Assembly (NCBI GenBank): GCA_964397025.1
Contig: CAYNGO010000001.1
Span: 38,038 to 102,037 of the forward strand
Source: an uncultured Weeksellaceae bacterium
GTDB lineage: Bacteria > Bacteroidota > Bacteroidia > Flavobacteriales > BACL11
Direction: 5' to 3'
Length of the DNA stretch: 64,000 nucleotides
The position numbers and the translations under genes were made by a program. The first letter of the stretch is position 1; every line of letters begins with the position of its first letter. This document shows positions 1 to 64,000 of this stretch, in pieces. The notes beneath the pieces are model-generated. The model saw only the letters and a program-made list of their open reading frames with translations, had not been told where the DNA came from and did no database searches.

Positions 1-20
1 AAAAAAAATGCTCTTGTAAA

Positions 21-437
21 ATGAATACTTCAATAAGCAAAATAGAACAAGAAATTATAGAAGAATTTAAGTTATTTGATAATTGGATTGATAAATATGA
101 CTATCTAATTGATCTTGGCAAATCATTACCAAAAATTGATGAATCAGAAAAAACATTAGAAAATATCATCACTGGGTGTCAGTCACAAGTATGGTTAAAT
201 GCAAAAAAAAAAGATAATAATATTGTATTTACTGCAGATAGTGACGCTATAATGACCAAGGGCATTATTGCTATTTTAATTAGAGTGCTTTCTCATCAAA
301 AGCCAAATGATATAATTAATGCTAAGTTAGATTTTATTAAAAAAATTGGCCTTAATGAGCAGCTTTCGCAGACAAGAGCAAATGGACTTACATCAATGAT
401 TAAAAAAATAAAAATATACGCTCTAGCACTAAAATAA
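21..437 (+). CDS. sufE: SufE-like sulfur acceptor protein (Fe-S cluster assembly)
   Basis: 138 aa. SufE-type pattern with conserved Cys in ITGCQSQVWL. Followed directly by other Fe-S assembly-associated genes. Confidence 0.8.
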   Translation: MNTSISKIEQEIIEEFKLFDNWIDKYDYLIDLGKSLPKIDESEKTLENIITGCQSQVWLNAKKKDNNIVFTADSDAIMTKGIIAILIRVLSHQKPNDIINAKLDFIKKIGLNEQLSQTRANGLTSMIKKIKIYALALK

Positions 438-442
438 CGCTT

Positions 443-766
443 ATGATATCAAATACAGAAATAGAAGAGCTTGGAGAAGAAATTGTAAAGGTTATATGCA
501 CAATATATGACCCTGAAATTCCTGTAAATATTTATGAACTAGGGTTAATATATGATGTTGAGGTTAGCGATATAGGTGATGTGCGCATTGAAATGACACT
601 AACATCTCCAAATTGCCCTGTTGCTGAAAGTCTTCCCGCCGAAGTTGAAGAAAAAGTTAAGGCTATTAATAAAATTAATGATGCCAAAGTAAATATTGTA
701 TTTGAGCCACCTTGGACAAAAGAGATGATGAGTGATGAGGCTAAATTAGAGCTTGGAATGTTATAA
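443..766 (+). CDS. DUF59/SufT-like Fe-S assembly protein
   Basis: 107 aa. DUF59 hallmark TLTSPNCPVAESL. Lies 5 nt after sufE. Confidence 0.75.
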   Translation: MISNTEIEELGEEIVKVICTIYDPEIPVNIYELGLIYDVEVSDIGDVRIEMTLTSPNCPVAESLPAEVEEKVKAINKINDAKVNIVFEPPWTKEMMSDEAKLELGML

Positions 767-1269
767 TGAATAATGAAATTATAAATAAAATTGCTAAAAG
801 TGGAATTATAAATCTTGATTTAGAAGACTATGCCCCTAAAGGTATAATAACTGAACTTGACATTAAAGATTTCTTGTTTGAGGGCTTAATTCTTAAAGAG
901 AAATACTTTCGAGAATCACTTAAAGATCATAATTGGTCCAAGTATAGGGGCGATGTTTTAGCCTTATTTTGCTCTTCAAATAGTATAATTCCAATGTGGG
1001 CATATATGCTAGTTACAAGCTATTTAGAAAAAAACAACTTAATAAACTTTTATGGAAATAAAGAGCAGGTTTTTAATCTGCTTTTTATAGAGATTATAGA
1101 AGAACTAGATATTCACGAGTTTAAAGATAAAAGAGTAATCATTAAAGGTTGCGGGAACTTAAAAATCCATGAAAAAATATATGTCGCAATCACAAAAAAA
1201 ATGCAACCAGCTGTTAAATCACTAATGTTTGGGGAGGCATGCTCCTCAGTACCAATTCACAAAAAATAA
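766..1269 (+). CDS. DUF2480-like protein (unknown function, suf-associated in Bacteroidota)
   Basis: 167 aa. Its start overlaps the upstream stop (TAATG). The family call is from recollection of gene order and sequence in Flavobacteriia and was not searched. Confidence 0.5.
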   Translation: MNNEIINKIAKSGIINLDLEDYAPKGIITELDIKDFLFEGLILKEKYFRESLKDHNWSKYRGDVLALFCSSNSIIPMWAYMLVTSYLEKNNLINFYGNKEQVFNLLFIEIIEELDIHEFKDKRVIIKGCGNLKIHEKIYVAITKKMQPAVKSLMFGEACSSVPIHKK

Positions 1270-2013
1270 ATGAACGCAAGAATAAATACAATTAACAACA
1301 ATATATCTAAATATAGAAATAATATTGTTGAGCACCCGCTTTATAAATCACTAAACTCATTAAAGCATATTGGTGTTATGATGGAGTATCACGCATATGC
1401 AGTCTGGGACTTTATGTCACTTTTAAAAGCTATGCAAGATCAATTAACCTGCACTAAAGCACCTTGGAAGCCTATTGGAGATAATAAAATAAGAAGACTA
1501 GTAAACTCTATAGTTTTAGAGGAAGAGAGTGATCTTGATGAGCAGGGTAACCCCTCTTCGCATTTTGAAATGTACTTAGGTGCTATGGAAGAATGTGGGG
1601 CAAGTACAGAAAAAATTAAGGATTTTGTAAATAGTATTGATGATAAATTGGTTAGTAGTGGAAATCAAGATATTGATAGCTTTTTACAGACAACATTTTC
1701 AATTATCGACACAAATGAGATTCACAAAATTGCTGCAGCATTTACATTTGGTAGAGAAGACTTAATTCCTGATATGTTTACAGCAATTGTAGAGGACTTA
1801 AATTCTGAAAACACATTAAGTAAATTTATATACTATTTAGAGAGACACATTGAGCTAGATGGTGGTGAGCATGGGCCTTTGGCCTTTCAATTAATTTCTG
1901 ATTTATGTGGTCAAGACGATAAAAAATGGAGGGAAGTAGAAGAAACTGCTATTGTTTGTTTAATTGCGCGCGAAAAATTATGGGATGCAATTTTTAATAA
2001 AATTTCAAAATAA
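1270..2013 (+). CDS. DUF3050-like (heme-oxygenase-like fold) protein
   Basis: 247 aa. Motif block HPLYKSL...HAYAVWDFMSLLKAMQDQLTCTKAPWKP is typical of DUF3050. The start abuts the upstream stop (TAAATG). Confidence 0.55.
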   Translation: MNARINTINNNISKYRNNIVEHPLYKSLNSLKHIGVMMEYHAYAVWDFMSLLKAMQDQLTCTKAPWKPIGDNKIRRLVNSIVLEEESDLDEQGNPSSHFEMYLGAMEECGASTEKIKDFVNSIDDKLVSSGNQDIDSFLQTTFSIIDTNEIHKIAAAFTFGREDLIPDMFTAIVEDLNSENTLSKFIYYLERHIELDGGEHGPLAFQLISDLCGQDDKKWREVEETAIVCLIAREKLWDAIFNKISK

Positions 2014-2040
2014 AAGATAGCGCTGTTTAAACTATTTTAT

Positions 2041-2781
2041 TTAATCTTTTTGCTTAAACGTTTTGATAGAGTTTTGAACTGATTGGTTAATTTGATTTAA
2101 CTCCGCAGCTGTAAAATCTCTGTATTCTCCTACAGGAATATCTAATTTTATATTCATTATCCTAACTCTTTTAAGTGCAACAACTCTATAATCAAAATAC
2201 TCACACATCCTTCTAATTTGTCTGTTTAATCCTTGGGTTAAAATAATTTTAAATGTTTTTTTACCCGTCTGCTTAACAAAGCATTTTTGAGTAACTGTTT
2301 CTAAAACAGGAACCCCTTCCCCCATTTCTTTAATAAACTCTTTTGTTATAGGTTTACTTACCTCAACGTGATATTCTTTTTCATGATGGTTATTAGCTCG
2401 TAAAATCTTATTTACAATATCCCCATCATTAGTTAAAAAAATTAATCCCTCAGATGGTTTATCTAATCTTCCAATTGGAAAAATCCTACTTGGGTAATTA
2501 ATGTAGTCTATAATATTGTTTTTTTCTCTTTTTTGGTCAGTTGTACAAACTATCCCAATAGGTTTATTAAATGCTATATATACATTTTTCTTTTTACCAA
2601 TCTGAACTTTTTTACCATTAACCTCTATTGTTTCATCGCCTATGATTTTCTGTCCCATGACAGCGATTTTACCATTAATTTTTATTCTGGCTTGTTCTAT
2701 TAAAACATCAGCTTTTCTTCTTGAACAATACCCAACCTCACTTAAGAATTTATTAATTCTTATTTTTAATTCCTCTGTCAT
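2041..2781 (-). CDS. RsuA/RluF-family rRNA pseudouridine synthase
   Basis: 246 aa. N-terminal S4 domain (RINKFLSEVGYCSRRKADVLI) and catalytic-Asp motif FPIGRLDKPSEGL. Confidence 0.85.
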   Translation of the reverse strand: MTEELKIRINKFLSEVGYCSRRKADVLIEQARIKINGKIAVMGQKIIGDETIEVNGKKVQIGKKKNVYIAFNKPIGIVCTTDQKREKNNIIDYINYPSRIFPIGRLDKPSEGLIFLTNDGDIVNKILRANNHHEKEYHVEVSKPITKEFIKEMGEGVPVLETVTQKCFVKQTGKKTFKIILTQGLNRQIRRMCEYFDYRVVALKRVRIMNIKLDIPVGEYRDFTAAELNQINQSVQNSIKTFKQKD

Positions 2782-2788
2782 ATCTTAA

Positions 2789-2796
2789 CAAAAATA
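2789..2796 (-). promoter_or_regulatory. Bacteroidota -7 box (TATTTTTG on minus strand) for the pseudouridine synthase gene
   Basis: The plus strand reads CAAAAATA, 8 nt upstream of the ATG at 2781. This implies a leaderless or very short 5' UTR. Confidence 0.45.
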
Positions 2797-2844
2797 CATT
2801 AAAGTTTAATTAAATGGATTTAAAATCTACTGATTAATTTAACT

Positions 2845-2852
2845 TATCTTTG
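2845..2852 (+). promoter_or_regulatory. Bacteroidota -7 box TATCTTTG for the S46 peptidase gene
   Basis: Exact TAnnTTTG match ending 1 nt before ATG 2854. This argues that ATG 2881 is the real start. Confidence 0.45.
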
Positions 2853-2880
2853 TATGAAAATCTATTTAAAAAAACTTTCT

Positions 2881-5301
2881 ATGTTAAAGAAAATTATATT
2901 CATATTATTATCAATTTTCCTCTCAAAACCTTTGATAGCGGATGAAGGTATGTGGCTTCCTCAATTATTAAAATTAGTTAATGAGGAGGATATGCAATCT
3001 AAAGGCTTGAAAATTACAGCAGAGGACATCTATAGTATAAATCAATCTTCACTAAAAGATGCTGTAGTAGCCTTAAATTGGGGAAGCTGTACAGCTGAAA
3101 TGATATCATCTGAAGGTTTAATGCTTACAAATCATCACTGTGCTCTAGATGTTATTCAAACTCATTCAAATGTTCAAAATGATTATCTTAATGATGGCTT
3201 TTGGGCTATGAGTAATACTGAAGAATTAAAAAATGATAATTTAAGCGCTACATTTTTGATAAGTATTGAGGATGTAACAAATCGAATAAATAAGGAGATC
3301 AGCAATAGCATGACTGAGGCAGAAAGATCAAAAAAAATCTCTGAAATTTCTAAATCTATTGTTAAAGAATATACAGATTCTACAACTTATACAGCTAGGG
3401 TAAAGTCTTTTTTTGGAGGAAATGATTTTTATCTTTTAATTTTTGAAACATTTAGTGATGTTCGATTAGTAGGCGCGCCTCCTTCATCTATCGGTAAATT
3501 TGGTGGAGATACTGATAATTGGATGTGGCCACGTCATACTGGAGATTTTTCTTTGTTAAGAGTTTATATGGCTCCAGATGGCTCTCCAGCTAAATACTCA
3601 ATTGACAATATCCCATATAAACCTAAACACCATCTTCCAATACAATTAGATGGAGTGGAAAATGAAGACTACACAATGATAATGGGATACCCTGGCAGAA
3701 CAAAAAGATACTTAACTTCATTTGGTGTTAAAGAAGCCTTAGATATTACCAATCCAACAATAGTTGATATAAGATCTGAAAAGCTAGCAATCATGAAGGC
3801 TGGTATGGATGATGATAAAAAAATTAAAATTCAATATGCTTCAAAATATGCTAGCACTTCTAATTACTGGAAATATTTTATTGGTCAATCTAAAGGATTA
3901 AAAAGCATGGGGGTCTATAAAAAAAAATCAGTAATTGAAGATCGGTTTAGGTATTGGGTAGAAAAAAGTGACTCATCAACTAAAGCAAAATACTCTAATG
4001 TTTTAGGCAATATAGAGAATGCCTACTCTGATAATAAAAGAATCGCCTTAAATAGAACGTATCTTACTGAAGCTATATTTCAAGGATCCGAAATAATGTC
4101 TTTTTCTTATACTATGAAAAATAGAATAAATGCGCTTCCCAAGGATAAAAAAGAAAGACTTATTGCCCTAAGAAAGCTTAAAAAAATTGCCAAAGATTTT
4201 TATAAAGATTATAATCCCCAGGTCGATCAAGAGCTTTTTTCATCTATGCTTGAAATGTATTATTATAATGTCCCTAAATCACAACATGCACCAATTTTTA
4301 AAAAAATAGAAAATCAACTTTTTGGTTTTAAAAAATTAGATTTTGATTATTATGCAAAAAATGTTTTTAGAAGATCTTATTTTTCTAGTAAAGAACGTTG
4401 TTCAGATTTTTTAAAAAATCCAAATAAAATACTTGTAAATAAAGACCCCGCATATCTAACGATGAATTCTATATATAGCAAGTATCTTAAAGATTTATAC
4501 CCTCAAAGAAAAGAAATAAGAGATATAATGAAAAAAGAAAATAGATTGTTTATGGCAGGTCTTAGAGAAATGGATTCTACAAAAAACTTCTATCCTGATG
4601 CTAACTCAACAATGCGAGTAACCTATGGGAATGTTGGAGACTATAATCCCGGCGAAGCAATGTTATATGACTACTTTACAACGATTGAAGGTGTAATGCA
4701 AAAAGAAGATCCAACAAATGAAGAATTTGTTGTTCATCCAAAATTAAAAGAACTTTATGAAACTGGGGACTATGGTCAGTATGCGGATAAAAACGGAAAT
4801 CTTAGGGTTAATTTTATATCCAACAATGATATTACGGGTGGTAATTCAGGCTCTCCGGTGATTAACGCTTGGGGAGAAATTGTAGGAACAGCATTTGATG
4901 GGAACTGGGAGGCTATGAGTGGTGATATTGCTTTTGAAAGTAAAATCCAAAGAACCATTTCTGTTGATATTAGATATATCATGTTCATTATTGATAAGTT
5001 CGCAAACGCTTCTTACTTGATTGAAGAGATGACTATTGCGCCAAGAAGAAAAGTAAAAGATAATGAGAAATTAGTTGACACAATTGAAAGCCAAGCAAAA
5101 AAAGAAATGGATCAAGCTGTTAATGACCCAAATACTATTGTGAAAAAATTAGAACTTAGAGAGTTTTCTGGATCTATGATTCCTGTATTAGATGTGCAAT
5201 CATTTGACACTGCTTTTGAATTAGCGTTAAATCAATATGGGTCTAGTAAAGAACAAAAGTTCTGGTGGAAAAATAATGTATATACAACAGAGAGGAAATA
5301 G
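2881..5301 (+). CDS. S46-family dipeptidyl-peptidase (DPP7/DPP11-like), secreted, with an extra C-terminal region
   Basis: Signal peptide followed by ADEGMWLP. Catalytic His in MLTNHHC and Ser in GGNSGSPV. The ORF-track start at 2854 is probably too far upstream (see -7 box). Confidence 0.85.
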   Translation: MLKKIIFILLSIFLSKPLIADEGMWLPQLLKLVNEEDMQSKGLKITAEDIYSINQSSLKDAVVALNWGSCTAEMISSEGLMLTNHHCALDVIQTHSNVQNDYLNDGFWAMSNTEELKNDNLSATFLISIEDVTNRINKEISNSMTEAERSKKISEISKSIVKEYTDSTTYTARVKSFFGGNDFYLLIFETFSDVRLVGAPPSSIGKFGGDTDNWMWPRHTGDFSLLRVYMAPDGSPAKYSIDNIPYKPKHHLPIQLDGVENEDYTMIMGYPGRTKRYLTSFGVKEALDITNPTIVDIRSEKLAIMKAGMDDDKKIKIQYASKYASTSNYWKYFIGQSKGLKSMGVYKKKSVIEDRFRYWVEKSDSSTKAKYSNVLGNIENAYSDNKRIALNRTYLTEAIFQGSEIMSFSYTMKNRINALPKDKKERLIALRKLKKIAKDFYKDYNPQVDQELFSSMLEMYYYNVPKSQHAPIFKKIENQLFGFKKLDFDYYAKNVFRRSYFSSKERCSDFLKNPNKILVNKDPAYLTMNSIYSKYLKDLYPQRKEIRDIMKKENRLFMAGLREMDSTKNFYPDANSTMRVTYGNVGDYNPGEAMLYDYFTTIEGVMQKEDPTNEEFVVHPKLKELYETGDYGQYADKNGNLRVNFISNNDITGGNSGSPVINAWGEIVGTAFDGNWEAMSGDIAFESKIQRTISVDIRYIMFIIDKFANASYLIEEMTIAPRRKVKDNEKLVDTIESQAKKEMDQAVNDPNTIVKKLELREFSGSMIPVLDVQSFDTAFELALNQYGSSKEQKFWWKNNVYTTERK

Positions 5302-5322
5302 TTAGTATTATCTTGGAGTTTA

Positions 5323-7218
5323 CTAATAAGCCCTCTTATTATTACCCTCTACATAGTTAATAAATGCCTTGGTAACCACCTTGTTTCCCCCTGGAGTTGG
5401 GTAATTGCCGGAAAAATACCAATCGCCTGTATGATTTGGGCAGGCAATATGAAGATCTTCAATACCTTGGTAAATTATCTCAACCTCTGCCCTTGTATTT
5501 TTTGGTGTTAATATTTGGCTTATTTTTTTTGAAATCTGCTCAGCGGAAAAAAGATTATAAATACCTTTAACATGATTAACCATCTCTTCCTTTGGGAGAT
5601 TAATCTGATCCTTACATTTTTCATATACATTATCAATAACATCTTCTTGTCCGGTGTCTTTAAGTAATGAAATTGCTGCTTGAAAAGCAATAAAGTCTCC
5701 AAGTATAGCCATATCAATACCATAACAATCGGGGTAGCGTATTTGAGGTGCAGAAGAAACTACAATTATTTTTTTTGGACCAAGCCTATCTAGTATTCTT
5801 AATATTGATTGCTTAAGAGTTGTTCCTCGAACAATACTATCATCAATCATTACTAGGTTGTCCTCTGAATTCACTTTTCCATATGTAATATCGTACACAT
5901 GCGCTACAAGATCATCCCTATTAACATCAGAGGTGATAAAAGTTCTAAGCTTGGCATCTTTTACTGCTATTTTTTCTGCTCTTGGGCTTATCGACATAAT
6001 ACGCTCAATATCATTAATTAATGGATTTTTACCAAGTGCTAATATTTTTTCTGATTTTACTTTATTTAAATATGTATCTACTTCTTTCATCATTCCAAAA
6101 TAAGACACTTCTGCAGTATTAGGAATATATGAAAAAACAGTTTTTTCTATATCTCCATTTATAGATTCTAAAACCTTATAAAAAACCTGTTGACCTAATC
6201 TTATTCTTTCATTATAAATATCTTTATCATTTCCTCTAGAAAAATAAATTCTCTCAAAAGAACAGGCTGTTCTAATAAGCGGTTTTAAAACCTCTTTTTC
6301 TGATACTGTTCCATTTTTTTTAATAATTAAAGCATGTCCACGTTTTATTTCCTTAATCTTAGTGTCATCTAAATTGAATGTTGTTTGTATAACTGGACGC
6401 TCAGAAGCTACAACAACAACTTCATCATCACAATAATAATATGCAGGTCTAATTGCAGATGGATCTCTTAAAGCAAATGCATCACCATGACCTAAAAGTC
6501 CACACATCACATAGCCTCCATCCCAGTGTTTTGAAGAGTTAGATAAAATTTCTTGAATATTTAATTCCTCCTCAATTTTTAGAGAAATTTCTTTTTTAGT
6601 GTAGTCTTCCTTGTGTTTTTGATATATATTCACATTAGCTTCATCCAAAAAATGTCCTATCTTTTCAATAATTGTAATTGTGTCAGATTTCTCTTTTGGG
6701 TGTTGTCCTAAATCTGTTAAATGACCAAATAACTCATCAACATTAGTCATGTTAAAATTTCCTGCCAGTGCTAGATTTCTAGTTTTCCAATTATTCTGTC
6801 TTAAAAAAGGGTGGCACTGCTCAATACTATTTCCTCCATATGTTCCATAACGTAGGTGTCCTAAAAATAACTCGCCAGTAAAAGGCATATTATTTTTCAA
6901 CCATTGAATATTATTTAACTTGTCAGGATCACTGTCCTCTAAATCTACAAATCGCTTATTGATATTTTCAAAAAGATCTTGGATCGGATTCTCATTTGTA
7001 GATCTCTTTCTACTTATGTACCTCTTTCCAAGGGGAGTATCTAGCTTTACATTTGCTAAGCCAGCCCCATCTTGCCCTCTATTTCTTTGCTTCTCCATTA
7101 GGAGGTACATTTTTTTTAAACCATAAAAAGATGTGCCGTACTTCTCTTTATAAAATTCTAAGGGCTTAAGCAGTCTTAGCATAGCTACTCCACATTCGTG
7201 CTTTAGAGAATCACTCAT
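5323..7218 (-). CDS. purF: Amidophosphoribosyltransferase (long Bacteroidota type)
   Basis: 631 aa. N-terminal nucleophile Cys in HECGVAMLRL, a glutamine amidotransferase class II domain, and the PRTase motif MIDDSIVRGTT. Confidence 0.9.
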   Translation of the reverse strand: MSDSLKHECGVAMLRLLKPLEFYKEKYGTSFYGLKKMYLLMEKQRNRGQDGAGLANVKLDTPLGKRYISRKRSTNENPIQDLFENINKRFVDLEDSDPDKLNNIQWLKNNMPFTGELFLGHLRYGTYGGNSIEQCHPFLRQNNWKTRNLALAGNFNMTNVDELFGHLTDLGQHPKEKSDTITIIEKIGHFLDEANVNIYQKHKEDYTKKEISLKIEEELNIQEILSNSSKHWDGGYVMCGLLGHGDAFALRDPSAIRPAYYYCDDEVVVVASERPVIQTTFNLDDTKIKEIKRGHALIIKKNGTVSEKEVLKPLIRTACSFERIYFSRGNDKDIYNERIRLGQQVFYKVLESINGDIEKTVFSYIPNTAEVSYFGMMKEVDTYLNKVKSEKILALGKNPLINDIERIMSISPRAEKIAVKDAKLRTFITSDVNRDDLVAHVYDITYGKVNSEDNLVMIDDSIVRGTTLKQSILRILDRLGPKKIIVVSSAPQIRYPDCYGIDMAILGDFIAFQAAISLLKDTGQEDVIDNVYEKCKDQINLPKEEMVNHVKGIYNLFSAEQISKKISQILTPKNTRAEVEIIYQGIEDLHIACPNHTGDWYFSGNYPTPGGNKVVTKAFINYVEGNNKRAY

Positions 7219-7238
7219 ATTTTTTAAGTTTTGAGTTG

Positions 7239-7246
7239 CAAATTTA
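7239..7246 (-). promoter_or_regulatory. -7 box (TAAATTTG on minus strand) for purF
   Basis: The plus strand reads CAAATTTA, 21 nt upstream of ATG 7218 and just downstream of the glutaredoxin-like stop codon. Confidence 0.45.
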
Positions 7247-7250
7247 TCAA

Positions 7251-7484
7251 TTAATGTCTTATAATTTCAGATAACCTACTAATTCCTGGATTCGTGTAAA
7301 CTTTACCATCAATAATAAATGTAGGGATAATTCTTTTTCCATTATTAAGCTTTTGGACAATCTCTCCAGCATCTTCATTTTCAGTTATATCAATATACTC
7401 ATAATCAATATATTTTTCATCAAGAAAATTCTTAGCGCTTACGCAAGATGGGCACCATAAGGCGCTGTACATTTTTATTTTCAT
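7251..7484 (-). CDS. Glutaredoxin/NrdH-like small thiol-disulfide protein
   Basis: 77 aa with a WCPSC redox motif near the N-terminus and RIIPTFIIDGK typical of the Grx fold. Its ATG overlaps the upstream stop (ATGA). Confidence 0.7.
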   Translation of the reverse strand: MKIKMYSALWCPSCVSAKNFLDEKYIDYEYIDITENEDAGEIVQKLNNGKRIIPTFIIDGKVYTNPGISRLSEIIRH

Positions 7485-7759
7485 AAAGATTTAAAGATAT
7501 AAGTTTTGTTTTTTTGAATTATTGTACATAGTTGACAATGTGAAAGATATGTAAATGTATATTCTTCTTCTAAACTAAATCCTAACTTATCAATCTCAAA
7601 TAACCCAGAACACTCTAAAGCTCCTAATTTTGAAAAACGACTTATTTTAAACAGCGAAGATTCTTTAATAATACAAAACCAAGAGCCTGCGCCTATTCCT
7701 GCTAGCCATTGAGAATTACTAGGGATATTTTGAGGGGTTTCTATTGGTTTTAAAATCAT
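7481..7759 (-). CDS. Hypothetical 92-aa protein with a C-terminal CxxC (SHCQLCT)
   Basis: ORF with ATGA overlaps to both neighbours. I recognise no family. Four Cys in total. Confidence 0.5.
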   Translation of the reverse strand: MILKPIETPQNIPSNSQWLAGIGAGSWFCIIKESSLFKISRFSKLGALECSGLFEIDKLGFSLEEEYTFTYLSHCQLCTIIQKNKTYIFKSL

Positions 7760-8409
7760 GAACGCTCAATACTTTTAAAATATGATTCTAGAATATTGCG
7801 TTTTATTTTTTTTACTAAATTATCTCCTACTTTATAAAAAGTAGCATTTGCAATTCCCACGTTTCTTTTAGGAGAGGGGGAAATACAGAAAGGGAGCTTT
7901 AATCTTGTGTTTTTTATAAATGTTGGACTAGAGCTTCTCATTACCGAAGCTACAAATCTAGAACAATTTGTTCCGCTAGAAACAAAAGGCCCATAAAGCA
8001 CTAAACCATTATTTTGGATTTTTTTTGCATATTCATATGCTTTTTGAAATGAAACATCGTTTAATATAGAAGCGTAGAGGGTTCCCTCGCCATGAAAGGC
8101 TGTATTTTTTTTTATCTCAAATAAAATATCTTCTATGTTTACAATTTCTTTTGATTTAATCTCTGCAGTAATTTGAATACAGACATCATGATCTGTATCT
8201 TTATTTCTTACTCTTCCAAATCCTTTAGGAGTATGATATCTTCCAAAATCAAAATAATGTAATTCTCCAGTTAACCTTTCAACTAATACTGCTGCTGAAT
8301 GACCAACTCTATATTTACCATTTTTAGCAAAAAATCTATCATACCAAACATCTGTTTTGGCCACCATTCCCTCTGGCCAAGCCAAAGCTATTATAAAGTC
8401 ATTTTGCAT
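7756..8409 (-). CDS. Hypothetical protein with a His..His..Cys pattern resembling permuted papain-like (LRAT/NlpC-P60-like) thiol enzymes
   Basis: 217 aa. VGHSAAVLV (His37), GELHYFDF (His51) and GTNCSRFV (Cys149). The order and spacing resemble the H/H/NCEHFV layout of LRAT-like enzymes. This is inference only. Confidence 0.4.
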   Translation of the reverse strand: MQNDFIIALAWPEGMVAKTDVWYDRFFAKNGKYRVGHSAAVLVERLTGELHYFDFGRYHTPKGFGRVRNKDTDHDVCIQITAEIKSKEIVNIEDILFEIKKNTAFHGEGTLYASILNDVSFQKAYEYAKKIQNNGLVLYGPFVSSGTNCSRFVASVMRSSSPTFIKNTRLKLPFCISPSPKRNVGIANATFYKVGDNLVKKIKRNILESYFKSIERS

Positions 8410-8432
8410 AAAGCTAAAATAAACTCTTTTTT

Positions 8433-9827
8433 TTAATTACTTATTTTTTTTAGGTCTTGATCATATTGTTGACAAAACACCTCTAATGTTTTAAAAAACT
8501 CTAAAATTTCTGATTTTGAGTTTTCTCCATTTATTGTTACAAGTCTAATAAAACACTGCTTACGAAAGTATCCAAAACCTACCATAATTTTGTTTTTTTC
8601 ATAAAGCTTAGTACAAAGATCTATTGGATCATAATTCTTATAATTAAAGCAGATTGATAGAGATTTTTCAAAACTATATAAAGTATAATCTTTATTTATT
8701 ATCGTATAAGATCGGGCATAATCAGCAAGATCAAATTCGTGATTTATAATGTTACAGATTCCTTTAGTACCTATTGATTTCCACATAGTCCAAAACTTAA
8801 GAGCGTTATTTCTTCTCCCGCATTCGAAAGAATTATATCCTAAATTGTAATCAATATCGTGTGTTTGATATAAATAAGATGCGTCGTTTTTAAAAGAATT
8901 AGAAATCATTTTAGATTCTCTAACAACTAAAATTGATGTGCTTAAAGGGACTCCAAGAGTTTTATGAGCATTAAAACAAAAGGAATCAGATTTCTCAACC
9001 CCTTTAACAAGATCCTTGTATTTATCTGTGAAGATAACAGAGCCGCCAAAAGCACCGTCAACGTGCAACCATATACTATACTTTTTACATATCCTTGAGA
9101 TCTCATCTATATTGTCAAATGCACACAATACAGTAGTTCCAGCAGTTGCATTAATATAAAAAGGAATGCAATCATTTGTAATATCTTCTCGAATTTGATT
9201 TTCTAAGGAGATGGTGTCAAGCTGGCCAAAACTATTACATTTTATATATCTAACATTATTCTTTCCTAATCCACTAAAAGAGGCATTTTTTGCAACTGAA
9301 TAATGCGATTCTTCAGATGAGTAGGCGACAAATTTTTGTTTAAATCCTTTATTAATTATATCCTTACTTTTTTGATCTCTTGCGATGATTAATGACATAA
9401 AATTACTCATTGAGCCACCAGTAGGAAATGTTCCTCCTGCACTCTTGGGATACTTTATCAATTCGCAGACTTTAGATAATATTTCTTTTTCCACAGCAGC
9501 CTGAGGCCCCGATATTTTATATGTAGCCATAGAATTATTAAGCATAACTGCCAATAAATCTCCTAAAACCGCCTTACTATGACGACCCCCAAACAACTGA
9601 TTAAAAAACATCTTTGATGATGATTTTGGAGTGGATAAAACAAGTTTTTTTAAAGTCTGTTTAAACTCCGTCTGTATTGAAGGTTCGTCAGATAAAGAGA
9701 GGTCTATTTTATTATATAAATCTTTAATTTTAATACTTTTAGAAATAGGGGTTGTTTTTTCATCCTCTAGAAAATCATCAACTATTTCATTAAATAATTT
9801 TAAGTCCTCTTTAATATTATTAAGCAT
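8433..9827 (-). CDS. Group II pyridoxal-phosphate-dependent amino-acid decarboxylase
   Basis: 464 aa. PLP-lysine motif FCFNAHKTLGVPL, HVDGAFGG, and length typical of the Pyridoxal_deC family. The substrate cannot be read from the sequence. Confidence 0.8.
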   Translation of the reverse strand: MLNNIKEDLKLFNEIVDDFLEDEKTTPISKSIKIKDLYNKIDLSLSDEPSIQTEFKQTLKKLVLSTPKSSSKMFFNQLFGGRHSKAVLGDLLAVMLNNSMATYKISGPQAAVEKEILSKVCELIKYPKSAGGTFPTGGSMSNFMSLIIARDQKSKDIINKGFKQKFVAYSSEESHYSVAKNASFSGLGKNNVRYIKCNSFGQLDTISLENQIREDITNDCIPFYINATAGTTVLCAFDNIDEISRICKKYSIWLHVDGAFGGSVIFTDKYKDLVKGVEKSDSFCFNAHKTLGVPLSTSILVVRESKMISNSFKNDASYLYQTHDIDYNLGYNSFECGRRNNALKFWTMWKSIGTKGICNIINHEFDLADYARSYTIINKDYTLYSFEKSLSICFNYKNYDPIDLCTKLYEKNKIMVGFGYFRKQCFIRLVTINGENSKSEILEFFKTLEVFCQQYDQDLKKISN

Positions 9828-9853
9828 TAATATTTTATTAATTTAATTATCTA

Positions 9854-9861
9854 CAAAATTA
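9854..9861 (-). promoter_or_regulatory. -7 box (TAATTTTG on minus strand) for the decarboxylase operon
   Basis: The plus strand reads CAAAATTA, 27 nt upstream of ATG 9827. Confidence 0.45.
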
Positions 9862-9939
9862 GAAAACATATCTAAAAAAACTGAAGTTATTTCGTATAAA
9901 AAAGTTAAAAAAACCTATAAAATCTATATGTAAATATTG

Positions 9940-9947
9940 TTATCTTT
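9940..9947 (+). promoter_or_regulatory. -7 box TATCTTTG for the LTD/CotH gene
   Basis: Exact TAnnTTTG match 41 nt upstream of ATG 9988. Confidence 0.4.
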
Positions 9948-9987
9948 GCATGTAAATACCTTTAATTAAAATTAAGGCTTTTAAAAA

Positions 9988-12900
9988 ATGAAAAAAAAAC
10001 ATATTCTATTTTTACTTTTTTCTGTTTTAATTAACACGCTTTACTCTCAGATTGTCATAAATGAATACTCTGCGGCTAATTATGAAAGTCATCTTGATAA
10101 TTATGGTGAATATGAGGATTGGATTGAGCTTTATAATACTACAAGTACTGACATAGACCTAAATGGATGGTTTCTTTCTGACAAAACATCTAACACTAAT
10201 AAATGGCAGTTTATGTCTTCTTACATAATTAGTGCTAATAGTGTTGGTATTATCTATTGCTCTGGAAATGATGAGGTATTAGGAGGATTTGCGCACACAA
10301 ACTTTAAAATTACACAAACAACTGGAAATGAAGTTTTCATATTGTCTGACCCTAGCTCAATTATTATTGATTCTATTACAGTCATTCCAAATTTAAAATC
10401 TCATTCCAGAGGAAGAGATGTAAATGGAGGGAGCTCTTGGAGTGTTTTCACTTCTCCAACTCCAAATATGAATAATACAGGGGCAATGCTCGATTATGCT
10501 CCAGCTCCAGTATTTTCTCAATCACCAGGCTATTATAGTGGTCCGCTTTCTCTTACAATTACTTCATCAGATCCAAATGCAATAATTTATTATACAACTG
10601 ATGGATTTGTCCCTAGCAGTAATTCTAATTTGTATAGTGGGCCAATTAATATTGCTTCGACCTCTGTTGTTAAGGCAATTGCTTATAGTACAAACTCAAA
10701 TGTTCCAAATAGCTTTATTGAGTATAATACCTATTTTATAAATGAGACTCATACAATACCTATTTTATCTGTATCCGGAGATAGTGTAGCTGTGCTTATT
10801 GAAGATGGGGTAAGAACTTTAGGTGGTTGGAATGGCCCCGCACATGAGCCACAAGGCACAATAGAGTGGTTTGATAAAAACGGGGGTATTATTGATAAGG
10901 GTTCTGGTGAGTTTAACAAACATGGTAATGACTCCTGGGCATATGACCAAAGAGGTTTTGACTACGTAATGCGAGATCAGTTTGGTTATAACTACGCACT
11001 TCAAGATAAGTTATTTGAAACTAAAAATAGAGATAAGTTTCAAAAAGTAATTGTTAAAGCAGCTGCAAATGACAATTATCCCGCATCATATAGTAATTCA
11101 GGAGCGCATATTAGAGATGCGTTTGTACAGCACTTATCACAAATAGCTGATCTTCGCATGGATGAAAGATCTACAACTTCTTGTATCTTATATTTAAACG
11201 GAGAATACTGGGGGGTTTATGAAATGAGGGAAAAGGCGGATGATCATGATTTCACCAAGCATTATTATGATCAGGGGAAAAATGATTTGCAGTACTTAAA
11301 AACATGGGGGAATACCTGGTCGGAGTATGGTGGAGTACAGGCTCAAACTGATTGGGATAATCTTAAAAACTATATCGCCACTAATCCAATGAGTAATCAA
11401 AGTAATTACTTAAATGTTAAAGGTCAATTTAATACGGGAAGTATAATTGATTACTTTCTACTTAATTCATATGTTGTTTGTGCTGACTGGTTAAATTGGA
11501 ATACGGCCTGGTGGAGAGGTTTAGATACAAATGGAGATAAAAAGAAATGGAGATATGCTCTTTGGGATATGGACAATACTTTTGATCATGGAACAAATTA
11601 TACTGGTGTTCCTACAATGTCTGTAAATGCAGACCCTTGTGACCCAAGTAGTCTTACAGATCCGGGTGGGCAAGGGCATGTTCCTATTTGGAATGAACTA
11701 CTAAATAATACTAGTTTTTTTGACGATTATTTAAATCGGTGGCAAGACCTTGCTAATGGATATCTTTCATGTGATTCTATGATATATGTGCTGGATAGTA
11801 TGATCAATGTTATTGATCCTGAAATGCCAAGGCAAATTGCAAAATGGGGTGGGACATATGTAGAGTGGCAAAATAATGTACAAGACTTAAGAGATTTTAT
11901 TAATGCTAGATGTAGTATTATGAATGCTGGATTTGGGCCTTGTCATCCTCAACTTTCAGGACCGCATAATTTAACAATTGAGATTATTGGTGTTGGTGAA
12001 GTTGAAATGAGTAATGGTAATTTGATAAATCAAACAAATACTGGATGGGTAGATCAAAGATATGGTGGGGTAAGCACTCCTTTTGAAGTTAAAAGTGGAA
12101 CATTTCAAAATTGGGAGGTAATTCCATCAGGAATATACTCTTATGATCCTCTTCTAGACACTATGAGTCTTGATTTACAAGGTGATGTTACTGTAATTGC
12201 TAATTTTATTCCACCACCTCCTCCAGTGGAAACAAGAGATATTACTTTTAAAGTAAATCCTTCTGGAACATCCTCTGCTATAGTTGTTAATGGAACAACC
12301 CTAAACTCATTCCCAACAACAATTAACTATGTTCTTGGAGATACGGTAATTATCTCTCCAATTATAGATCCTCTTTATGGTTTTAGCAATTGGACTTGTG
12401 ATAGTGTAGCTTTAATGCCTCAAAATAATAATCTGACTGATTCATTTTATGTAAATCATCATGACACAATTTATCTAAATCAATATTTGCTTCCCACAAT
12501 AACAGCTTTTATTTCTGGTAATGATACAATCTGTTCTAATCAGCAACAACTAGCAAATATTAGTGTCGCTTTTACTGGAATTCCTCCTTTCACATTTAAT
12601 TATTCCATAAATAGTATAGAGCAAACAGAAATCACAACAAGCTCTAATCCATACACAATCTCTACATCAATTGCTGGAGAATATAATCTAGTAAGTTTTT
12701 CTGATGCAGTAGAAACTGGAGGGCTTAGCGGTCAGGCGCTAGTGACAATCTCAGAAGCTCCAATAGCTAATTTCCAACCAGAACCTAGCACAACGACTAT
12801 TTTATATACAACAATTCAAATGATTGATCAATCTTCAGACAATGTTGTTAGTTGGGAATGGATATTTGGAGATAATATTGAAACAAATACTGAGCAAAAC

Positions 12901-13311
12901 CCACTACACACTTATCCCGAAACAGTTTCTCAACACCAAATATTTTTGACTGTTCGAAATAGTTTTGGTTGTATAGATTCTATTTTTAGAATAATTAATA
13001 TTACTGATGATTATTGGATTTATATACCAAATTCATTTACCCCTAACTCTGATGATGTTAATGATAAGTTTTTTATTAGCCACTATGGGGTTTTAGAGGA
13101 AACTTTCACCATTAACATTTACAATAGATTTAATGAAGTCGTCTATTCAACAAAAAACATAATAGACCTTTCTAAAGAAAATGGATGGGATGGTAGACAT
13201 CAAACAAAAGGGTTTAATCTTACTTCTGGAACATACATCTACGAACTGTCTTATCAAGACTTAGATGGATGGAAGCACTTTAAAACTGATAAAGTAAATA
13301 TCATTAGGTAG
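9988..13311 (+). CDS. Large secreted multidomain protein: lamin-tail domain, chitobiase/Fn3-associated domain, CotH kinase-family domain, PKD domain, T9SS type B C-terminal domain
   Basis: 1107 aa with a signal peptide. LTD: IVINEYSA...YEDWIELYNTTSTDIDLNGWFLSD. CHB_HEX_C-like: IIYYTTDGFVPSSNSNLYSGPI. CotH block: CILYLNGEYWGVYEMREKADDHDF. PKD: WEWIFGD...NPLHTY. Gliding-motility C-terminal domain: YIPNSFTPNSDDVNDKFF. Confidence 0.8.
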   Translation: MKKKHILFLLFSVLINTLYSQIVINEYSAANYESHLDNYGEYEDWIELYNTTSTDIDLNGWFLSDKTSNTNKWQFMSSYIISANSVGIIYCSGNDEVLGGFAHTNFKITQTTGNEVFILSDPSSIIIDSITVIPNLKSHSRGRDVNGGSSWSVFTSPTPNMNNTGAMLDYAPAPVFSQSPGYYSGPLSLTITSSDPNAIIYYTTDGFVPSSNSNLYSGPINIASTSVVKAIAYSTNSNVPNSFIEYNTYFINETHTIPILSVSGDSVAVLIEDGVRTLGGWNGPAHEPQGTIEWFDKNGGIIDKGSGEFNKHGNDSWAYDQRGFDYVMRDQFGYNYALQDKLFETKNRDKFQKVIVKAAANDNYPASYSNSGAHIRDAFVQHLSQIADLRMDERSTTSCILYLNGEYWGVYEMREKADDHDFTKHYYDQGKNDLQYLKTWGNTWSEYGGVQAQTDWDNLKNYIATNPMSNQSNYLNVKGQFNTGSIIDYFLLNSYVVCADWLNWNTAWWRGLDTNGDKKKWRYALWDMDNTFDHGTNYTGVPTMSVNADPCDPSSLTDPGGQGHVPIWNELLNNTSFFDDYLNRWQDLANGYLSCDSMIYVLDSMINVIDPEMPRQIAKWGGTYVEWQNNVQDLRDFINARCSIMNAGFGPCHPQLSGPHNLTIEIIGVGEVEMSNGNLINQTNTGWVDQRYGGVSTPFEVKSGTFQNWEVIPSGIYSYDPLLDTMSLDLQGDVTVIANFIPPPPPVETRDITFKVNPSGTSSAIVVNGTTLNSFPTTINYVLGDTVIISPIIDPLYGFSNWTCDSVALMPQNNNLTDSFYVNHHDTIYLNQYLLPTITAFISGNDTICSNQQQLANISVAFTGIPPFTFNYSINSIEQTEITTSSNPYTISTSIAGEYNLVSFSDAVETGGLSGQALVTISEAPIANFQPEPSTTTILYTTIQMIDQSSDNVVSWEWIFGDNIETNTEQNPLHTYPETVSQHQIFLTVRNSFGCIDSIFRIINITDDYWIYIPNSFTPNSDDVNDKFFISHYGVLEETFTINIYNRFNEVVYSTKNIIDLSKENGWDGRHQTKGFNLTSGTYIYELSYQDLDGWKHFKTDKVNIIR

Positions 13312-13314
13312 CCT

Positions 13315-15144
13315 ATGCTTTACTTGTTTCAATATATCATTTCGTTAGAGAGGTTAAAAAACAACATACAGCAAACAATCTTTATTGTTCTTTTTTTTAT
13401 TCCTAGTCTTGTTATTGGCCAGACGATATATAACCCGCAAATTCTATATGATACCCCTGGAGGTTTATATGAAAAAGATTCTTTAAGAGATATTTATATC
13501 AACTTCTATGATCCTAGTTATCATACAATTCTTCAAAACTCTTTTTTCACAAACCCTTCATTTCGAATTCCGGCAAGTATTACTTATTCTCATGATGATG
13601 TGACGTATGATAGTGTTGGGGTTCGGTATAAAGGAAACTCAACGTTCTGTATACCAAATGACAATGGTATTCCTAAAGTGCCATATAATATAGATATGAA
13701 TTATTGGATATCTGGGCAAAAACTATTAGGATATAAAAAAATAAAGCTAGCAAATGCCTGGATGGACGCTACATTCTTAAAAGAATATACGGCTTCTAAA
13801 ATTTACAAAAAATATCTACCTACACCTGAGGTTAGCCTAGCAAAACTACATGTTCAAGGAGATTATTTAGGCCTTTACGTAAATACAGAGTCTATTAATA
13901 AACAATTTGCAAAAAAACATTTTAACGAAAATAATGGAGCTTTAATAAAATGTGATGGTAGCGGCATGTTTTGTGATACCACAGGTACGCCTGTAGGTGG
14001 AGAGCCAGGGCTGAATTGGTACGGAACAGGTGATAGTACCGCATACTTTTCTAGCTATAATCTAAAATCAGATTATGGTTGGAATGAGCTTGTAGATCTA
14101 ATTTACACTCTAAACTTCAATACTAATGAATTAGATTCTATCTTAAATATAGATAGAGTTTTATGGGCTTTTGCTGTAAATACAGTTATTGGTAATTTTG
14201 ACACTTATAACGGTTATTATGTACATAACTATTATTTTTATCAAACTGAAGACGGCTTATTTCAGATGATTCCATGGGATCTAAGTCAAAGCTTTATTAA
14301 TGCACTTCTTGGATGGGATATCTTCACACCTCAAGGCCCTTTACACCCACAGCAATTTGACCCATATTACGGAGATGACCCAAGTCTTAATAGGCCTTTA
14401 GCTTATATTTTATTAAATAATGGAGATTATAGGAAGCAGTATACTGCTCATCTAAGAACAGTTATCAGTGAATTAGACACTAATTTAATTAGAAGCGATG
14501 TGTTAAACATGCAAAGTCTAGCCTACACAGCAGTTGATAGCGACCCCAACAAACTATTTTCTATTTCAGATTATATTACAAATGTTGAGCAAGATATTTC
14601 TTTAGGGCTTTGGGGAGGATATGGTTTTGGAGGAATTATGTCGACTCTTAGATACCGAATTCCATTTTTGCAATCTAATAGCGAAATATCACAGGTGCCA
14701 CCTGATTTATACGGATTAAATATTACTGGCAATATAGTTACTATTAGTGCATCAAATGAAAACTCTGTTGAGTTAATGGCAACACAAAACGAATACAATT
14801 CTAAGTTTAAATCTTTTAACATGTATGATGATGGGACTAATGGAGACGCTCAAGCTAACGATGACGTGTATTCATGCTATATGCCTTTTTCATCAGCTCT
14901 TGAGGTTAAGTTTTATGTAAAAGCAAAAAACTCTCAATCAATCATGTTATTTCCAGAAAGAGCAGAATATGAATTTTACAAATACTCACCTATTTCAGGC
15001 GCAATCGAATCTCCTTTATCAAATGCTAAAGAGCTATTAAACATTACTGATGTATTGGGGAGAAAAGCCGGATTTAGCTATAATAAACCTCTTATATATA
15101 TTTTTACAGATGGCAGTGTTGAGAAGAAAATAATTGTAAAATAA
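13315..15144 (+). CDS. CotH kinase-family protein, secreted, with a short C-terminal sorting-like tag
   Basis: 609 aa with an N-terminal hydrophobic signal. CotH block: KIKLANAWMDATFLKEYTASKIY...LHVQGDYLGLYVNTESINKQFAKKHF. The C-terminus is ...ITDVLGRKAGFSYNKPLIYIFTDGSVEKKIIVK. Confidence 0.75.
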   Translation: MLYLFQYIISLERLKNNIQQTIFIVLFFIPSLVIGQTIYNPQILYDTPGGLYEKDSLRDIYINFYDPSYHTILQNSFFTNPSFRIPASITYSHDDVTYDSVGVRYKGNSTFCIPNDNGIPKVPYNIDMNYWISGQKLLGYKKIKLANAWMDATFLKEYTASKIYKKYLPTPEVSLAKLHVQGDYLGLYVNTESINKQFAKKHFNENNGALIKCDGSGMFCDTTGTPVGGEPGLNWYGTGDSTAYFSSYNLKSDYGWNELVDLIYTLNFNTNELDSILNIDRVLWAFAVNTVIGNFDTYNGYYVHNYYFYQTEDGLFQMIPWDLSQSFINALLGWDIFTPQGPLHPQQFDPYYGDDPSLNRPLAYILLNNGDYRKQYTAHLRTVISELDTNLIRSDVLNMQSLAYTAVDSDPNKLFSISDYITNVEQDISLGLWGGYGFGGIMSTLRYRIPFLQSNSEISQVPPDLYGLNITGNIVTISASNENSVELMATQNEYNSKFKSFNMYDDGTNGDAQANDDVYSCYMPFSSALEVKFYVKAKNSQSIMLFPERAEYEFYKYSPISGAIESPLSNAKELLNITDVLGRKAGFSYNKPLIYIFTDGSVEKKIIVK

Positions 15145-15182
15145 TTAGATTTCCATTCATTGCTTATCTTAAAATCAAAACC

Positions 15183-15190
15183 TATATTTG
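15183..15190 (+). promoter_or_regulatory. -7 box TATATTTG for ileS
   Basis: Exact TAnnTTTG. It overlaps the ORF-track TTG start (15188) and lies 22 nt upstream of ATG 15212. Confidence 0.45.
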
Positions 15191-15211
15191 CACGAATTGG
15201 TAGTAAAAAAT

Positions 15212-18200
15212 ATGAGTAAATTTAAAGAATATAGAGAGTTAAGCCTTCCTTTGATACATAAGGATGTTTTACATTACTGGAAAAAAAACAATATTTTTAA
15301 TCAGAGTATTGAAAATAAAAAAGAATCTAAAAACTTCACTTTTTACGAAGGACCTCCATCTGCAAATGGTATGCCTGGAATTCATCATGTAATTGCGCGA
15401 ACTATAAAGGATCTTTTTTGTAGGTATAAAACCTTAAAGGGTTTTCAAGTTAATCGAAAGGCAGGCTGGGACACACATGGATTACCTGTTGAGCTAGGCG
15501 TAGAAAAAGAACTTGGTTTAACTAAAGAGGATATTGGTAATAAGATTTCTATTGAAGACTACAACAAAGCTTGTCGTGTTAATGTTATGAAATACAAGAA
15601 ATCTTGGGAAAATATAACTGAGGAGATGGGTTATTGGGTTGATATGCAAAATCCATACGTAACATATGATAATAAATATATTGAAAGCGTATGGTGGCTA
15701 CTTAAACAACTTCATGAAAAAAAATTACTTTACAAAGGACACACGATTCAACCATTTTCTCCTAAAGCAGGTACTGGTCTTAGTACACACGAATTAAATC
15801 AGCCAGGGTGTTATAAGAATGTAAAAGACACTTCTGCTGTGGCTCAATTTAAAGTTATTAATGATGAGTTAAGTAATTTTTTATTTTCTAAAACGAAAAA
15901 TGAGGTTTTTTTTATAGCGTGGACAACCACCCCATGGACACTTCCCTCTAACACAGCTCTCGCTGTAGGTAAAAAAATTACATATTTTCTAGTTGAAACA
16001 GTTAATCAATACACTGGGGCCGTAATTTCAATAATTTTAGCAAAAGATCTTTTATCTAATTTCTTTAAAAAAGAAAATGAGAATAAAGAGCGTAAAAATC
16101 ATATTATAGGCAATAAGAGTCTTCCTTATATTATTATTGACAAATTTAGTGGTGGTAGTCTTATTAATATTAAATACGAACAGCTACTAAAATATGCTCA
16201 GCCAGATGATGGTGAGGCTTTTAAGGTTTTAAGTGCCGATTTTGTTACTACAGAAGATGGTACTGGAATTGTTCACTTAGCACCTAGCTTTGGCGCTGAT
16301 GATAGTAGGGTTGCAAAACAAAATGGTATTGGATCTTTAACTTTAGTGGACGAACAAGGAAGGTTTACTAAAGAGGTTACAGATTTTTATGGTCAATATG
16401 TAAAAGAAGAATATTATACTGAAAAAGAGGTCAAGCCAAAACTACCAGCTGATGTTCAGGTGGTTATAAAAATTAAAGAGGAGGGAAATTTATTTAAATC
16501 TGAAAAATACGAACATTCTTATCCTCACTGCTGGAGAACAGATAAGCCTATATTATATTACCCTCTTGACAGTTGGTTTGTAAAAACAACGAGTCATAAA
16601 AAAAGAATGTTAGAATTAAACAAAACTATTAATTGGAAGCCCGCTTCTACTGGAGATGGTCGGTTTGGAAATTGGCTTGAAAACTTGGTAGACTGGAATT
16701 TATCTCGTTCTAGATTTTGGGGCATTCCTCTTCCAATTTGGAGGACTGAAAACGGTGAAGAAGAGGTGTGTATTGGGTCTATAGAAGAGTTAAAAGTAGA
16801 AATTAATAAATCGGTAGCTGCTGGATTTATGATGCAAAATCCTCTAGAGAAGTTTGTAGTTGGAGATTTTTCTGAAGAAAACTATAATGTTTTTGATTTA
16901 CATCGACCATATGTTGATGATATCATACTTGTTTCAAATTCGGGTTTGGCTATGAAAAGAGAGCTAGATTTAATTGATGTTTGGTTTGATTCTGGCTCAA
17001 TGCCCTACGCTCAGCTTCACTATCCATTTGAAAACAAAGAGCTATTTAAAGAAAGTTTTCCGGCAGATTTTATTGCCGAAGGAGTAGATCAAACTAGGGG
17101 GTGGTTTTTTACTCTACACGCTATATCAACTCTTGTTTTTGATTCTGTTGCTTATAAAAATGTAGTTTCAAATGGTTTAGTTTTAGATAAGAGTGGTAAT
17201 AAGATGTCTAAGCGGCTTGGAAATGCAACAGATCCATTTATTACAATAAATAAGTATGGAGCAGATGCAACAAGATGGTATATGATTAGCAATGCTCAGC
17301 CATGGGACAACCTTAAGTTTGATGAAGGAGGGATATTGGAAGTTCAAAGGAAATTCTTTGGCACCCTCTATAATACATATTCGTTCTTTTCACTATATGC
17401 AAATATTGATAATTATAAATATGTCTCTGGAGAGTCAAAAATTAATAACCGGGACAAAACAGATAAATGGATTATCTCAGAGCTAAACTCTCTTATAGAT
17501 GATGTTACAGAAAATTACGAAAGCTATGAGCCAACAAAAGCAGCTAGGCTAATACAGGATTTTGTAGTCAACAAGCTTAGTAACTGGTATATCAGATTAA
17601 ATAGGCGTAGATTTTGGAAGGGAGAGTATAATCTTGATAAAAAAAATGCATATAGTACTCTTTTTGAATGTCTAGAAATAGTTGCTCTTATCTCATGCCC
17701 AATAGCCCCTTTCTTTATGGACAATCTATATCAGGACCTTCACGGCTCTAGTGATTCTATTCATCTTAATGAGTTTCCAAACTCAAATAAAGAGGCGATT
17801 GATATACATTTAGAAGATCAAATGCAAATTGCTCAAAAAATATCATCAAGTATTCTATCGCTTAGAAAAAAAGAGAAGGTGAGGGTTCGTCAACCATTAA
17901 AGACAGCCCTTATCACTTCATCCAAAGAGATAGTAAGACAAAATATTAATGAAATAAAAAATATAATTTTAAGTGAAACTAATTTAAAAAAATTAGAACT
18001 AATTGATGAAGACTCGACATTAGTTTCGAAAAAAGCAAAGCCCAATTTTAAGGTTCTTGGACCTAAATATGGAAAAAAAATTAAAGAAATTTGTCTTGAT
18101 ATTAGCACACTAAACAGTGTTCAAATAAAAAAACTAGAAAAAAACAAAGAGGTGAAGTTAGAAAGTGGTCTATCTGTTTTGCTAGAAGACGTTGATATTA

Positions 18201-18544
18201 TATCTGAAGATATTGAGGGGTACTCTGTTACAAGTAATGATCTTTATAGCGTTGCTTTAGACATTAACATATCAAAAGAACTAAAAGATGAGGGTTTAGC
18301 CAGGGAACTAGTAAATAGAATTCAAAATATCAGAAAAGAAAAAAAATTCTTAGTGACAGATAAAATATGTGTCAATATCCAAAAAAACGAGAGCCTAGAA
18401 AGTGTAATTAAAAATAATTTGGCATATATTTGTAATGAAACACTTGCAAAAGAACTGATTTTCACATCATCGAATAATGATGGTTATGAAAAAATAGAAC
18501 TTATAGATAATATTTTTTGTGAAATTTTAATATTTAAGAGCTAG
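15212..18544 (+). CDS. ileS: Isoleucine--tRNA ligase (type 2)
   Basis: HIGH-type motif PSANGMPGIHH and KMSKS-type motif NKMSKRLGN, about 1110 aa. The start is set to ATG 15212 because the TTG at 15188 lies inside the promoter box. Confidence 0.92.
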   Translation: MSKFKEYRELSLPLIHKDVLHYWKKNNIFNQSIENKKESKNFTFYEGPPSANGMPGIHHVIARTIKDLFCRYKTLKGFQVNRKAGWDTHGLPVELGVEKELGLTKEDIGNKISIEDYNKACRVNVMKYKKSWENITEEMGYWVDMQNPYVTYDNKYIESVWWLLKQLHEKKLLYKGHTIQPFSPKAGTGLSTHELNQPGCYKNVKDTSAVAQFKVINDELSNFLFSKTKNEVFFIAWTTTPWTLPSNTALAVGKKITYFLVETVNQYTGAVISIILAKDLLSNFFKKENENKERKNHIIGNKSLPYIIIDKFSGGSLINIKYEQLLKYAQPDDGEAFKVLSADFVTTEDGTGIVHLAPSFGADDSRVAKQNGIGSLTLVDEQGRFTKEVTDFYGQYVKEEYYTEKEVKPKLPADVQVVIKIKEEGNLFKSEKYEHSYPHCWRTDKPILYYPLDSWFVKTTSHKKRMLELNKTINWKPASTGDGRFGNWLENLVDWNLSRSRFWGIPLPIWRTENGEEEVCIGSIEELKVEINKSVAAGFMMQNPLEKFVVGDFSEENYNVFDLHRPYVDDIILVSNSGLAMKRELDLIDVWFDSGSMPYAQLHYPFENKELFKESFPADFIAEGVDQTRGWFFTLHAISTLVFDSVAYKNVVSNGLVLDKSGNKMSKRLGNATDPFITINKYGADATRWYMISNAQPWDNLKFDEGGILEVQRKFFGTLYNTYSFFSLYANIDNYKYVSGESKINNRDKTDKWIISELNSLIDDVTENYESYEPTKAARLIQDFVVNKLSNWYIRLNRRRFWKGEYNLDKKNAYSTLFECLEIVALISCPIAPFFMDNLYQDLHGSSDSIHLNEFPNSNKEAIDIHLEDQMQIAQKISSSILSLRKKEKVRVRQPLKTALITSSKEIVRQNINEIKNIILSETNLKKLELIDEDSTLVSKKAKPNFKVLGPKYGKKIKEICLDISTLNSVQIKKLEKNKEVKLESGLSVLLEDVDIISEDIEGYSVTSNDLYSVALDINISKELKDEGLARELVNRIQNIRKEKKFLVTDKICVNIQKNESLESVIKNNLAYICNETLAKELIFTSSNNDGYEKIELIDNIFCEILIFKS

Positions 18545-18545
18545 T

Positions 18546-18920
18546 ATGAAAGAAAAAACATCATATACAAAGACAGAACTCAATGAGTTTAGAAAAATTA
18601 TTTTGGAAAAAATTAAAAGTGCCGAAGAAGATTTGTCAATTCTAAGGGCTTCGTGCGCAAATGATTCAGATAATGGCACAGAAGACACTTCTCCCACTTT
18701 TAAAGCTTTTGAAGAGGGCTCTACAACGCTTTCGAAAGAAGAAAATACTAAGCTAGCTGAAAGACAGGCTAAATTTATTTCAAATCTAAACAACGCACTA
18801 ATTAGAATTGAAAATCATTCCTATGGCGTTTGTCGTATTACTGGTAAATTAATATCAAAAGAAAGACTCACATTAGTTCCTCATGCTACTCTAAGCATAG
18901 AGGCCAAAAAAGCTCAATAA
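18546..18920 (+). CDS. DksA/TraR-family protein (Bacteroidota type with a degenerate zinc finger)
   Basis: 124 aa. C-terminal YGVCRITGKLISKERLTLVPHATLSIEAK. Conserved position between ileS and lspA, 1 nt after the ileS stop. Confidence 0.7.
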   Translation: MKEKTSYTKTELNEFRKIILEKIKSAEEDLSILRASCANDSDNGTEDTSPTFKAFEEGSTTLSKEENTKLAERQAKFISNLNNALIRIENHSYGVCRITGKLISKERLTLVPHATLSIEAKKAQ

Positions 18921-18927
18921 TCTCGCT

Positions 18928-19515
18928 TTGAAAAAAGTAATATCAAGCGCATTAATTCTAATTATAATTGATCAGGTTTTAAAACTGTGGATTAAAACTA
19001 ATATGTTTCTTGGTCAAGAACATAGGGTTTTTGATTGGTTTATAATTCATTTTACAGAAAATAACGGAATGGCTTTTGGCTTAGAGCTTGGTGGTGATAT
19101 TGGTAAATTACTACTAACAATTTTTAGAATAATTGTAGTGGTTTGGGGATTAATATATGTTTATAGATTATCTAAAAAAAACATGCCTAGCGGAGCCCTT
19201 GTTTCATTAGGACTAGTTATAGGGGGTGCTATAGGAAATATTATTGACAGCGTCTTTTATGGTTATATTTTTAATGATAGTTATAATAAAATAGCAGAGT
19301 TTTTTCCTGCATCAGGAGGGTACTCTTCATTGTTGAAGGGAAAAGTAGTTGATATGTTTTATTTCCCTATTATTAACACACATCTTCCAGAATGGCTTCC
19401 TGTTTTTGCAAATAAGCATTTTATTTTTTTTAGGCCTGTTTTTAATATTGCCGATGCAGGAATCTCAGTTGGAATGTTTTTATTGATTGTTTTGTATAGA
19501 AAGCGGTTTAGCTAA
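18928..19515 (+). CDS. lspA: Lipoprotein signal peptidase (signal peptidase II)
   Basis: 195 aa, four hydrophobic segments, motifs NNGMAFG and FNIADAGISVG. TTG start. Confidence 0.85.
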   Translation: MKKVISSALILIIIDQVLKLWIKTNMFLGQEHRVFDWFIIHFTENNGMAFGLELGGDIGKLLLTIFRIIVVVWGLIYVYRLSKKNMPSGALVSLGLVIGGAIGNIIDSVFYGYIFNDSYNKIAEFFPASGGYSSLLKGKVVDMFYFPIINTHLPEWLPVFANKHFIFFRPVFNIADAGISVGMFLLIVLYRKRFS

Positions 19516-20202
19516 GCTTTTTATATATTCATAAGCTGCAACTACTGTAACAAGAATCTCAAAACAATAAATTGTATCTTCAATTGGAATATTTAAAATT
19601 CTTAAACCTATTATATGTGATTCGTTATAAATAACAATAGCATTATTTGTAAAACTTCCAGTTAGCATTCCGTTAACCAAAAGAAATGGGGCTAAGGACA
19701 ACAAATACATAAACAGAAAATCTTTCCACCAATATGGCTTCTTTAAATATATTAAAATCATAGTCGCTCCCGAAATGCTAAAGTAAAAACTAGTGTATAT
19801 TTTATCATAAAAGAATATAGCGAGAATAACAAGCACAATACCACAAAGCAAAGTAAGGTTATACGTTAGTTTTGAAGCAGTAGAGGTTTTAAAGAAATGT
19901 TTTGACACTTTATAAATAAATAAACAGGCAAAAGGAATGATGATAAAAAAAAGCCATTCTTCAATTGGAAGATCTGCTAAAAAAAACCCATAAACAAGAT
20001 TGTGATTAAAGCTCCAAACGCCTAGCTTTGTAAATACAATATCTATTGGAACATGTATTATCATCATTATACAAATAGCTGGAAGTAACGAATTCCAGCT
20101 TTTATAAAATTCTATTCTTTTTTCAAAACTTCGTAAAATAGGATAGCTAATTGTTATGGCTAAAACTATAAAATAAAAATATCTACTATTAAATAAGTCC
20201 AT
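19480..20202 (-). CDS. Lycopene cyclase domain protein (fused CrtYc/d-type)
   Basis: 240 aa polytopic membrane protein with two repeated halves containing PIEE/PIED motifs (DLPIEEWLFF, NIPIEDTIYC). Adjacent to carotenoid genes. Confidence 0.65.
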   Translation of the reverse strand: MDLFNSRYFYFIVLAITISYPILRSFEKRIEFYKSWNSLLPAICIMMIIHVPIDIVFTKLGVWSFNHNLVYGFFLADLPIEEWLFFIIIPFACLFIYKVSKHFFKTSTASKLTYNLTLLCGIVLVILAIFFYDKIYTSFYFSISGATMILIYLKKPYWWKDFLFMYLLSLAPFLLVNGMLTGSFTNNAIVIYNESHIIGLRILNIPIEDTIYCFEILVTVVAAYEYIKSLAKPLSIQNNQ

Positions 20203-20830
20203 GTTTAAAATATTGAATTATAAAAAACGATAATTGAGAACCAATAACTGCAAAAGCAATTTTTTGATTAATTTTTGCTTTTGAAAAAACAATTAGAAGC
20301 TGAGCAATAATTGCACAAAAGAACCACCCAAAATAATTATGAATAGGAACAGTAATATATTCCCATGACCAAAAATCAAGATTAATTGCAATTGGCTCAA
20401 TAATATAATCGAGAAATACCATTAAAAGAGAGCTAAGTATTATTAGCCAGATTTTTTTGTCAGTAAAGAAAGAAATAATTCCAAAAGATGCGAGTGATAA
20501 GTTTATCCAATTTACACCCATAATTAATGGAGTGCTAAATAAAGTGAGCCCAAGTGTTTTTCCATATGTATATTCTCCAAAAATAATTCCTGTATTTACT
20601 CCTATAACCTCAACAATAAAACCAAAAATAAATAACTGCAAACAAAGGAAAACAAAGCTTCTAGAGTAATTATTATTAACATAGAAAAACAAAGAAAAAA
20701 TAAGTAAAAGATTAACTGGAGTAAATAAGAGTATTGATGGTTTTAATAATGGAGAAAACAATGCGCAGGATCCAATTATGTTAAAAAAAAACAATAAAAA
20801 AACCGCTATATTATACCTATTTTTTTTCAT
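20189..20830 (-). CDS. Carotenoid biosynthesis membrane protein (DUF422/CruF-like, possible carotenoid 1,2-hydratase)
   Basis: 213 aa polytopic membrane protein, overlapped on both sides by carotenoid genes. The family call is from recollection and context. Confidence 0.5.
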   Translation of the reverse strand: MKKNRYNIAVFLLFFFNIIGSCALFSPLLKPSILLFTPVNLLLIFSLFFYVNNNYSRSFVFLCLQLFIFGFIVEVIGVNTGIIFGEYTYGKTLGLTLFSTPLIMGVNWINLSLASFGIISFFTDKKIWLIILSSLLMVFLDYIIEPIAINLDFWSWEYITVPIHNYFGWFFCAIIAQLLIVFSKAKINQKIAFAVIGSQLSFFIIQYFKHGLI

Positions 20831-22295
20831 ATTCTTCGGATATTAGTTCATCAACTATTTTGGCAGAAGAAAGCACTAGTGGAATACCGCCTCCAGGATG
20901 AACGCTACCTCCACAAAAATACAAACCTTTAATGTCTTTTGAAAAATTAGGATGTCTAAAAAAAGCTGATTCCTTTGAGTTAGAAGATGTTCCATATAAA
21001 GCGCCTTTAAACGAATGTGTTTCGGATTCAATACTTCTTGGGTCTACTGTATCCTCGAATACAATATGATCTTCAATACTTATTTTTAAGGTGCTATTAA
21101 TTTTCCTTATTATGTCTTTACGTGCTTTTAGTATTAAATCATCCCAGTCTTGTTTTTTATTATGAGAAACATTTATCATAACAAACCAGTTTTCTGAATT
21201 GGGAGGCGCGTCAGATGTCTTTTTCTTTGAAGTAATATTAATATAGACTGTTGGATCGTTAGAAATTGTTTTTCCTTCACTAATATGTTTAAATTCTTCT
21301 TGATAATCTCCAGAGAATAATATATTATGTAGCTGTAGTTGATCAAAAACCATATTAATACCCCAATAAAAAATGATAGCAGATGAAGATCTTTCTTCAT
21401 CTTTTTTATAATTATTTAATTGGTCTTTTGGAAGAAGATTATTATAAACATAATAAATATCGGTATTGCAAACAACAAGCTTAGAAGGAAAAAAATCTTT
21501 TCCTACAACAACACCTTCAATCGATTTGTTATTAACTTTAATGCTTTCAACTTTAGAGTTAAAATAAAATTTCACACCAAGCTCTAAGGCTAATTTATAT
21601 ATTGACTTCGGAATAGCACTCATACCTTTTTCAGAAAAAAAAGCTCCTTTTTTAAATTCTAAATTTGAAATACTGTTTAAAACTGCTGGTGCTAAATAAG
21701 GGTTTGAGCCATTATATGTAGCGTATCTATTAAAAAGCTGAACAATCTTTGGGTTTGAAAATCTTTTCAAGTTTACCTCATTCATTGTAGAAAATAAGTT
21801 TAAAAACGGGATTTTCATTGCAGAATACAAAACCTTTAATGATAAATAGGTTTTTATTTTATGAAGTGATTTTTCAAGAAACAAATAGCTTGTTGCTTTA
21901 AAAATAAACTCGTTCTCACTTAAGTAACGTTTTGTTTTATGTATTGGTGTATTTGTTTTTTTAAGTATTTCCTCAGAAAACTTAATAGGCTCTGAATATG
22001 CTTTTATTACTACTCCATCATTATAAAAATATCTACAACTCTCATTTAGTTTAGTGTATTTAAAATAATCTTTTGGGGATTTTCCTGCTAAGACAAACAA
22101 TTCATCAATCTTTTCAGGCATTGTTAATAATGACGGTCCTTTGTCAAATCGATAGCCATTTGATGAGAACTCTGCCGCCTTACCTCCAGGCGAACTATTG
22201 GATTCATAAACACTTACCTTATATCCTTTTAATGCTAATCTAACAGCAATAGCAAGTCCTCCAATTCCCGATCCAATGACTGATACTCTTTTCAA
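20817..22295 (-). CDS. Phytoene desaturase-family FAD oxidoreductase (CrtD-like 1-hydroxycarotenoid 3,4-desaturase)
   Basis: 492 aa. N-terminal dinucleotide fold VSVIGSGIGGLAIAVRLALKGYKVSVYESNSSPGGKA and C-terminal GLYFCGGSVHPGGGIP. TTG start 18 nt after the asd stop. Confidence 0.75.
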   Translation of the reverse strand: MKRVSVIGSGIGGLAIAVRLALKGYKVSVYESNSSPGGKAAEFSSNGYRFDKGPSLLTMPEKIDELFVLAGKSPKDYFKYTKLNESCRYFYNDGVVIKAYSEPIKFSEEILKKTNTPIHKTKRYLSENEFIFKATSYLFLEKSLHKIKTYLSLKVLYSAMKIPFLNLFSTMNEVNLKRFSNPKIVQLFNRYATYNGSNPYLAPAVLNSISNLEFKKGAFFSEKGMSAIPKSIYKLALELGVKFYFNSKVESIKVNNKSIEGVVVGKDFFPSKLVVCNTDIYYVYNNLLPKDQLNNYKKDEERSSSAIIFYWGINMVFDQLQLHNILFSGDYQEEFKHISEGKTISNDPTVYINITSKKKTSDAPPNSENWFVMINVSHNKKQDWDDLILKARKDIIRKINSTLKISIEDHIVFEDTVDPRSIESETHSFKGALYGTSSNSKESAFFRHPNFSKDIKGLYFCGGSVHPGGGIPLVLSSAKIVDELISEEYEKK

Positions 22296-22313
22296 CAGAC
22301 TATTTTGTATAAA

Positions 22314-23300
22314 TTATATAAGATTATTAGTAATCAAATATTCTGCTATTTGGATTGTATTTGTTGCAGCCCCTTTACGAAGGTTGTCCGAAACAATCCA
22401 CATATTAACAGTTTTTTCTTGAGAAAAATCTTTTCTTATTCTTCCAATAAAAACCTCGTCTTTCCCTTTTGAGTTTATTGGCATTGGGTATGTATTATTC
22501 TTTACATCATCTAAAACAATTAAACCTTTATTTGATTCTAGTGTTTTTCTAATGTCATCAAGACTAGCATCTTTAGAAAACTTTATATTAACACTTTCAC
22601 AATGCCCACCCTCAACAGGAATTCTTACTGCAGTAGCTGTAATCATAATATTCTTATCAAGAATTTTATGTGTTTCATTTACAATCTTCATTTCTTCCTT
22701 AGTATAACCATTATCTTCAAAAACATCAATATGAGGAAGTGCGTTTCTATAGATTGGGTGTGGGTAGACCATTTCTCCAGAAACACCCCTTTCTTCATTC
22801 TCTAGTTGGTCAACTGCTTTTTTACCTGTTCCTGTAACTGATTGGTATGTTGAAACAACGATTCGTTCAATGTTAAATTTTTCATGTAGTGGAGCAACAG
22901 CCATTAATAATTGTATGGTAGAGCAATTAGGATTTGATATTATCATGTCGGATTGCATTAATTGCTCTCCATTTATTTCTGGAATAATTAATTTATTATT
23001 AGCAGACATTCTCCAATAAGAAGAGTTGTCGATAACCTTACAGCCTTTCTCTGCTAATCTTGGGGCCCAGATTTTTGATATCTCTGAGCCTGCACAAAAC
23101 AATGCTAAATCTGGTTGGGACAAAATCATCTCTTCCAAACTCATAACTGTAAAAGATTGATTATTAATTATTATTTTTTTTCCTATTGACTTCTCAGAAG
23201 CTACTAAAATTAATTCAGTGTATTTAAATTTTCTTTCTTGTAAGATATTTAATATTTGAACTCCAACCATTCCGGTTGCTCCAATAATTGCTAGTTTCAT
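22314..23300 (-). CDS. asd: Aspartate-semialdehyde dehydrogenase
   Basis: MKLAIIGATGMVG NAD fold and active-site Cys in SNPNCSTIQL. The start is set to ATG 23300, because the ORF-track TTG at 23321 lies inside the -7 box. Confidence 0.9.
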   Translation of the reverse strand: MKLAIIGATGMVGVQILNILQERKFKYTELILVASEKSIGKKIIINNQSFTVMSLEEMILSQPDLALFCAGSEISKIWAPRLAEKGCKVIDNSSYWRMSANNKLIIPEINGEQLMQSDMIISNPNCSTIQLLMAVAPLHEKFNIERIVVSTYQSVTGTGKKAVDQLENEERGVSGEMVYPHPIYRNALPHIDVFEDNGYTKEEMKIVNETHKILDKNIMITATAVRIPVEGGHCESVNIKFSKDASLDDIRKTLESNKGLIVLDDVKNNTYPMPINSKGKDEVFIGRIRKDFSQEKTVNMWIVSDNLRKGAATNTIQIAEYLITNNLI

Positions 23301-23318
23301 AGTGCATTCTTTACCTTT

Positions 23319-23326
23319 CAAAAGTA
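23319..23326 (-). promoter_or_regulatory. -7 box (TACTTTTG on minus strand) for asd and probably the downstream carotenoid genes
   Basis: The plus strand reads CAAAAGTA, 19 nt upstream of ATG 23300. Confidence 0.45.
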
Positions 23327-23369
23327 CTATATTTACAAACTATAGCAACAACTTATAAGGGTTTTTAAA

Positions 23370-25097
23370 ATGTCTAAAAAAAACACATTAGCCGAAATAA
23401 TTAATAATATTCCAAAGAAGCCTGGCGTTTATCATTATTATGACAACAATGATAAAATAATATATATTGGAAAAGCCAAGAACCTAAAAAGTCGAGTCTC
23501 TTCATATTTTACAAACAAGCATGATAATTTAAAAACTAAAATTTTAGTAAGCAAAATCGCTAACATTACATGTATAATAGTTGAAACCGAGATTGATGCG
23601 CTATTGCTAGAAAATAATCTTATTAAAAAACACCAACCTAGATATAATATTTTATTAAAAGACGATAAAACATATCCTTGGATATGTATTAAAAACGAAG
23701 AATTTCCAAAGGTTTTTCAAACAAGAACCGTTTTAAAAGATGGGTCAGAATATTATGGACCTTACATGTCTACATATGTAATAAATGTACTGTTAGATTT
23801 TTTTTCAGAAATATTTTATGACAATGGATGGACACCATATTCATATTTAAACGGAAATATTAAAAAAGAGTTAAAGCCAAAATACTTAGAAACAATTTCT
23901 CAGATTAGACAAATATTAAAAGGCGATCTTAAGATTATAAATTCAAGATTAAAAGAAAAAATGATGGAGTTTTCTAATAATTTAGATTTTGAAAATGCTC
24001 AAAAAATAAAAGAAAAACTAAACCTATTAAACAACTACCAATCAAAATCTTCTATTGTGAGCTCAACAATAAGCAATGTTGACGTTTTTAGCATTGTGTC
24101 AGAAAAAAATATTGCATTTGTAAATTATCTTAAAATTACAAACGGAGCAATAATACAATCTCATACTGTTGAAGTGAAGAAAAGATTGTCTGAGCAAGAT
24201 GAAGATATTTTACAATTTGTTATTACTGATCTTAGAAATAGATTTAGTAGCGTTTCTGAAAAAATATACTGTTCTCATAGCATCTTAAGTATTTGGTCAA
24301 ATACAAAGCTGTCTGTTCCTAAAATAGGTGACAAAAAAAAGCTTATTGACCTTTCTTTAAGAAATGCAAAATACATGCAATTTGAAAAGAAAAAACAAAA
24401 TATTTTACTAAGTGAAAAAAAACAAAACAATAATAGTGTCTCTCAAATCCAAAAAGATTTGCGACTAAAAAAAAGACCAACTCACATAGAGTGTTTTGAC
24501 AATTCTAATTTTCAAGGAACAAACCCTGTTGCCGCATGTGTTGTGTTTAAAAACGGGAAGCCAAGCAAAAAAGATTATAGGCTTTTTAATATTAAAACTA
24601 TTATTGGCCCTGACGATTTTGGGTCAATGGAAGAGGTTGTTTTTAGAAGATATAAGCGATTACTTTTTGAAAAAAAACCTCTTCCTCAATTAATAATTGT
24701 TGATGGAGGTAAGGGGCAATTAAGTTCTGCTATAAAAAGTCTAAAGAAGCTTAATCTTTATGGAAAAATAGCAATAATTGGTATTGCTAAAAAGTTAGAA
24801 GAAATTTACTTCCCAAATGATTCTGTTCCTTTATATCTAGATAAAAGATCTATAAGTCTAAAAATAATTCAGCAATTACGTAATGAAGCGCATCGATTTG
24901 GGGTAAACCATCATAGAAAAATACGCTCCAAAACAAATCTAACATCTTCTCTTGATGAAATAAAAGGCATTGGTCCAAAAACAACAACCTTATTAATTAA
25001 GCATTTTGGTTCTGTAAAAAAACTTATGCAAAGCAAAATTACAGATGTAGAAGAGATTATAGGAAAAGCAAAAACTAAAAAAATATTTAATCTCTAA
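23370..25097 (+). CDS. uvrC: Excinuclease ABC subunit C
   Basis: GIY-YIG N-terminus (GVYHYYDNNDKIIYIGKAKNLKSRV), a central UvrC endonuclease domain, and C-terminal helix-hairpin-helix (IKGIGPKTTTLLIKHFGS). Confidence 0.9.
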   Translation: MSKKNTLAEIINNIPKKPGVYHYYDNNDKIIYIGKAKNLKSRVSSYFTNKHDNLKTKILVSKIANITCIIVETEIDALLLENNLIKKHQPRYNILLKDDKTYPWICIKNEEFPKVFQTRTVLKDGSEYYGPYMSTYVINVLLDFFSEIFYDNGWTPYSYLNGNIKKELKPKYLETISQIRQILKGDLKIINSRLKEKMMEFSNNLDFENAQKIKEKLNLLNNYQSKSSIVSSTISNVDVFSIVSEKNIAFVNYLKITNGAIIQSHTVEVKKRLSEQDEDILQFVITDLRNRFSSVSEKIYCSHSILSIWSNTKLSVPKIGDKKKLIDLSLRNAKYMQFEKKKQNILLSEKKQNNNSVSQIQKDLRLKKRPTHIECFDNSNFQGTNPVAACVVFKNGKPSKKDYRLFNIKTIIGPDDFGSMEEVVFRRYKRLLFEKKPLPQLIIVDGGKGQLSSAIKSLKKLNLYGKIAIIGIAKKLEEIYFPNDSVPLYLDKRSISLKIIQQLRNEAHRFGVNHHRKIRSKTNLTSSLDEIKGIGPKTTTLLIKHFGSVKKLMQSKITDVEEIIGKAKTKKIFNL

Positions 25098-25104
25098 GAA
25101 ACGA

Positions 25105-26610
25105 TTAATCTTTGTTTTTCATTTGAGGAAAAAATAAAACATCTTGTATAGAATTACTGTTTGTCATGATCATCGAAAGTCGATCAATTCCTATTCCAAG
25201 GCCGGCAGTTGGAGGCATTCCATATTCTATAGCTCTAATAAAGTCTTCGTCTAAAACCATCGCCTCTTCATCACCTCTTTTTGCTAACTTTAACTGTTCT
25301 TCAAATCTTTTTCTTTGATCAATTGGATCGTTTAGCTCAGAAAACGCATTACATATTTCCTTTCCATTACATACAGCTTCAAAACGCTCAACTAATCCTA
25401 CTTTTGAACGATGTTTTTTTGCTAATGGAGACATCTCAACGGGATAGTCTGTAATAAATGTTGGTTGAATTAATTTTTTTTCACATTTTTCTCCAAAGAT
25501 CTCATCAATTAACTTACCTCTTCCCATGCTTTTGTCAATTGGTACTTTTAATTCTTTAGCTACACCTCTTAACTCTAACTCATCCATATTAGATATATCT
25601 ATGCCGGTAAACTCATGTATTGCCTCATACATTGTTAGTCGTTTCCATGGTCTTTTAAAGCTTATTAGGTTTTCACCCACTTTTATTTCTGTTGTATTGT
25701 GAAGATCAAGAGCTATTTTTTCAACCATTTCTTCCACTAAATCCATCATCCAATTATAATCTTTATAAGCCACATAAAGTTCCATTTGTGTAAACTCTGG
25801 GTTATGAAAACGACTCATTCCTTCATTTCTGAAGTCTTTTGAGAATTCATAGACGCCATCAAAACCCCCAACAATTAATCTTTTTAAATATAACTCATTT
25901 GCAATTCTTAAATATAAGTCCATATTTAATTTGTTATGATGAGTTTTAAAAGGGCGAGCGGCAGCGCCACCATAAATTGGTTGTAGTATTGGTGTTTCAA
26001 CTTCAAGGTATTCTTTACTATTTAAGTAAGATCTCATTGAATTTGTAAGTTGTGTTCTTTTTATAAACGCATCTTTAACGTGAGGATTTACAACAAGATC
26101 TACATATCTTTGTCTATATCTTCTTTCGGGGTCAGTAAAAGCATCATGTATATTCCCCTCGCTATCAAGCTTTGGCAAGGGTAGTGGTTTTAGAGATTTA
26201 GATAGGATTGTGATTTTTTTAACCATTATAGAGACCTCTCCAACTTTAGTTATAAAAACATGTCCTTCTACTCCTATTATGTCTCCAATATCTAAAAGTT
26301 TTTTAAATACTTGGTTATACATTGTTTTATCCTCTCCAACACAAACCTCATCTCTATTTACATATAATTGAATTTTTCCATTTGAGTCTTGTATTTCTAC
26401 AAATGAGGCTTTTCCCATTATTCTTCTACTCATAATTCTTCCAGCTACAACCACATCTAAATGATCGCCCTCTTTATATATATTCTTAATTTTAGTTGAG
26501 GTGTTGTTAACGTGAAACATTTCTGCTGGATAACAATTTATTCCAAGTTCATTAAGCTTTTGTAGTGATTCCCGTCGAACTAGTTCTTGTTCAGAATACT
26601 CTTTAGACAT
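25105..26610 (-). CDS. lysS: Lysine--tRNA ligase (class II)
   Basis: 501 aa. OB anticodon-binding domain plus class II motifs ([29 protein letters not shown]). Confidence 0.92.
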
Positions 26611-26691
26611 GTGAGTTTTTTTTTGTAAATATATAAATTCTTTGTTCCTATTATTTTGTAATATTGACTTCTTTTAAAAAACAAACCAATT

Positions 26692-27681
26692 ATGAAAATG
26701 AACAACTACATCAGTGATTTTACCAATCATTTAAATGACGCATTAAGTATAGGTATTAGCGCTAAATTTAACTGCGCTAAATCAGATATTAATAATATCT
26801 TGATATGTGGACTTGGAGGAAGTGGGATTGGAGGTTCAATAATTACAGACATCGTTAATGATGTTATTAGCGTTCCTATTACGGCAACAAAAGGGTATGA
26901 GGTTCCTAAATTTGTAAATAAAAATACGCTTGTAATAGCCTGCTCTTATTCTGGAAATACTGAAGAAACAATTGAGGCTGTAGAGAAATGTCTAAAGAAA
27001 AATGCTGAAGTTTCAGTAATTACTTCTGGAGGAAAGCTTAAAGAGATTGCATTAGAAAAAAGCCTAAATCATATTATAATTCCTGGCGGACATCCTCCAA
27101 GAGCAATGTTTGGTTATGGGTTTACAGAATTATTCTTTGTATTAAAAAACTATAATCTCATAAATAATGATTTTGAAAATGATTTTAAAAACGCCATATC
27201 ACTTCTTAATAAAGAAAAAGAAAACATCAAAATATTAGCAAGGTCAATTGCCAAAAAGCTTTATAAAAAAACACCAATCATTTACACTTGTGAAGGTTTT
27301 GAGGGTGTTGCAATTCGTTTTCGTCAGCAAATCAATGAGAACAGCAAGATGCTATGCTGGCATCATGTAGTGCCAGAAATGAATCACAATGAGCTTTTAG
27401 GATGGAGAACTAATGTTGAGGGTTTAGCTGTGGTCTTCCTAAGAAATAAAAATGATTATTATAGGAATCAAACTAGACTTGACATTAATAAATCTGTTAT
27501 TAGCAAGTATACTGATGATATATTAGAAGTCTGGAGCAAGGGGAATTCTTTAATTGAAACTTCTCTTTATCACATTAATGTTGGAGATTGGGTTTCTTGG
27601 TATCTTTCTGAGCATAATAATGTAGATGCAATTGAAATAGATGTTATTGATTTTTTGAAAGATAAGCTTTCAAAAATATAA
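26692..27681 (+). CDS. SIS-domain bifunctional phosphoglucose/phosphomannose isomerase family protein
   Basis: 329 aa. SIS motifs ICGLGGSGIGG and ACSYSGNTEET. Confidence 0.7.
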   Translation: MKMNNYISDFTNHLNDALSIGISAKFNCAKSDINNILICGLGGSGIGGSIITDIVNDVISVPITATKGYEVPKFVNKNTLVIACSYSGNTEETIEAVEKCLKKNAEVSVITSGGKLKEIALEKSLNHIIIPGGHPPRAMFGYGFTELFFVLKNYNLINNDFENDFKNAISLLNKEKENIKILARSIAKKLYKKTPIIYTCEGFEGVAIRFRQQINENSKMLCWHHVVPEMNHNELLGWRTNVEGLAVVFLRNKNDYYRNQTRLDINKSVISKYTDDILEVWSKGNSLIETSLYHINVGDWVSWYLSEHNNVDAIEIDVIDFLKDKLSKI

Positions 27682-27684
27682 ATT

Positions 27685-28377
27685 GTGCAAAATGTTTTTT
27701 TTAAAGATATCGGTTTAGTTGATTATAAAAAGGCTTGGGACTTTCAAGAGAAACTCTTTAATAAAACCTTAAGCATAAAATCTAAAAACAAAAAAGAAGC
27801 AACAAGTAATAAAACTGAAAATCACCTTATCTTTTGCGAACACCCTCATGTTTATACATTAGGGAAAAGCGGAAAACAAGAGAACCTATTAGTTAATGAA
27901 GAATATTTGAAAAGTCGTGGAGCTTCATTTTATAAAACAAATAGAGGGGGCGATATTACATACCATGGCCCAGGACAAATTGTAGGATATCCTATATTTG
28001 ATTTAGATAATTTTTTTCATGATATCCACAAATATTTGAGGTTACTTGAAGAGGGTGTTATTTTAACCCTAAAAGAGTATGGGGTAAATGGTGAGCGTTC
28101 TGATGGAGAGACTGGTGTTTGGCTAGATGTTGGAATGCCAAGTGCAAGAAAAATATGCGCTCTGGGCGTAAAAGCTAGTAGGTGGGTGACTATGCACGGT
28201 TTTGCTTTTAATATTAACACAGATTTATCCTATTTTGAAAATATAATTCCATGCGGTATTGTTGGGAAAAACGTCACTTCATTAGAACAAGAAATTGGAA
28301 GAAAAGTAGATATTGAAAAAGTAAAAGAACAGCTTAAAAAAAACATTGAACTATCCTTTGAAATGAATTTAATCTAA
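27685..28377 (+). CDS. lipB: Lipoyl(octanoyl) transferase
   Basis: 230 aa. RGGDITYHGPGQIVGYPI and KICALGVK (catalytic Lys/Cys region). GTG start. Confidence 0.88.
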   Translation: MQNVFFKDIGLVDYKKAWDFQEKLFNKTLSIKSKNKKEATSNKTENHLIFCEHPHVYTLGKSGKQENLLVNEEYLKSRGASFYKTNRGGDITYHGPGQIVGYPIFDLDNFFHDIHKYLRLLEEGVILTLKEYGVNGERSDGETGVWLDVGMPSARKICALGVKASRWVTMHGFAFNINTDLSYFENIIPCGIVGKNVTSLEQEIGRKVDIEKVKEQLKKNIELSFEMNLI

Positions 28378-28464
28378 TTTACAACTCTTTTGTTTTGACT
28401 GCTATTCAATTAGCCCTATAAATAAAAATATTTATCTTTATCACAAGAAATAACAAATATAGCT

Positions 28465-30264
28465 ATGAGCAATACACTTCTAGAATTTAAAAATTTAGTT
28501 ACAGAGTTTCATACCGAAGGAACTACAGTAAAAGCCGTTAATAATATCAGTTTTACTTTAAATAAAGGAGAAACAGTAGGTATTGTTGGAGAATCTGGTT
28601 CTGGAAAGTCAGTAACCTCTCTTTCAGCAATGAGACTAATACCTAGCCCTCCTGGAATTATAAGCGGAGGAAGTATTATTTTTCATACCAAAAATGGCGA
28701 AAAAGTAGATTTGCTTAAAATCTCTGAAGAAAAAATGAGAGAACATAGAGGTAATGATCTAGCAATGATCTTTCAAGAGCCTATGACGTCTTTAAATCCA
28801 GTTTTTACGTGTGGAGATCAAGTTTTAGAAGCCATAATGTTGCATCAAAAACTAAAAAAAGACGCAGCTAAAAAATTAACTATTAAACTTTTTAAAAAAG
28901 TTCAACTTCCAGATCCTGAAAGAATCTATAATACCTATCCACACCAAATCTCTGGAGGACAAAAACAAAGAGTTATGATTGCTATGGCTATGAGTTGCGA
29001 GCCTTCTGTTTTAATAGCTGATGAACCAACTACAGCGTTAGATGTTACTGTTCAAAAAACAATATTACTACTAATGCAAGAACTGCAAAGAGAGCAGGAT
29101 ATGGGTATTTTATTTATAACTCATGATTTAGGCGTTATTGCTGAGTTGGCCGATAAAGTTGTTGTTATGTATAAAGGAAATATTGTTGAACAAGGTAATG
29201 TTTGGGATATATTTACTAATCCAAAACATCCATACACTAAAGGTTTACTAGCCTGCAGGCCTCCTCTTGAAAAAAGATATACTTTTTTACCTACTGTTGG
29301 AGATTTTATGAAAACTGATTCTAGTGGAGTAATAGTTGATAATAATATTAGTGTTGAAGAGTTTACAAAAGATCTTGTTGTTTCTAATTCAGAAAGAGAG
29401 AGAAAACAGAAAGAATTATTTTCAAAAAAACCTGTTCTACAATTAAAAAACCTTAAAACATATTTCCCAATACGGAATGGTTTTTTTGGAGGAATATCTA
29501 GCCACGTAAAAGCTGTAAATAATGTTTCTTTTGATGTTTATCCCGGTGAAACTCTTGGTTTAGTTGGAGAATCTGGTTGTGGGAAAACAACAATTGGAAG
29601 AACTATTCTTAGGCTTGAAGAGCCAACCGAAGGTGAGATGATTTATAAAAATAAAGATATTGCTAAAATGGACGCAGATGAGCTGCGAGCTTTTAGAAAA
29701 GAAGTTCAAATTATTTTTCAGGACCCATACTCATCATTAAATCCTAGGATGACAATTGGAAATGCAATTATGGAACCAATGCAGGTTCATAAAATTTTAA
29801 ATTCTGACGAAGAAAGAAAAGAAAGAGTAAAAGAGCTTTTAACAAAAGTAAGTCTTGATCCTGCGCACTTTTATCGCTACCCTCATGAGTTTTCAGGAGG
29901 GCAAAGACAGCGTATCGGTATAGCTAGAGCATTAGCTGTAAACCCTAAGTTTATTATTTGTGATGAGTCCGTTTCTGCACTAGATGTTTCTGTGCAGGCT
30001 CAAGTTTTAAATCTACTTAACGACTTAAAAAAAGAATTTGAATTAACATATATTTTTATATCTCACGACTTATCAGTTGTTAAATATATGAGTGATAGAA
30101 TGGTTGTTATGCAAGAGGGAGAAATAGAAGAAATGGGTGATGCTGATCAAATTTACAACTCTCCTAAAACAGAATATACTAAAAGGCTTATCGATGCTAT
30201 TCCGGAGGGAAAACTTGATGATATCAAAAAACATTTAGAAGAAAAAGGAATAACTGTTAGTTAA
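28465..30264 (+). CDS. Fused double ABC ATPase of the oligopeptide/dipeptide (DppD-DppF/YejF-like) type
   Basis: 599 aa. Two Walker A motifs ([16 protein letters not shown]), two signatures ([16 protein letters not shown]), and oligopeptide-type C-terminal motif [11 protein letters not shown]. Confidence 0.85.
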
Positions 30265-30928
30265 ATACTGTTGTTAAATTCATCTCTGGAATTTCTTCTG
30301 TAATTATCAGATTAGCCTCTGTAGCTTTTATTATTTCCTCTACACTTACTCCTGGAGCTCGCTCAACTAATTTAAAACCTTTCTGGACAACTTCTATTAC
30401 AGCTAAGTCTGTAACTATTTTTTTAATACATGAAACTCCTGTTATTGGAAGAGTACACTTCTTAAGTAACTTACTCTCACCTTTACGGTTAGTATGGGTC
30501 ATGGCAACAATAATGTTTTCTGATGAGGCTACTAAATCCATAGCGCCCCCCATACCTTTTACCATTTTCCCTGGTATCTTCCAATTAGCAATATCACCGT
30601 TTTCAGCAACTTCCATCGCTCCTAATACACTGAGCTGAATATGCTTTCCTCTTATCATTGCAAATGACATTGATGAATCAAAGAGTACTGCTCCGGCTAG
30701 AGTTGTTATTGTTTGTTTTCCAGCATTTATCATGTCTGGATCCTCTTCTCCTTCAAATGGAAAAGGGCCCATTCCTAAAACTCCATTTTCAGACTGAAAC
30801 TCTACATTAATATTTTTAGGAACATAATTAGCAACTAGAGTTGGTATTCCAATACCTAAATTAACATAGGTATTATTTTTCAGCTCTTGCGCTATTCTTT
30901 TTGCTATACCAATTTTATCAAGAGCCAT
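30257..30928 (-). CDS. scoB: 3-oxoacid CoA-transferase subunit B
   Basis: Start set to ATG 30928 (MALDKIG...), 1 nt after the scoA stop. Motif SENGVLGMGP. Confidence 0.85.
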   Translation of the reverse strand: MALDKIGIAKRIAQELKNNTYVNLGIGIPTLVANYVPKNINVEFQSENGVLGMGPFPFEGEEDPDMINAGKQTITTLAGAVLFDSSMSFAMIRGKHIQLSVLGAMEVAENGDIANWKIPGKMVKGMGGAMDLVASSENIIVAMTHTNRKGESKLLKKCTLPITGVSCIKKIVTDLAVIEVVQKGFKLVERAPGVSVEEIIKATEANLIITEEIPEMNLTTVFN

Positions 30929-30929
30929 T

Positions 30930-31628
30930 TTATAATTTTCTATTTGTTTTGTTTTCAATTCTTTTTTCGAAGAAAGCTCCTTTAATTATTTTTTGAACAA
31001 AAACGCCTGGAGTATGAATTTGATTAGGATCAAGCTCCCCAATAGGAACAAGCTCTTCTACTTCGGCAACAGTGATTTTTCCTGCCATTGCCATTAAAGG
31101 ATTAAAATTTCTAGCGGTACCTTTATATATTAAATTTCCTGCAGCATCTCCTTTCCATGCTTTGACAAAAGCAAAATCTGCCTCTAAAGCTTGTTCTAAA
31201 ATATAATTCTTCCCATTAAAAACTCTTGTTTCTTTATCTTGCTGCACCTCTGTTCCATATCCTGCTGGCGTAAAAAAAGCAGGTATTCCCGCCCCTCCAG
31301 CTCTACATCTTTCTGCCAATGTTCCTTGGGGAATTAATTCCACCTCTAGCTCCTTAGATAGCATTTGTCTTTCAAACTCAGCATTTTCACCAACATAAGA
31401 TGAAATCATTTTTTTAACTTGTTTTCTTTTTAAAAGAAGTCCTAAACCAAAATCATCAATTCCTGCATTATTTGAAATACATGTTAAATCATATATCTCT
31501 AATTTAGCTAAGGCCCCTATTGAGTTTTCTGGAATACCACTTAACCCAAACCCCCCAAACATTAAGGTCATTCCACTTTTAACTTCTTTAATTATATCAT
31601 TTATATCTTTAATCTCTTTATTTATCAT
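30930..31628 (-). CDS. scoA: 3-oxoacid CoA-transferase subunit A
   Basis: 232 aa. [17 protein letters not shown] and the typical subunit A layout, directly upstream of subunit B. Confidence 0.85.
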
Positions 31629-31630
31629 AA

Positions 31631-33877
31631 TTAAAATTCTTCTTCAATTGAGTCTAGTGAATCATCGCAATCTAATTTTACATCTATAGATCGTGAAATA
31701 TTAAACGGAATAGGATGTATTCCTGTATTTACAGTATCCGCATAAACTCTCTGCATGTATTCCGCAAATATTGGTAATGCCATATTAGCTCCTTGACCTG
31801 TTGTTATATCACGAAAATGGACACTTCTATCTTCACAACCAGTCCATACTCCTGTAACTAGATTTGGAGTTATTCCCATAAACCAACCGTCTGAATGATT
31901 TTGGGTAGTTCCTGTTTTTCCACCTATCTCGTTTTTAAATCCGTATTTAAACCTTAGCCTAACACCCGTTCCTGATTTTTTATTTGCTGTAGGGCTATAT
32001 ACTCCATCAACAACACCCTGTAAAAGACGAACCATTACGTCTGCAGTTTTCTCACTCATTGCTTCGTTAGATTCTGGAATAAATTTTTCAAGTAACACTC
32101 CGTTTTTATCTTCAATCTTTGTTACAAAAATAGGCTCTACCCAGACGCCTTTATTTGAAAATGTTGAATAAGCCCCAACCATCTCATAAACAGAAAGATC
32201 AAATGTGCCTAGACATAATGAAGGAACTGCAAGTATCTTACTTTTAATGCCTATTTTTCTTGCTAAGTCAACTACAGCATGAGGTCCAAATTGTTTCATA
32301 ATATATGCTGTAACTGTATTTATTGAATTAGCTAAACCATATTTTAACGTCAATGTTAAACCCTCTAAATCTTCACCTCCTGAGTTTCTTGGAGACCAGT
32401 CTTTTTCAAGTCTCCATTTATATTTATCAAAAACAACGGGGACGTTTGGAACTTGATAACAAGGACTAAAACCCTCTTGAATTGCTAATGAATATAAAAA
32501 AGGCTTAAAAGTTGAGCCAACTTGTCTTTTACCAGATGTAACATGATCATACTGAAAGTTTTCATAATTAATACCCCCAACATAAGCCTTTACAAAACCT
32601 GTAGAAGGCTCCATGCTCATTAGGCCTGAGTGAAGGAAAAACTTACTGTATATAAGCGAGTCTCTAGGTGATAAAATTGTGTCAATTTTCCCTTGCCATG
32701 AAAATAATTTCATTTCTGTTTTTTTTTCAAAGCTTTTCCTTATCTCTTTTAGAGATTTCCCTTGAGATTTTAATCTTTTATATCTGACTGATCTTTTCAT
32801 CGACTGATCAATAATAGCGTCAATCTGCTCTTGCTCAAAATCTTTTGGGAAAGGAGCATTAGTATATCCTTTCCAGTGATTATAAAAATCATTTTGGAGA
32901 GAAGAAATATGAGTTTCTACAGCCTCCTCTGCAAATTTTTGTAAGCGCGAGTCTATTGTTGTATATATCTTTAACCCATCTGTATATAAATTATACCTAC
33001 TTCCGTCAGGTTTAATTTTAGTTGAACACCATTTTTTCATTTTTTCTCTTAAGTACTCTCTAAAGTATGGTGCTAACCCTTCATTGTGGCTAGCTTTTTT
33101 AAAATCTAAAACAATAGGGGTTTTCACCAAAGAGTCGTATAGCGTATCAGTAATAAATGAATATTTTTTCATTTGAGAAAGAACTACATCACGTCTTTTT
33201 GTAGTTAGCTCTAGACGTCTATTTGGATTAAAAAGAGATGGGTTTTTTAACATTCCAACAAGCATTGCCGATTCTTGAACATTAAGGTTTTGAGTTTTTT
33301 TATTAAAATAAACTCTTGCTGCAGATTTTATTCCAACAGCATTATTTACCCAATCAAACCTATTTAAATACATAAGTAAAATTTCGTCTTTTGTATATCT
33401 CCTTTCAAGTTTGGCTGAAATAACCCATTCTTTTAGTTTTTGTTTTACTCTTTCAACTCCAGAAGCAGGAGTTTTAGTAAAAAGCATTTTGGATAACTGT
33501 TGAGTTATGGTGCTTGCTCCGCCAGTTTGCCCGTCTCCAAAAAAAACTCCAATAATAGCTCTTGCCAAAGACTTAACATCTATTCCAGAGTGGCTTCTAA
33601 ATCTAATGTCTTCAGTAGCTATTAAAGCATCAATAAAATTATCCGGAATATCTTGTTTAGTTGACGAAGTTCTGTTTTCAAAAAAATATTTTCCAATCAC
33701 AACACTATCAACAGATATTATTTCAGTTGCTAAATTACTGCTTGGGTTTTCTAATTGATCAAATGTTGGTAGTGGCCCAAAAAACTCAAAAGAAGCAAGG
33801 TTTACAAAACTAAATATTGCAAGAAAAGGACTTAATATAATAAGCCATATTATTACTATTTTCTTCTTTCTATTCAT
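31631..33877 (-). CDS. mrcA: Penicillin-binding protein 1A (bifunctional transglycosylase/transpeptidase)
   Basis: 748 aa. Glycosyltransferase motif [14 protein letters not shown] and transpeptidase SxxK in VGSTFKP. Confidence 0.88.
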
Positions 33878-34334
33878 TAATTTTTTCTACTGACAAACCC
33901 ACGGCTATTAAACCTTTAAGCTTGCTAATTTTATTTTTATTTCCATACCGCATAGCCTGCTCTAGAGTTAAGCTATAATCTCCATTTTTTTCAAAGTAAA
34001 ACTCCTTTTTTAAAACTAAACTAATTTCTCTGGCGTCTCCGATTCCTCTTCCTTTCCATTTGCCATTTTTTTCTGAAATTATTAGCTCCACAGTGTCTGG
34101 AACGCCTAGAAAATGAGTAAACAAATATAAATTTTGAAATTTATAATCTGTTGTATGCCTAACATTTAAAGTAAGCTTGTGGAGATCTGTAGAGTCTTTA
34201 CAGGTAATCGAAAATTGAACTATACTGTCGCTATTCCATGTTTCTTCATCAAAAACATAGTACTGATCCTCAGTACTATTGTAAGAACACGACGCTGTAA
34301 TTAAACACAATAAAAACAATAACTTTTTCATCAA
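33870..34334 (-). CDS. gldH: Gliding motility lipoprotein GldH-like
   Basis: 154 aa. Lipoprotein signal (LLCLITASCS). Size and position between holB and PBP1A match Flavobacteriia gldH. Not searched. Confidence 0.65.
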   Translation of the reverse strand: MMKKLLFLLCLITASCSYNSTEDQYYVFDEETWNSDSIVQFSITCKDSTDLHKLTLNVRHTTDYKFQNLYLFTHFLGVPDTVELIISEKNGKWKGRGIGDAREISLVLKKEFYFEKNGDYSLTLEQAMRYGNKNKISKLKGLIAVGLSVEKINE

Positions 34335-34359
34335 TCTTTTAAAGGGTGTTTACTTATTA

Positions 34360-35514
34360 TTAAACAAATTTACGTTTTAGTTTTAACAACTTAACTAGAC
34401 GTAACGACATATCAAATAATATAATTTTTGAGTTTGCATTTCTTTGTATATTCTTAATTATACTTTCAAAAATAGAAATAATATGCAAGCTGTTTTCTTC
34501 GTGAATATATGAAGAAAAGTTTTTAATGAACTTAGCTTCTTTTTCCGATAGGTTATTGATTTTTTTATCCGAGAAGTTATAAATAATACACTCTCGCATC
34601 AAGCTTATCGAGTAGCTAATGATTTTTATTTGATTTTCGCGTGTTTTAGCTGAGACCTGATCAACCCAAGAAGATATTTCAACAATATTATTTTTGAAAC
34701 ATACTCGCATCAAAGAAGAGAAGTTTTCTATAAAATTTTCCTGGTTTTCTAAATCTTCATTATAATTATACAGATTACCTAAATCACCATTAGATCTTTT
34801 ACAATGATTAAGAAATCCTGATGTTTTATTATCACTAAAAAAACTAATTGTTTCATTAACAGTATATCGAGGAATATCAATTATTTGAAGACGTGACAAT
34901 ACTGTTGTTAGTAAAGATGTTTTATTTTCTGACACAAGCAATAAAATTGTTCTAGGAGGAGGTTCTTCTAAAATTTTTAAAAACTTATTGGCAGCCTTAA
35001 CATTCATTTTTTCTGGCATCCAAATGATTACTACTCTGTTTTTAGCTTCATAGATTTTAAGAGAAAGCTTTCTGTTTAATTCTTTGATTTGATGAGCGTA
35101 AATAACCCCTTCTTTTTTTTTATTACTTACTTTTTCAATAAACATTTCTTTATAAGAACCCATCCATTTATCTAAAGATTGATAAGGATTAGAAAGGATG
35201 TTTTGCCTCCACAAACCAATAAAGTCATCGCTTATTGGTTTATCTGTTGATGATTTTTTAATTACAGGATAAATTATGTGTAAGTCTGGGTGAGCAATTT
35301 TTAAATATTTTAAGCATGAGGAACATGTGCCACATGAATCATTCTTTTTATTAAACTCACAATTAATTAATTGTGCATAACCAAGCGCTATTGCTAGTTT
35401 TCCAGACCCTTTTGGCCCATTAAAAAGCTGCGCATGAGCAATTCTGTTTTGAGAATAACTAGATGTCAGTTCTTTTTTTATCTTTTCTAGTCCTAAAATT
35501 TCGCTTAAAAGCAT
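34360..35514 (-). CDS. holB: DNA polymerase III subunit delta-prime
   Basis: 384 aa. AHAQLFNGPKGSGK P-loop-like motif and zinc module CGTCSSCLK. Confidence 0.8.
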   Translation of the reverse strand: MLLSEILGLEKIKKELTSSYSQNRIAHAQLFNGPKGSGKLAIALGYAQLINCEFNKKNDSCGTCSSCLKYLKIAHPDLHIIYPVIKKSSTDKPISDDFIGLWRQNILSNPYQSLDKWMGSYKEMFIEKVSNKKKEGVIYAHQIKELNRKLSLKIYEAKNRVVIIWMPEKMNVKAANKFLKILEEPPPRTILLLVSENKTSLLTTVLSRLQIIDIPRYTVNETISFFSDNKTSGFLNHCKRSNGDLGNLYNYNEDLENQENFIENFSSLMRVCFKNNIVEISSWVDQVSAKTRENQIKIISYSISLMRECIIYNFSDKKINNLSEKEAKFIKNFSSYIHEENSLHIISIFESIIKNIQRNANSKIILFDMSLRLVKLLKLKRKFV

Positions 35515-35531
35515 TATATCGTTCTTTATGT

Positions 35532-35539
35532 CAAAGTTA
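35532..35539 (-). promoter_or_regulatory. -7 box (TAACTTTG on minus strand) for holB
   Basis: The plus strand reads CAAAGTTA, 18 nt upstream of ATG 35514. Confidence 0.45.
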
Positions 35540-35570
35540 AATAAAATGACTTACAATTCTAGTTTTATTT

Positions 35571-35578
35571 TATTTTTG
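35571..35578 (+). promoter_or_regulatory. -7 box TATTTTTG for pgk
   Basis: Exact TAnnTTTG ending 4 nt before ATG 35583. This suggests a leaderless mRNA. Confidence 0.45.
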
Positions 35579-35582
35579 CACT

Positions 35583-36767
35583 ATGATAGGTATTCATAAT
35601 ATAAGCCCTTTTAACAAACGTGTTCTAATTAGAGTTGACTTTAATGTCCCTCTAGATAAGAATAAGAAAATTACCGACATAACACGAATACAAGCTGCAC
35701 TACCCACAATACAAAAAATTATTACTGGTGGTGGTATTGCAGTTCTAATATCTCATTTAGGAAGACCCAAAACAAAAGAAAAAAATTTATCTCTAAAACC
35801 TATAGCTAAAAAGCTTTCTGAACTGTTAAATCAAAAAGTTTTTTTTTCTATGGACTGTGTTGGAAACAAAGTACTTTCTGAAATAAAAAAACTAAATTCT
35901 GGTGAGGTAATCCTTCTAGAAAATCTTCGTTATTATAAAGAAGAAGAACAGGGTGATATTATTTTTTCCGAAAAACTTTCTAAACTAGCTGATATATATA
36001 TTAATGATGCGTTTGGAACTGCCCACAGGGCTCATGCCTCAACCTCTGTAATTACTCGTTTTTTTAAGAAGAATTGTTTTTGTGGATTACTTTTAGAAAA
36101 AGAAATATCAAATTTAAATTTAATACTTAAGAACCCTAAAAGACCGTTCACTGCTATTATCGGAGGTGCGAAAATTAGTGGGAAAATTGAGATAATTCTT
36201 TCCCTCTTAGAGAAGGTAGATAAAATTATAATTGGTGGTGGCATGGCCTATACCTTTATAAAAGCAATGGGTGGTAATATTGGAAAATCTATTGTTGAAG
36301 AAGATAAGCTGATTTTAGCACAAAAAATAATAGAAGGAGCTAAAGAGAAAAATGTAGAGCTAATACTACCAATTGACTCTATCAATAGCTTGTTATTTAG
36401 TAATGAAGAAGAGTCTTCGTCTTCAGATATCTATAAAATACCTGAAGACAAAATGGGTTTAGATATTGGGAAGGAATCTATTTTACTTTTTGAAAAACAC
36501 ATACTCAAATCTAAAACTATACTTTGGAACGGTCCAATGGGAGTTTTTGAGTTTTCTAATTTTTGCAATGGCACCAAATCTATTGGGAAAGCAATATGTG
36601 TAAGCACCTTAAATGGGGCGTTTTCATTAATTGGAGGAGGAGATTCAATAGCAGCCTCTAAACTATTCGGGTTGTCTGAAGGGGTTAGTTATACATCTAC
36701 TGGTGGAGGTGCTATGCTTGAATACATAGAAGGTAAGGAGCTTCCCGGAATCAAAGCTTTATCATAA
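35583..36767 (+). CDS. pgk: Phosphoglycerate kinase
   Basis: 394 aa. RVDFNVPL, NDAFGTAHRAH and STGGGA motifs. Confidence 0.93.
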   Translation: MIGIHNISPFNKRVLIRVDFNVPLDKNKKITDITRIQAALPTIQKIITGGGIAVLISHLGRPKTKEKNLSLKPIAKKLSELLNQKVFFSMDCVGNKVLSEIKKLNSGEVILLENLRYYKEEEQGDIIFSEKLSKLADIYINDAFGTAHRAHASTSVITRFFKKNCFCGLLLEKEISNLNLILKNPKRPFTAIIGGAKISGKIEIILSLLEKVDKIIIGGGMAYTFIKAMGGNIGKSIVEEDKLILAQKIIEGAKEKNVELILPIDSINSLLFSNEEESSSSDIYKIPEDKMGLDIGKESILLFEKHILKSKTILWNGPMGVFEFSNFCNGTKSIGKAICVSTLNGAFSLIGGGDSIAASKLFGLSEGVSYTSTGGGAMLEYIEGKELPGIKALS

Positions 36768-37298
36768 ACCTTTTTTAATCTTATTTGTTGCTTTCTTAGC
36801 TTTTTTCTCTATATCTTTAATAAAGTCCTGATGCTCTGTTATCTTAGGAGTTATTACAACAAGTATTCTTTCAAGCTGAGGTCTTAGTAAGGAAGATTTA
36901 TTAACCTCTTTTGGGATAACATCAATTTTTTGTTCGAAAAAAATTAAAACACTTAATAAAATAGCAATTTTTATACATCCAAATATTGCTCCAATAAGCT
37001 TGCTAATTATTCCAAGAGCAAGAGCATTAGTGATTTTTTCAATTATATGTCCTAGTATTTTTATAACAACTAGAGTTGTAAAAAAAACAAGGGCAAATGA
37101 AATTAAAGGAACAAGCCCCTTATATTCTTCCATTATTTTAACCAAATAGGATTCAAAATAAATTGAGAAATTTATTGCTATATACACACCGATAATTAAA
37201 GAAACTAATGATGTTATTTCTTTTACTATTCCTCTAGAAAACCCCTTTACAGTACCATAAACTAATGGTATGACTAAGGCTATATCGAGATAATTCAT
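36762..37298 (-). CDS. CvpA-family membrane protein
   Basis: 178 aa. Four hydrophobic segments and an N-terminus MNYLDIALVIPLVYGTVKGFSRGIVKE typical of CvpA. Confidence 0.7.
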   Translation of the reverse strand: MNYLDIALVIPLVYGTVKGFSRGIVKEITSLVSLIIGVYIAINFSIYFESYLVKIMEEYKGLVPLISFALVFFTTLVVIKILGHIIEKITNALALGIISKLIGAIFGCIKIAILLSVLIFFEQKIDVIPKEVNKSSLLRPQLERILVVITPKITEHQDFIKDIEKKAKKATNKIKKGL

Positions 37299-37398
37299 TT
37301 AGTAAAGAGTTTAATAATTTTTAAAAATTCTATTTTGAGTAACTTTCACTGTCTAGTGAAATAAGCTATTCTGTACTTATTCTTTAACTAAATAAGTC

Positions 37399-37794
37399 TT
37401 AGTTAACAATAATTGTTTTTCTAACCAATTCTTCTTTAACTAACTTTATTACACTTTCAGCAGTATAAACATAGTTGCCCGTAGTGTATTCAACGTCAAC
37501 ATTAAGAATAGCTTCGTTTACAAATTCAAATTCTACATCTCCATTAACACCAGTGTAGTCCATCTTATATACATTTGCTTCATTTCCTGCAGAATTAATT
37601 AGGCCTTGTTGAGATAAAATAACCTTACAACCTCCACTTGTAGCGTCAGAATCATATGCGGCTTGCCCATCTATTGTATTAATAGTAATTATTGCTTTAG
37701 TAGGGCTTTCTTCTTGGCATGATGATAGAAAAAAAGCGATTGAAACCGCTAATAAAAAACTGATTAAAGCTGATTTAAAATTTATATTTCCCAT
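37399..37794 (-). CDS. Small secreted lipoprotein, unknown function
   Basis: Start set to ATG 37794 (MGNINFKSALISFLLAVSIAFFLSSCQ, lipobox). The ORF-track start at 37869 lies upstream of the -7 box. Confidence 0.55.
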   Translation of the reverse strand: MGNINFKSALISFLLAVSIAFFLSSCQEESPTKAIITINTIDGQAAYDSDATSGGCKVILSQQGLINSAGNEANVYKMDYTGVNGDVEFEFVNEAILNVDVEYTTGNYVYTAESVIKLVKEELVRKTIIVN

Positions 37795-37824
37795 AAAAAT
37801 TGTTTCTTTGTATTCTGTATAAAA

Positions 37825-37832
37825 CAAATATA
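37825..37832 (-). promoter_or_regulatory. -7 box (TATATTTG on minus strand) for the small lipoprotein
   Basis: The plus strand reads CAAATATA, 31 nt upstream of ATG 37794. Confidence 0.4.
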
Positions 37833-37849
37833 CATAGAATAATAATAAA

Positions 37850-38866
37850 GTGAAAGAAAAGGTATCCAAAATAACGAATGAGGTTGATTCATTTTTACCT
37901 AAATCATTAGATGAAGTGGAAGTTTTTAGACTAAAATACCAAGCAAAAAACGGTCTTTTAAATAAATTATTTAATGATTTTAAAAATGTTGATGCAAAAG
38001 ATAAAAAAGAGATTGGTCAGGCTATAAATAATTTAAAAATAAAAATAAAAGAAAAGATTTCTTCTTTTTCAGAGACAAAATCACAAGTTACAACTAAAGT
38101 AAATTTTGATCCAAGCAAGCCCATCAAAGACAGTAATTTAGGGTCTAGACACCCCTTGTCTTTAGTTGAGTCTGAAATTGTACGAGTTTTCTCATCAATA
38201 GGTTTTAATATTTCCGAAGGGCCTGAAATTGAAGATGACTGGCATAATTTTACTGCGCTAAACCTCCCAAAAGAACATCCTGCTAGAGATATGCAAGACA
38301 CTTTTTTTATTCAAACTAATCCAGATATATTACTACGCACACATACCTCGTCAGTTCAAGTTAGGCACATGCAAAACAACCAACCTCCTATAAGAACAAT
38401 TTCACCTGGAAGAGTATATAGAAATGAAGCTATCTCAGCAAGAGCACACTGTCTTTTTCATCAGGTTGAAGGCCTATATATAGATACTAATGTAACTTTT
38501 GCCGATCTAAAACAAACACTACTTTTTTTTGCAAAAGAGCTTTTTGGGGAGAAGTCTAAAATTAGACTTAGACCCTCCTACTTTCCCTTTACAGAACCCT
38601 CTGCTGAGGTTGATGTAAGCTGTAATATTTGCTCTGGAAAGGGTTGTAGTGTTTGTAAGTATACTGGATATTTAGAAATTTTAGGATGCGGAATGATAGA
38701 TCCTAACGTTTTGGATAACTGCGGGATTGATTCAAAAAAATATACCGGCTACGCTTTTGGAATGGGTATTGAGAGAATAGCGATGCTGAAATACAAGGTT
38801 AATGATCTTCGTTTATTTTATGAAAATGATATTAGGTTTTTAAGTCAGTTCTCTTCTGAGATATAA
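37850..38866 (+). CDS. pheS: Phenylalanine--tRNA ligase alpha subunit
   Basis: 338 aa. Class II motifs (HPARDMQDTFF, FRNEAISARAH, GFAFGMGIERIAM). GTG start. Confidence 0.92.
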   Translation: MKEKVSKITNEVDSFLPKSLDEVEVFRLKYQAKNGLLNKLFNDFKNVDAKDKKEIGQAINNLKIKIKEKISSFSETKSQVTTKVNFDPSKPIKDSNLGSRHPLSLVESEIVRVFSSIGFNISEGPEIEDDWHNFTALNLPKEHPARDMQDTFFIQTNPDILLRTHTSSVQVRHMQNNQPPIRTISPGRVYRNEAISARAHCLFHQVEGLYIDTNVTFADLKQTLLFFAKELFGEKSKIRLRPSYFPFTEPSAEVDVSCNICSGKGCSVCKYTGYLEILGCGMIDPNVLDNCGIDSKKYTGYAFGMGIERIAMLKYKVNDLRLFYENDIRFLSQFSSEI

Positions 38867-38869
38867 ATA

Positions 38870-39916
38870 CTACCGAAAATCCCAATTATAACTATCTAAA
38901 CTCTCTACAGAACATCTTAAAAGATCTATAGAGGCTCTTACATCGTTCTTATCAACCATTTCTATTACTTGATGAATATGTCTAGTTGGTATTGAAACCG
39001 CTCCAGCTATAGAGCCTCCTGGGTTCATTCTTTGTATTCCTGATGTGTCTGTTCCTCCAGCCGGAAGAATTTCTAATTGGGTTTTTATATTATTATTTTT
39101 TGCAACCTCTTTCATATAAGCCACCATTCTGTAATCACAAACCGTACTGGAGTCCATCACTTTTATACACGCACCTTCACCCAGTGCAGAAACCTGCTCT
39201 TGCTTAGTCGAGCCAGGAGTATCCCATGCGATAGTGGTGTCTAAACCAAAACCAAAATCAGGATTTATTAGCATTGAAGACACATTTGCGCCTCTAATTC
39301 CTATTTCTTCTTGAACAGTAAACACGCCATAAACATCATATGGGGGTGTTTTTTTCATCTCTTTAAACATTTCAATCAAAATAAAAACCGACACCCTATT
39401 GTCTAATGATTTACAATTTAAGCAATCTCCCATCTCAATCATCTTTCGTTCTCTTGTAATAGAATCACCTACAGAAATTAATTTATCTAGTTTCTTTTTT
39501 GTTAGACCAGTATCAATAAAGAAATCTTTTGTTGTTGGAACTTTTAGCCTGTCAGTTGCACTCATTAAATGAATTGGCTTACTCCCCATAACCCCAATAA
39601 CATCTTTACTTCCATGTATAATCACTCTCTGAGCAGTAAGCGTTTTTGGGTCAAAACCTCCTAGTGTATGAAAATAAACAAATCCTTTATCGTCAATATG
39701 GGTTACTATAAAGCCTATCTCATCCATATGAGCCCCTATCATTACTCTTTTTTTTTCTTTTCCTTTTTTTAAAGCAATAACATTACCCATATTGTCTATA
39801 GAAATTTCGTCAACATAGTTTTTAACTTCCTTTAAAACAATCTCTCTTACTCTGTTTTCGTGTCCAGGCGCTCCAGCAACCTCACAAAGCTGTGCTAATA
39901 ATTTTTTATTTATCAT
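38870..39916 (-). CDS. M42-family metallo-aminopeptidase (FrvX-like)
   Basis: 348 aa. GAHMDEIGF, DNRVSV and QEEIGIRGA motifs. Confidence 0.8.
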   Translation of the reverse strand: MINKKLLAQLCEVAGAPGHENRVREIVLKEVKNYVDEISIDNMGNVIALKKGKEKKRVMIGAHMDEIGFIVTHIDDKGFVYFHTLGGFDPKTLTAQRVIIHGSKDVIGVMGSKPIHLMSATDRLKVPTTKDFFIDTGLTKKKLDKLISVGDSITRERKMIEMGDCLNCKSLDNRVSVFILIEMFKEMKKTPPYDVYGVFTVQEEIGIRGANVSSMLINPDFGFGLDTTIAWDTPGSTKQEQVSALGEGACIKVMDSSTVCDYRMVAYMKEVAKNNNIKTQLEILPAGGTDTSGIQRMNPGGSIAGAVSIPTRHIHQVIEMVDKNDVRASIDLLRCSVESLDSYNWDFR

Positions 39917-39919
39917 AGT

Positions 39920-41344
39920 TTAATTTACTATACTTAGTTTAATCATATTTGTCATTCCCTTATCATTCGCAGGCATGCTTGCAAGGCTTATTACGGGGTC
40001 TCCTTTTTTTATTTGCTTATTTTTTTTAAGAATCTCTTTTGTTTCTTGAATAGTTTGATCTGTTGTTGCCCCTCTATCATAATAATAAGCCTGTACCCCC
40101 CACACAAGACTAAGCTTGTTTAATATTGAGTAGTTATTTGTAAAAGCATATACAAAAGCAGAAGGCCTAAAGCTTGATGTTTTAATAGCGTTATAGCCCG
40201 AATAAGTCATTGTTATTATAGCTTTAGCCTCAACTTGTTCAGAAATTTGAGTTGCGTGAGCACATATGGCGTCTGAAATTTTTCTTGGCTTATCGCCTGG
40301 ATTTCCTTTTGAGTAGTTAAAATCACTCTGAAAATTATAATCACTTACTTCTATGTCTCTAATAATGTTTCTCATTGTATCAACTGTTTGTAAAGGGAAT
40401 TTACCAACAGATGTTTCTCCACTTAACATAACAGCATCAGCACCATCTATAACTGCATTTGCCACATCATTCACTTCAGCTCTTGTGGCTATAGCGTTTT
40501 CCGTCATGCTTTCAAGCATTTGGGTAGCAATAATAACTGGCTTAGCACACCTAACTGCTTTATAAACTATCATTTTTTGATATGCAGGAACCCTAAAAGC
40601 AGGAACCTCTACTCCTAAATCTCCTCTTGCAACCATTACCGCATCAGATACAGAAATAATTTCATCAATTGATTCTATTGCCTCTGGTTTTTCAATTTTT
40701 GAGATAACGCCTATCTTGCTATTCTTTTTCTTAATTATTCTTTTTAGTTTAAGAACATCTTCAGCCTCTCTAACAAAAGACAATGCTACCCAAGATATAT
40801 TTTCACTTAAAATAAAATCTAAGTCTTCTAGGTCTTTTTTTGTCAAACAAGGCAATGATATTTTGGTATTTGGCAAGTTAACGCCCTTATAAGAACTAAG
40901 CATTCCTCCAAAAACGACCTTTGTTTTCACAAGACTTTTTTTATCTGTAGAAACAACATGAAGTCTTAGTTTTCCATCGTCTAATAAAACTATATCTTTT
41001 GGTTTTACGTCTTTAGCAAAGTTTTTATAATTTACAAAAACACCTTTTTTACTTAACTTATCAGTTGTAATAAAAAAATCCTCGCCTTTAATAATCTTTA
41101 TCGGTTTTGATAAAGCTCCAATTCTAATTTTTGGTCCCTGAAGATCTGCAAGTATTGCCGTATGCACATCAAGCTCTTGATTTATGCTTTTAATTAAAGA
41201 AATAACCTCTCTAGCTTTCTCATGAGAAGTGTGTGAGAAGTTTATTCTACATACGTTTACGCCTTTTTGAATTATTTTTTTCAAAATTGGCCTTGTAGAA
41301 ATAGCCGGACCAATAGTAGCAATAATTTTAGTTTTTCTAATCAT
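39920..41344 (-). CDS. pyk: Pyruvate kinase
   Basis: 474 aa. TKIIATIGPA, MVARGDLGVE and ATQMLESM motifs. Confidence 0.93.
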   Translation of the reverse strand: MIRKTKIIATIGPAISTRPILKKIIQKGVNVCRINFSHTSHEKAREVISLIKSINQELDVHTAILADLQGPKIRIGALSKPIKIIKGEDFFITTDKLSKKGVFVNYKNFAKDVKPKDIVLLDDGKLRLHVVSTDKKSLVKTKVVFGGMLSSYKGVNLPNTKISLPCLTKKDLEDLDFILSENISWVALSFVREAEDVLKLKRIIKKKNSKIGVISKIEKPEAIESIDEIISVSDAVMVARGDLGVEVPAFRVPAYQKMIVYKAVRCAKPVIIATQMLESMTENAIATRAEVNDVANAVIDGADAVMLSGETSVGKFPLQTVDTMRNIIRDIEVSDYNFQSDFNYSKGNPGDKPRKISDAICAHATQISEQVEAKAIITMTYSGYNAIKTSSFRPSAFVYAFTNNYSILNKLSLVWGVQAYYYDRGATTDQTIQETKEILKKNKQIKKGDPVISLASMPANDKGMTNMIKLSIVN

Positions 41345-41744
41345 TAAAAATAAATCTATGAACTTGTTTTTCTTTATTTAAATCTATTTCAAAAATCAAC
41401 AAAATTTTAGAAACTTTATTCAAATTAGATATAAATTCTTGTTTTTCTTTTAACATTAACATTGGTTCGACTTTTATAAAAAAATTAATGTTCTTTTTTT
41501 TTGACAATAAAAATCCTTTTTTTGATTTATTCTCAACTAAAACATACTTCTGTTCTCCCTCATAATGAACAAAGCTTGTAAATTGTTCTTTTTCAGAAAG
41601 AATACAAGAATCCTGTCTAGCAAAACTCATTCCAAGTAAGTTATTGATGTGCCAACATAACTTATACCCCTTATCATGACTATTGATTGCTAAAACGCTA
41701 AACTCTAGATCATTTGTCTTTTCTAATAAATGTATTTCTTTCAT
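41337..41744 (-). CDS. Hypothetical protein at the position of the Bacteroidota IPExxxVDY-family gene (motif degenerate here)
   Basis: 135 aa, located between rnc and pyk as in many Flavobacteriia. The expected motif region reads LLSKKKNINFFIKV. Overlaps the rnc 3' end by 35 nt. Confidence 0.35.
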   Translation of the reverse strand: MKEIHLLEKTNDLEFSVLAINSHDKGYKLCWHINNLLGMSFARQDSCILSEKEQFTSFVHYEGEQKYVLVENKSKKGFLLSKKKNINFFIKVEPMLMLKEKQEFISNLNKVSKILLIFEIDLNKEKQVHRFIFND

Positions 41745-42423
41745 CTATTTTCTCAAATATTTTCTTTGCAAGAGCCTGCTCTCCTGACTTGACAGAGCTA
41801 GACCAGTAGTTTTCAACAAGCTCTCCGTTTAGCAAAAAACCAATATTGTATTTTTTGTTATGATCAGGACCTAACGACTCTAGAACTATAAAATTAATGT
41901 TTTTATTCTGTATATTAGACCATGAAACAAGCTTGCTTTTAAAATCTGCTTTTATATTGTCATTTGTTCTTGGGCGGTCAATTATCTCTTTTTTAATAAA
42001 TTTTTCTGTTTTTTCAATACCCTTATCAAGATATAAAGCTCCGATAATTGCCTCTAAGTAGTTTCCGTACATATTATGAGAAATATTTTTTACTTTATGC
42101 ACAAAGAGCTTATCATCTAGCATCTCTTTTCCTATTTCATTAAGGTTTTTTCTGCTAATTATCAAAGATCTTTTATTAGATAAAACACCTTCGTCCTCTT
42201 CAGGATTTGAGTTATAAAGCACTTTAGAAACTACTGCGCTTAAAACAGCGTCTCCCAAAAACTCTAATCTTTCATTGTTTTTAAACTTATTGGAAGATTT
42301 ATGTACAAGCGCTTGATTATACAGTTTTTTATTTTTTGGTCTGTAACCAGAGAGCTCTTCAAAAAAATTCTTTTTCTGTTTTTTAAAACAAAAAAGCCTA
42401 TTTAAAAATTTATTAGAAATTAT
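41710..42423 (-). CDS. rnc: Ribonuclease III (start codon non-canonical or unresolved)
   Basis: The catalytic signature NERLEFLGDAVL is encoded in frame at about 42282-42247. The ORF track starts at the internal TTG (Leu of EFLG, 42258). The frame is open upstream to 42435 with no ATG/GTG/TTG. C-terminal dsRBD present. Confidence 0.8.
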   Translation of the reverse strand: MISNKFLNRLFCFKKQKKNFFEELSGYRPKNKKLYNQALVHKSSNKFKNNERLEFLGDAVLSAVVSKVLYNSNPEEDEGVLSNKRSLIISRKNLNEIGKEMLDDKLFVHKVKNISHNMYGNYLEAIIGALYLDKGIEKTEKFIKKEIIDRPRTNDNIKADFKSKLVSWSNIQNKNINFIVLESLGPDHNKKYNIGFLLNGELVENYWSSSVKSGEQALAKKIFEKIDERNTFIRKDK

Positions 42424-43673
42424 TCTGAAAACTTTTTAAACAAAACGGAGCCATTGTGCCCTCCAAAACCAAAAGTATTGCTGATTGCATAATTTACCTT
42501 CTTTTCCTCACTGATATTAAAAGTGAGGTTTAGTTTTTTATCAATTTTATCATCTCGCTCAAAATGATTAATTGTTGGAGGTATTATATTATTTTTTACA
42601 GACATTACGCATGCGATTGCTTCAATGACTCCTGCCGCGCCTAAAAGATGGCCCGTCATTGATTTAGTAGAGCTAATATTTAATTTATACGCGTGTTGCT
42701 TAAAAAGATCGGTGATTGCTTTTGTTTCTGCTATATCCCCAAGGGGAGTTGATGTTCCGTGAACATTAATATAGTCTATTTCATTAAGATTTATTGATGC
42801 CTCTTCAATAGCTGATGCCATAACTTTTTTAGCCCCCAAACCTTCTGGATGTGGCGCTGTTATGTGATATGCGTCAGCCGTCATCCCTCCTCCAACTAGC
42901 TCTGCATAGATTTTAGCTCCTCTTTTTTTAGCATGTTCATACTCTTCTAAAACCATGGCCCCACCTCCTTCTCCAAGAACAAACCCATCTCTATCTTTAT
43001 CAAAAGGCCGTGATGCTGTTTTGGGGTCTTCATTTCTAGTTGAAAGAGCCATCATAGCATTGAAACCCCCGATTCCTGGCTCTAAAACACATGCTTCTGA
43101 GCCTCCTGCAATGAATATGTCAGACTTATTCCATTTTATATAATTATACGCATCTATTAAAGCATGGGTAGATGATGCGCATGCAGAAACTGTTGTAAAG
43201 TTTGGGCCTCTAAAACCATATTTAATAGATATATGTCCAGCAGGAATATCAGAAATTAACTTTGGTATGAAAAAGGGATTAAATCTTGGGGTTCCGTTTC
43301 CAGTTCCAAAATTTACGGATTCTGAATAAAAAGTGCTCATTCCGCCAATTCCTGACCCCCAAATAACACCAGCTCTATCGCTATCAATCTTTTCTACAGA
43401 CAAGCCCGAATCATTAAATGCTTGATCTGCTACGGTTACTGCAAATTGACAAAAACGATCTAACTTTCTAGCTTGTTTTCTATCAATAAAATCTGTTGGA
43501 TTAAAGCCTTTTACTTCACAGGCAAATTTTGTTTTGAAATTTGTTGAGTCAAAAAGAGTAATTGGACCCGCCCCACTTTTTCCTTCTGTTAGGCCTTGCC
43601 AATATTCATTTAAATTATTGCCAATTGGAGTTAAGGCTCCAATTCCAGTAACAACAACTCTTCTTGTACTCAT
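42420..43673 (-). CDS. fabF: Beta-ketoacyl-ACP synthase II
   Basis: 417 aa. Active-site Cys in TVSACASS, and His motifs in NVHGTSTP and KSMTGHLLGAAG. Confidence 0.93.
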   Translation of the reverse strand: MSTRRVVVTGIGALTPIGNNLNEYWQGLTEGKSGAGPITLFDSTNFKTKFACEVKGFNPTDFIDRKQARKLDRFCQFAVTVADQAFNDSGLSVEKIDSDRAGVIWGSGIGGMSTFYSESVNFGTGNGTPRFNPFFIPKLISDIPAGHISIKYGFRGPNFTTVSACASSTHALIDAYNYIKWNKSDIFIAGGSEACVLEPGIGGFNAMMALSTRNEDPKTASRPFDKDRDGFVLGEGGGAMVLEEYEHAKKRGAKIYAELVGGGMTADAYHITAPHPEGLGAKKVMASAIEEASINLNEIDYINVHGTSTPLGDIAETKAITDLFKQHAYKLNISSTKSMTGHLLGAAGVIEAIACVMSVKNNIIPPTINHFERDDKIDKKLNLTFNISEEKKVNYAISNTFGFGGHNGSVLFKKFSE

Positions 43674-43679
43674 ATATAA

Positions 43680-43913
43680 TTACAGTGTCTCTTCAATAAA
43701 AGAAATAGCATCCTTTACGGTTGCAATATTTTCTGCTTTATCATCTGGTATTTGAATATCAAATTCCTTTTCAAACTCCATAATAAGCTCTACAGTATCT
43801 AAAGAATCTGCTCCTAAATCATTTGTAAAACTCGCATTGTCAGTAACCTCTCCCTCATCAACACCTAGCTTATCTATTATAATTGCTTTTACTTTTGTTG
43901 CTACATCAGACAT
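43680..43913 (-). CDS. acpP: Acyl carrier protein
   Basis: 77 aa. Phosphopantetheine site [11 protein letters not shown]. Confidence 0.95.
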
Positions 43914-44009
43914 GTCTATTTTTTTTAATTAATAATGTGCAAATTAAACTATAAAATGAAGATTGTGCAAACTTTATCTTTTTCTATTTTAACATCCATT
44001 TGTTTATTA

Positions 44010-44017
44010 TATTTTTG
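44010..44017 (+). promoter_or_regulatory. -7 box TATTTTTG for purN
   Basis: Exact TAnnTTTG 14 nt upstream of ATG 44031. It lies inside the ORF-track N-terminal extension. Confidence 0.45.
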
Positions 44018-44030
44018 GAGAAAAAGATTA

Positions 44031-44606
44031 ATGTCTATTAACATCGCTGTATTTGCATCAGGAAAAGGAACAAACGCAGAAAAAATATGCTCTTTTTTTT
44101 CCAAATCTAATGATGTAAAAGTGAATTTAATTTGTTCGAACAATAAAGAGTCTAAGGTTTTTAATTTAGCTAAAAGCTTAGAAATTAGTTCTTATTTTAT
44201 AGATGATTTTTCAAATGAAAACTCTGAAAAATTATATAGATTTCTTTTAGATAAAAAAATTGATTACATTGTTTTGGCAGGTTTTTTGCTAAAAATCCCT
44301 TCATTTATTATTAGTTTTTTTTCAAACAAGATAATAAACCTGCATCCTTCACTACTTCCTAAGTACGGGGGAAAAGGAATGTATGGTGCGAGGGTTCACA
44401 AAGAGGTTATTAGGAATAATGAAAAGGAGAGCGGAATAACAATTCATTATGTTAATGAAAATTATGACGAAGGAGCTGTAATATACCAACATAAGCAGCC
44501 AATATCTTTAGGTGAGACAGGTCTTACTCTATCAAAAAAAATTCAGGAACTTGAGCACTCCTATTATCCTTTAATAATTGAAAAGCTAATAAAAAACAAT
44601 CTATAA
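44031..44606 (+). CDS. purN: Phosphoribosylglycinamide formyltransferase
   Basis: Start set to MSINIAVFASGKGTNAEKI. INLHPSLLPKYGG motif. Confidence 0.88.
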   Translation: MSINIAVFASGKGTNAEKICSFFSKSNDVKVNLICSNNKESKVFNLAKSLEISSYFIDDFSNENSEKLYRFLLDKKIDYIVLAGFLLKIPSFIISFFSNKIINLHPSLLPKYGGKGMYGARVHKEVIRNNEKESGITIHYVNENYDEGAVIYQHKQPISLGETGLTLSKKIQELEHSYYPLIIEKLIKNNL

Positions 44607-45079
44607 TGAGCGTTGTAATATATACAGATGGTTCGGCAAAAGGTAATCCTGGAAGGGGGGGGTATGGAGTTGTCTTGTTAGCTGGAAAGCACAGGAAAGA
44701 AATTTCTTGTGGATACAAGCTAACCACAAACAACAGGATGGAGCTACTAGCTGTTATTATTGGCTTAGAATCATTAACAAGAATTAATGAAGATGTAACT
44801 GTTGTTTCTGATTCAAAATATGTTGTTGATGCTGTAGAAAAAAAATGGGTTTTTAGTTGGGAAATTAAAAACTTTGCTAAAAAGAAGAATCCAGATCTTT
44901 GGATGCGTTTTTTAAAGATCTATAGAAAACACAAAGTTTCTTTTATCTGGGTAAAAGGCCATGCAAATAATATAGAAAATGAAAGATGTGACTATTTGGC
45001 TGTTTCAGCATCAGAAAAACCTCCTCTTGATTCTGACACCTGGTATGAAAAATCTAAAGAAAAAAACACTCTCTTTTAA
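44606..45079 (+). CDS. rnhA: Ribonuclease HI
   Basis: 157 aa. IYTDGSAKGNPGRGGYG, NNRMEL and SDSKYV motifs. The start overlaps the purN stop by 1 nt. Confidence 0.9.
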   Translation: MSVVIYTDGSAKGNPGRGGYGVVLLAGKHRKEISCGYKLTTNNRMELLAVIIGLESLTRINEDVTVVSDSKYVVDAVEKKWVFSWEIKNFAKKKNPDLWMRFLKIYRKHKVSFIWVKGHANNIENERCDYLAVSASEKPPLDSDTWYEKSKEKNTLF

Positions 45080-45996
45080 GAATTAATCTCAAATTTTGCA
45101 AGATTAACAAACTGCTGCAACCTCTCTGCAACATCTTTATCTGTAATTTCAGTTAATTTTTGTGTTCCAAATTTTTCTACACAAAACGAAGCCATCACCG
45201 ATCCGTATATAACGGCGCTTTTCATATTTTCAAAAGAAGTGTCATTTGTTTTACTTAAATAACCTATAAAGCCGCCAGCAAAAGAATCTCCAGCTCCTGT
45301 AGGATCAAAAACATTTTCTAAAGGAAGCGCTGGTGCAGAAAACACTTTTCCTTCACCAAACAATAAAGCGCCATGCTCTCCTTTTTTAATAACTAAATAT
45401 TTTGGTCCCATATTTTTAATCACTTTTGAAGCCTTGACTAGAGAGTTTTCTCCAGAAAGCTGCCTAGCCTCTTCATCGTTTATTGTCAACACATCAACAT
45501 TTTTAAGCGCCTCTATTAAGTCTTCTAAACAATTATCCATCCAAAAATTCATGGTATCCAAAACAATAAGTTTTGGTCTTTTTTGCATTTGATCTAAAAC
45601 TTTTTGCTGAACACTTGGAACGAGATTACCAAGCATTAAAAAATCACTATCTGAATATTCAGAGGGAACAATAGGGTTAAATGTTTCTAAAACATTAAGC
45701 TGAGTGTCTATTGTGTCTCTAGAGTTCATGTTGTTGTGATACCGTCCTGACCAAAAAAATGTTTTTTCTTCTTTTATAATTTGTAAACCCTTTGTGTCAA
45801 CATGATGGTCTTCAAGCATTTTTATTGCATCTTGAGGGAAATCTCCTCCAACAACAGAAACTAAATTTAAATTTTTTGTAAAAAAAGAGGCTGCCAATGA
45901 GATATATGTTGCAGCGCCACCTACTATTTTGTCTGTTTTTCCAAATGGAGTTTCAATTGCGTCAAAAGCTACCGTACCCACTATTAAGTTTTTCAT
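45076..45996 (-). CDS. PfkB-family carbohydrate kinase
   Basis: 306 aa. C-terminal ribokinase-family signature DPTGAGDSFAGGF. Confidence 0.8.
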   Translation of the reverse strand: MKNLIVGTVAFDAIETPFGKTDKIVGGAATYISLAASFFTKNLNLVSVVGGDFPQDAIKMLEDHHVDTKGLQIIKEEKTFFWSGRYHNNMNSRDTIDTQLNVLETFNPIVPSEYSDSDFLMLGNLVPSVQQKVLDQMQKRPKLIVLDTMNFWMDNCLEDLIEALKNVDVLTINDEEARQLSGENSLVKASKVIKNMGPKYLVIKKGEHGALLFGEGKVFSAPALPLENVFDPTGAGDSFAGGFIGYLSKTNDTSFENMKSAVIYGSVMASFCVEKFGTQKLTEITDKDVAERLQQFVNLAKFEINS

Positions 45997-46010
45997 TCTT
46001 GTTTTTTGTA

Positions 46011-46018
46011 CAAATATA
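46011..46018 (-). promoter_or_regulatory. -7 box (TATATTTG on minus strand) for the PfkB kinase gene
   Basis: The plus strand reads CAAATATA, 15 nt upstream of ATG 45996. Confidence 0.45.
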
Positions 46019-46062
46019 TTGCATAATTTATTGCTTTATGCTATTTTTGCTCGCTTTTAAAA

Positions 46063-46136
46063 TCCTCCTTAGCTCAGCTGGTTAGAGCATCTGACTGTTA
46101 ATCAGAGGGTCCTAGGTTCGAGTCCTAGAGGGGGAG
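46063..46136 (+). tRNA. tRNA-Asn (anticodon GUU)
   Basis: 74 nt cloverleaf read by hand. Acceptor stem TCCTCCT/AGGGGGA (one G-U pair). D arm GCTC-AGCTGGTTA-GAGC. Anticodon loop CTGTTAA. T arm CTAGG-TTCGAGT-CCTAG. No encoded CCA. Confidence 0.9.
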
Positions 46137-46147
46137 CAATTATTAAA

Positions 46148-46181
46148 AGACCTCTATATTTTAACATAGAGGTCTTTTTTT
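46148..46181 (+). terminator. Rho-independent terminator after tRNA-Asn
   Basis: 10-bp perfect stem AGACCTCTAT/ATAGAGGTCT with an 8-nt loop, followed by TTTTTT. Confidence 0.75.
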
Positions 46182-46262
46182 GTTTATCTGCTTTAAATTT
46201 CGTAAAATTCACTTTAATATAAAAGTATGTTATCGTAAGTTTAAACTACATCTGCAAATAAA

Positions 46263-46973
46263 ATGAACAAACAAATTACAACCATTTCTTTTTTTAAATT
46301 TTCATCGTTAAAAAATAAAATTTGGGGTTTTGTAATGATGTTACTTGCCCATAACGAGTTATATAAAGTTAAAGGGCTTTCATTTTATCGGCTAATGGGT
46401 AGTGGTAAAGGAAAGGGTTTTAATCCATTCCCTGATTGGTCTGTATACAGCCTAATACAAGTTTGGGAGTCTGAAGAAGTCGCAAATAAATATTTTAGCT
46501 CTTCAACTTTAATTAAAAAGTACAAAACCCATACAGTAGAAATTTATACGCTTTATATGAAAAATATTGCAGCTGTAGGAACATGGATTAATAAAACCCC
46601 CTTTAAAAAAGGAGCGGATTTAGACCCTAACTTACCTATTGCTATTATTACCAGGGCAACCATAAAGTGGGGCTGGCTTTTTCGATTTTGGAAATATGTT
46701 CCTACCTCTCAAGAACCCTTAGATGGGAATAAAGGATTAATTTACACCAAAGGAATAGGCGAAGTGCCTGTTGTTCAAATGGCTACATTTAGCTTGTGGA
46801 AAAACTTTGATGCGGTAAAGGAGTTTGCCTACAACAGTAAACAACACAAGGAGGCTATTAGAAAAACTCGAAAAAACGAATGGTATAAAGAAGAGCTGTT
46901 TTCTAGGTTCCACCCATATAAATCTCTAGGAACCTGGGAGGGCAATGATCAGTTGGTTTTTAAAAATCATTGA
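46263..46973 (+). CDS. CrtA-like (spheroidene monooxygenase family) protein, possible carotenoid hydroxylase/ketolase
   Basis: 236 aa. The N-terminal pattern ISFFKFSSLKNKIWGFVMMLLAH...FYRLMGSGKGKGFNPFPDWSVYSLIQVWESEEVANKYF resembles my memory of the CrtA family. Not searched. Confidence 0.4.
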   Translation: MNKQITTISFFKFSSLKNKIWGFVMMLLAHNELYKVKGLSFYRLMGSGKGKGFNPFPDWSVYSLIQVWESEEVANKYFSSSTLIKKYKTHTVEIYTLYMKNIAAVGTWINKTPFKKGADLDPNLPIAIITRATIKWGWLFRFWKYVPTSQEPLDGNKGLIYTKGIGEVPVVQMATFSLWKNFDAVKEFAYNSKQHKEAIRKTRKNEWYKEELFSRFHPYKSLGTWEGNDQLVFKNH

Positions 46974-47896
46974 GGGCTTGCAATAACGGTCATGATACCA
47001 AGTGAAGATGTTTTTTCCTGCAACTTTTTAGGTAAAAACTTAATCATTCCAATCACAAATTGTGTAAATTCTTTCTCCATATTCTTGTCCCATTGAACTC
47101 CTTTTTTTTCCATTTCACTCATCCAATATAGTAAATACGGATTCATGGTTCCATAAGTAAAAATTTTAGAAACTTTCCAGCCGCTTTTTTTTAGCAATAA
47201 CTCTATGTTTTTAGGTGAAAATAATGAAAGATGCCTGGGAGTGTGCCAACCAGCCCAGTTTTTTCCATACTTTTTTCTGCTTAAAGAATCAAAATTAGGA
47301 ATTTCAATAACCAGCGTTGTAGATGGTTTAGAAATTACTTTTAAAGAGCGCAGGTTTTCAAATGGAGTATAATCGTGTTCTAAATAATGCCACATAGTAA
47401 TTACATCTGGCCGAAGATTAGATGAAAGATCTTTTATTTCTGCTACTTGTAAATTTATTTTTTTAAAATTATAAGCTTGATTTTTCCAACCTTCATCGCT
47501 AAAATCAATTCCCATTGTTTGACAATTTACTTTTTTCTGAAAAGCCTTTAAAAAAGTTGGATTTCCGCACCCAATATCTAAAATCAAGGACTCTTCAGAG
47601 AGATTGTGAATATCTTTTATTAGTTTAACCCTTTTTAAGTCTAGCTTTTGCTGGCTACTTGCTACAAATTTTTCAAATTTTCCCCAAGCTTGCGCTCCTC
47701 GATATGGCAAATAGTAAGAAGTATAATAGTTTTTAAGCTCCTCTAAATGTAATCTCGGGTTTAGGAAAACAAGTTTGCAGTTAGAACATTTATCGAAATT
47801 AAATAACTCTTTACTAGAATGCATTTGAGCTGTTGTCTTTATAAAAGAATTAAAAGAAGACGATCCGCATACTGGACAATTAGTGATTTCAATCAT
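46967..47896 (-). CDS. Class I SAM-dependent methyltransferase with an N-terminal zinc ribbon
   Basis: 309 aa. CPVCGS...CSNC ribbon and SAM motif ILDIGCGNPTF. Confidence 0.7.
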   Translation of the reverse strand: MIEITNCPVCGSSSFNSFIKTTAQMHSSKELFNFDKCSNCKLVFLNPRLHLEELKNYYTSYYLPYRGAQAWGKFEKFVASSQQKLDLKRVKLIKDIHNLSEESLILDIGCGNPTFLKAFQKKVNCQTMGIDFSDEGWKNQAYNFKKINLQVAEIKDLSSNLRPDVITMWHYLEHDYTPFENLRSLKVISKPSTTLVIEIPNFDSLSRKKYGKNWAGWHTPRHLSLFSPKNIELLLKKSGWKVSKIFTYGTMNPYLLYWMSEMEKKGVQWDKNMEKEFTQFVIGMIKFLPKKLQEKTSSLGIMTVIASPQ

Positions 47897-47988
47897 TAGG
47901 CTAAATTAAGTAATATGAGATTGTAATGTGTACTAAAAAGATAATGAATGGATACGCCTAATTTAGGATTAAACCTTCTTAATTAATA

Positions 47989-48726
47989 CTATAAAAAAGA
48001 ATGGTGCTGCTCTATTGCTAGCTCTATTTTCTCAACAACAACCTCAATAGTATCCTTTTCATAATTAATTTTAAGAGGAGGTTTTATGCGCATGCTTTGT
48101 GTTGTGCCTCTTTTCTTTATAAATAACCCTTGTTTATCAAAAGACCTTCTAAAGCCGTCAATAACAATTGGAATAACAATTGGTTTATTTTTCATTATAA
48201 TATGAGCCGTTCCTTTGCGCACTGGCCTCCAGGGAGTTGTTGTTCCTTGCGGAAAAGTTATTACCCAGCCATCATTTAGCGCCATGTTAATATTGTTTAT
48301 ATCGTTGGTTTTAACCTCTCTTTTTAGGTTTTTACCGCTTTCTCTCCATGTTCTTTGTATAGGTATTGATCCTATATAAGCCAAAACTCTTGGAAGAAAA
48401 CCATTGCTCATTGTTTCTTTAGCGGCAATGAAATAAAGATTAAGTTTTGGTTTAAGTAAATACAATATATTCTTTATACTATTATCTTGTCCGTTAATAC
48501 TTGCGTTTAGCACATGTATAATGGCAGTTGCATCCGCAAAATAAGTTTGGTGGTTTGATATAAATAAAACGTTTTTTTCTGGCAGGTTTTTAATTTGGTT
48601 GCTTCCGCTTATTTTTAAATTATTAATTCCATTAAACCTCCTGTAAGAAAGAAGGCCTATCAGCTGTATGATCCTTTTTTTTAGAAATAAGGCCCTTCCA
48701 AAAATGTCTTTTTGAATTAGTTTCAT
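47989..48726 (-). CDS. PlsC-family lysophospholipid acyltransferase
   Basis: 245 aa. Acyltransferase block FISNHQTYFADATAI (the His..Asp spacing is one residue longer than the classic HX4D) and FPQGTT block. Confidence 0.65.
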   Translation of the reverse strand: MKLIQKDIFGRALFLKKRIIQLIGLLSYRRFNGINNLKISGSNQIKNLPEKNVLFISNHQTYFADATAIIHVLNASINGQDNSIKNILYLLKPKLNLYFIAAKETMSNGFLPRVLAYIGSIPIQRTWRESGKNLKREVKTNDINNINMALNDGWVITFPQGTTTPWRPVRKGTAHIIMKNKPIVIPIVIDGFRRSFDKQGLFIKKRGTTQSMRIKPPLKINYEKDTIEVVVEKIELAIEQHHSFL

Positions 48727-48742
48727 TTTTAGTTTATTGACA

Positions 48743-50080
48743 CTAATTTTTTAAAATTATTCTCTTTTTAACACTTCCCTTTTCATCAACAACAATTTGA
48801 AACCCGCTATTTATCTCAGTTTTTCTACCAAGAACATCGATTTTTCTTGTCTTTCTTAAAGTGTTTTGATAAAAATGTTCATTACTGCTGCTTAGTGATT
48901 TAAAAGAGGCTTTAAGGTAAACAATTTTATGTTCTGTACTGTTAAGATATACCAAGTGAGCAATTCCGTTTTTAAATTCTACATCTGGATCTATCTTTTG
49001 TCCAAAAAAACTAGTGTCTGTAAAAGACAAAGAGCCTTGCAGGGCATGAGGCCCTTCTGTAGAAAAACTCATATAACAACCTTGATAACCTTCTCTATTG
49101 TCCTGCCATACAGCTATAATTGTATCTCCCGAGGCAGATACCTCTGGATAGTTTTGAACAACCCCACTTATAAAATCAATATTGTTGTTGTAAGAATAGT
49201 TAAGATTCTGCATGCTTACATTACTGCAAACAACCTCGTTGTTTCCAGTTGCTCCGCTTCTTTTTACAACAACTATAGAGTCTCCGCTTAGCACCCCTCT
49301 AGGGGTTGTTGCAGGACATGAGGATAAGGACCATATATAATCGTCCATATCAGCTACTGATGAAAAGTTTAAGCCTCCATCTGTAGATTTTGCTATATAG
49401 CTATTACGTATATTACTTTCGTTATTTCTAAAAAGAAGAAATACATTATTACCATCACATACCAAAGATGATTTACAACAGTCACAGGGCTCTCCAAGAG
49501 CTAAAGCGCTCGCCTCAGTTGCTCCTAAAAACGTAGAGCCAAAAGAAAGGGAGGTGTTAACCATTTGTTTTGGCTCGTTCCAATTTAAAAGATACTGCAT
49601 GTAACTAACAACAGGGTTTCCGTTGTTGTTAATTTCTACGTTTCCCATTCTAAACTTATGAAGAGGATTGTTTTCTGAGACTCTTATTGTATCAGAAAAG
49701 TTAATTCCGCCATCAAAAGATTTAATTAACATTATAGAGCTCTGAGTTGTTGCTAGTGATGTAAAAACAACATATACTGTATCTCCTTTTGTCGCAACTT
49801 CAGGACCATCCCAGGATGAAGGGAGTATCCCGTTTTGTAAAATATCATAAGGTTGAGAAAAACTTAAGCCATCCCAACTACTTGCTCGAAGGGTTTTTGG
49901 TGTAGCATCTTTTCTCCAAATAATTAGCGGAGCATCACCATTTGTTAGCTTTACCCTTGGCCTTCCAAATCCATCAGAGTTTTCGCTCACTGTCAAGTGC
50001 TGGTTAAACTGTATGGCTTGCCCTTTTGTTTCGTTAATAAATAAAAATATACAAATAAAAAGTATTAAGTGTTTTATCAT
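48743..50080 (-). CDS. Secreted BNR/Asp-box beta-propeller-like protein with a short C-terminal sorting-like tag
   Basis: Start set to ATG 50080 (MIKHLILFICIFLFINETKGQ). Asp-box-like KSFDGGINFS and KSTDGGLNFS. The C-terminus is ...KIDVLGRKTEINSGFQIVVDEKGSVKKRIILKN. Confidence 0.55.
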   Translation of the reverse strand: MIKHLILFICIFLFINETKGQAIQFNQHLTVSENSDGFGRPRVKLTNGDAPLIIWRKDATPKTLRASSWDGLSFSQPYDILQNGILPSSWDGPEVATKGDTVYVVFTSLATTQSSIMLIKSFDGGINFSDTIRVSENNPLHKFRMGNVEINNNGNPVVSYMQYLLNWNEPKQMVNTSLSFGSTFLGATEASALALGEPCDCCKSSLVCDGNNVFLLFRNNESNIRNSYIAKSTDGGLNFSSVADMDDYIWSLSSCPATTPRGVLSGDSIVVVKRSGATGNNEVVCSNVSMQNLNYSYNNNIDFISGVVQNYPEVSASGDTIIAVWQDNREGYQGCYMSFSTEGPHALQGSLSFTDTSFFGQKIDPDVEFKNGIAHLVYLNSTEHKIVYLKASFKSLSSSNEHFYQNTLRKTRKIDVLGRKTEINSGFQIVVDEKGSVKKRIILKN

Positions 50081-50085
50081 GATTA

Positions 50086-50093
50086 CAAATATA
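50086..50093 (-). promoter_or_regulatory. -7 box (TATATTTG on minus strand) for the BNR-like gene
   Basis: The plus strand reads CAAATATA, 5 nt upstream of ATG 50080. The ORF-track start at 50098 lies upstream of the box. Confidence 0.45.
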
Positions 50094-50332
50094 TACAAGT
50101 CAGCTTTATAAAAGTGTGTTTGTTGTACTAATTAGTTAAATAAAGAGCTTTCTTGTATATCTTTTTTACAAAAAAGCTATATTTTGTTTTGTTTTTAACT
50201 GTTTGTTTAATAAGTAAATAAAACAACATCTCATTCTTAGTATTAATAAAAATTTAAGACTTGAACACGTAAGTCTTTTTAATTCTGCATAGTCTTTTTC
50301 ATAAAAAGCTATGCTTTTGTTGATTTTGTTTG

Positions 50333-50340
50333 TACATTTG
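50333..50340 (+). promoter_or_regulatory. -7 box TACATTTG for the DUF4397-like gene
   Basis: Exact TAnnTTTG 22 nt upstream of ATG 50362. TTTG-containing sequence lies upstream at 50316-50328. Confidence 0.45.
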
Positions 50341-50361
50341 CACAACATTAAAAAATATAAC

Positions 50362-51183
50362 ATGAAATTTAACACACAAATACTATTATCCATATTAACC
50401 TTGTCAATAATTTTTTCTTCATGCAAAGAAGAAGAAGAGGTGGTAACGCCTCAGAACGATGCCACTGCTCGTGTACAAGTAATTCACAACTGCGCTGATT
50501 TAGCGGCATCAAGTGTGGATATTTATCTTAATAATGACTTATTAATTGATAATTTCACTTTTAGAACAGCCTCTCCTTTTATTGACGCTCCAGCTAACGA
50601 AGAGTTTTCTATTTCAGTTGCGCCTTCAACAAGCGCTTCATCATCAGAAGCTTTAGTAACATATAATTACACTCTTGCAGAAGGCGGGTCGTATGTTTTA
50701 ATTGCTGACGGCACAATTAGTCCAACAGGATACTCTCCTGCCAAAGCATTTTCAATTGAAGTGTACCCAATGGGGAGAGAGGTTGCGAGCTATGCAACAA
50801 ATACCGATTTACTTATTCATCATGGATCAACAGACGCTCCGACAGTAGATGTAGTTGAGACTGGAGTTGGCGCTGGAACAATTGTAGATAATGCTTCATA
50901 TAAAGATTTTACAGATTACCTAGAGCTTCCTACATCTGACTACACACTAGATATACGTGACGCATCTGGAATGACAACAGTTGCAACATTTAGCGCTCCA
51001 CTTGCAACGCTAAACTTAATGGGAATGTCGGCTGTTGTTGTTGCTTCAGGATTTTTAGACCCTGCAAATAATAGTAACGGAGAGTCATTTGGACTATATG
51101 TTGCTCTGCCTGCTGGAGGTGCTTTAGTGGCATTACCTGCTGGGAAAAAATCAAACAACCCAATTCCAAACCCTTCTTTTTAA
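50362..51183 (+). CDS. DUF4397-like lipoprotein
   Basis: Start set to MKFNTQILLSILTLSIIFSSC (lipobox). Repeated units of the type ARVQVIHNCADLAASSVDIYLNN and LLIHHGSTDAPTVDVVE are typical of DUF4397. Confidence 0.6.
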   Translation: MKFNTQILLSILTLSIIFSSCKEEEEVVTPQNDATARVQVIHNCADLAASSVDIYLNNDLLIDNFTFRTASPFIDAPANEEFSISVAPSTSASSSEALVTYNYTLAEGGSYVLIADGTISPTGYSPAKAFSIEVYPMGREVASYATNTDLLIHHGSTDAPTVDVVETGVGAGTIVDNASYKDFTDYLELPTSDYTLDIRDASGMTTVATFSAPLATLNLMGMSAVVVASGFLDPANNSNGESFGLYVALPAGGALVALPAGKKSNNPIPNPSF

Positions 51184-51238
51184 TAGAAGGCTTTAGTAAA
51201 TAATATATTCTATAGTTACTTTATTTTGTTAAACTGCG

Positions 51239-51270
51239 AAAAACGCCCTTGTATAAACAAGGGCGTTTTT
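51239..51270. terminator. Bidirectional rho-independent terminator
   Basis: 12-bp stem AAAAACGCCCTT/AAGGGCGTTTTT with an 8-nt loop. The A-run/T-run arms allow function for both convergent genes. Confidence 0.75.
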
Positions 51271-51271
51271 A

Positions 51272-51529
51272 TTACTTTTTTTTGAAAAGTCTGGTCTTGC
51301 CTTTTCGTTTTTTTGACTTCTTTTTTGATTTGTTTCCTATTCTCTTTCCGTCCTTTAAAACAACTATTTCATACGTGCTATTTTTCTTGTCTTTTGATTT
51401 CTTTTTAGGTTCTTTAAATGTTGTACACTTAAGAGTTTCGGATCCGTTGAATGTTTTTTTAGATCTACATGAACAAAGAACTGAAAAAATAAAAAAATAA
51501 AAAACAAGATGTTTTAATGATATATGCAT
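51272..51529 (-). CDS. Small lysine-rich lipoprotein, unknown function
   Basis: 85 aa. Signal plus lipobox (FFIFSVLCSC). The mature part is dominated by K/R runs. It has its own -7 box and terminator. Confidence 0.55.
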   Translation of the reverse strand: MHISLKHLVFYFFIFSVLCSCRSKKTFNGSETLKCTTFKEPKKKSKDKKNSTYEIVVLKDGKRIGNKSKKKSKKRKGKTRLFKKK

Positions 51530-51536
51530 AATTCAA

Positions 51537-51544
51537 CAAAATTA
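51537..51544 (-). promoter_or_regulatory. -7 box (TAATTTTG on minus strand) for the small lysine-rich lipoprotein
   Basis: The plus strand reads CAAAATTA, 8 nt upstream of ATG 51529. Confidence 0.4.
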
Positions 51545-51569
51545 AAATTATTTTAGCCATAATACCATT

Positions 51570-53690
51570 ATGAACAAAAAAGCTAGAAAAAACACTTCTA
51601 AAAAAAAAGGATTCTCTAAAACCAATCTTAAAAACTCAATACTTTCTAAGCTTAAAGAAACTCCCACAAAAAAATTTAACTACAAGCAGCTTTCTAAAAT
51701 TTTAAAAATAAATAAATTAGGAGAGAAGCTTTTAATTTATGAGGCTCTTACAAGCCTTGTTCAAGATGGTCTTCTAAAAGAACACAAAAGAGGGTCTTTT
51801 GTTTTAGCGCTGTCAGATAAATCAGTAAATGGTATTATTAAAAACACAAGTAAAAGGGGGGTTTATGTTGAATTAGCAAATGAGGAGGAGGTTTTTGTTG
51901 ATAAAAAAGACAGCCTATTCACTTTAAAAGGAGATGAGGTGTCTCTTATTTTATTAAACAAAAAAAAGGGAGCTCTAAATGGGGTTATTCGTAATGTTAT
52001 TAATAGAGGTAAAAATTCTTTTGTTGGGGTAATTCAACAAAACAATTCTTTTAGTTTTTTTATTCCCGATGATTACAGGATTTATTTTGATGTTTTTATT
52101 CCTCCAAAAGAAATGTTAAAGAATATTGAAAACAAAAAAGTTCATGTAACTATTACCAACTGGGATACTGAAAACAAAAACCCTGTGGGTAAAATAACAC
52201 GTATTCTAGGTGATGTTAATGATCATGAAACAGAAATTAATTCTATACTTATTGAAGGAGGGTTTGATTCTTCTTTTAAAGACGTTGTTGAAGAGAAGGC
52301 TAGCTCTATAGATAAGACAATAACTCCAAAAGAGGTTTTTGATAGGCTAGACTTAAGAAAAACTCCAACATTTACTATTGACCCTGAAGATGCTAAAGAT
52401 TTTGATGACGCCATTTCTGTAAAACAGCTTCAAAATAAAAACTGGGAAGTTGGTGTTCATATTGCTGATGTTGGTCACTATATAAAAGTAGGGGACCCTA
52501 TCGATAAGGAAGCTTTAAATAGAGGTACTTCTGTTTATTTAGTTGATAGAGTTGTTCCTATGCTTCCGGAGATACTTAGTAACGACCTTTGTTCTTTAAA
52601 GCCTAATGAGGATAAGCTTTGTTTTTCTGTGATTTTTGAATTTACAAATAGAGCTGAGCTTATTAATTATAAAATTAGTAAAACTATTATTCACTCTGAT
52701 AAAAGATTCACCTACGACCAGGCTCAAAAAAACATAGACTCAAAATCAGGCTTGTTTTATAAAGAGCTTGTACAGATAAAAGATCTTTCTAAAGTATTAA
52801 GACAAAAAAGAAAAGAAAATGGTTCTATAAACTTTGAAAAAACAGAAGTTAAATTTGTTTTAGATAAAGATAAAAACCCTATTGATGTTTCTTTTAAAGA
52901 GAGTCTAGAAACGAATAAACTAATAGAGGAGTATATGCTTTTAGCAAACAAAACAATTGCTAAACACATAAACAATAAAACTAATTTTATATATAGAATA
53001 CATGATGTTCCTGATAAAGACAGGCTTATAGATTTAAAAAATATTGTTAAAAAATTTAACTATTCTATAGAGGTCTCAAACCCTAAAGGCCTCTCAAAAT
53101 CTTTAAATAAATTACTTTCTGAGGTTAAAGGGAAACCAGAGGAGGACCTTATAGCAACCTTAACTATAAGGTCGATGTCTAAAGCAATCTATTCTACTTC
53201 TAATATAGGTCATTATGGGCTTTCTTTTAACTACTATTCTCACTTTACCTCTCCTATTAGGAGATATCCAGATCTTATTATTCATAGATTAATTTCTGAT
53301 TTTATTTTAGGAGAAAATACTTATAAAAAAGAACGATTAGATTTTATTTGCAAACACTGTTCTGAAATGGAAAAAAAGGCATCTACAGCTGAAAGAAATT
53401 CTATAAAGTTTATGCAGGTTAAGTATTTAAAAAACAAAATTGGAGAAAATTTTTCTGGAGTTATAACTGGCGTAACTGATTGGGGCTTGTATGTAGAATT
53501 AGAAAAAAACAAATGTGAGGGTTTGGTAAAAATAAACAGTATTAAAAGCGATTACTTTTCTTTTGATAAAAAAACACATTCTCTTATTGGAAATTCAACA
53601 AATATTAAATATCAGCTAGGACAAAAAGTAAACATTAAAATTATGAAGGCTGATTTAGAAAAAAAACAACTTGACTTTAGTTTAGTTTAA
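51570..53690 (+). CDS. rnr: Ribonuclease R
   Basis: 706 aa. Lys-rich N-terminus, RNB catalytic domain (IDPEDAKDFDDAISV, HYGLSFNYYSHFTSPIRRYPDLIIHR) and C-terminal S1 domain. Confidence 0.9.
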   Translation: MNKKARKNTSKKKGFSKTNLKNSILSKLKETPTKKFNYKQLSKILKINKLGEKLLIYEALTSLVQDGLLKEHKRGSFVLALSDKSVNGIIKNTSKRGVYVELANEEEVFVDKKDSLFTLKGDEVSLILLNKKKGALNGVIRNVINRGKNSFVGVIQQNNSFSFFIPDDYRIYFDVFIPPKEMLKNIENKKVHVTITNWDTENKNPVGKITRILGDVNDHETEINSILIEGGFDSSFKDVVEEKASSIDKTITPKEVFDRLDLRKTPTFTIDPEDAKDFDDAISVKQLQNKNWEVGVHIADVGHYIKVGDPIDKEALNRGTSVYLVDRVVPMLPEILSNDLCSLKPNEDKLCFSVIFEFTNRAELINYKISKTIIHSDKRFTYDQAQKNIDSKSGLFYKELVQIKDLSKVLRQKRKENGSINFEKTEVKFVLDKDKNPIDVSFKESLETNKLIEEYMLLANKTIAKHINNKTNFIYRIHDVPDKDRLIDLKNIVKKFNYSIEVSNPKGLSKSLNKLLSEVKGKPEEDLIATLTIRSMSKAIYSTSNIGHYGLSFNYYSHFTSPIRRYPDLIIHRLISDFILGENTYKKERLDFICKHCSEMEKKASTAERNSIKFMQVKYLKNKIGENFSGVITGVTDWGLYVELEKNKCEGLVKINSIKSDYFSFDKKTHSLIGNSTNIKYQLGQKVNIKIMKADLEKKQLDFSLV

Positions 53691-53694
53691 TTCT

Positions 53695-55710
53695 CTACTC
53701 AACAACAAAATTTCTTGTTTCTACAAAGTCAGGCCCATTAAACTTTATAACATATATTCCTTTTGATAAACTAGAAATATCAATACTGTTTGTTCCGTTA
53801 ACTTTTAAGACTTCTTTCCCTTCAATATTTATAATATTTATAAATTCTATGTTATTAGGAATATTATTAACATATAGATTATTATGTGCTGGATTCGGAT
53901 AAACCATTAACTTATCAGGACCATCTAGATAGATAGTTTCAGTAGAACCTGAACAGTTATTACTATACCCTTCATTTACAGCATCAGCAACAGTAGAGGA
54001 AGAAGCATTATCTGTTTTACCTTGAGCATCAAATAACATTCCAACAATATGTATTTTATTAAGATCCCAACTTGGATCTATATCAAACTCAAAACAAACT
54101 GTTTCGTCATCACCAGGACTATAAGAGTTATTTGAAAGAGCATCTCCTAAAAAAGAAGGACTAATAGCTCTTGCAACGTGCCTATAAACCATTAAATAAT
54201 CAGGAACATTTGAGGGCTTTGCATTCCAATCAGTTCCATCAACATCTACTAATGAACTACCTCCACTATAAGAATTTGCTTGATAGTATTGAGGTCCTGT
54301 TCCTGTTACGCTATCTTCAACTATTGTACATGCCATTCTCCATGTTCCATTTACAGGCAATAAAAAATCAATATCTATAGATACTTTTAATTTTGTTCCA
54401 TCAATAACAGCTCCATTATCTAATCTCGCATGAGGAGGAATTATAATTCTTTGTAAAAAATCATCATTGAAAGCTGAAGGATCAATAACTGAACCTCTAT
54501 CTACAATTCCACTTGGATATCCGCTAATATATCCCGCAATACCATTATCATATGTTGCATCAGTCATTAAATCTCCATTATGTACAGCTATTCCTTGCCA
54601 ATATCCTTCATAATCTTGATCCATAAAATTTAAAGCAACAGCACCTCTAGGACACCATCCACACCAAGTTCCTGTTGCTTCTTCACCAACTACTAATTTT
54701 CCTTGTGCAGGAACAACAATATTAAGATTAAGTACTAGAGTATCATCTGAAGTGCTTTGAGCTTGACCTCCGTTAATATTTGATATATATACTTGTGCAT
54801 TTGTAGTAGATGATAAAGTAATAGAATTATTAAAATCAACTGAATATGTTGCCATAGAAGAAAGTGTTAAACCACTTATATTTTCAGTTATTTGAACACC
54901 ATTATAATCATAAGTAACATCAAAAGAATTAATATCATTAAGACCAAAATTACGAACCTCTACAGAAGGATATCTATCTTGCCCTGCTAAACCACCAAGA
55001 GCAGCTGCAGATAATATTTGACCATTTAAAGGATCTAGCTGTGGGGCTATGTAATCAATACATACATCATCAACAAAAAACTCTTGTCCTGCTGTAGGAT
55101 AGTAATCAACTGAAGCTATTTGATTAACTATAGCAGAAAAAGTTCCTTTGGATACTCCATCATGAAAAACTTCCCATGTATTTGTAGAAAGATCAATTAC
55201 TAATTTATTTTCAAACCATTGATTTAAAGGATATGTAGTCATTAAATATGATTGAGCACTTCCTGAAGAAGCATAATTAACACCACCTAATGGATCAAAT
55301 GTAACATCTAAAGCCCAAGTTACTCCTGGGGTGTTTTCTGCTTGTAAATTATAATAAGCACCAGTTGTTATAAATAAATTATGGGTTAGTGTACAAACTC
55401 CAGCTATATATGGTGTTGGAAAACCTGTATTACTTAAAGATATTACAATATCTTCAGGTCCAGCAGCAGCAGGATTAGCATTAAATCCTAAAGAGAAAGA
55501 ACCACTATTAGAATATAAATCTGTTACAAAAGCTTCGTCTGTAAAAGGAGCTGAAACACCATTCATAAGCTCAGCCCAACTATTCCAATTAGGAGATGTT
55601 TGTGCAATAGGATCTCCAGAAACATAACTTTCAAAATCATCACAAAACTGTTGAGAGGAAAGATTTAAAGATATTAAAATAGATAAAAAAGTAAGTAATA
55701 ATTTATTCAT
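53695..55710 (-). CDS. T9SS type A-sorted secreted protein with an N-terminal beta-sandwich-like module and a thioredoxin-like WCGWCP region (possibly Omp28-related)
   Basis: 671 aa with a signal peptide. EEATGTWCGWCPRGAVAL motif. Canonical T9SS CTD: MVYPNPAHNNLYV...LSKGIYVIKF...NFVVE. Confidence 0.6.
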   Translation of the reverse strand: MNKLLLTFLSILISLNLSSQQFCDDFESYVSGDPIAQTSPNWNSWAELMNGVSAPFTDEAFVTDLYSNSGSFSLGFNANPAAAGPEDIVISLSNTGFPTPYIAGVCTLTHNLFITTGAYYNLQAENTPGVTWALDVTFDPLGGVNYASSGSAQSYLMTTYPLNQWFENKLVIDLSTNTWEVFHDGVSKGTFSAIVNQIASVDYYPTAGQEFFVDDVCIDYIAPQLDPLNGQILSAAALGGLAGQDRYPSVEVRNFGLNDINSFDVTYDYNGVQITENISGLTLSSMATYSVDFNNSITLSSTTNAQVYISNINGGQAQSTSDDTLVLNLNIVVPAQGKLVVGEEATGTWCGWCPRGAVALNFMDQDYEGYWQGIAVHNGDLMTDATYDNGIAGYISGYPSGIVDRGSVIDPSAFNDDFLQRIIIPPHARLDNGAVIDGTKLKVSIDIDFLLPVNGTWRMACTIVEDSVTGTGPQYYQANSYSGGSSLVDVDGTDWNAKPSNVPDYLMVYRHVARAISPSFLGDALSNNSYSPGDDETVCFEFDIDPSWDLNKIHIVGMLFDAQGKTDNASSSTVADAVNEGYSNNCSGSTETIYLDGPDKLMVYPNPAHNNLYVNNIPNNIEFINIINIEGKEVLKVNGTNSIDISSLSKGIYVIKFNGPDFVETRNFVVE

Positions 55711-56042
55711 AGTTATGTTATTTATATTTGAATGTGAAAATACAATTTTTTTTGTTTTAAAAATAAAAGAGTAAAAAAAACTATTGTTAGTTATATATAA
55801 TTATATAAATTTTTTTTTAATTTTAAAAAGAAATTAATAATAATATAATGTAGTGTTAATATGGTTAATAAAAAAAAAAGTAATAATTAGGTTTTAATAT
55901 TTACTATATGTTTTTAATAGTTATTAGTATTTATTTTAATTTAAACAAACTGAAAACTAAGATGTTATGTTTTATATTAACAAAAAATAAATATTGTTAA
56001 TAATAGATTTAACAACTTAATTTTAATAAAAAAATATAAGTT

Positions 56043-56050
56043 TATATTTG
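56043..56050 (+). promoter_or_regulatory. -7 box TATATTTG, 194 nt upstream of rpiB
   Basis: Exact TAnnTTTG. It is part of the 12-nt sequence TTTATATTTGAA that also occurs at 55721-55732. Confidence 0.3.
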
Positions 56051-56100
56051 AAAAAGTTAATAATAATAATGAAAAGTTAAATAATAATAATAATAATAAT
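56050..56100. repeat. Imperfect tandem duplication carrying (AAT)4 and (AAT)7 microsatellites
   Basis: GAAAAAGTT(AAT)4 at 56050-56070 is followed by GAAAAGTTA(AAT)7 at 56071-100. It lies just downstream of a TATATTTG box at 56043-56050. Confidence 0.8.
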
Positions 56101-56243
56101 CATTGACTTTTAATTATAAAGAATGCTTAGTATTTAAATTGATTAAGCAATTTTATTTAACCTTTTATTTTAAAGTATTAACAAACTATTTATCAACATA
56201 ATTTAGTTGATTTTAACAATAACTAATAACTAATAATTAAAAA

Positions 56244-56675
56244 ATGAAAATAGGTTTAGCGTGTGACCATGCTGGTTTTTCTCACAAAGAAGAAACAAAA
56301 AAATATTTAAACAGTAAAAACTATAAAGTTGAAGATTTTGGATGTTTTTCTGAAGAGAGTGTAGATTATCCTGATTTTGCACACAAACTATCATTATCAA
56401 TAATAAATAAAAAAAATGATTTAGGTATTCAATTTTGTGGTACTGGAAATGGTATAAATATGAGTGCTAATAAACATCTTGAAATTAGATCAGCTTTATG
56501 TTGGAAACCTGAAATAGCTGAACAAGCTAAATTACATAATAATGCAAATGTTTTAACTATGCCTGCCCGTCATATTACTTGGCAAGAAACCAAACAAATA
56601 CTTGATGTTTTTTTAGAAACAAATTTTGAAGGTGGTAGACACCAAAGAAGGGTTAATAAAATAAATAAAATATAG
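56244..56675 (+). CDS. rpiB: Ribose-5-phosphate isomerase B
   Basis: 143 aa. MKIGLACDHAGF and CGTGNGINMSANK motifs. Confidence 0.9.
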   Translation: MKIGLACDHAGFSHKEETKKYLNSKNYKVEDFGCFSEESVDYPDFAHKLSLSIINKKNDLGIQFCGTGNGINMSANKHLEIRSALCWKPEIAEQAKLHNNANVLTMPARHITWQETKQILDVFLETNFEGGRHQRRVNKINKI

Positions 56676-57709
56676 TGAAAAAAAATATAATTATAATTTT
56701 AAGTTTTTTTATATATAATATATCTTTCTCTCAAAATAATATAAAATTTTCTAATACTATAAATACTAATGATCTCGAAAAACATCTAAAAATATTAGCT
56801 TCAGATTCTCTAGAAGGTAGAGAAACAGGTAAACCTGGTCAAAAAATGGCTGCTCACTATATTGCTAGTCATTTTAAAAATATAGGCATCAAGCCATATA
56901 AAAAAAATACATACCTTCAAAAATTCAAAGTAAAATCAGAAAGACATTTATGTAAATGTGAAGATTGTGATAGTGATTTTCTAAAAGCATTATTTAAAAG
57001 AAAACAAATAATTAAAGGAGAAAATGTTTTAGGATACATTGAAGGAACAGATTTAAAAGAACAGCTAATAATAATTACTGCTCATTATGATCATTTAGGA
57101 AAACATGATTCTTTAATATATAATGGAGCTGATGATGATGGATCAGGAACAGTAGCAGCTATGGAAATAGCAGAAGCATTCAAAATTGCAAAAAATGAAG
57201 GTTTTGGACCTAGAAGAAGCGTTTTAATTATGGCTGTATCTGGAGAAGAAAAAGGATTATTAGGAAGTAAGTATTATACAGATAATCCTATATATCCTCT
57301 AAAAAATACTGTAGCTAATTTAAATATTGATATGATCGGTAGACTTGATGATTGGCACGATACGGCTAACTATGTTTATCTTATAGGATCTGATAGACTT
57401 AGCACAGATTTACACAATATTAGTGAAGAGGTTAATAAAAAATATATTGGTTTAAATTTAGATTATAGATTTAATGAAGAAGACGAGCCTAATAGATACT
57501 ACTATCGTTCTGATCATTATAATTTTGCCAAAAACAATATTCCTGTCATTTTTTATTTTAATGGCGTACATGAGGACTACCACAAGCCAACAGATACTAT
57601 TGAAAAAATAGATTTTAAAAAAATAGAAAAAATAACTAAACTTATTTTTTTAACAGCATGGGAATTAGCCAATCAGCAGGAAAGAATAAAGCTAAATAAA
57701 AACTTATAA
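56675..57709 (+). CDS. M28-family zinc aminopeptidase, secreted
   Basis: 344 aa with a signal peptide. AHYDHLG, DDDGSGT, GEEKGLLGS and DHYNF motifs. GTG start overlapping the rpiB stop. Confidence 0.8.
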   Translation: MKKNIIIILSFFIYNISFSQNNIKFSNTINTNDLEKHLKILASDSLEGRETGKPGQKMAAHYIASHFKNIGIKPYKKNTYLQKFKVKSERHLCKCEDCDSDFLKALFKRKQIIKGENVLGYIEGTDLKEQLIIITAHYDHLGKHDSLIYNGADDDGSGTVAAMEIAEAFKIAKNEGFGPRRSVLIMAVSGEEKGLLGSKYYTDNPIYPLKNTVANLNIDMIGRLDDWHDTANYVYLIGSDRLSTDLHNISEEVNKKYIGLNLDYRFNEEDEPNRYYYRSDHYNFAKNNIPVIFYFNGVHEDYHKPTDTIEKIDFKKIEKITKLIFLTAWELANQQERIKLNKNL

Positions 57710-58384
57710 TTTATCATAAGTATATAGATAAGCGGGCTTATGAGCCACTCCCTCTTGTTTTTCTTTTGTTTTTTTTATAACATCAATTTTAGAAATATTT
57801 TTTCTAAAATTTCTCTTGTCTAATTTTTCATCTAAAAGAATCTCATAAATATATTGAAGTTGAGAAAGTGTAAATTTAGAAGGCAGTAGGTTAGAAATTA
57901 TTTTATGATCAAGTTGAGTTCTTAAATAGCGTAATCCACTTTTAATTATTTCGTTATGATCAAAAGCTAAATTTTTAGGAACCTTCTTTAAACTAACCCA
58001 CTCAGCATCCATTGCAAATGATGAGGCCTGAGGAATATAATCTTCCATTTTTACAAGAGATAAATACCCTACAGTAACAACTCTTTCATTAGGGTTTTTT
58101 CTATATAATTTTAGCCAGGCCTGATCTTTTTTATCTTTAGTTCTTAGGGGATCCCCAAACACTCGAAACTGTTTTAAAAATAAATTGTTTAAAGAGGTTA
58201 AGTTTTTTAATATTCTTTTTGCCCCACAAAGTAAATCTTCATTTTCTTCTAAAAGATCTCCTGGTATTGCATATTGGAATTCTTTACTTTTCCCTATTGA
58301 TTTTTTAATAAGTAATATTTTAAGTTTTTGATCATCATCAAAGCCAAGAATTACACAATCTACGGATAAGTTTATTAGTGACAT
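57704..58384 (-). CDS. Nudix-fold transcriptional regulator (NrtR/AraR-like) with a degenerate Nudix box
   Basis: 226 aa. The Nudix-box position reads GAKRILKNLTSL and lacks the REUXEE glutamates. The C-terminal winged-helix-like region reads FTLSQLQYIYEILLDEKLDKRNFRKNI. Confidence 0.65.
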   Translation of the reverse strand: MSLINLSVDCVILGFDDDQKLKILLIKKSIGKSKEFQYAIPGDLLEENEDLLCGAKRILKNLTSLNNLFLKQFRVFGDPLRTKDKKDQAWLKLYRKNPNERVVTVGYLSLVKMEDYIPQASSFAMDAEWVSLKKVPKNLAFDHNEIIKSGLRYLRTQLDHKIISNLLPSKFTLSQLQYIYEILLDEKLDKRNFRKNISKIDVIKKTKEKQEGVAHKPAYLYTYDKL

Positions 58385-58399
58385 TTTATTTTTTTTAAT

Positions 58400-59671
58400 T
58401 TATTTAACATAAAAAGGAATATTTGCAGTTGCAACATTGTTATAATTATCAGATACATAAACATAAAACCTATACGGGCCAGACCTGCTAGGAGCTTTAA
58501 TACTAATTAATCCTTTTTCTTGTTTTAGTATCTTGTATTTAAGCCCGTCTAGTTTAACCTCAAAATCTCCCCCTGCTTTTTTATCAGTGCTTTCTACCAT
58601 TAATTCATAAGTATATGTTAAAGAGTCTTTTTCAAAATCTATAGCATCAATTAAAAACACACATTCTTTTCTTTTCTTAACTTTTATATTTTCTTTATTA
58701 TTTTTATTATTTAACAAAAATGAATTTAAAATTGGAGCTTTGTTTTTGCTTTTGTTTTTTGCCCAATAAGAATTTAATACATCAACGCTTTCAGTACTTC
58801 TCCCGTCTTCAGTAAAAATACCATACCAGGTTGGAGTTTGTTCTTGCTTGTGACCCCAAAGGAAGGCGTAACTACCAATGCACATTTCTTTATCTTTTTC
58901 TATATGCTTATAACCCTTTAAACGCATTTGTGCTTTCTGAGAACTATTTGACTCAATTGATACGCCCCATGATGTTGTTGGAGATTCCCAGTGGCCATAC
59001 GGCCCCCACTCAGTTACCATATAAGGTTTGTCCCATCCATATTTTCTGATCTGATCAGCCAAAGGACCTATCCCTCCATAAGTGTTTACACCAAGGATAT
59101 CAATACTTGGACAAAACCTTTTTATCATTGAAACCTCAGCCATGTCTATTCCTGCTGTAACAGTCATTGTAGGGTGGTTTGGGTCTAGTTGCTTTATCAG
59201 GGCAGCTATTTCCTCAACAGCATTCCACACTCTAAAATTTGAATAAAATAAATCAACTTCATTTCCAACCGCCCACATTAAAAGAGCTGGGTGGTTTTTA
59301 TATTTTAATATGGCATCTTCAAATCCTTTCAACTGAGCTTTTACAGAGTACTCGTCATTATAATCAAAACCATGTCTTTCATGATTAACCCATAAACCCA
59401 TACATACAGTCAGCCCATGTTTGTGAGCGCTATCTAAAATAGCTTGACCATTTTCTATTCCCCAAGTTCTTATAGAATTACCCCCAACATCAGAGAGCTC
59501 TTTTAAATGTTTGGTTCCTCCAGCACCCTTTACATAGTAAGGATCCCCGTTTCTTAAAAGTTGAAAGCCATTTTCGCTTTTAATTATTTGGGTTGTTTCA
59601 TATTTAGATTGAGAAAAAGAGCTTAATCCAAATAAAAAACAAAAAAACAATATTGTAAATAGAGGTCTCAT
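58400..59671 (-). CDS. Secreted clan GH-A-like (TIM-barrel) glycoside hydrolase with a C-terminal beta-sandwich; family unassigned
   Basis: 423 aa with a signal peptide. Acid/base-type motif LMWAVGNEVD and nucleophile-type motif YMVTEWGPYG about 70 aa later. The last ~100 aa are beta-rich (YRFYVYVSDNYNNVATANIPFYV). Confidence 0.65.
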   Translation of the reverse strand: MRPLFTILFFCFLFGLSSFSQSKYETTQIIKSENGFQLLRNGDPYYVKGAGGTKHLKELSDVGGNSIRTWGIENGQAILDSAHKHGLTVCMGLWVNHERHGFDYNDEYSVKAQLKGFEDAILKYKNHPALLMWAVGNEVDLFYSNFRVWNAVEEIAALIKQLDPNHPTMTVTAGIDMAEVSMIKRFCPSIDILGVNTYGGIGPLADQIRKYGWDKPYMVTEWGPYGHWESPTTSWGVSIESNSSQKAQMRLKGYKHIEKDKEMCIGSYAFLWGHKQEQTPTWYGIFTEDGRSTESVDVLNSYWAKNKSKNKAPILNSFLLNNKNNKENIKVKKRKECVFLIDAIDFEKDSLTYTYELMVESTDKKAGGDFEVKLDGLKYKILKQEKGLISIKAPSRSGPYRFYVYVSDNYNNVATANIPFYVK

Positions 59672-59675
59672 TTTG

Positions 59676-61034
59676 TTATTTAATTACTTCTACTTTATGA
59701 GTATAAACAGAGCCATTAACAGTAGATCTTATTAGATATAAACCTTGATTTAAAGCCTTATATGTTTTATAACTATATGTATTTGGGCTTAGGTTTTTAT
59801 TTATAAAAGTTTCTAAAACGCGGCCATTAATATCAATTAGCTCAATTAAGACAGAAGAGTTCTTAGAAATAGTAAAGGCAATATTTATATCTTCTTTTGC
59901 CGGTATAGGATATGATGATATATCAAATTCAGAACTATTTTCTAAAACAGTAACTGGCGCTGCAGAAAGCCCAAGATCATCTATATAATACTTATCCCAA
60001 TTAACCATGCCTTGATCAAAAAAGAAAACAACCCTGTCAACACTCATTGATCCAGAAGAAACCGAAGATAAATCAAAATTTAATTGCTGCCAAGTGTTGT
60101 TTTGCCAAATCCCTTGCTCAAACCCAATTACTTCGCTTCCATTATTTTGAAAGGATACATACACAGAGGTTGGGGGACCATAAACTTTCATGTTAAAAAA
60201 CGGATATAACCCAACCTCAAAATCGCCATTTAAAGGATAAGCAATAAAAACATCTTCTCCATTGGCGTCAGGATTTCTAGTATATTCACCACAATACTTA
60301 CTATTATTAATTGTGCTGGTTTCGGGGTTATAGACTTGATTAAGCCATCCACTCATATAGTCATAAGACGGGCAGGCAGTGGCAGAAGGACACATTCCTA
60401 GGTTCCAGCTACAATCCCAATCAGCTAAATCTTTTGCAGGGTCGCTTGTAAAACCATCGCACTGGTTGTTAAGCTCCGGACCGTATAAATTATCAAAGTA
60501 ATAAATATCTCCAGTGTTTGTTCCGCCATTGAAAAGTAATATTAACGAAGAAAGTCCAACATCAGACATTGAAGGGTCTGGTTTTGAATCAAAAGTAAGT
60601 ACTATGTTTTCCCATCCATTTGCAACAGTTGTTACGCCAAGATAGATGCTATGTCTCCCCGTAGGGTAGTTGGTGGGGCCGGCTAATGTAGAGTCTTCAA
60701 GTGTAATTTGAACAGGAATACCTGCTGCCGGACTATAAACATCAACGCTCATAGTTTTTGTTCCGTTTACATAATCAGAAACATCCGCCATAGGCCCGTT
60801 AGCAATAATTACAAGCACATCCCAAAGCTCACCCGGGTTTCTTACATACTGGGCGCATGTGCTAGAAGTGTTAACAAAACTAGTCATATCTGGATTTGCA
60901 TATCTTGTTGTCATTCCTCCATGTACAAATTCATAATAACCGATTCGCGTATCCTCAAAATTATCCCACATAACTTGTGAAAACATAAAGTTAGGAAGTA
61001 TAAATAATGCTATTAAAAAAAGATAGTTTTTCAT
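59676..61034 (-). CDS. T9SS type A-sorted secreted protein with two CBM-like beta-sandwich modules
   Basis: 452 aa with a signal peptide. Module brackets WDNFED...YYFDNLYG and CDGFTSD...YYIDDLGL. CTD: SSYPIPAKEDINIAF...LNQGLYLIRS...HKVEVIK. Confidence 0.6.
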   Translation of the reverse strand: MKNYLFLIALFILPNFMFSQVMWDNFEDTRIGYYEFVHGGMTTRYANPDMTSFVNTSSTCAQYVRNPGELWDVLVIIANGPMADVSDYVNGTKTMSVDVYSPAAGIPVQITLEDSTLAGPTNYPTGRHSIYLGVTTVANGWENIVLTFDSKPDPSMSDVGLSSLILLFNGGTNTGDIYYFDNLYGPELNNQCDGFTSDPAKDLADWDCSWNLGMCPSATACPSYDYMSGWLNQVYNPETSTINNSKYCGEYTRNPDANGEDVFIAYPLNGDFEVGLYPFFNMKVYGPPTSVYVSFQNNGSEVIGFEQGIWQNNTWQQLNFDLSSVSSGSMSVDRVVFFFDQGMVNWDKYYIDDLGLSAAPVTVLENSSEFDISSYPIPAKEDINIAFTISKNSSVLIELIDINGRVLETFINKNLSPNTYSYKTYKALNQGLYLIRSTVNGSVYTHKVEVIK

Positions 61035-61038
61035 AATT

Positions 61039-62277
61039 TTAATTTTTAGTTAGTTTAATATTGTCAAGATTTAGCTTTGTTTGATAGGCAAACTCAAACC
61101 TAATTTGCTTGATTTTTGTTAAGTTTATTTTTGATTTTTTTATTGGAAAGCGATAAAGAGGTATAGAAAAAACAGTCCATTTTGGATCATCAGTTGTTTT
61201 TTGCTCACTTATAACATAAGAGCTTTTTACTCCAGAATAATCCTCTAAAGATATTGTAAAAGGCTTCATTTTTTCATTTTTCATTTCAAAATCAAGACTC
61301 AGGTCTTTAATTGAGCGGCTAATATCTGTGTATAGCCAATTATTCCAGCTTATTCCAAACTCTAGCCAGTCACAACTCATAGAGTCTGTGTTTATTTCTA
61401 TAAAAGTGTTGCCATTAGATTTTTTAATACTCAGGTTAGAGCACTTTGGATGGTTAATACCCCAGCTTGAAATCAAGGAGTCTTCAAAAATTGTAATTGG
61501 ACCAATTGAATCAAAAACCGTTAAGTTGTCCTCAAGCCTCTTATACTTATTTTCGTGTTTAACAATCTTTATCTCGTCAATATAAACATCTGTTGCGTCA
61601 TAGCACTGCATTAATAGCTGCTTAACATTTGTAAGATTTATTTTGTTTTTCAAATAAGAAAAACTTTGTAGGGGCACAGTAACCTTTGTCCAGGAGGTTG
61701 TTATTTCTCCCCCTTCAATTCCAAGGTAATTAGCCGTTGCATAGCATTGATTTTCAGAGTAATCTTCTAAAATAAAAACAACAGGAAGGTTTGTTATAGA
61801 CCCTTTATCAACTCTAATTAAAAACTCAATTGCAGACTTTGTCATTATTCCACTCATGTCTTTGCCCTGCCACCCATCCCATCCAATCCCCATTCCAATC
61901 CATTCACAAGATGGTTTTTTTGTTGTTTTTAAATGAATTGAATTTTTAATGATTTTTTTTCTGTCTTTTATTTTAACTGTAGGAAGTTTGAATTTACTGT
62001 AAAATTCATCAAGCTCTTGCTCGTTCTTTTTTTCAAGTCCAGACTCTTGTTTTAAAGAATAATCAATGCTAGCATCAAAAGAAGAGAAACTAAATGGGTT
62101 GCAGTTTTCATCATCCATTCCCCAGACCTCATCACTTCCTCCTTTACTAAATATTTCTGTAGAGGTAAATCCATTTATCCCTTCAGTATTTTCTATTTCT
62201 ATATCATATAGAGTAAGCTTGTCCATGTTTTTACATGAACATAAAAAAACAAATATGATAATAAACACTCTATACAT
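61039..62277 (-). CDS. Lipoprotein with two internally duplicated CBM-like modules
   Basis: 412 aa. Lipobox FVFLCSC. Paired motifs: CEWIGMGIGWDGW/CDWLEFGISWNNW, ILEDYSENQ/SLEDYSGVK, WTKVTVPLQSF/WTVFSIPLYRF, KINLTNVKQL/KINLTKIKQI. Confidence 0.6.
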   Translation of the reverse strand: MYRVFIIIFVFLCSCKNMDKLTLYDIEIENTEGINGFTSTEIFSKGGSDEVWGMDDENCNPFSFSSFDASIDYSLKQESGLEKKNEQELDEFYSKFKLPTVKIKDRKKIIKNSIHLKTTKKPSCEWIGMGIGWDGWQGKDMSGIMTKSAIEFLIRVDKGSITNLPVVFILEDYSENQCYATANYLGIEGGEITTSWTKVTVPLQSFSYLKNKINLTNVKQLLMQCYDATDVYIDEIKIVKHENKYKRLEDNLTVFDSIGPITIFEDSLISSWGINHPKCSNLSIKKSNGNTFIEINTDSMSCDWLEFGISWNNWLYTDISRSIKDLSLDFEMKNEKMKPFTISLEDYSGVKSSYVISEQKTTDDPKWTVFSIPLYRFPIKKSKINLTKIKQIRFEFAYQTKLNLDNIKLTKN

Positions 62278-62278
62278 T

Positions 62279-63289
62279 TTATTGTTCCAGTATTGGGCTT
62301 CCCTCGCTCCAAATTAGATAATCAACATCAGCCTTGGCAAAACCAGAAGTTGGATTAGCCAAGAGAAGAGTTCTTATTTTAATTATTTTATTAGGCTCTC
62401 TTATTGCATTTCCCCCTGTACCACCACCACTTGGGTCTGTTGCTAATATTAAGTCACTATACCTTATAGATATCATTTTCCATCCATTCCAATCAACATG
62501 AAACTCATAGTCAAGCCTGTCTTCGTTATTTGGGTTATAATAATCATCTTGATTCTCATCTTCATAAAACTCAAGCTTAAAAAGGGAATTAGCCTCATTT
62601 GTAGGAGACAGAGTGCTGTCGCCATAAATCATCATGTTAAAAAAAACATTGTCAGGATCAGCGCTTAACACTCCTTGCTGAAGCCAATGGGATGTGGGGT
62701 AGTCTATATATCCGATTAGCCAATCCCAATCACACGTTCCCTCTTGAGACAGATATCTTTCTTTTTGACCAGCCCCACCTGTTTCTATACTCTTTGAACA
62801 GGTTGTTTGAAAAAAGCTAGTAAAATTAGGATTAAAACCACTCTCAAAATCACTTATCAAAAGCTCTTGCCCATTTCCATAGGTTTTTGAAGAAACAATA
62901 TTTAATGTTTTAAAAATAGAATCGTTATGGTTGGAAAAAGAGAGCACAACAGAGCAGTTTTCTACTTGAAAAAAAGGAAGAGTAGTTACCCCTCCGTTCC
63001 AAGAGCTGTTTTCTTCATTAATAGAATTGGATTTGCCAGATATTACTTTTGTTGATCCAGAATTTTGGCCAACTATACTAATGCTCCAGTCTACAATTTT
63101 AGAAAAAGATGCGGTGAAAAAAAGATTTTCATTATTACTAAAGTCAGTAGAATCCCCAATAACTTCAAGGCCTTGAACAATAGTTAGGTCCCCATATAAA
63201 TCATTTAAATTTGGCCCTTCTATCCCCTCTTTTTCACAAGAGATAAAGAAAAGCGCTAAAAAAGGTATTATAATTTTAATTGTTTTCAT
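62279..63289 (-). CDS. Lipoprotein with a C-terminal CBM-like module
   Basis: 336 aa. Lipobox LFFISCE. Module bracket ISDFESGF...CDWDWLIGY...VDWNGWKMISIRYSDL...DVDYLIW. Confidence 0.55.
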   Translation of the reverse strand: MKTIKIIIPFLALFFISCEKEGIEGPNLNDLYGDLTIVQGLEVIGDSTDFSNNENLFFTASFSKIVDWSISIVGQNSGSTKVISGKSNSINEENSSWNGGVTTLPFFQVENCSVVLSFSNHNDSIFKTLNIVSSKTYGNGQELLISDFESGFNPNFTSFFQTTCSKSIETGGAGQKERYLSQEGTCDWDWLIGYIDYPTSHWLQQGVLSADPDNVFFNMMIYGDSTLSPTNEANSLFKLEFYEDENQDDYYNPNNEDRLDYEFHVDWNGWKMISIRYSDLILATDPSGGGTGGNAIREPNKIIKIRTLLLANPTSGFAKADVDYLIWSEGSPILEQ

Positions 63290-63291
63290 TT

Positions 63292-64000
63292 TTATAAATT
63301 CATATTAAACATAAAGTAAACTCTTGATAATGATAGCCTGTTAATATCATTGATTTTATCTGTAATTTCAATTTTATTTGTTTGTAGACTGAAATAAATA
63401 TCGTTAGTAAAATTGTATTGTAACCCAATTAGCATAATGCTTTCTTGGGAATCGTAATTGTATAGGTCATAGCCAATTATTTCGTCATAATTATTTCTTT
63501 CAGTTCCAACCTCATTTCCTTTTCCAACAAAAGACTTAAGGCCAGCAATTAGCTTAAGATTTTTAAATAGCTCATAGCTTGCCCCGGCAGAAACTAATGA
63601 AGAATTAAAGTTAATTGATTCAAGCTCATAACCTCCTCTTCTAACATTTTCGGAATTAAAGCTAAACTCAGCTGTTGTTTTGTTTTTTAGATTAAGAAGC
63701 TCATCAACCTTTACTAAGACATTTGCTCCTCCTGCAAAAAAAGATCTTTTCTCAAAGGTTCCTTGCCCTATAACCTCATTAAAAAAACCAAAATCTCCCT
63801 TTGCCGTTATCGTTTTGCTATTATCGTAGCTAAAAGAATACTTAAGCCCATTTCTGTTTGGAGTTGACTCTCCATAAGGTGAGACCGCACTATATAGCGG
63901 ATTGTAATTCATTAGTGATGTAGAAAGACGTTGATTATAGATATTAGGGTCTGTTGTTATGTCTAATAAGCTTACGGGTCTTAAAATAGTATTGTTAGTA
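63292..64000 (-). CDS. Outer-membrane beta-barrel-like protein, C-terminal part (the gene continues beyond the window edge)
   Basis: The frame is open from 63912 to position 64000 (…TNNTILRPVSLLDITTDPNIYNQRLSTSLMNYNPLY…), so the ORF-track Met is internal. It shows an alternating hydrophobic beta-strand pattern and ends ...RVYFMFNMNL. Confidence 0.45.
   Translation of the reverse strand, partial: TNNTILRPVSLLDITTDPNIYNQRLSTSLMNYNPLYSAVSPYGESTPNRNGLKYSFSYDNSKTITAKGDFGFFNEVIGQGTFEKRSFFAGGANVLVKVDELLNLKNKTTAEFSFNSENVRRGGYELESINFNSSLVSAGASYELFKNLKLIAGLKSFVGKGNEVGTERNNYDEIIGYDLYNYDSQESIMLIGLQYNFTNDIYFSLQTNKIEITDKINDINRLSLSRVYFMFNMNL

Follow-up and report, generated by a model that had tools for sequence, protein, structure and literature searches.

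The four-gene operon and its candidate promoter

We found that the minus strand of the window (the whole 64-kb stretch of DNA that was analysed) carries four closely spaced open reading frames at 8433-9827 (464 aa), 7756-8409 (217 aa), 7481-7759 (92 aa) and 7251-7484 (77 aa). With the promoter candidate and the gene junctions, the features are as follows, from the upstream end.

9854 to 9861, minus strand: TAATTTTG, which fits the Bacteroidota -7 promoter consensus and lies 26 nt before the ATG of the decarboxylase (assigned by position)
8433 to 9827, minus strand: group II PLP decarboxylase of 464 aa, GAD/CSAD/GADL1 acidic-amino-acid branch (PF00282, E 6.9e-75)
7756 to 8409, minus strand: catalytic subunit of a split TseH/DUF6695-family enzyme, 217 aa, permuted NlpC/P60 (PF25218, E 1.3e-46)
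7756 to 7759, minus strand: ATGA stop/start overlap between the catalytic-subunit gene and the DUF6695_C gene (sequence read directly)
7481 to 7759, minus strand: detached DUF6695_C domain of the TseH-like enzyme, 92 aa (PF20405, E 1.1e-25)
7481 to 7484, minus strand: ATGA stop/start overlap between the DUF6695_C gene and the glutaredoxin gene (sequence read directly)
7251 to 7484, minus strand: small glutaredoxin-like protein of 77 aa with CPSC, cytoplasmic (PF00462, E 1.2e-12)

A gap of 23 nt (8410-8432) separates the decarboxylase stop from the start of the 217-aa gene. The motifs NAHK, VGHSAAVLV (His37), LHYFDF (His51) and GTNCSRFV (Cys149) were confirmed in the open reading frames, as were CQLC (residues 75-78 of the 92-aa protein) and CPSC (residues 11-14 of the 77-aa protein), so that the coordinates, the gap, both overlaps and the motifs of the original prediction all agree with the sequence. 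Since the Pfam matches far exceed their curated cut-offs (Pyridoxal_deC, 252.5 bits against 27; TseH-like, 159 against 27; DUF6695_C, 90.1 against 25; Glutaredoxin, 48.2 against 22.9), the four frames are, on sequence grounds, real genes. The identical gene order with overlapping junctions was found in dozens of marine Flavobacteriales contigs. That this locus of an uncultured marine Flavobacteriales bacterium constitutes a four-gene operon of a group II PLP decarboxylase, a two-part TseH/"DUF6695" enzyme and a small glutaredoxin is well supported. The decarboxylase had also been credited with a box of its own. TAATTTTG is indeed present at 9854-9861, but the motif TAnnTTTG is not enriched in the window (91 occurrences observed versus about 112 expected by chance); the box is thus a well-placed consensus match, and it was rejected as a promoter signal of statistical weight. 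Scans for sigma-70 promoters and terminators did no better than chance.

The decarboxylase belongs to the GAD/CSAD/GADL1 branch with diverged specificity residues. Its nearest relatives in the PDB are GAD67/65, GADL1 and CSAD (E about 1e-65), and NAHK, a PLP-lysine motif of the form N-x-H-K, aligns with NPHK of GAD, GADL1 and CSAD. Agnello and co-workers are said to have placed the specificity positions of human CSAD, in 2013, at F94, S114 and Y116. In a motif comparison the window decarboxylase shows F/S/A, TYK and GGRHSK, whereas the CSAD type has F/S/Y and TYE; with F, S and A it departs from the CSAD/GADL1 signature (F/Y, S and Y at the three positions), which is present as Y/F-S-Y in the distant TseH-linked decarboxylases. 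The first of these positions is confirmed, with its role in the pocket, by PMC7367687. No NCBIfam equivalog cut-off was reached by the enzyme, the scores being 117.5 bits against 606 for PanP (aspartate 1-decarboxylase) and 159 against 900 for DABA decarboxylase, and the automatic JGI name is "sulfinoalanine decarboxylase/aspartate 1-decarboxylase". A family search of the 64-kb window turned up no homolog of cysteine dioxygenase. Because of this absence and of the diverged specificity positions, the substrate of the window decarboxylase is uncertain. A homolog search with this protein retrieved the marine clade only and gave no functional information. All of the streamlined marine clade has the gene, with purF and other housekeeping genes around it.

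The 77-aa protein resembles mycoredoxin/NrdH-type glutaredoxins in size, thioredoxin fold and CxxC motif, and mycoredoxin models and structures match it best: the top NCBIfam model is mycoredoxin (TIGR02200) and the best PDB relative is M. tuberculosis Rv3198.1 (E 1e-9). Unlike them, it scores below the mycoredoxin cut-off (67.6 against 89.5 bits) and its motif is CPSC. The nearest relative by context lies in the Emticicia cluster, at the N-terminus of an AhpF-like FAD oxidoreductase, where two tandem domains are 46% and 39% identical to the 77-aa protein. The gene was found in the marine clade alone and is absent from some of its members; it is a marine-clade accessory to the operon. The identification of a glutaredoxin-like protein with CPSC stands, but as the gene is limited to the marine clade, the four-gene order to be checked across Flavobacteriia holds for three of the four genes, namely the decarboxylase and both enzyme halves.

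The two-part TseH/DUF6695 enzyme

The guess that the 217-aa protein has a permuted fold of the LRAT/NlpC-P60 kind was borne out by the PF25218 match and by structure comparison. Its AF2 model (pLDDT 74) had a single significant Foldseek match, TseH of Vibrio cholerae (VCA0285; 6v98), with an E-value of 3.9e-8, TM scores of 0.62/0.73 and a probability of 1.00. phmmer against 6v98 gave E 1e-3 with the GH and NC motifs aligned, and a profile search of PDB sequences returned TseH only, with no LRAT or YiiX match. These results support a permuted papain-like NlpC/P60 enzyme of the TseH clade, which is sister to the LRAT, YiiX, Tox-Act1 and Lnb clades. Both proteins share fold, family, the permuted order of His before Cys, the GH, YxD/E-x-GRY and NC motifs, and size (223 aa in TseH, 217 aa here). 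Unlike the window protein, TseH is secreted, is toxic in the periplasm and is encoded next to a PAAR gene, with immunity residing in a distinct protein, TsiH. The window protein lacks any evident secretion signal (the N-termini of the operon proteins, inspected by eye, revealed no evident signal peptide), lies in a conserved metabolic/stress operon and has an obligatory DUF6695_C partner, fused to it in many species and absent from the 203-residue TseH crystal chain.

In an alignment of 32 diverse sequences His37, Cys149, Y52, D54, G56, R57, Y58, R66, R68 and D73 are invariant, and from this pattern His37 is likely the catalytic base and Cys149 likely the nucleophile. Of the catalytic layout first proposed (His37, His51 and Cys149), the first and last residues are therefore invariant but His51 is not: position 51 is occupied by H, Y, L, C, F, E and others in the diverse alignment, and this variability rules it out as a catalytic residue. 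The conserved polar residues of the His51 strand are Tyr52 and Asp54, the latter aligned with Glu in TseH.

The 92-aa frame had been described as a separate redox mini-protein with a CxxC motif, and this description was not sustained, as it is the C-terminal domain of the enzyme and the motif is not conserved. CxxC is lost in relatives at about 45-50% identity, the second Cys is gone in P0281 and P0282, and neither Cys of CQLC is conserved across the wider DUF6695_C family; this poor conservation rules out a redox centre. The model of the protein (pLDDT 87) predicts a seven-stranded all-beta domain, for which a PDB fold search gave no significant match (best E 0.14, to beta-propeller blades and OspA sheets). 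In most distant relatives TseH-like and DUF6695_C parts are fused into proteins of 297-395 aa, and in the split forms DUF6695_C always lies immediately downstream of the TseH-like gene, most commonly with a 4-nt overlap (22 of 65 split pairs). Because of these fusions, and of the adjacency and frequent overlap of the split forms, it is well supported that the 217-aa and 92-aa proteins are two halves of one enzyme, translationally coupled in the window. A sequencing frameshift as the origin of the split was ruled out, since the split occurs in more than 60 species with differing junction types.

Genomic neighbourhood across Bacteroidota

At least 597 Bacteroidota species genomes carry the DUF6695 family. 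Almost every marine-clade locus has a decarboxylase gene immediately upstream of the TseH-like/DUF6695_C pair, as do 17 of 53 distant loci, whose decarboxylases are only 28-35% identical; the predicted pairing of decarboxylase and thiol enzyme is thus conserved well past close relatives, and the two coding regions often abut or overlap. A reverse search from CSAD-type decarboxylases in metagenomes found the pair downstream in 12 of the 12 judgeable loci where cysteine dioxygenase is a neighbour and in 4 of the 28 where it is not, all co-occurrence counts given here being raw locus counts that ignore phylogenetic relatedness. The neighbouring cysteine dioxygenase (best PDB match B. subtilis CDO, E 1e-10) is of the Arg type, with the YGR arginine, HxH, the third His and the Tyr all kept. 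The window-clade decarboxylase is non-orthologous to the distant ones (about 32% identity) and yet occupies the same slot, which argues for functional coupling and not for inherited adjacency.

At least one recurrent stress-cluster family was found in 43 of the 53 distant loci, chiefly ECF sigma/anti-sigma, thioredoxin-like, AhpC/TSA, AhpD/CMD and YceI, and RefSeq annotation of an Emticicia plasmid independently confirmed this stress context. About two thirds of the distant loci have no adjacent decarboxylase, so that the TseH-like enzyme has no strict need for it; in 21 of the 53 the upstream slot is taken by a DinB-family and NRDE/TANGO2 pair, a cassette never found together with the decarboxylase. 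Among the recurrent neighbour families of 165 loci there were no PAAR, VgrG, Hcp, Rhs or other secretion genes, nor were there any in the annotated Emticicia and Aureibacter regions. A search of the 64-kb window for accessory families, among them cysteine dioxygenase, DinB, TANGO2, thioredoxin and peroxiredoxin, came back empty, and PADLOC gave zero defence or conflict matches.

It is well supported that the window operon is a slimmed-down form of a Bacteroidota-wide module, and equally that the fuller module, set in a stress cluster, runs in the order cysteine dioxygenase, CSAD-type decarboxylase, TseH-like, DUF6695_C. The cysteine dioxygenase plus CSAD route to hypotaurine/taurine is similar in that the window decarboxylase falls in the same GAD/CSAD/GADL1 branch and that other Bacteroidota modules start with an Arg-type cysteine dioxygenase and a Y/F-S-Y decarboxylase. 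It differs in that the 64-kb window has no cysteine dioxygenase and its decarboxylase carries F/S/A and TYK in place of F/S/Y and TYE. In the literature searched we found no link between a TseH-like enzyme and the cysteine dioxygenase/CSAD pathway, nothing on hypotaurine in Flavobacteria and no description of the decarboxylase/TseH-like module, DUF6695 being mentioned in a single study and discussed only as a toxin clade. In agreement with the original prediction, the operon is not a recognised described system. That the pairing recurs in the company of cysteine dioxygenase and antioxidant genes speaks for a sulfur-amine or acyl-transfer pathway, so far undescribed, and not for a weapon.

Proposed function and alternative explanations

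The explanation that we favour, tentatively and at somewhat short of an even chance for the whole of it, joins this operon make-up to a cytoplasmic acyl-enzyme acting on the amine product of the decarboxylase. The decarboxylase would produce a small amine bearing an acidic group. In the ancestral version linked to cysteine dioxygenase this would be hypotaurine from cysteine sulfinate, and in the window lineage the substrate may be another small acidic amino acid, since the pocket residues have changed. The TseH-like enzyme would form an acyl-thioester on Cys149 with His37 as base, and would pass the acyl group to the amine (N-acylation, as in LRAT/PLAAT and Lnb) or else hydrolyse such a conjugate. 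The beta-domain, DUF6695_C, may be a structural or substrate-binding partner, the glutaredoxin may maintain the catalytic thiol in a reduced state, and the product may serve in oxidative-stress protection.

Characterised permuted NlpC/P60 clades all handle acyl groups: LRAT/PLAAT are acyltransferases, Lnb is a Bacteroides N-acyltransferase, Tox-Act1 is a phospholipase, and TseH had weak phospholipase activity in a liposome assay (PMC12994826). LRAT/PLAAT (H-RAS-like suppressor) and Lnb (DUF4105) are similar to the window enzyme as permuted Cys/His enzymes acting via an acyl-thioester, and PLAAT and Lnb transfer acyl groups to amines, the chemistry proposed here (PMC12994826). They are unlike it in forming separate clades with no direct sequence or fold match to the window protein, in being membrane-anchored, in using lipid or protein acceptors and in having no known decarboxylase partner. 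TseH, the sole assayed relative, is a toxin acting in the periplasm and a proposed peptidoglycan amidase or phospholipase; acyl transfer to a small soluble amine, which we suggest by analogy, would be without direct precedent in its clade. A bolder version, distinctly unlikely as it stands, is that in Bacteroidota, abundant marine Flavobacteriales among them, a housekeeping two-part TseH-family acyltransferase makes an undescribed conjugate of hypotaurine or a related amine, for example an N-acyl-hypotaurine-type lipid as sacrificial antioxidant, and that the type VI toxin TseH is a weaponised offshoot.

The enzyme could instead be a cytoplasmic stress-repair phospholipase or thioesterase that clears damaged acyl chains or acyl-thiol adducts under oxidative stress, metabolically unconnected to the decarboxylase; the latter (in other loci together with cysteine dioxygenase) would then be simply co-regulated, either for an antioxidant product or for the disposal of excess cysteine. 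We consider this unlikely, though plausible in view of the liposome activity of TseH, of the pair lacking a decarboxylase in about two thirds of distant loci and lying in a stress cluster in 43 of 53, and of the alternative partner TANGO2/NRDE, described as an acyl-CoA-binding protein and probable Cys Ntn hydrolase. However, cysteine dioxygenase and the pair are linked in an all-or-none fashion (12 versus 0), the decarboxylase/TseH-like junctions abut or overlap and a non-orthologous decarboxylase was recruited to the same slot, which together suggest more than co-regulation. An amidase that acts before or beside thiol metabolism and trims low-molecular-weight thiol conjugates or peptides in a mercapturate-like manner is improbable. 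It would release cysteine or a cysteine conjugate, then oxidised and decarboxylated or handled by the DinB and NRDE proteins, and would suit the alternative cassette of a DinB-family (thiol-transferase-type) and an Ntn-hydrolase-type protein that never occurs with the decarboxylase, as well as the thioredoxin-fold genes that often follow the pair (glutaredoxin in the marine clade, thioredoxin-like elsewhere). Canonical NlpC/P60 and CHAP enzymes hydrolyse gamma-glutamyl or amide bonds, but this family belongs to the permuted type, in which every characterised member acts on lipid acyl groups, and synthesis genes for known thiol cofactors were not seen in the neighbourhoods.

Housekeeping supply of beta-alanine for coenzyme A by an aspartate 1-decarboxylase (PanP/GADL1-like), with the pair unrelated or engaged in coenzyme A/pantetheine turnover, seems quite improbable. 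The JGI name includes aspartate 1-decarboxylase, GADL1-type motifs accept aspartate, every member of the streamlined marine clade has the gene, set among housekeeping genes like purF, and TANGO2 is linked to coenzyme A metabolism; against this, the enzyme falls far short of the PanP equivalog cut-off (117 versus 606 bits), and the conserved coupling to the TseH-like gene would be left unexplained. Highly improbable is a pair of toxin (217 aa) and immunity protein or inhibitor (92 aa) adjoining the decarboxylase by chance, even though the immunity gene of TseH, a type VI secretion effector, lies downstream of it, such pairs typically have a small second gene whose start overlaps the first, and a 2026 paper gives the TseH clade (Pfam DUF6695) conflict-type genomic contexts (PMC12994826). 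Both parts are one polypeptide in many species, they keep a fixed slot in a conserved stress cluster in at least 597 species genomes with no recurrent secretion-gene neighbours, there is neither a PADLOC match nor an evident signal peptide, and neighbour synteny is held over deep divergence, a pattern of vertical inheritance and not of mobility. Fusions, vertical conservation, cytoplasmic location and the lack of secretion or defence genes rule it out as the main explanation.

If acylation of the decarboxylase product is the true role, it would give DUF6695, now annotated "hypothetical", a function and a testable substrate hypothesis, and cultured carriers such as Emticicia oligotrophica DSM 17448 and Aquirufa beregesia 50C-KIRBA make experiments feasible. 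In bacteria, the path that leads through cysteine dioxygenase and CSAD to hypotaurine, known only sporadically, would gain one conserved step, and this extra step would imply an unknown sulfur metabolite in a phylum important in ocean and gut. It would also mean that permuted NlpC/P60 toxins have housekeeping relatives.

Operon layout and flanking genes

On re-reading of the sequence, the four minus-strand open reading frames (ORFs) of the operon, their sizes, the 23-nt spacing and both ATGA overlaps agreed exactly with the original prediction, and 4/4 ORFs gave Pfam matches with scores far over the cut-offs. No signal peptide was seen at the N-termini of the four proteins by visual inspection.

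Features of the operon and of the gene that follows it
9854-9861, minus: TAATTTTG box, 26 nt upstream of the ATG of the decarboxylase, the first of the operon
8433-9827, minus: decarboxylase ORF, 464 aa (ORF reading)
8410-8432, minus: 23-nt gap between the decarboxylase and 217-aa ORFs (sequence read)
7756-8409, minus: TseH-like ORF, 217 aa (ORF reading and Pfam)
7481-7759, minus: DUF6695_C ORF, 92 aa (ORF reading and Pfam)
7251-7484, minus: glutaredoxin-fold ORF, 77 aa (ORF reading and Pfam)
7756-7759 and 7481-7484, minus: two ATGA stop/start overlaps (sequence read)
7239-7246, minus: TAAATTTG box, a second consensus match, 20 nt upstream of the PurF-like ATG
5323-7218, minus: PurF-like amidophosphoribosyltransferase, long form, 631 aa, starting 32 nt after the operon

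The decarboxylase had also been credited with a box of its own. TAATTTTG is present and well placed, but the motif is not enriched: the window holds 91 copies of TAnnTTTG where chance alone would give about 112, so that the box is only a well-placed consensus match. A terminator scan found no terminator-like sites on the minus strand within the operon, and an end after the glutaredoxin is compatible with the separate box ahead of the PurF-like gene. Across the whole marine clade the latter remains syntenic with the operon, and distant loci lack it. On the opposite strand, beyond the operon start, lie three large ORFs (1107, 609 and 1118 aa; 9988-18544, plus). A TATCTTTG box lies at 9941-9948 (plus). 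The 1107-aa ORF starts at 9988 (plus), divergent from the operon; since its relatives on other contigs carry LTD, CotH, PKD and CHU_C domains, its product is probably a T9SS-secreted surface protein. The sole RNA-family match in the 64 kb is a tRNA-Asn (GTT) at 46063-46137 (plus).

The TseH-like protein and its DUF6695_C and glutaredoxin partners

The permuted papain-like fold guessed for the 217-aa protein was borne out by its match to the Pfam TseH-like family (PF25218, E 1e-46), by its alignment with Vibrio cholerae TseH (PDB 6v98) via the GH and NC motifs, and by an AF2 model (pLDDT 74) whose sole significant PDB match is 6v98 (E 4e-8, TM 0.62/0.73). Among 32 diverse family members 14 positions are invariant, namely the proposed His37 and Cys149 together with Pro12, Gly36, Tyr52, Asp54, Gly56, Arg57, Tyr58, Arg66, Arg68, Asp73, Asn91 and Gly109, while His106, Asn148, Arg151 and Phe152 are near-invariant. 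His51, which had also been regarded as catalytic, did not hold, as this position is H, Y, L or C even in close relatives. Because position 51 varies and the invariant Asp54 aligns with a Glu in TseH, the third polar residue may more plausibly be Asp54. Export may occur in part of the family, since a minority of the fused DUF6695 proteins in our alignment (P0139, P0166, P0255 and P0263) have N-termini resembling those of lipoproteins or signal peptides. Another aligned protein, P0136, ends in a hydrophobic tail like the C-terminal anchor of PLAAT/LRAT enzymes.

The 92-aa product had been read as a CxxC mini-protein. It matches the DUF6695 C-terminal domain (PF20405, E 1e-25), which is fused to the TseH-like domain in relatives, and the CxxC is not conserved, being gone by about 45-50% identity and absent from the wider family. 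At 50% identity, the family as found by exhaustive search falls into 342 clusters, and in most of its distant members a single chain of 297-395 aa carries both domains. We sampled the neighbourhoods of 80 species-representative genomes, out of at least 597 with a match, nearly all Bacteroidota; the two domains are separate ORFs in most of the 80, and adjacent every time. The commonest split junction is a 4-nt overlap (22/65), and clear fusions occur in three loci. That the two parts are fused in relatives, adjacent in every split case and vertically conserved over deep divergence argues for the 92-aa protein as an enzyme subunit or domain and against an immunity protein. Its model is a confident (pLDDT 87) seven-stranded all-beta unit, with no significant match in the PDB. 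Two Vicingus-like genomes have a spacer of about 100 nt between the enzyme halves (L049 6605-6687; L058 about 6591-6685), and that of L049 holds a 28-nt inverted repeat, 93% complementary, as if a small palindromic element had inserted at the split junction.

The 77-aa protein has a glutaredoxin fold with a CPSC motif, and is nearest to mycoredoxin-type models, yet below their cut-off. The JGI name for it is 'thioredoxin reductase (NADPH)'. In the Emticicia locus L166, a 'FAD-dependent oxidoreductase' (4571-5986) located in the same stress cluster has an AhpF-like layout with two tandem N-terminal domains, 46% and 39% identical to the window glutaredoxin; likeness to such domains probably accounts for the odd name.

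Gene neighbourhoods, the decarboxylase and cysteine dioxygenase

Marine-clade loci (51-72% identity) conserve the order decarboxylase, TseH-like, DUF6695_C, (glutaredoxin), PurF-like, and their flanks are syntenic too. In this sense, the predicted four-gene order stood for the first three genes, but not for the glutaredoxin, which is absent from five loci (L010, L026, L028, L029 and L031). Several rearrangements occur in this clade. In BACL11-type Cryomorphaceae (L018-L020, about 180-6000) an insertion of ~5.8 kb with five ORFs splits the decarboxylase from the TseH-like gene; a second, incomplete TseH-like gene (5401-5766, 36% identity) lies between the same two genes in L012, and an extra 194-aa ORF does so in L022.

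In the distant set (53 loci, 40-50% identity), the TseH-like gene is directly preceded by a decarboxylase in 17/53 and by an NRDE/TANGO2-family gene, with the N-terminus MCT..., in 21/53. Ahead of the latter there is usually a 168-aa protein named 'DinB family' in RefSeq (for example L034 5285-6937, L055 and L082, from the L032-L085 set, and L166 6798-8910). The two cassettes never occur together (0/53) and share one slot, with DUF4833 on one side and the TseH-like gene on the other. This suggests two alternative routes that lead to, or start from, one substrate. Recurrent neighbours are an ECF sigma factor, an anti-sigma-like protein, YceI, an OB-fold protein, several thioredoxin-like proteins, AhpC/TSA, AhpD/CMD, DUF4833, a pyridine-nucleotide disulfide reductase and SDR; at least one of these families, SDR not counted, is found in 43/53 distant loci. 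Emticicia oligotrophica plasmid pEMTOL01, as annotated in RefSeq, confirms this cluster independently and has two 'DUF6695 family protein' genes side by side. The Aureibacter tunicatorum plasmid pAT1 (L167) encodes a fused 378-aa DUF6695 protein (7890-9026) flanked by SDR oxidoreductases, AraC-type regulators and an acyltransferase; stress-cluster genes are absent there, so the family is not confined to one neighbourhood.

Several distant loci carry a cysteine dioxygenase type I gene ahead of the decarboxylase. Its product aligns best with Bacillus subtilis cysteine dioxygenase (E 1e-10), against only E 0.2 with 3-mercaptopropionate dioxygenase, and retains the substrate arginine, the His triad and the Tyr. 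For the reverse test, metagenomes were scanned with distant decarboxylases, giving 80 loci, of which 40 were non-redundant with judgeable flanks.

Cysteine dioxygenase adjacent to the decarboxylase and TseH-like/DUF6695_C pair downstream, 40 loci
Dioxygenase yes, pair yes: 12 loci
Dioxygenase yes, pair no: 0 loci
Dioxygenase no, pair yes: 4 loci
Dioxygenase no, pair no: 24 loci

The association gives p = 3e-7 by Fisher's exact test, with kinship ignored, and on inspection a cysteine dioxygenase lies close by in L087 and L099, which are among the four loci counted as 'pair only'. This linkage (12 versus 0), and the coding regions of the module, which often abut or overlap, establish the conserved core as cysteine dioxygenase, decarboxylase, TseH-like, DUF6695_C. 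It implies a path from cysteine to cysteine sulfinate and hypotaurine, then a further step needing the Cys/His enzyme.

The window decarboxylase is a group II PLP enzyme (PF00282, E 7e-75) whose nearest solved relatives are animal GAD67/65, GADL1 and CSAD (E ~1e-65). It reaches no NCBIfam equivalog cut-off; the automatic name is generic at NCBI and 'sulfinoalanine decarboxylase/aspartate 1-decarboxylase' at JGI. Its specificity region reads F, S, A and TYK, plus a basic GGRHSK stretch, and distant TseH-linked enzymes have Y/F, S, Y and TYE at the CSAD/GADL1 specificity positions, the first of which has a pocket role (PMC7367687). It shares ~32% identity with the distant Bacteroidota enzymes, which are 53-62% identical among themselves, and neither cysteine dioxygenase nor the other accessory families were found within the 64-kb window. 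From the low identity, the changed specificity residues and the missing dioxygenase it follows that in this lineage the slot upstream of the pair holds another enzyme of that decarboxylase branch, whose substrate may be other than cysteine sulfinate. In our reading this supports a need of the pair for an amine made by decarboxylation.

Proposed mechanism and comparison with known systems

We consider established the family and fold of the enzyme, its conserved His and Cys, the two-part architecture and the operon structure, and likewise the conserved coupling of the pair to a decarboxylase, cysteine dioxygenase and a thiol/oxidative-stress cluster. In the proposed mechanism the decarboxylase would yield an amine, which in the dioxygenase-linked module would be hypotaurine from cysteine sulfinate. 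By analogy with LRAT/PLAAT and the Bacteroides lipoprotein N-acyltransferase Lnb, and given the lipid/acyl flavour of the partners TANGO2, YceI and SDR, Cys149 would form an acyl-thioester. TANGO2 has been described as an acyl-CoA binder and probable Cys Ntn hydrolase. The acyl group might then be passed to the amine, or such a conjugate hydrolysed, and the glutaredoxin would keep the enzyme thiol reduced.

Other explanations have to be weighed beside amine acylation. The TseH-like protein could be a stress-repair lipid hydrolase with no metabolic tie to the decarboxylase, or an amidase for thiol conjugates; the decarboxylase, for its part, could serve beta-alanine supply. A toxin/immunity pair is unlikely. 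TseH is the closest known protein, with fold and motifs in common; however, unlike the window protein, it is secreted and toxic in the periplasm, its gene adjoins a PAAR gene and its immunity protein is a separate one, and no secretion-system, Rhs/PAAR or defence genes are recurrent around the family loci.

The DUF6695 clade has been treated as conflict-associated (PMC12994826), and we found no other study mentioning DUF6695; the Bacteroidota members described here, in contrast, lie in housekeeping and stress contexts. Our literature search returned no description of a module of cysteine dioxygenase, CSAD and a TseH-like protein. The enzyme families themselves were already known, and what is new here is the split or DUF6695_C-fused architecture, the cellular role and the pathway coupling.

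Follow-up and report, generated by a model that had tools for sequence, protein, structure and literature searches.

The window, a 64,000-nucleotide stretch of a contig from an uncultured Weeksellaceae bacterium, ends in six minus-strand genes at 57704-64000 (Table 1). The gaps between them, of 15, 4, 4, 1 and 2 nt in the ORF list, agree exactly with an earlier note on this DNA, and its observation of the array is confirmed. The window sequence has a G+C content of about 30%; since stop codons are frequent in AT-rich DNA, it is very improbable that chance alone would produce a tight array of open reading frames of 226-452 aa. All six genes have homologs elsewhere, conserved in the same order.

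Table 1. Genes of the locus (window coordinates) and the operon genes lying upstream of the window
Feature	Position	Strand	Basis
NrtR/AraR-type regulator, 226 aa	57704-58384	-	ORF, Pfam
GH158, 423 aa	58400-59671	-	ORF, PDB sequence match, motifs
T9SS-sorted secreted protein, 452 aa	59676-61034	-	ORF, Por_Secre_tail, TIGR04183
Double-CBM30-like lipoprotein (LP412), 412 aa	61039-62277	-	ORF, Pfam CBM30, lipoprotein signal peptide
LP336 family lipoprotein, 336 aa	62279-63289	-	ORF, lipobox Cys18
OMP569 barrel, C-terminal 235 codons of 569 aa	63292-64000	-	Frame runs to window edge (base 63999)
GH3 lipoprotein	upstream of window, directly before the 657-aa barrel in gene order		Pfam match
GH16 endoglucanase, T9SS-anchored	upstream of window		Pfam match
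T9SS-anchored CBM-repeat protein	upstream of window, before GH16		

The full OMP569 gene is visible on contigs 99.3-99.5% identical in DNA to the window, an identity that extends over 11.7 kb of the window tail in L001 and L002. On these contigs the operon comprises at least 11 genes, in the order T9SS CBM-repeat protein, GH16, GH3, 657-aa barrel (OMP657), 569-aa barrel (OMP569), 336-aa lipoprotein (LP336), 412-aa lipoprotein (LP412), 452-aa T9SS protein, GH158 and Nudix-type regulator. The six-gene operon with one enzyme described in the earlier note is therefore only the 3' part of a longer one, which also encodes GH16, GH3, a second, paralogous barrel and a large T9SS-sorted protein with CBM repeats. 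The 336-aa protein is identical on six independent contigs, and the 11-gene order is the same on every one of these that is long enough. The upstream extension that had been proposed as a check revealed neither SusC nor SusD among the at least 11 genes searched with Pfam and NCBIfam models, so the view of the locus as a non-SusD arrangement stands. On contig L025 further T9SS proteins precede the locus, again with no SusCD there. The label 'surface glycan-type' holds for glycan use and not for synthesis, which the wording could also mean: the content is purely catabolic, consisting of glycoside hydrolases, binding modules and, in relatives, a sugar symporter.

By sequence, the hydrolase is a GH158 beta-1,3-glucanase, as the earlier note had tentatively suggested. 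It is most similar to GH158(Pro), PDB 9oro (E 3.6e-98, residues 27-422), a processive beta-1,3-glucanase (PMC13195107), followed by BuGH158 (6pal, E 1.9e-68), and consists of a TIM barrel and a C-terminal Ig-like domain. The GNE (residues 136-138) and TEWG (220-223) motifs align with those of BuGH158 and supply N137/E138 (acid/base) and E221 (nucleophile), both catalytic glutamates thus being present; in BuGH158, N136/E137 and E220 are essential by mutation (PMC7157763). The protein has a type-I signal peptide with neither lipobox nor T9SS tail, which makes a periplasmic location likelier than the surface one of the Bacteroides enzyme.

Both LP336 and LP412 bear lipoprotein signal peptides, as had been noted. 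In LP336 (…FFISC-EKEG) the lipobox Cys18 is followed by acidic residues, and the signal peptide and cysteine are present in all 45 listed homologs but L058, whose ORF start was apparently miscalled. LP336 contains a conserved GPxLxDLYGxF motif; it matched no Pfam or NCBIfam model, giving only marginal hints of CBM11, CIA30 and SGBP_B_XBD. It is probably surface-exposed, a location predicted, for both lipoproteins, from an export-signal consensus. In LP412 (…VFLCSC-KNMD) two stretches match Pfam CBM30 (1.3e-16; 61.4 bits against a cut-off of 27), SGBP_B_XBD matches weakly, and an internal duplication is evident (E 1e-15). CBM30 was detected in 24 of 25 members of the family and CBM9 in eight, while the family profile retrieved the CBM30 structures 2c24 (4.3e-6) and 1wmx (1.3e-5) from the PDB. 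These matches favour the CBM-like reading: LP412 comprises two tandem CBM30-like jelly-roll modules and is a candidate surface glycan-binding protein. The 452-aa protein carries the T9SS sorting domain ascribed to it, of type A and above the cut-off in both Por_Secre_tail (6.7e-7; 30 bits against 27) and TIGR04183 (29.4 against 23). Its two N-terminal modules are akin to each other (internal repeat E 3e-5) and have no family match, the family profile having matched T9SS sorting domains and nothing else in the PDB. The gene is kept within the marine clade, and its product is a putative cell-surface-attached binder. Of the at least five CBM-like beta-sandwich modules claimed earlier, the two in LP412 are borne out and the remaining ones have no family assignment.

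The regulator gene closes the operon and shares 6 nt at its end with an M28 peptidase gene that runs convergently. The protein matches Pfam NrtR_WHD (7e-24), AraR_C (2.6e-9) and NUDIX (4.2e-6), and NCBIfam TransRepNtr below the cut-off (4.3e-29; 101.7 against 400 bits). The earlier assignment as a Nudix-type regulator is upheld: its predicted architecture, a Nudix-fold sensor and a winged-helix DNA-binding domain, is that of the NrtR and Bacteroides AraR family. The Nudix-box region, GDLLEENEDLLCGAKRILKNL, lacks the REUXEE glutamates, as expected of a non-catalytic sensor. Unlike NrtR and AraR, which are associated with NAD or arabinose genes, this regulator is tied to a beta-glucan locus, and it is linked to the same barrel and lipoprotein genes in distant relatives too.

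The two barrels are distant paralogs (hhalign E 5e-5, 450 columns); neither matched Pfam, NCBIfam or the PDB by sequence. The OMP569 family comprises 409 clusters at 50% identity, nearly all of about 570 aa; its signature PYGxATPNRxG reads PYGESTPNRNG in the truncated part of OMP569 within the window, and the protein ends in …FMFNMNL. AlphaFold2 yields barrels for both proteins, although the models are weak (mean pLDDT 57 for OMP569 and 49 for OMP657); that of full-length OMP569 has about 21 strands with pLDDT 70-87, in keeping with the 'beta-barrel-like' description. The earlier statement that this barrel is unlike a TonB-dependent receptor is also supported, as Plug, TonB_dep_Rec and TIGR04056 remained without a match at thresholds as loose as E 10 or 1, and the first modelled strand (residues 29-38) directly follows the signal peptide, without an N-terminal plug domain. 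OMP657 has about 25 further, conserved residues ahead of its first strand. The most conserved barrel residues lie in two long, poorly modelled non-strand inserts (residues 110-165 and 309-382). Foldseek returned only generic large barrels at TM 0.39 or lower, among them MtrB (0.39), LptD and BcsC, as well as TdfH and OprC (both about 0.33).

OMP657, OMP569, LP336 and LP412 form a conserved four-gene core, found in 21 genomes of marine Flavobacteriales and in 68 diverged clusters (below 70% identity) from metagenomes. The synteny is the same in the 21 GTDB species genomes, all of them marine Flavobacteriales MAGs or single-cell genomes; in a DNA scan for the PYGxATPNRxG signature, 120 of 120 matches were family members. 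Among the diverged clusters, OMP657 immediately precedes OMP569 in 53 of 56, LP336 directly follows it in 55 of 58, and LP412 stands at +2 in 34 of 48. The two barrel genes are closely coupled, with 1 nt shared between the OMP657 stop and the OMP569 start in 30 of 53 clusters and a spacing of at most 15 nt in 46 of 53. The core is linked with beta-glucan enzymes, its operon neighbours in these clusters including GH3 (12), GH2_C/GH158-like (12), GH16 (10), T9SS tails (9), NrtR/AraR (6), SSF (5), GH30 (3) and MFS (3); none of the 25 neighbour families listed is a TonB receptor, Plug or SusD family. A relative with 51% barrel identity belongs to the GTDB family BACL11, and members at only 28-34% identity, from other Bacteroidota MAGs, retain NrtR, a GH158-like gene, SSF, both barrels and two lipoproteins. 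The non-SusD arrangement is therefore a conserved system and not a one-off; the interpretation in the earlier note as a whole is partly supported. No description of the four-gene core was found in the literature within reach of our search.

A close counterpart of the locus is 1,3GUL of Bacteroides uniformis, which encodes a SusC-like TBDT, SusD-like SGBP-A, SGBP-B, GH16, GH158 and GH3 (PMC7157763). Both share a GH16 endo-glucanase, a GH158 endo-beta-1,3-glucanase and a GH3 exo-glucosidase, non-catalytic surface glycan-binding proteins (candidate ones here) and the predicted substrate class. Here, however, two unannotated barrels and two lipoproteins replace the SusC-like transporter and SusD, several surface proteins are T9SS-anchored rather than lipid-anchored, and GH158 has no lipobox and is probably periplasmic. 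The regulator of the window's locus is of the NrtR/AraR type. Canonical laminarin PULs, such as that of Formosa agariphila with SusCD, GH16_3, GH17, GH30_1, GH149, GH158 and the regulator BguR (bioRxiv 10.64898/2026.01.10.698779; variants in PMC6794258), likewise occur in marine Flavobacteriales and have GH16, GH3 and GH158, and they target laminarin, the predicted substrate here, but the lineage of the window lacks SusCD, a BguR-type membrane regulator, GH17 and GH30. With LamB/maltoporin, ChiP, CymA, KdgM and OprB the barrels would share the role of a TonB-independent oligosaccharide channel beside matching catabolic genes; no sequence similarity to these porins was detected, no Pfam model having matched, and the window-type barrels differ in being two paralogs that come with two lipoproteins of their own, in Bacteroidota. 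With about 21-22 predicted strands and 570-660 aa they are also predicted to be far larger than those porins.

We consider it somewhat more probable than an even chance that the locus is a SusCD-independent operon for the uptake and use of beta-1,3-glucan (the algal polymer laminarin), in which the two barrels take the place of SusC/SusD; their import role is suggested by position and conservation. T9SS-attached and lipid-anchored binding proteins would hold laminarin at the cell surface, where GH16 would cut it. The fragments would pass the outer membrane independently of TonB through the two plug-less barrels, which are probably equimolar and form a complex with the products of the next two genes, both lipoproteins. 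Periplasmic GH158 and GH3 would then release glucose or short oligosaccharides, to be imported by a symporter; an SSF gene lies within the loci of relatives, but not within that of this lineage. The regulator would sense a sugar-derived ligand and control the operon.

Alternatively, each barrel may be a scaffold that holds one lipoprotein or exports it to the cell surface, import being left to an unlinked TonB-dependent transporter. We regard this as unlikely but worth serious attention. The near-invariant, tightly coupled order of two barrels and two lipoproteins, seen also with two small lipoproteins in high-G+C relatives, is consistent with it, as are MtrB and LptD among the best Foldseek matches: in LptD-LptE and MtrB-MtrA/MtrC, large barrels are paired genetically and physically with lipoproteins. 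These systems serve LPS insertion and electron transfer, however, with no sequence likeness to the barrels, whose context is glycan catabolism, and the structural likeness is no better than that of any large barrel. For many surface lipoproteins of Bacteroidota, no export barrel encoded alongside is known. A scaffold role would also leave the locus with no outer-membrane passage of its own, although it provides for binding and cutting at the surface and for breakdown in the periplasm, and in relatives for an inner-membrane SSF symporter, too. TonB-dependent transporters may nevertheless exist elsewhere in the genome, since SusC-like proteins directed at other glycans are expressed in the related NS4 clade (PMC8319329), and an unlinked one could import instead.

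It is improbable that the barrels are gated and energy-driven, as a functional analogue or very remote derivative of TonB-dependent transporters with the inserts as plug. The predicted strand number is close to their 22, TdfH and OprC are among the structural matches, the two conserved inserts could fold into the lumen, and OMP657 has its conserved extension; against this, besides the missing receptor-family matches and the missing N-terminal domain of OMP569, no TonB-box-like segment was recognised in the barrels and no solved TonB-dependent transporter matched them by sequence. BcsC among the Foldseek matches and the numerous surface-anchored proteins would suit synthesis or remodelling of a surface beta-glucan, with export channels of the AlgE/BcsC/PgaA kind, but this is very improbable, as no locus examined encodes a glycosyltransferase, synthase, flippase or polymerase and the genes nearby code for hydrolases, binding modules, sugar symporters and a sugar-type regulator. 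An ordinary SusCD locus, with the pair just beyond the assembled region or lost by misassembly, is compatible with the window alone, which stops inside a barrel gene, yet it is scarcely credible: it is contradicted by six independent assemblies and 21 genomes in which the GH16-to-regulator order is unbroken and neighbouring genes lie 0-60 nt apart, by the T9SS genes upstream in L025, and by the absence of SusCD within 10 kb in distant relatives.

SusCD-less loci have been noted as neglected (PMC6794258), and an NS4-clade laminarin locus without susCD has been reported (PMC10108472). Surveys of polysaccharide utilisation loci based on SusCD would miss the locus described here, a caution that PMC6794258 itself expresses.

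The six genes at the end of the window form a tight array on the minus strand, from a barrel gene cut by the window edge to a regulator gene (see the table), and an ORF scan returned exactly the coordinates and gaps of the earlier note, with intergenic distances of 15, 4, 4, 1 and 2 nt. The G+C content of the region is about 30%, and since stop codons are frequent in such AT-rich DNA, the run of long ORFs is unlikely to be a product of chance. Homologs of all six genes are conserved elsewhere in the same order.

The 336-aa lipoprotein was found on 14 contigs by exact-protein look-up, and the window tail is 99.3-99.5% identical at the DNA level over 11.7 kb to two contigs, L001 and L002, which can thus be taken as legitimate extensions of the locus. 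Upstream of the cut barrel gene the extended locus encodes a large T9SS-anchored protein built of CBM48/X25-like repeats, a GH16 enzyme sharing this repeat module and carrying a T9SS tail, a GH3 lipoprotein, a 657-aa protein (OMP657) and the full-length 569-aa barrel (OMP569), with gaps of 0-4 nt. The true unit comprises at least 11 genes, including three glycoside hydrolases, instead of the six genes and one enzyme proposed earlier. GH16, GH3, GH158, the CBM proteins and an NrtR-type regulator stand together in one tight array, the single-glycan gene set by which a polysaccharide utilisation locus (PUL) is recognised. On a further contig, L005, otherwise 99% identical, the genes of the 452-aa T9SS protein and of an M28 peptidase are each split or truncated, reflecting either an assembly error or strain-level gene decay.

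Coordinates of features in the window and on contigs carrying homologous loci (L-handles)
Sequence	Feature	Coordinates	Strand	Basis
Window	CotH-kinase-like protein, 1107 aa	9988-13311	+	
Window	adjacent CotH-kinase-like protein	13315-15144	+	
Window	tRNA gene	46063-46136	+	Rfam
Window	671-aa Omp28-domain protein	53695-55710	-	
Window	intergenic region	55711-56243		
Window	226-aa regulator	57704-58384	-	ORF scan
Window	423-aa hydrolase	58400-59671	-	ORF scan
Window	452-aa T9SS protein	59676-61034	-	ORF scan
Window	412-aa lipoprotein	61039-62277	-	ORF scan
Window	336-aa lipoprotein	62279-63289	-	ORF scan
Window	barrel gene, open to the window edge	frame ending at 63292	-	ORF scan
L001	EVNGxFNxW repeat modules	34-2529 and 2533-3996		
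L005	split or truncated T9SS and M28 genes	3309-4819 and 6789-7580		
L015	SSF symporter gene	4011-5687		
L149	SSF symporter gene	6372-8009		
L149	third lipoprotein-like gene	14032-14841		
L151	SSF symporter gene	6419-8050		
L152	core with sulfatase flanks	3830-18664		
L029	tandem barrels, high G+C	4964-11072		
L107	tandem barrels, high G+C	1400-7451		
L113	tandem barrels, high G+C	1698-6976		

Elsewhere in the window, two adjacent genes encode CotH-kinase-like proteins, the first of which has LTD, CHB_HEX_C, Fn3_assoc and PKD domains in addition and carries a T9SS tail of type B (CHU_C). A further gene, for a 671-aa protein that combines an Omp28 domain with a T9SS sorting tail, is conserved in close relatives, where it lies just past the genes of the M28 peptidase and RpiB at the flank of the locus. 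It is separated from the divergent rpiB-like gene by an intergenic region with a G+C content of about 20%, compared with about 30% nearby; this stretch probably serves both genes as a promoter. Rfam matched the 64-kb window only once, at a tRNA gene.

The 423-aa protein is a predicted GH158 beta-1,3-glucanase, as the earlier note had tentatively suggested. It matches the processive GH158(Pro) structure 9oro over residues 27-422 of 423 (E 3.6e-98) and BuGH158 of Bacteroides uniformis (6pal; E 1.9e-68), and the alignment extends through the C-terminal domain, which in GH158 is Ig-like and follows a TIM barrel. Both catalytic glutamates of clan GH-A are present: N137/E138 and E221 fall on the GNE and TE(W/F)G motifs of 9oro and 6pal in the alignment, their equivalents in BuGH158 being N136/E137 and E220, which mutation has shown to be essential (PMC7157763). 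The protein has a type-I signal peptide and neither a lipobox nor a T9SS tail, suggesting that it operates in the periplasm, whereas BuGH158 is a surface lipoprotein.

The 412-aa lipoprotein is, as judged from sequence comparison, a tandem duplication of a CBM30-like jelly roll. Pfam CBM30 matches it in two stretches (61.4 bits against a cut-off of 27) and is found in 24 of 25 homologs, the profile of its family (LP412) matches the CBM30 structures 2c24 (4.3e-6) and 1wmx (1.3e-5), and the internal duplication is detectable at E 1e-15. CBM30 is described as a family binding beta-1,4-glucans; the context of the locus suggests that the CBM30-like modules bind beta-1,3-glucan. Besides an N-terminal signal peptide, the 452-aa protein has a C-terminal sorting domain of T9SS type A (Pfam, 30 bits against 27; TIGR04183, 29.4 against 23); its family profile matches the solved sorting domains 8glk and 8glj, and GH16 and the CBM-repeat protein, both encoded upstream, carry such a domain as well. 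The 452-aa protein has two passenger modules, one related to the other (E 3e-5). Profile searches of PDB and Pfam returned no fold for these modules and no fold or family for the 336-aa lipoprotein, whose C-terminal module gave marginal CBM11/CIA30-like hints only; comparisons between the profiles of the lipoprotein families were not significant. The lipobox cysteine is present in both lipoproteins and in almost all listed homologs. In the family of the 336-aa protein (LP336) it is followed by acidic residues (C-E-K-E…), which presumably fit the Bacteroidota surface export-signal consensus, while the LP412 family is less acidic at this place.

The repeated module of about 100 aa with the motif EVNGxFNxW, present in at least four copies in the large T9SS protein and in one at the C-terminal end of GH16, is scored as CBM48, X25 or AMPK1_CBM, all of them types that bind starch or glycogen; its occurrence in a beta-glucan locus suggests an undescribed specificity. 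In many metagenome loci (among them L136, L050, L034, L143, L055, L056, L095 and L149) a third lipoprotein-like gene of about 265-290 aa, with no Pfam match, often follows the CBM lipoprotein, three genes after the barrel, where the marine Flavobacteriales have the 452-aa T9SS protein.

The 226-aa protein is predicted to be an NrtR/AraR-type regulator composed of a Nudix-fold domain and a C-terminal winged helix, with matches to NrtR_WHD (84.2 bits against 27; 7e-24), AraR_C (37.6 against 23.8; 2.6e-9) and NUDIX (27.2 against 21.1; 4.2e-6). Its Nudix box is degenerate, as would be expected if the domain served as a sensor and not as an enzyme.

The extended 11-gene locus contains no susC-like TonB-dependent transporter (Plug, TonB_dep_Rec; TIGR04056), nor was one found within 10 kb in relatives, and no SusD Pfam family, the mark of a canonical PUL, appeared in any locus table examined. 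The barrel gene is followed by the family-less 336-aa protein and then by the double-CBM30 protein, not by a susD-like helical lipoprotein. The earlier note had reasoned that a SusC/SusD pair immediately upstream would overturn its non-SusD capture system with a GH158 enzyme; on the extended contigs neither gene is there. The core of that proposal therefore stands, although its scope was incomplete, the operon being longer and richer in enzymes.

OMP569 and OMP657 have no Pfam match at E up to 10 and no NCBIfam match at E up to 1, and the profiles of the two families found no solved structure by sequence, except marginally OprF (E 0.0013). They are distant paralogs (hhalign E 5e-5 over 450 columns, probability 67%). 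AlphaFold2 run on the family alignments predicts beta-barrels with about 21 assigned strands; the confidence of the strands is moderate (70-87) and that of the models overall is low (pLDDT 57 and 49). Foldseek retrieved generic large barrels only, namely MtrB (TM 0.39), TonB-dependent transporters (about 0.33), and then LptD and BcsC. Neither sequence nor fold places them among the sugar porins LamB, OprB, ChiP and KdgM, though a functional analogy is conceivable. A weak match to the Toluene_X/FadL family (E 0.0083) stays below the cut-off (15.1 against 29.7 bits) and is confined to the last 60 or so residues, so the barrel is not placed in this family. A role of the PorP/PorV type in the T9SS is unlikely, since the barrels do not agree with those proteins in size and T9SS cargo is missing around the distant cassettes.

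When a single genome of each GTDB species was scanned, 21 loci came up, all in uncultured marine Flavobacteriales MAGs or single-cell genomes and all with identical gene order from the T9SS CBM protein to the regulator. One of them, L015, belongs to MAG Z_MB_123_1 of family BACL11, genus UWMA-0277, with a genome of 1.5 Mb and 32% G+C (PMC10108472 supplement). An exhaustive HMMER search of 1.84 billion representatives yielded 409 clusters of the barrel family at an E cut-off of 1e-3 and 176 at 1e-30, with a length of about 570 aa in nearly all of them, and cluster look-up returned no name other than 'hypothetical protein', the sources being MAGs of Flavobacteriales, Bacteroidota or Bacteroidia. 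A search with divergent profiles was dominated by the marine clade and added no taxonomic breadth. Among 68 clusters below 70% identity, drawn from metagenome contigs that match the barrel signature PYGxATPNRxG, the OMP657 paralog lies immediately upstream of OMP569 in 53 of 56 cases, an LP336 homolog immediately downstream in 55 of 58, and an LP412 homolog next after LP336 in 34 of 48. The OMP657 stop and OMP569 start codons overlap by one base in 30 of the 53 clusters, suggesting translational coupling and a complex of fixed stoichiometry. The more distant members, at 28-34% identity, come from MAGs bearing the label Bacteroidota or Bacteroidia and are all annotated 'hypothetical protein'; they keep, in this order, the NrtR, the GH158-like gene, a sodium:solute symporter (SSF), both barrels, the lipoprotein and the CBM lipoprotein.

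Relatives of BACL11 type and distant relatives (L015, L149 and L151) have the SSF gene within the locus, in the distant ones directly upstream of the first barrel; the locus in the window's lineage lacks it. Several contigs of high G+C content (52-62%) encode tandem barrels of 700-800 aa with weak matches to the OMP569 profile (E 1e-22 to 1e-35). The barrels are followed by two lipoproteins of 225-286 aa in L029 and L107, by one of 285 aa in L113, and by proteins of 328 and 349 aa in their place in L044/L101; the architecture may extend beyond Bacteroidota.

A Pfam census of 109 same-strand neighbours from diverged clusters listed 25 families, with GH3 (12), GH2_C/GH158-like enzymes (12), GH16 (10), T9SS tails (9), NrtR/AraR (6), SSF (5), sulfatases (4), GH30 (3), MFS (3) and GH5 (2), as well as GH97, GH31, a fucosidase and GH18 once each; the 25 include neither a TonB receptor nor a SusD family. 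From these neighbours, the four-gene core (OMP657, OMP569, LP336 and LP412) is read as a glycan-catabolism module, mainly for beta-glucans, some variants probably being aimed at other substrates. In locus L152 the flanks of the two-barrel, two-lipoprotein core and a GH2_C/GH158-like enzyme encode three sulfatases, an FGE-sulfatase enzyme and beta-helix proteins, which looks like a variant for a sulfated glycan.

The closest characterised system, the 1,3GUL of Bacteroides uniformis, has the same GH16/GH158/GH3 trio with surface glycan-binding proteins but is built on a SusC-like transporter and SusD, both lacking here (PMC7157763). Canonical marine laminarin PULs also carry SusCD, together with the BguR regulator (bioRxiv 10.64898/2026.01.10.698779), and non-canonical PULs devoid of susC/D have been described as neglected (PMC6794258). 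A laminarin locus of the NS4-clade MAG W_MB115, reported to lack susCD (PMC10108472), may be the same cassette. The literature searched, in which few subscription journals were covered, contained no description of the barrel pair or the four-gene core and only passing remarks on SusCD-less laminarin loci and these barrels. The locus is rated as one for laminarin utilisation in which an outer-membrane core, uncharacterised but widely conserved, takes the place of SusCD.

In the scheme proposed for it, the glycan would be captured and cut at the surface by the T9SS CBM proteins, GH16 and the lipoprotein binders, pass the outer membrane with the help of the barrel pair and the two lipoproteins, and be degraded in the periplasm by GH158 and GH3; in the relatives' loci SSF would perform inner-membrane uptake, and the NrtR-type protein would regulate the system. 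Outer-membrane passage is the only step that lacks an assigned protein, and the two barrels, at the position of SusC/SusD, are the only unassigned universally conserved genes, which favours the pair as the importer. Given position, conservation and predicted topology, we lean with modest confidence towards the barrel pair and the two lipoproteins acting as a SusCD-independent, probably TonB-independent import device. Barrels and lipoproteins could also form a display scaffold, the import proceeding through an unlinked transporter, which appears rather unlikely in view of the vacant step within the locus. An ordinary PUL whose SusCD was missed by assembly is scarcely credible, being contradicted by the extended contigs, the gene order in 21 genomes and the loci of distant relatives, and polysaccharide export is very unlikely, as none of the loci examined has synthase genes.

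An energised, internally plugged transporter is quite improbable. TonB-dependent transporters combine an N-terminal plug and TonB box with a 22-strand barrel; neither Plug nor TonB_dep_Rec matches were obtained for these proteins, and in the OMP569 model the first strand (residues 29-38) directly follows the signal peptide, which argues against a plug domain. The family consensus opens with the strand-like KVxFxGxGR. The most conserved barrel residues, including FRSxGAQTxR and PYGxATPNRxG, lie in two long, poorly modelled non-strand inserts.

More broadly, and only tentatively, the import device may represent a second, undescribed class of glycan uptake in Bacteroidota, in which two plug-less paralogous barrels and two dedicated lipoproteins replace SusC/SusD and import laminarin fragments without TonB. 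It could be the main laminarin route in abundant streamlined marine flavobacteria of BACL11 type and possibly NS4 type, with diverged versions for other glycans (the sulfatase-linked L152) and in other phyla (the high-G+C tandem barrels).

In Bacteroidota, the uptake of glycans is taken to mean SusC/SusD, and PUL surveys, SusC/D trees and expression proxies based on TonB-dependent transporters rest on that pair; with a conserved SusCD-free laminarin locus, laminarin consumers would be under-counted. A degenerate DNA pattern for PYGxATPNRxG matched at least 120 metagenome contigs, and since all 120 listed matches are family members, this signature is a specific marker for tracing the system in metagenomes and metatranscriptomes. 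The barrels and the 336-aa lipoprotein, annotated 'hypothetical protein' and without a Pfam or NCBIfam model, are candidates for a new glycan transport mechanism, and the locus makes it possible to test whether SusCD is required for the 'selfish' uptake of large oligosaccharides.
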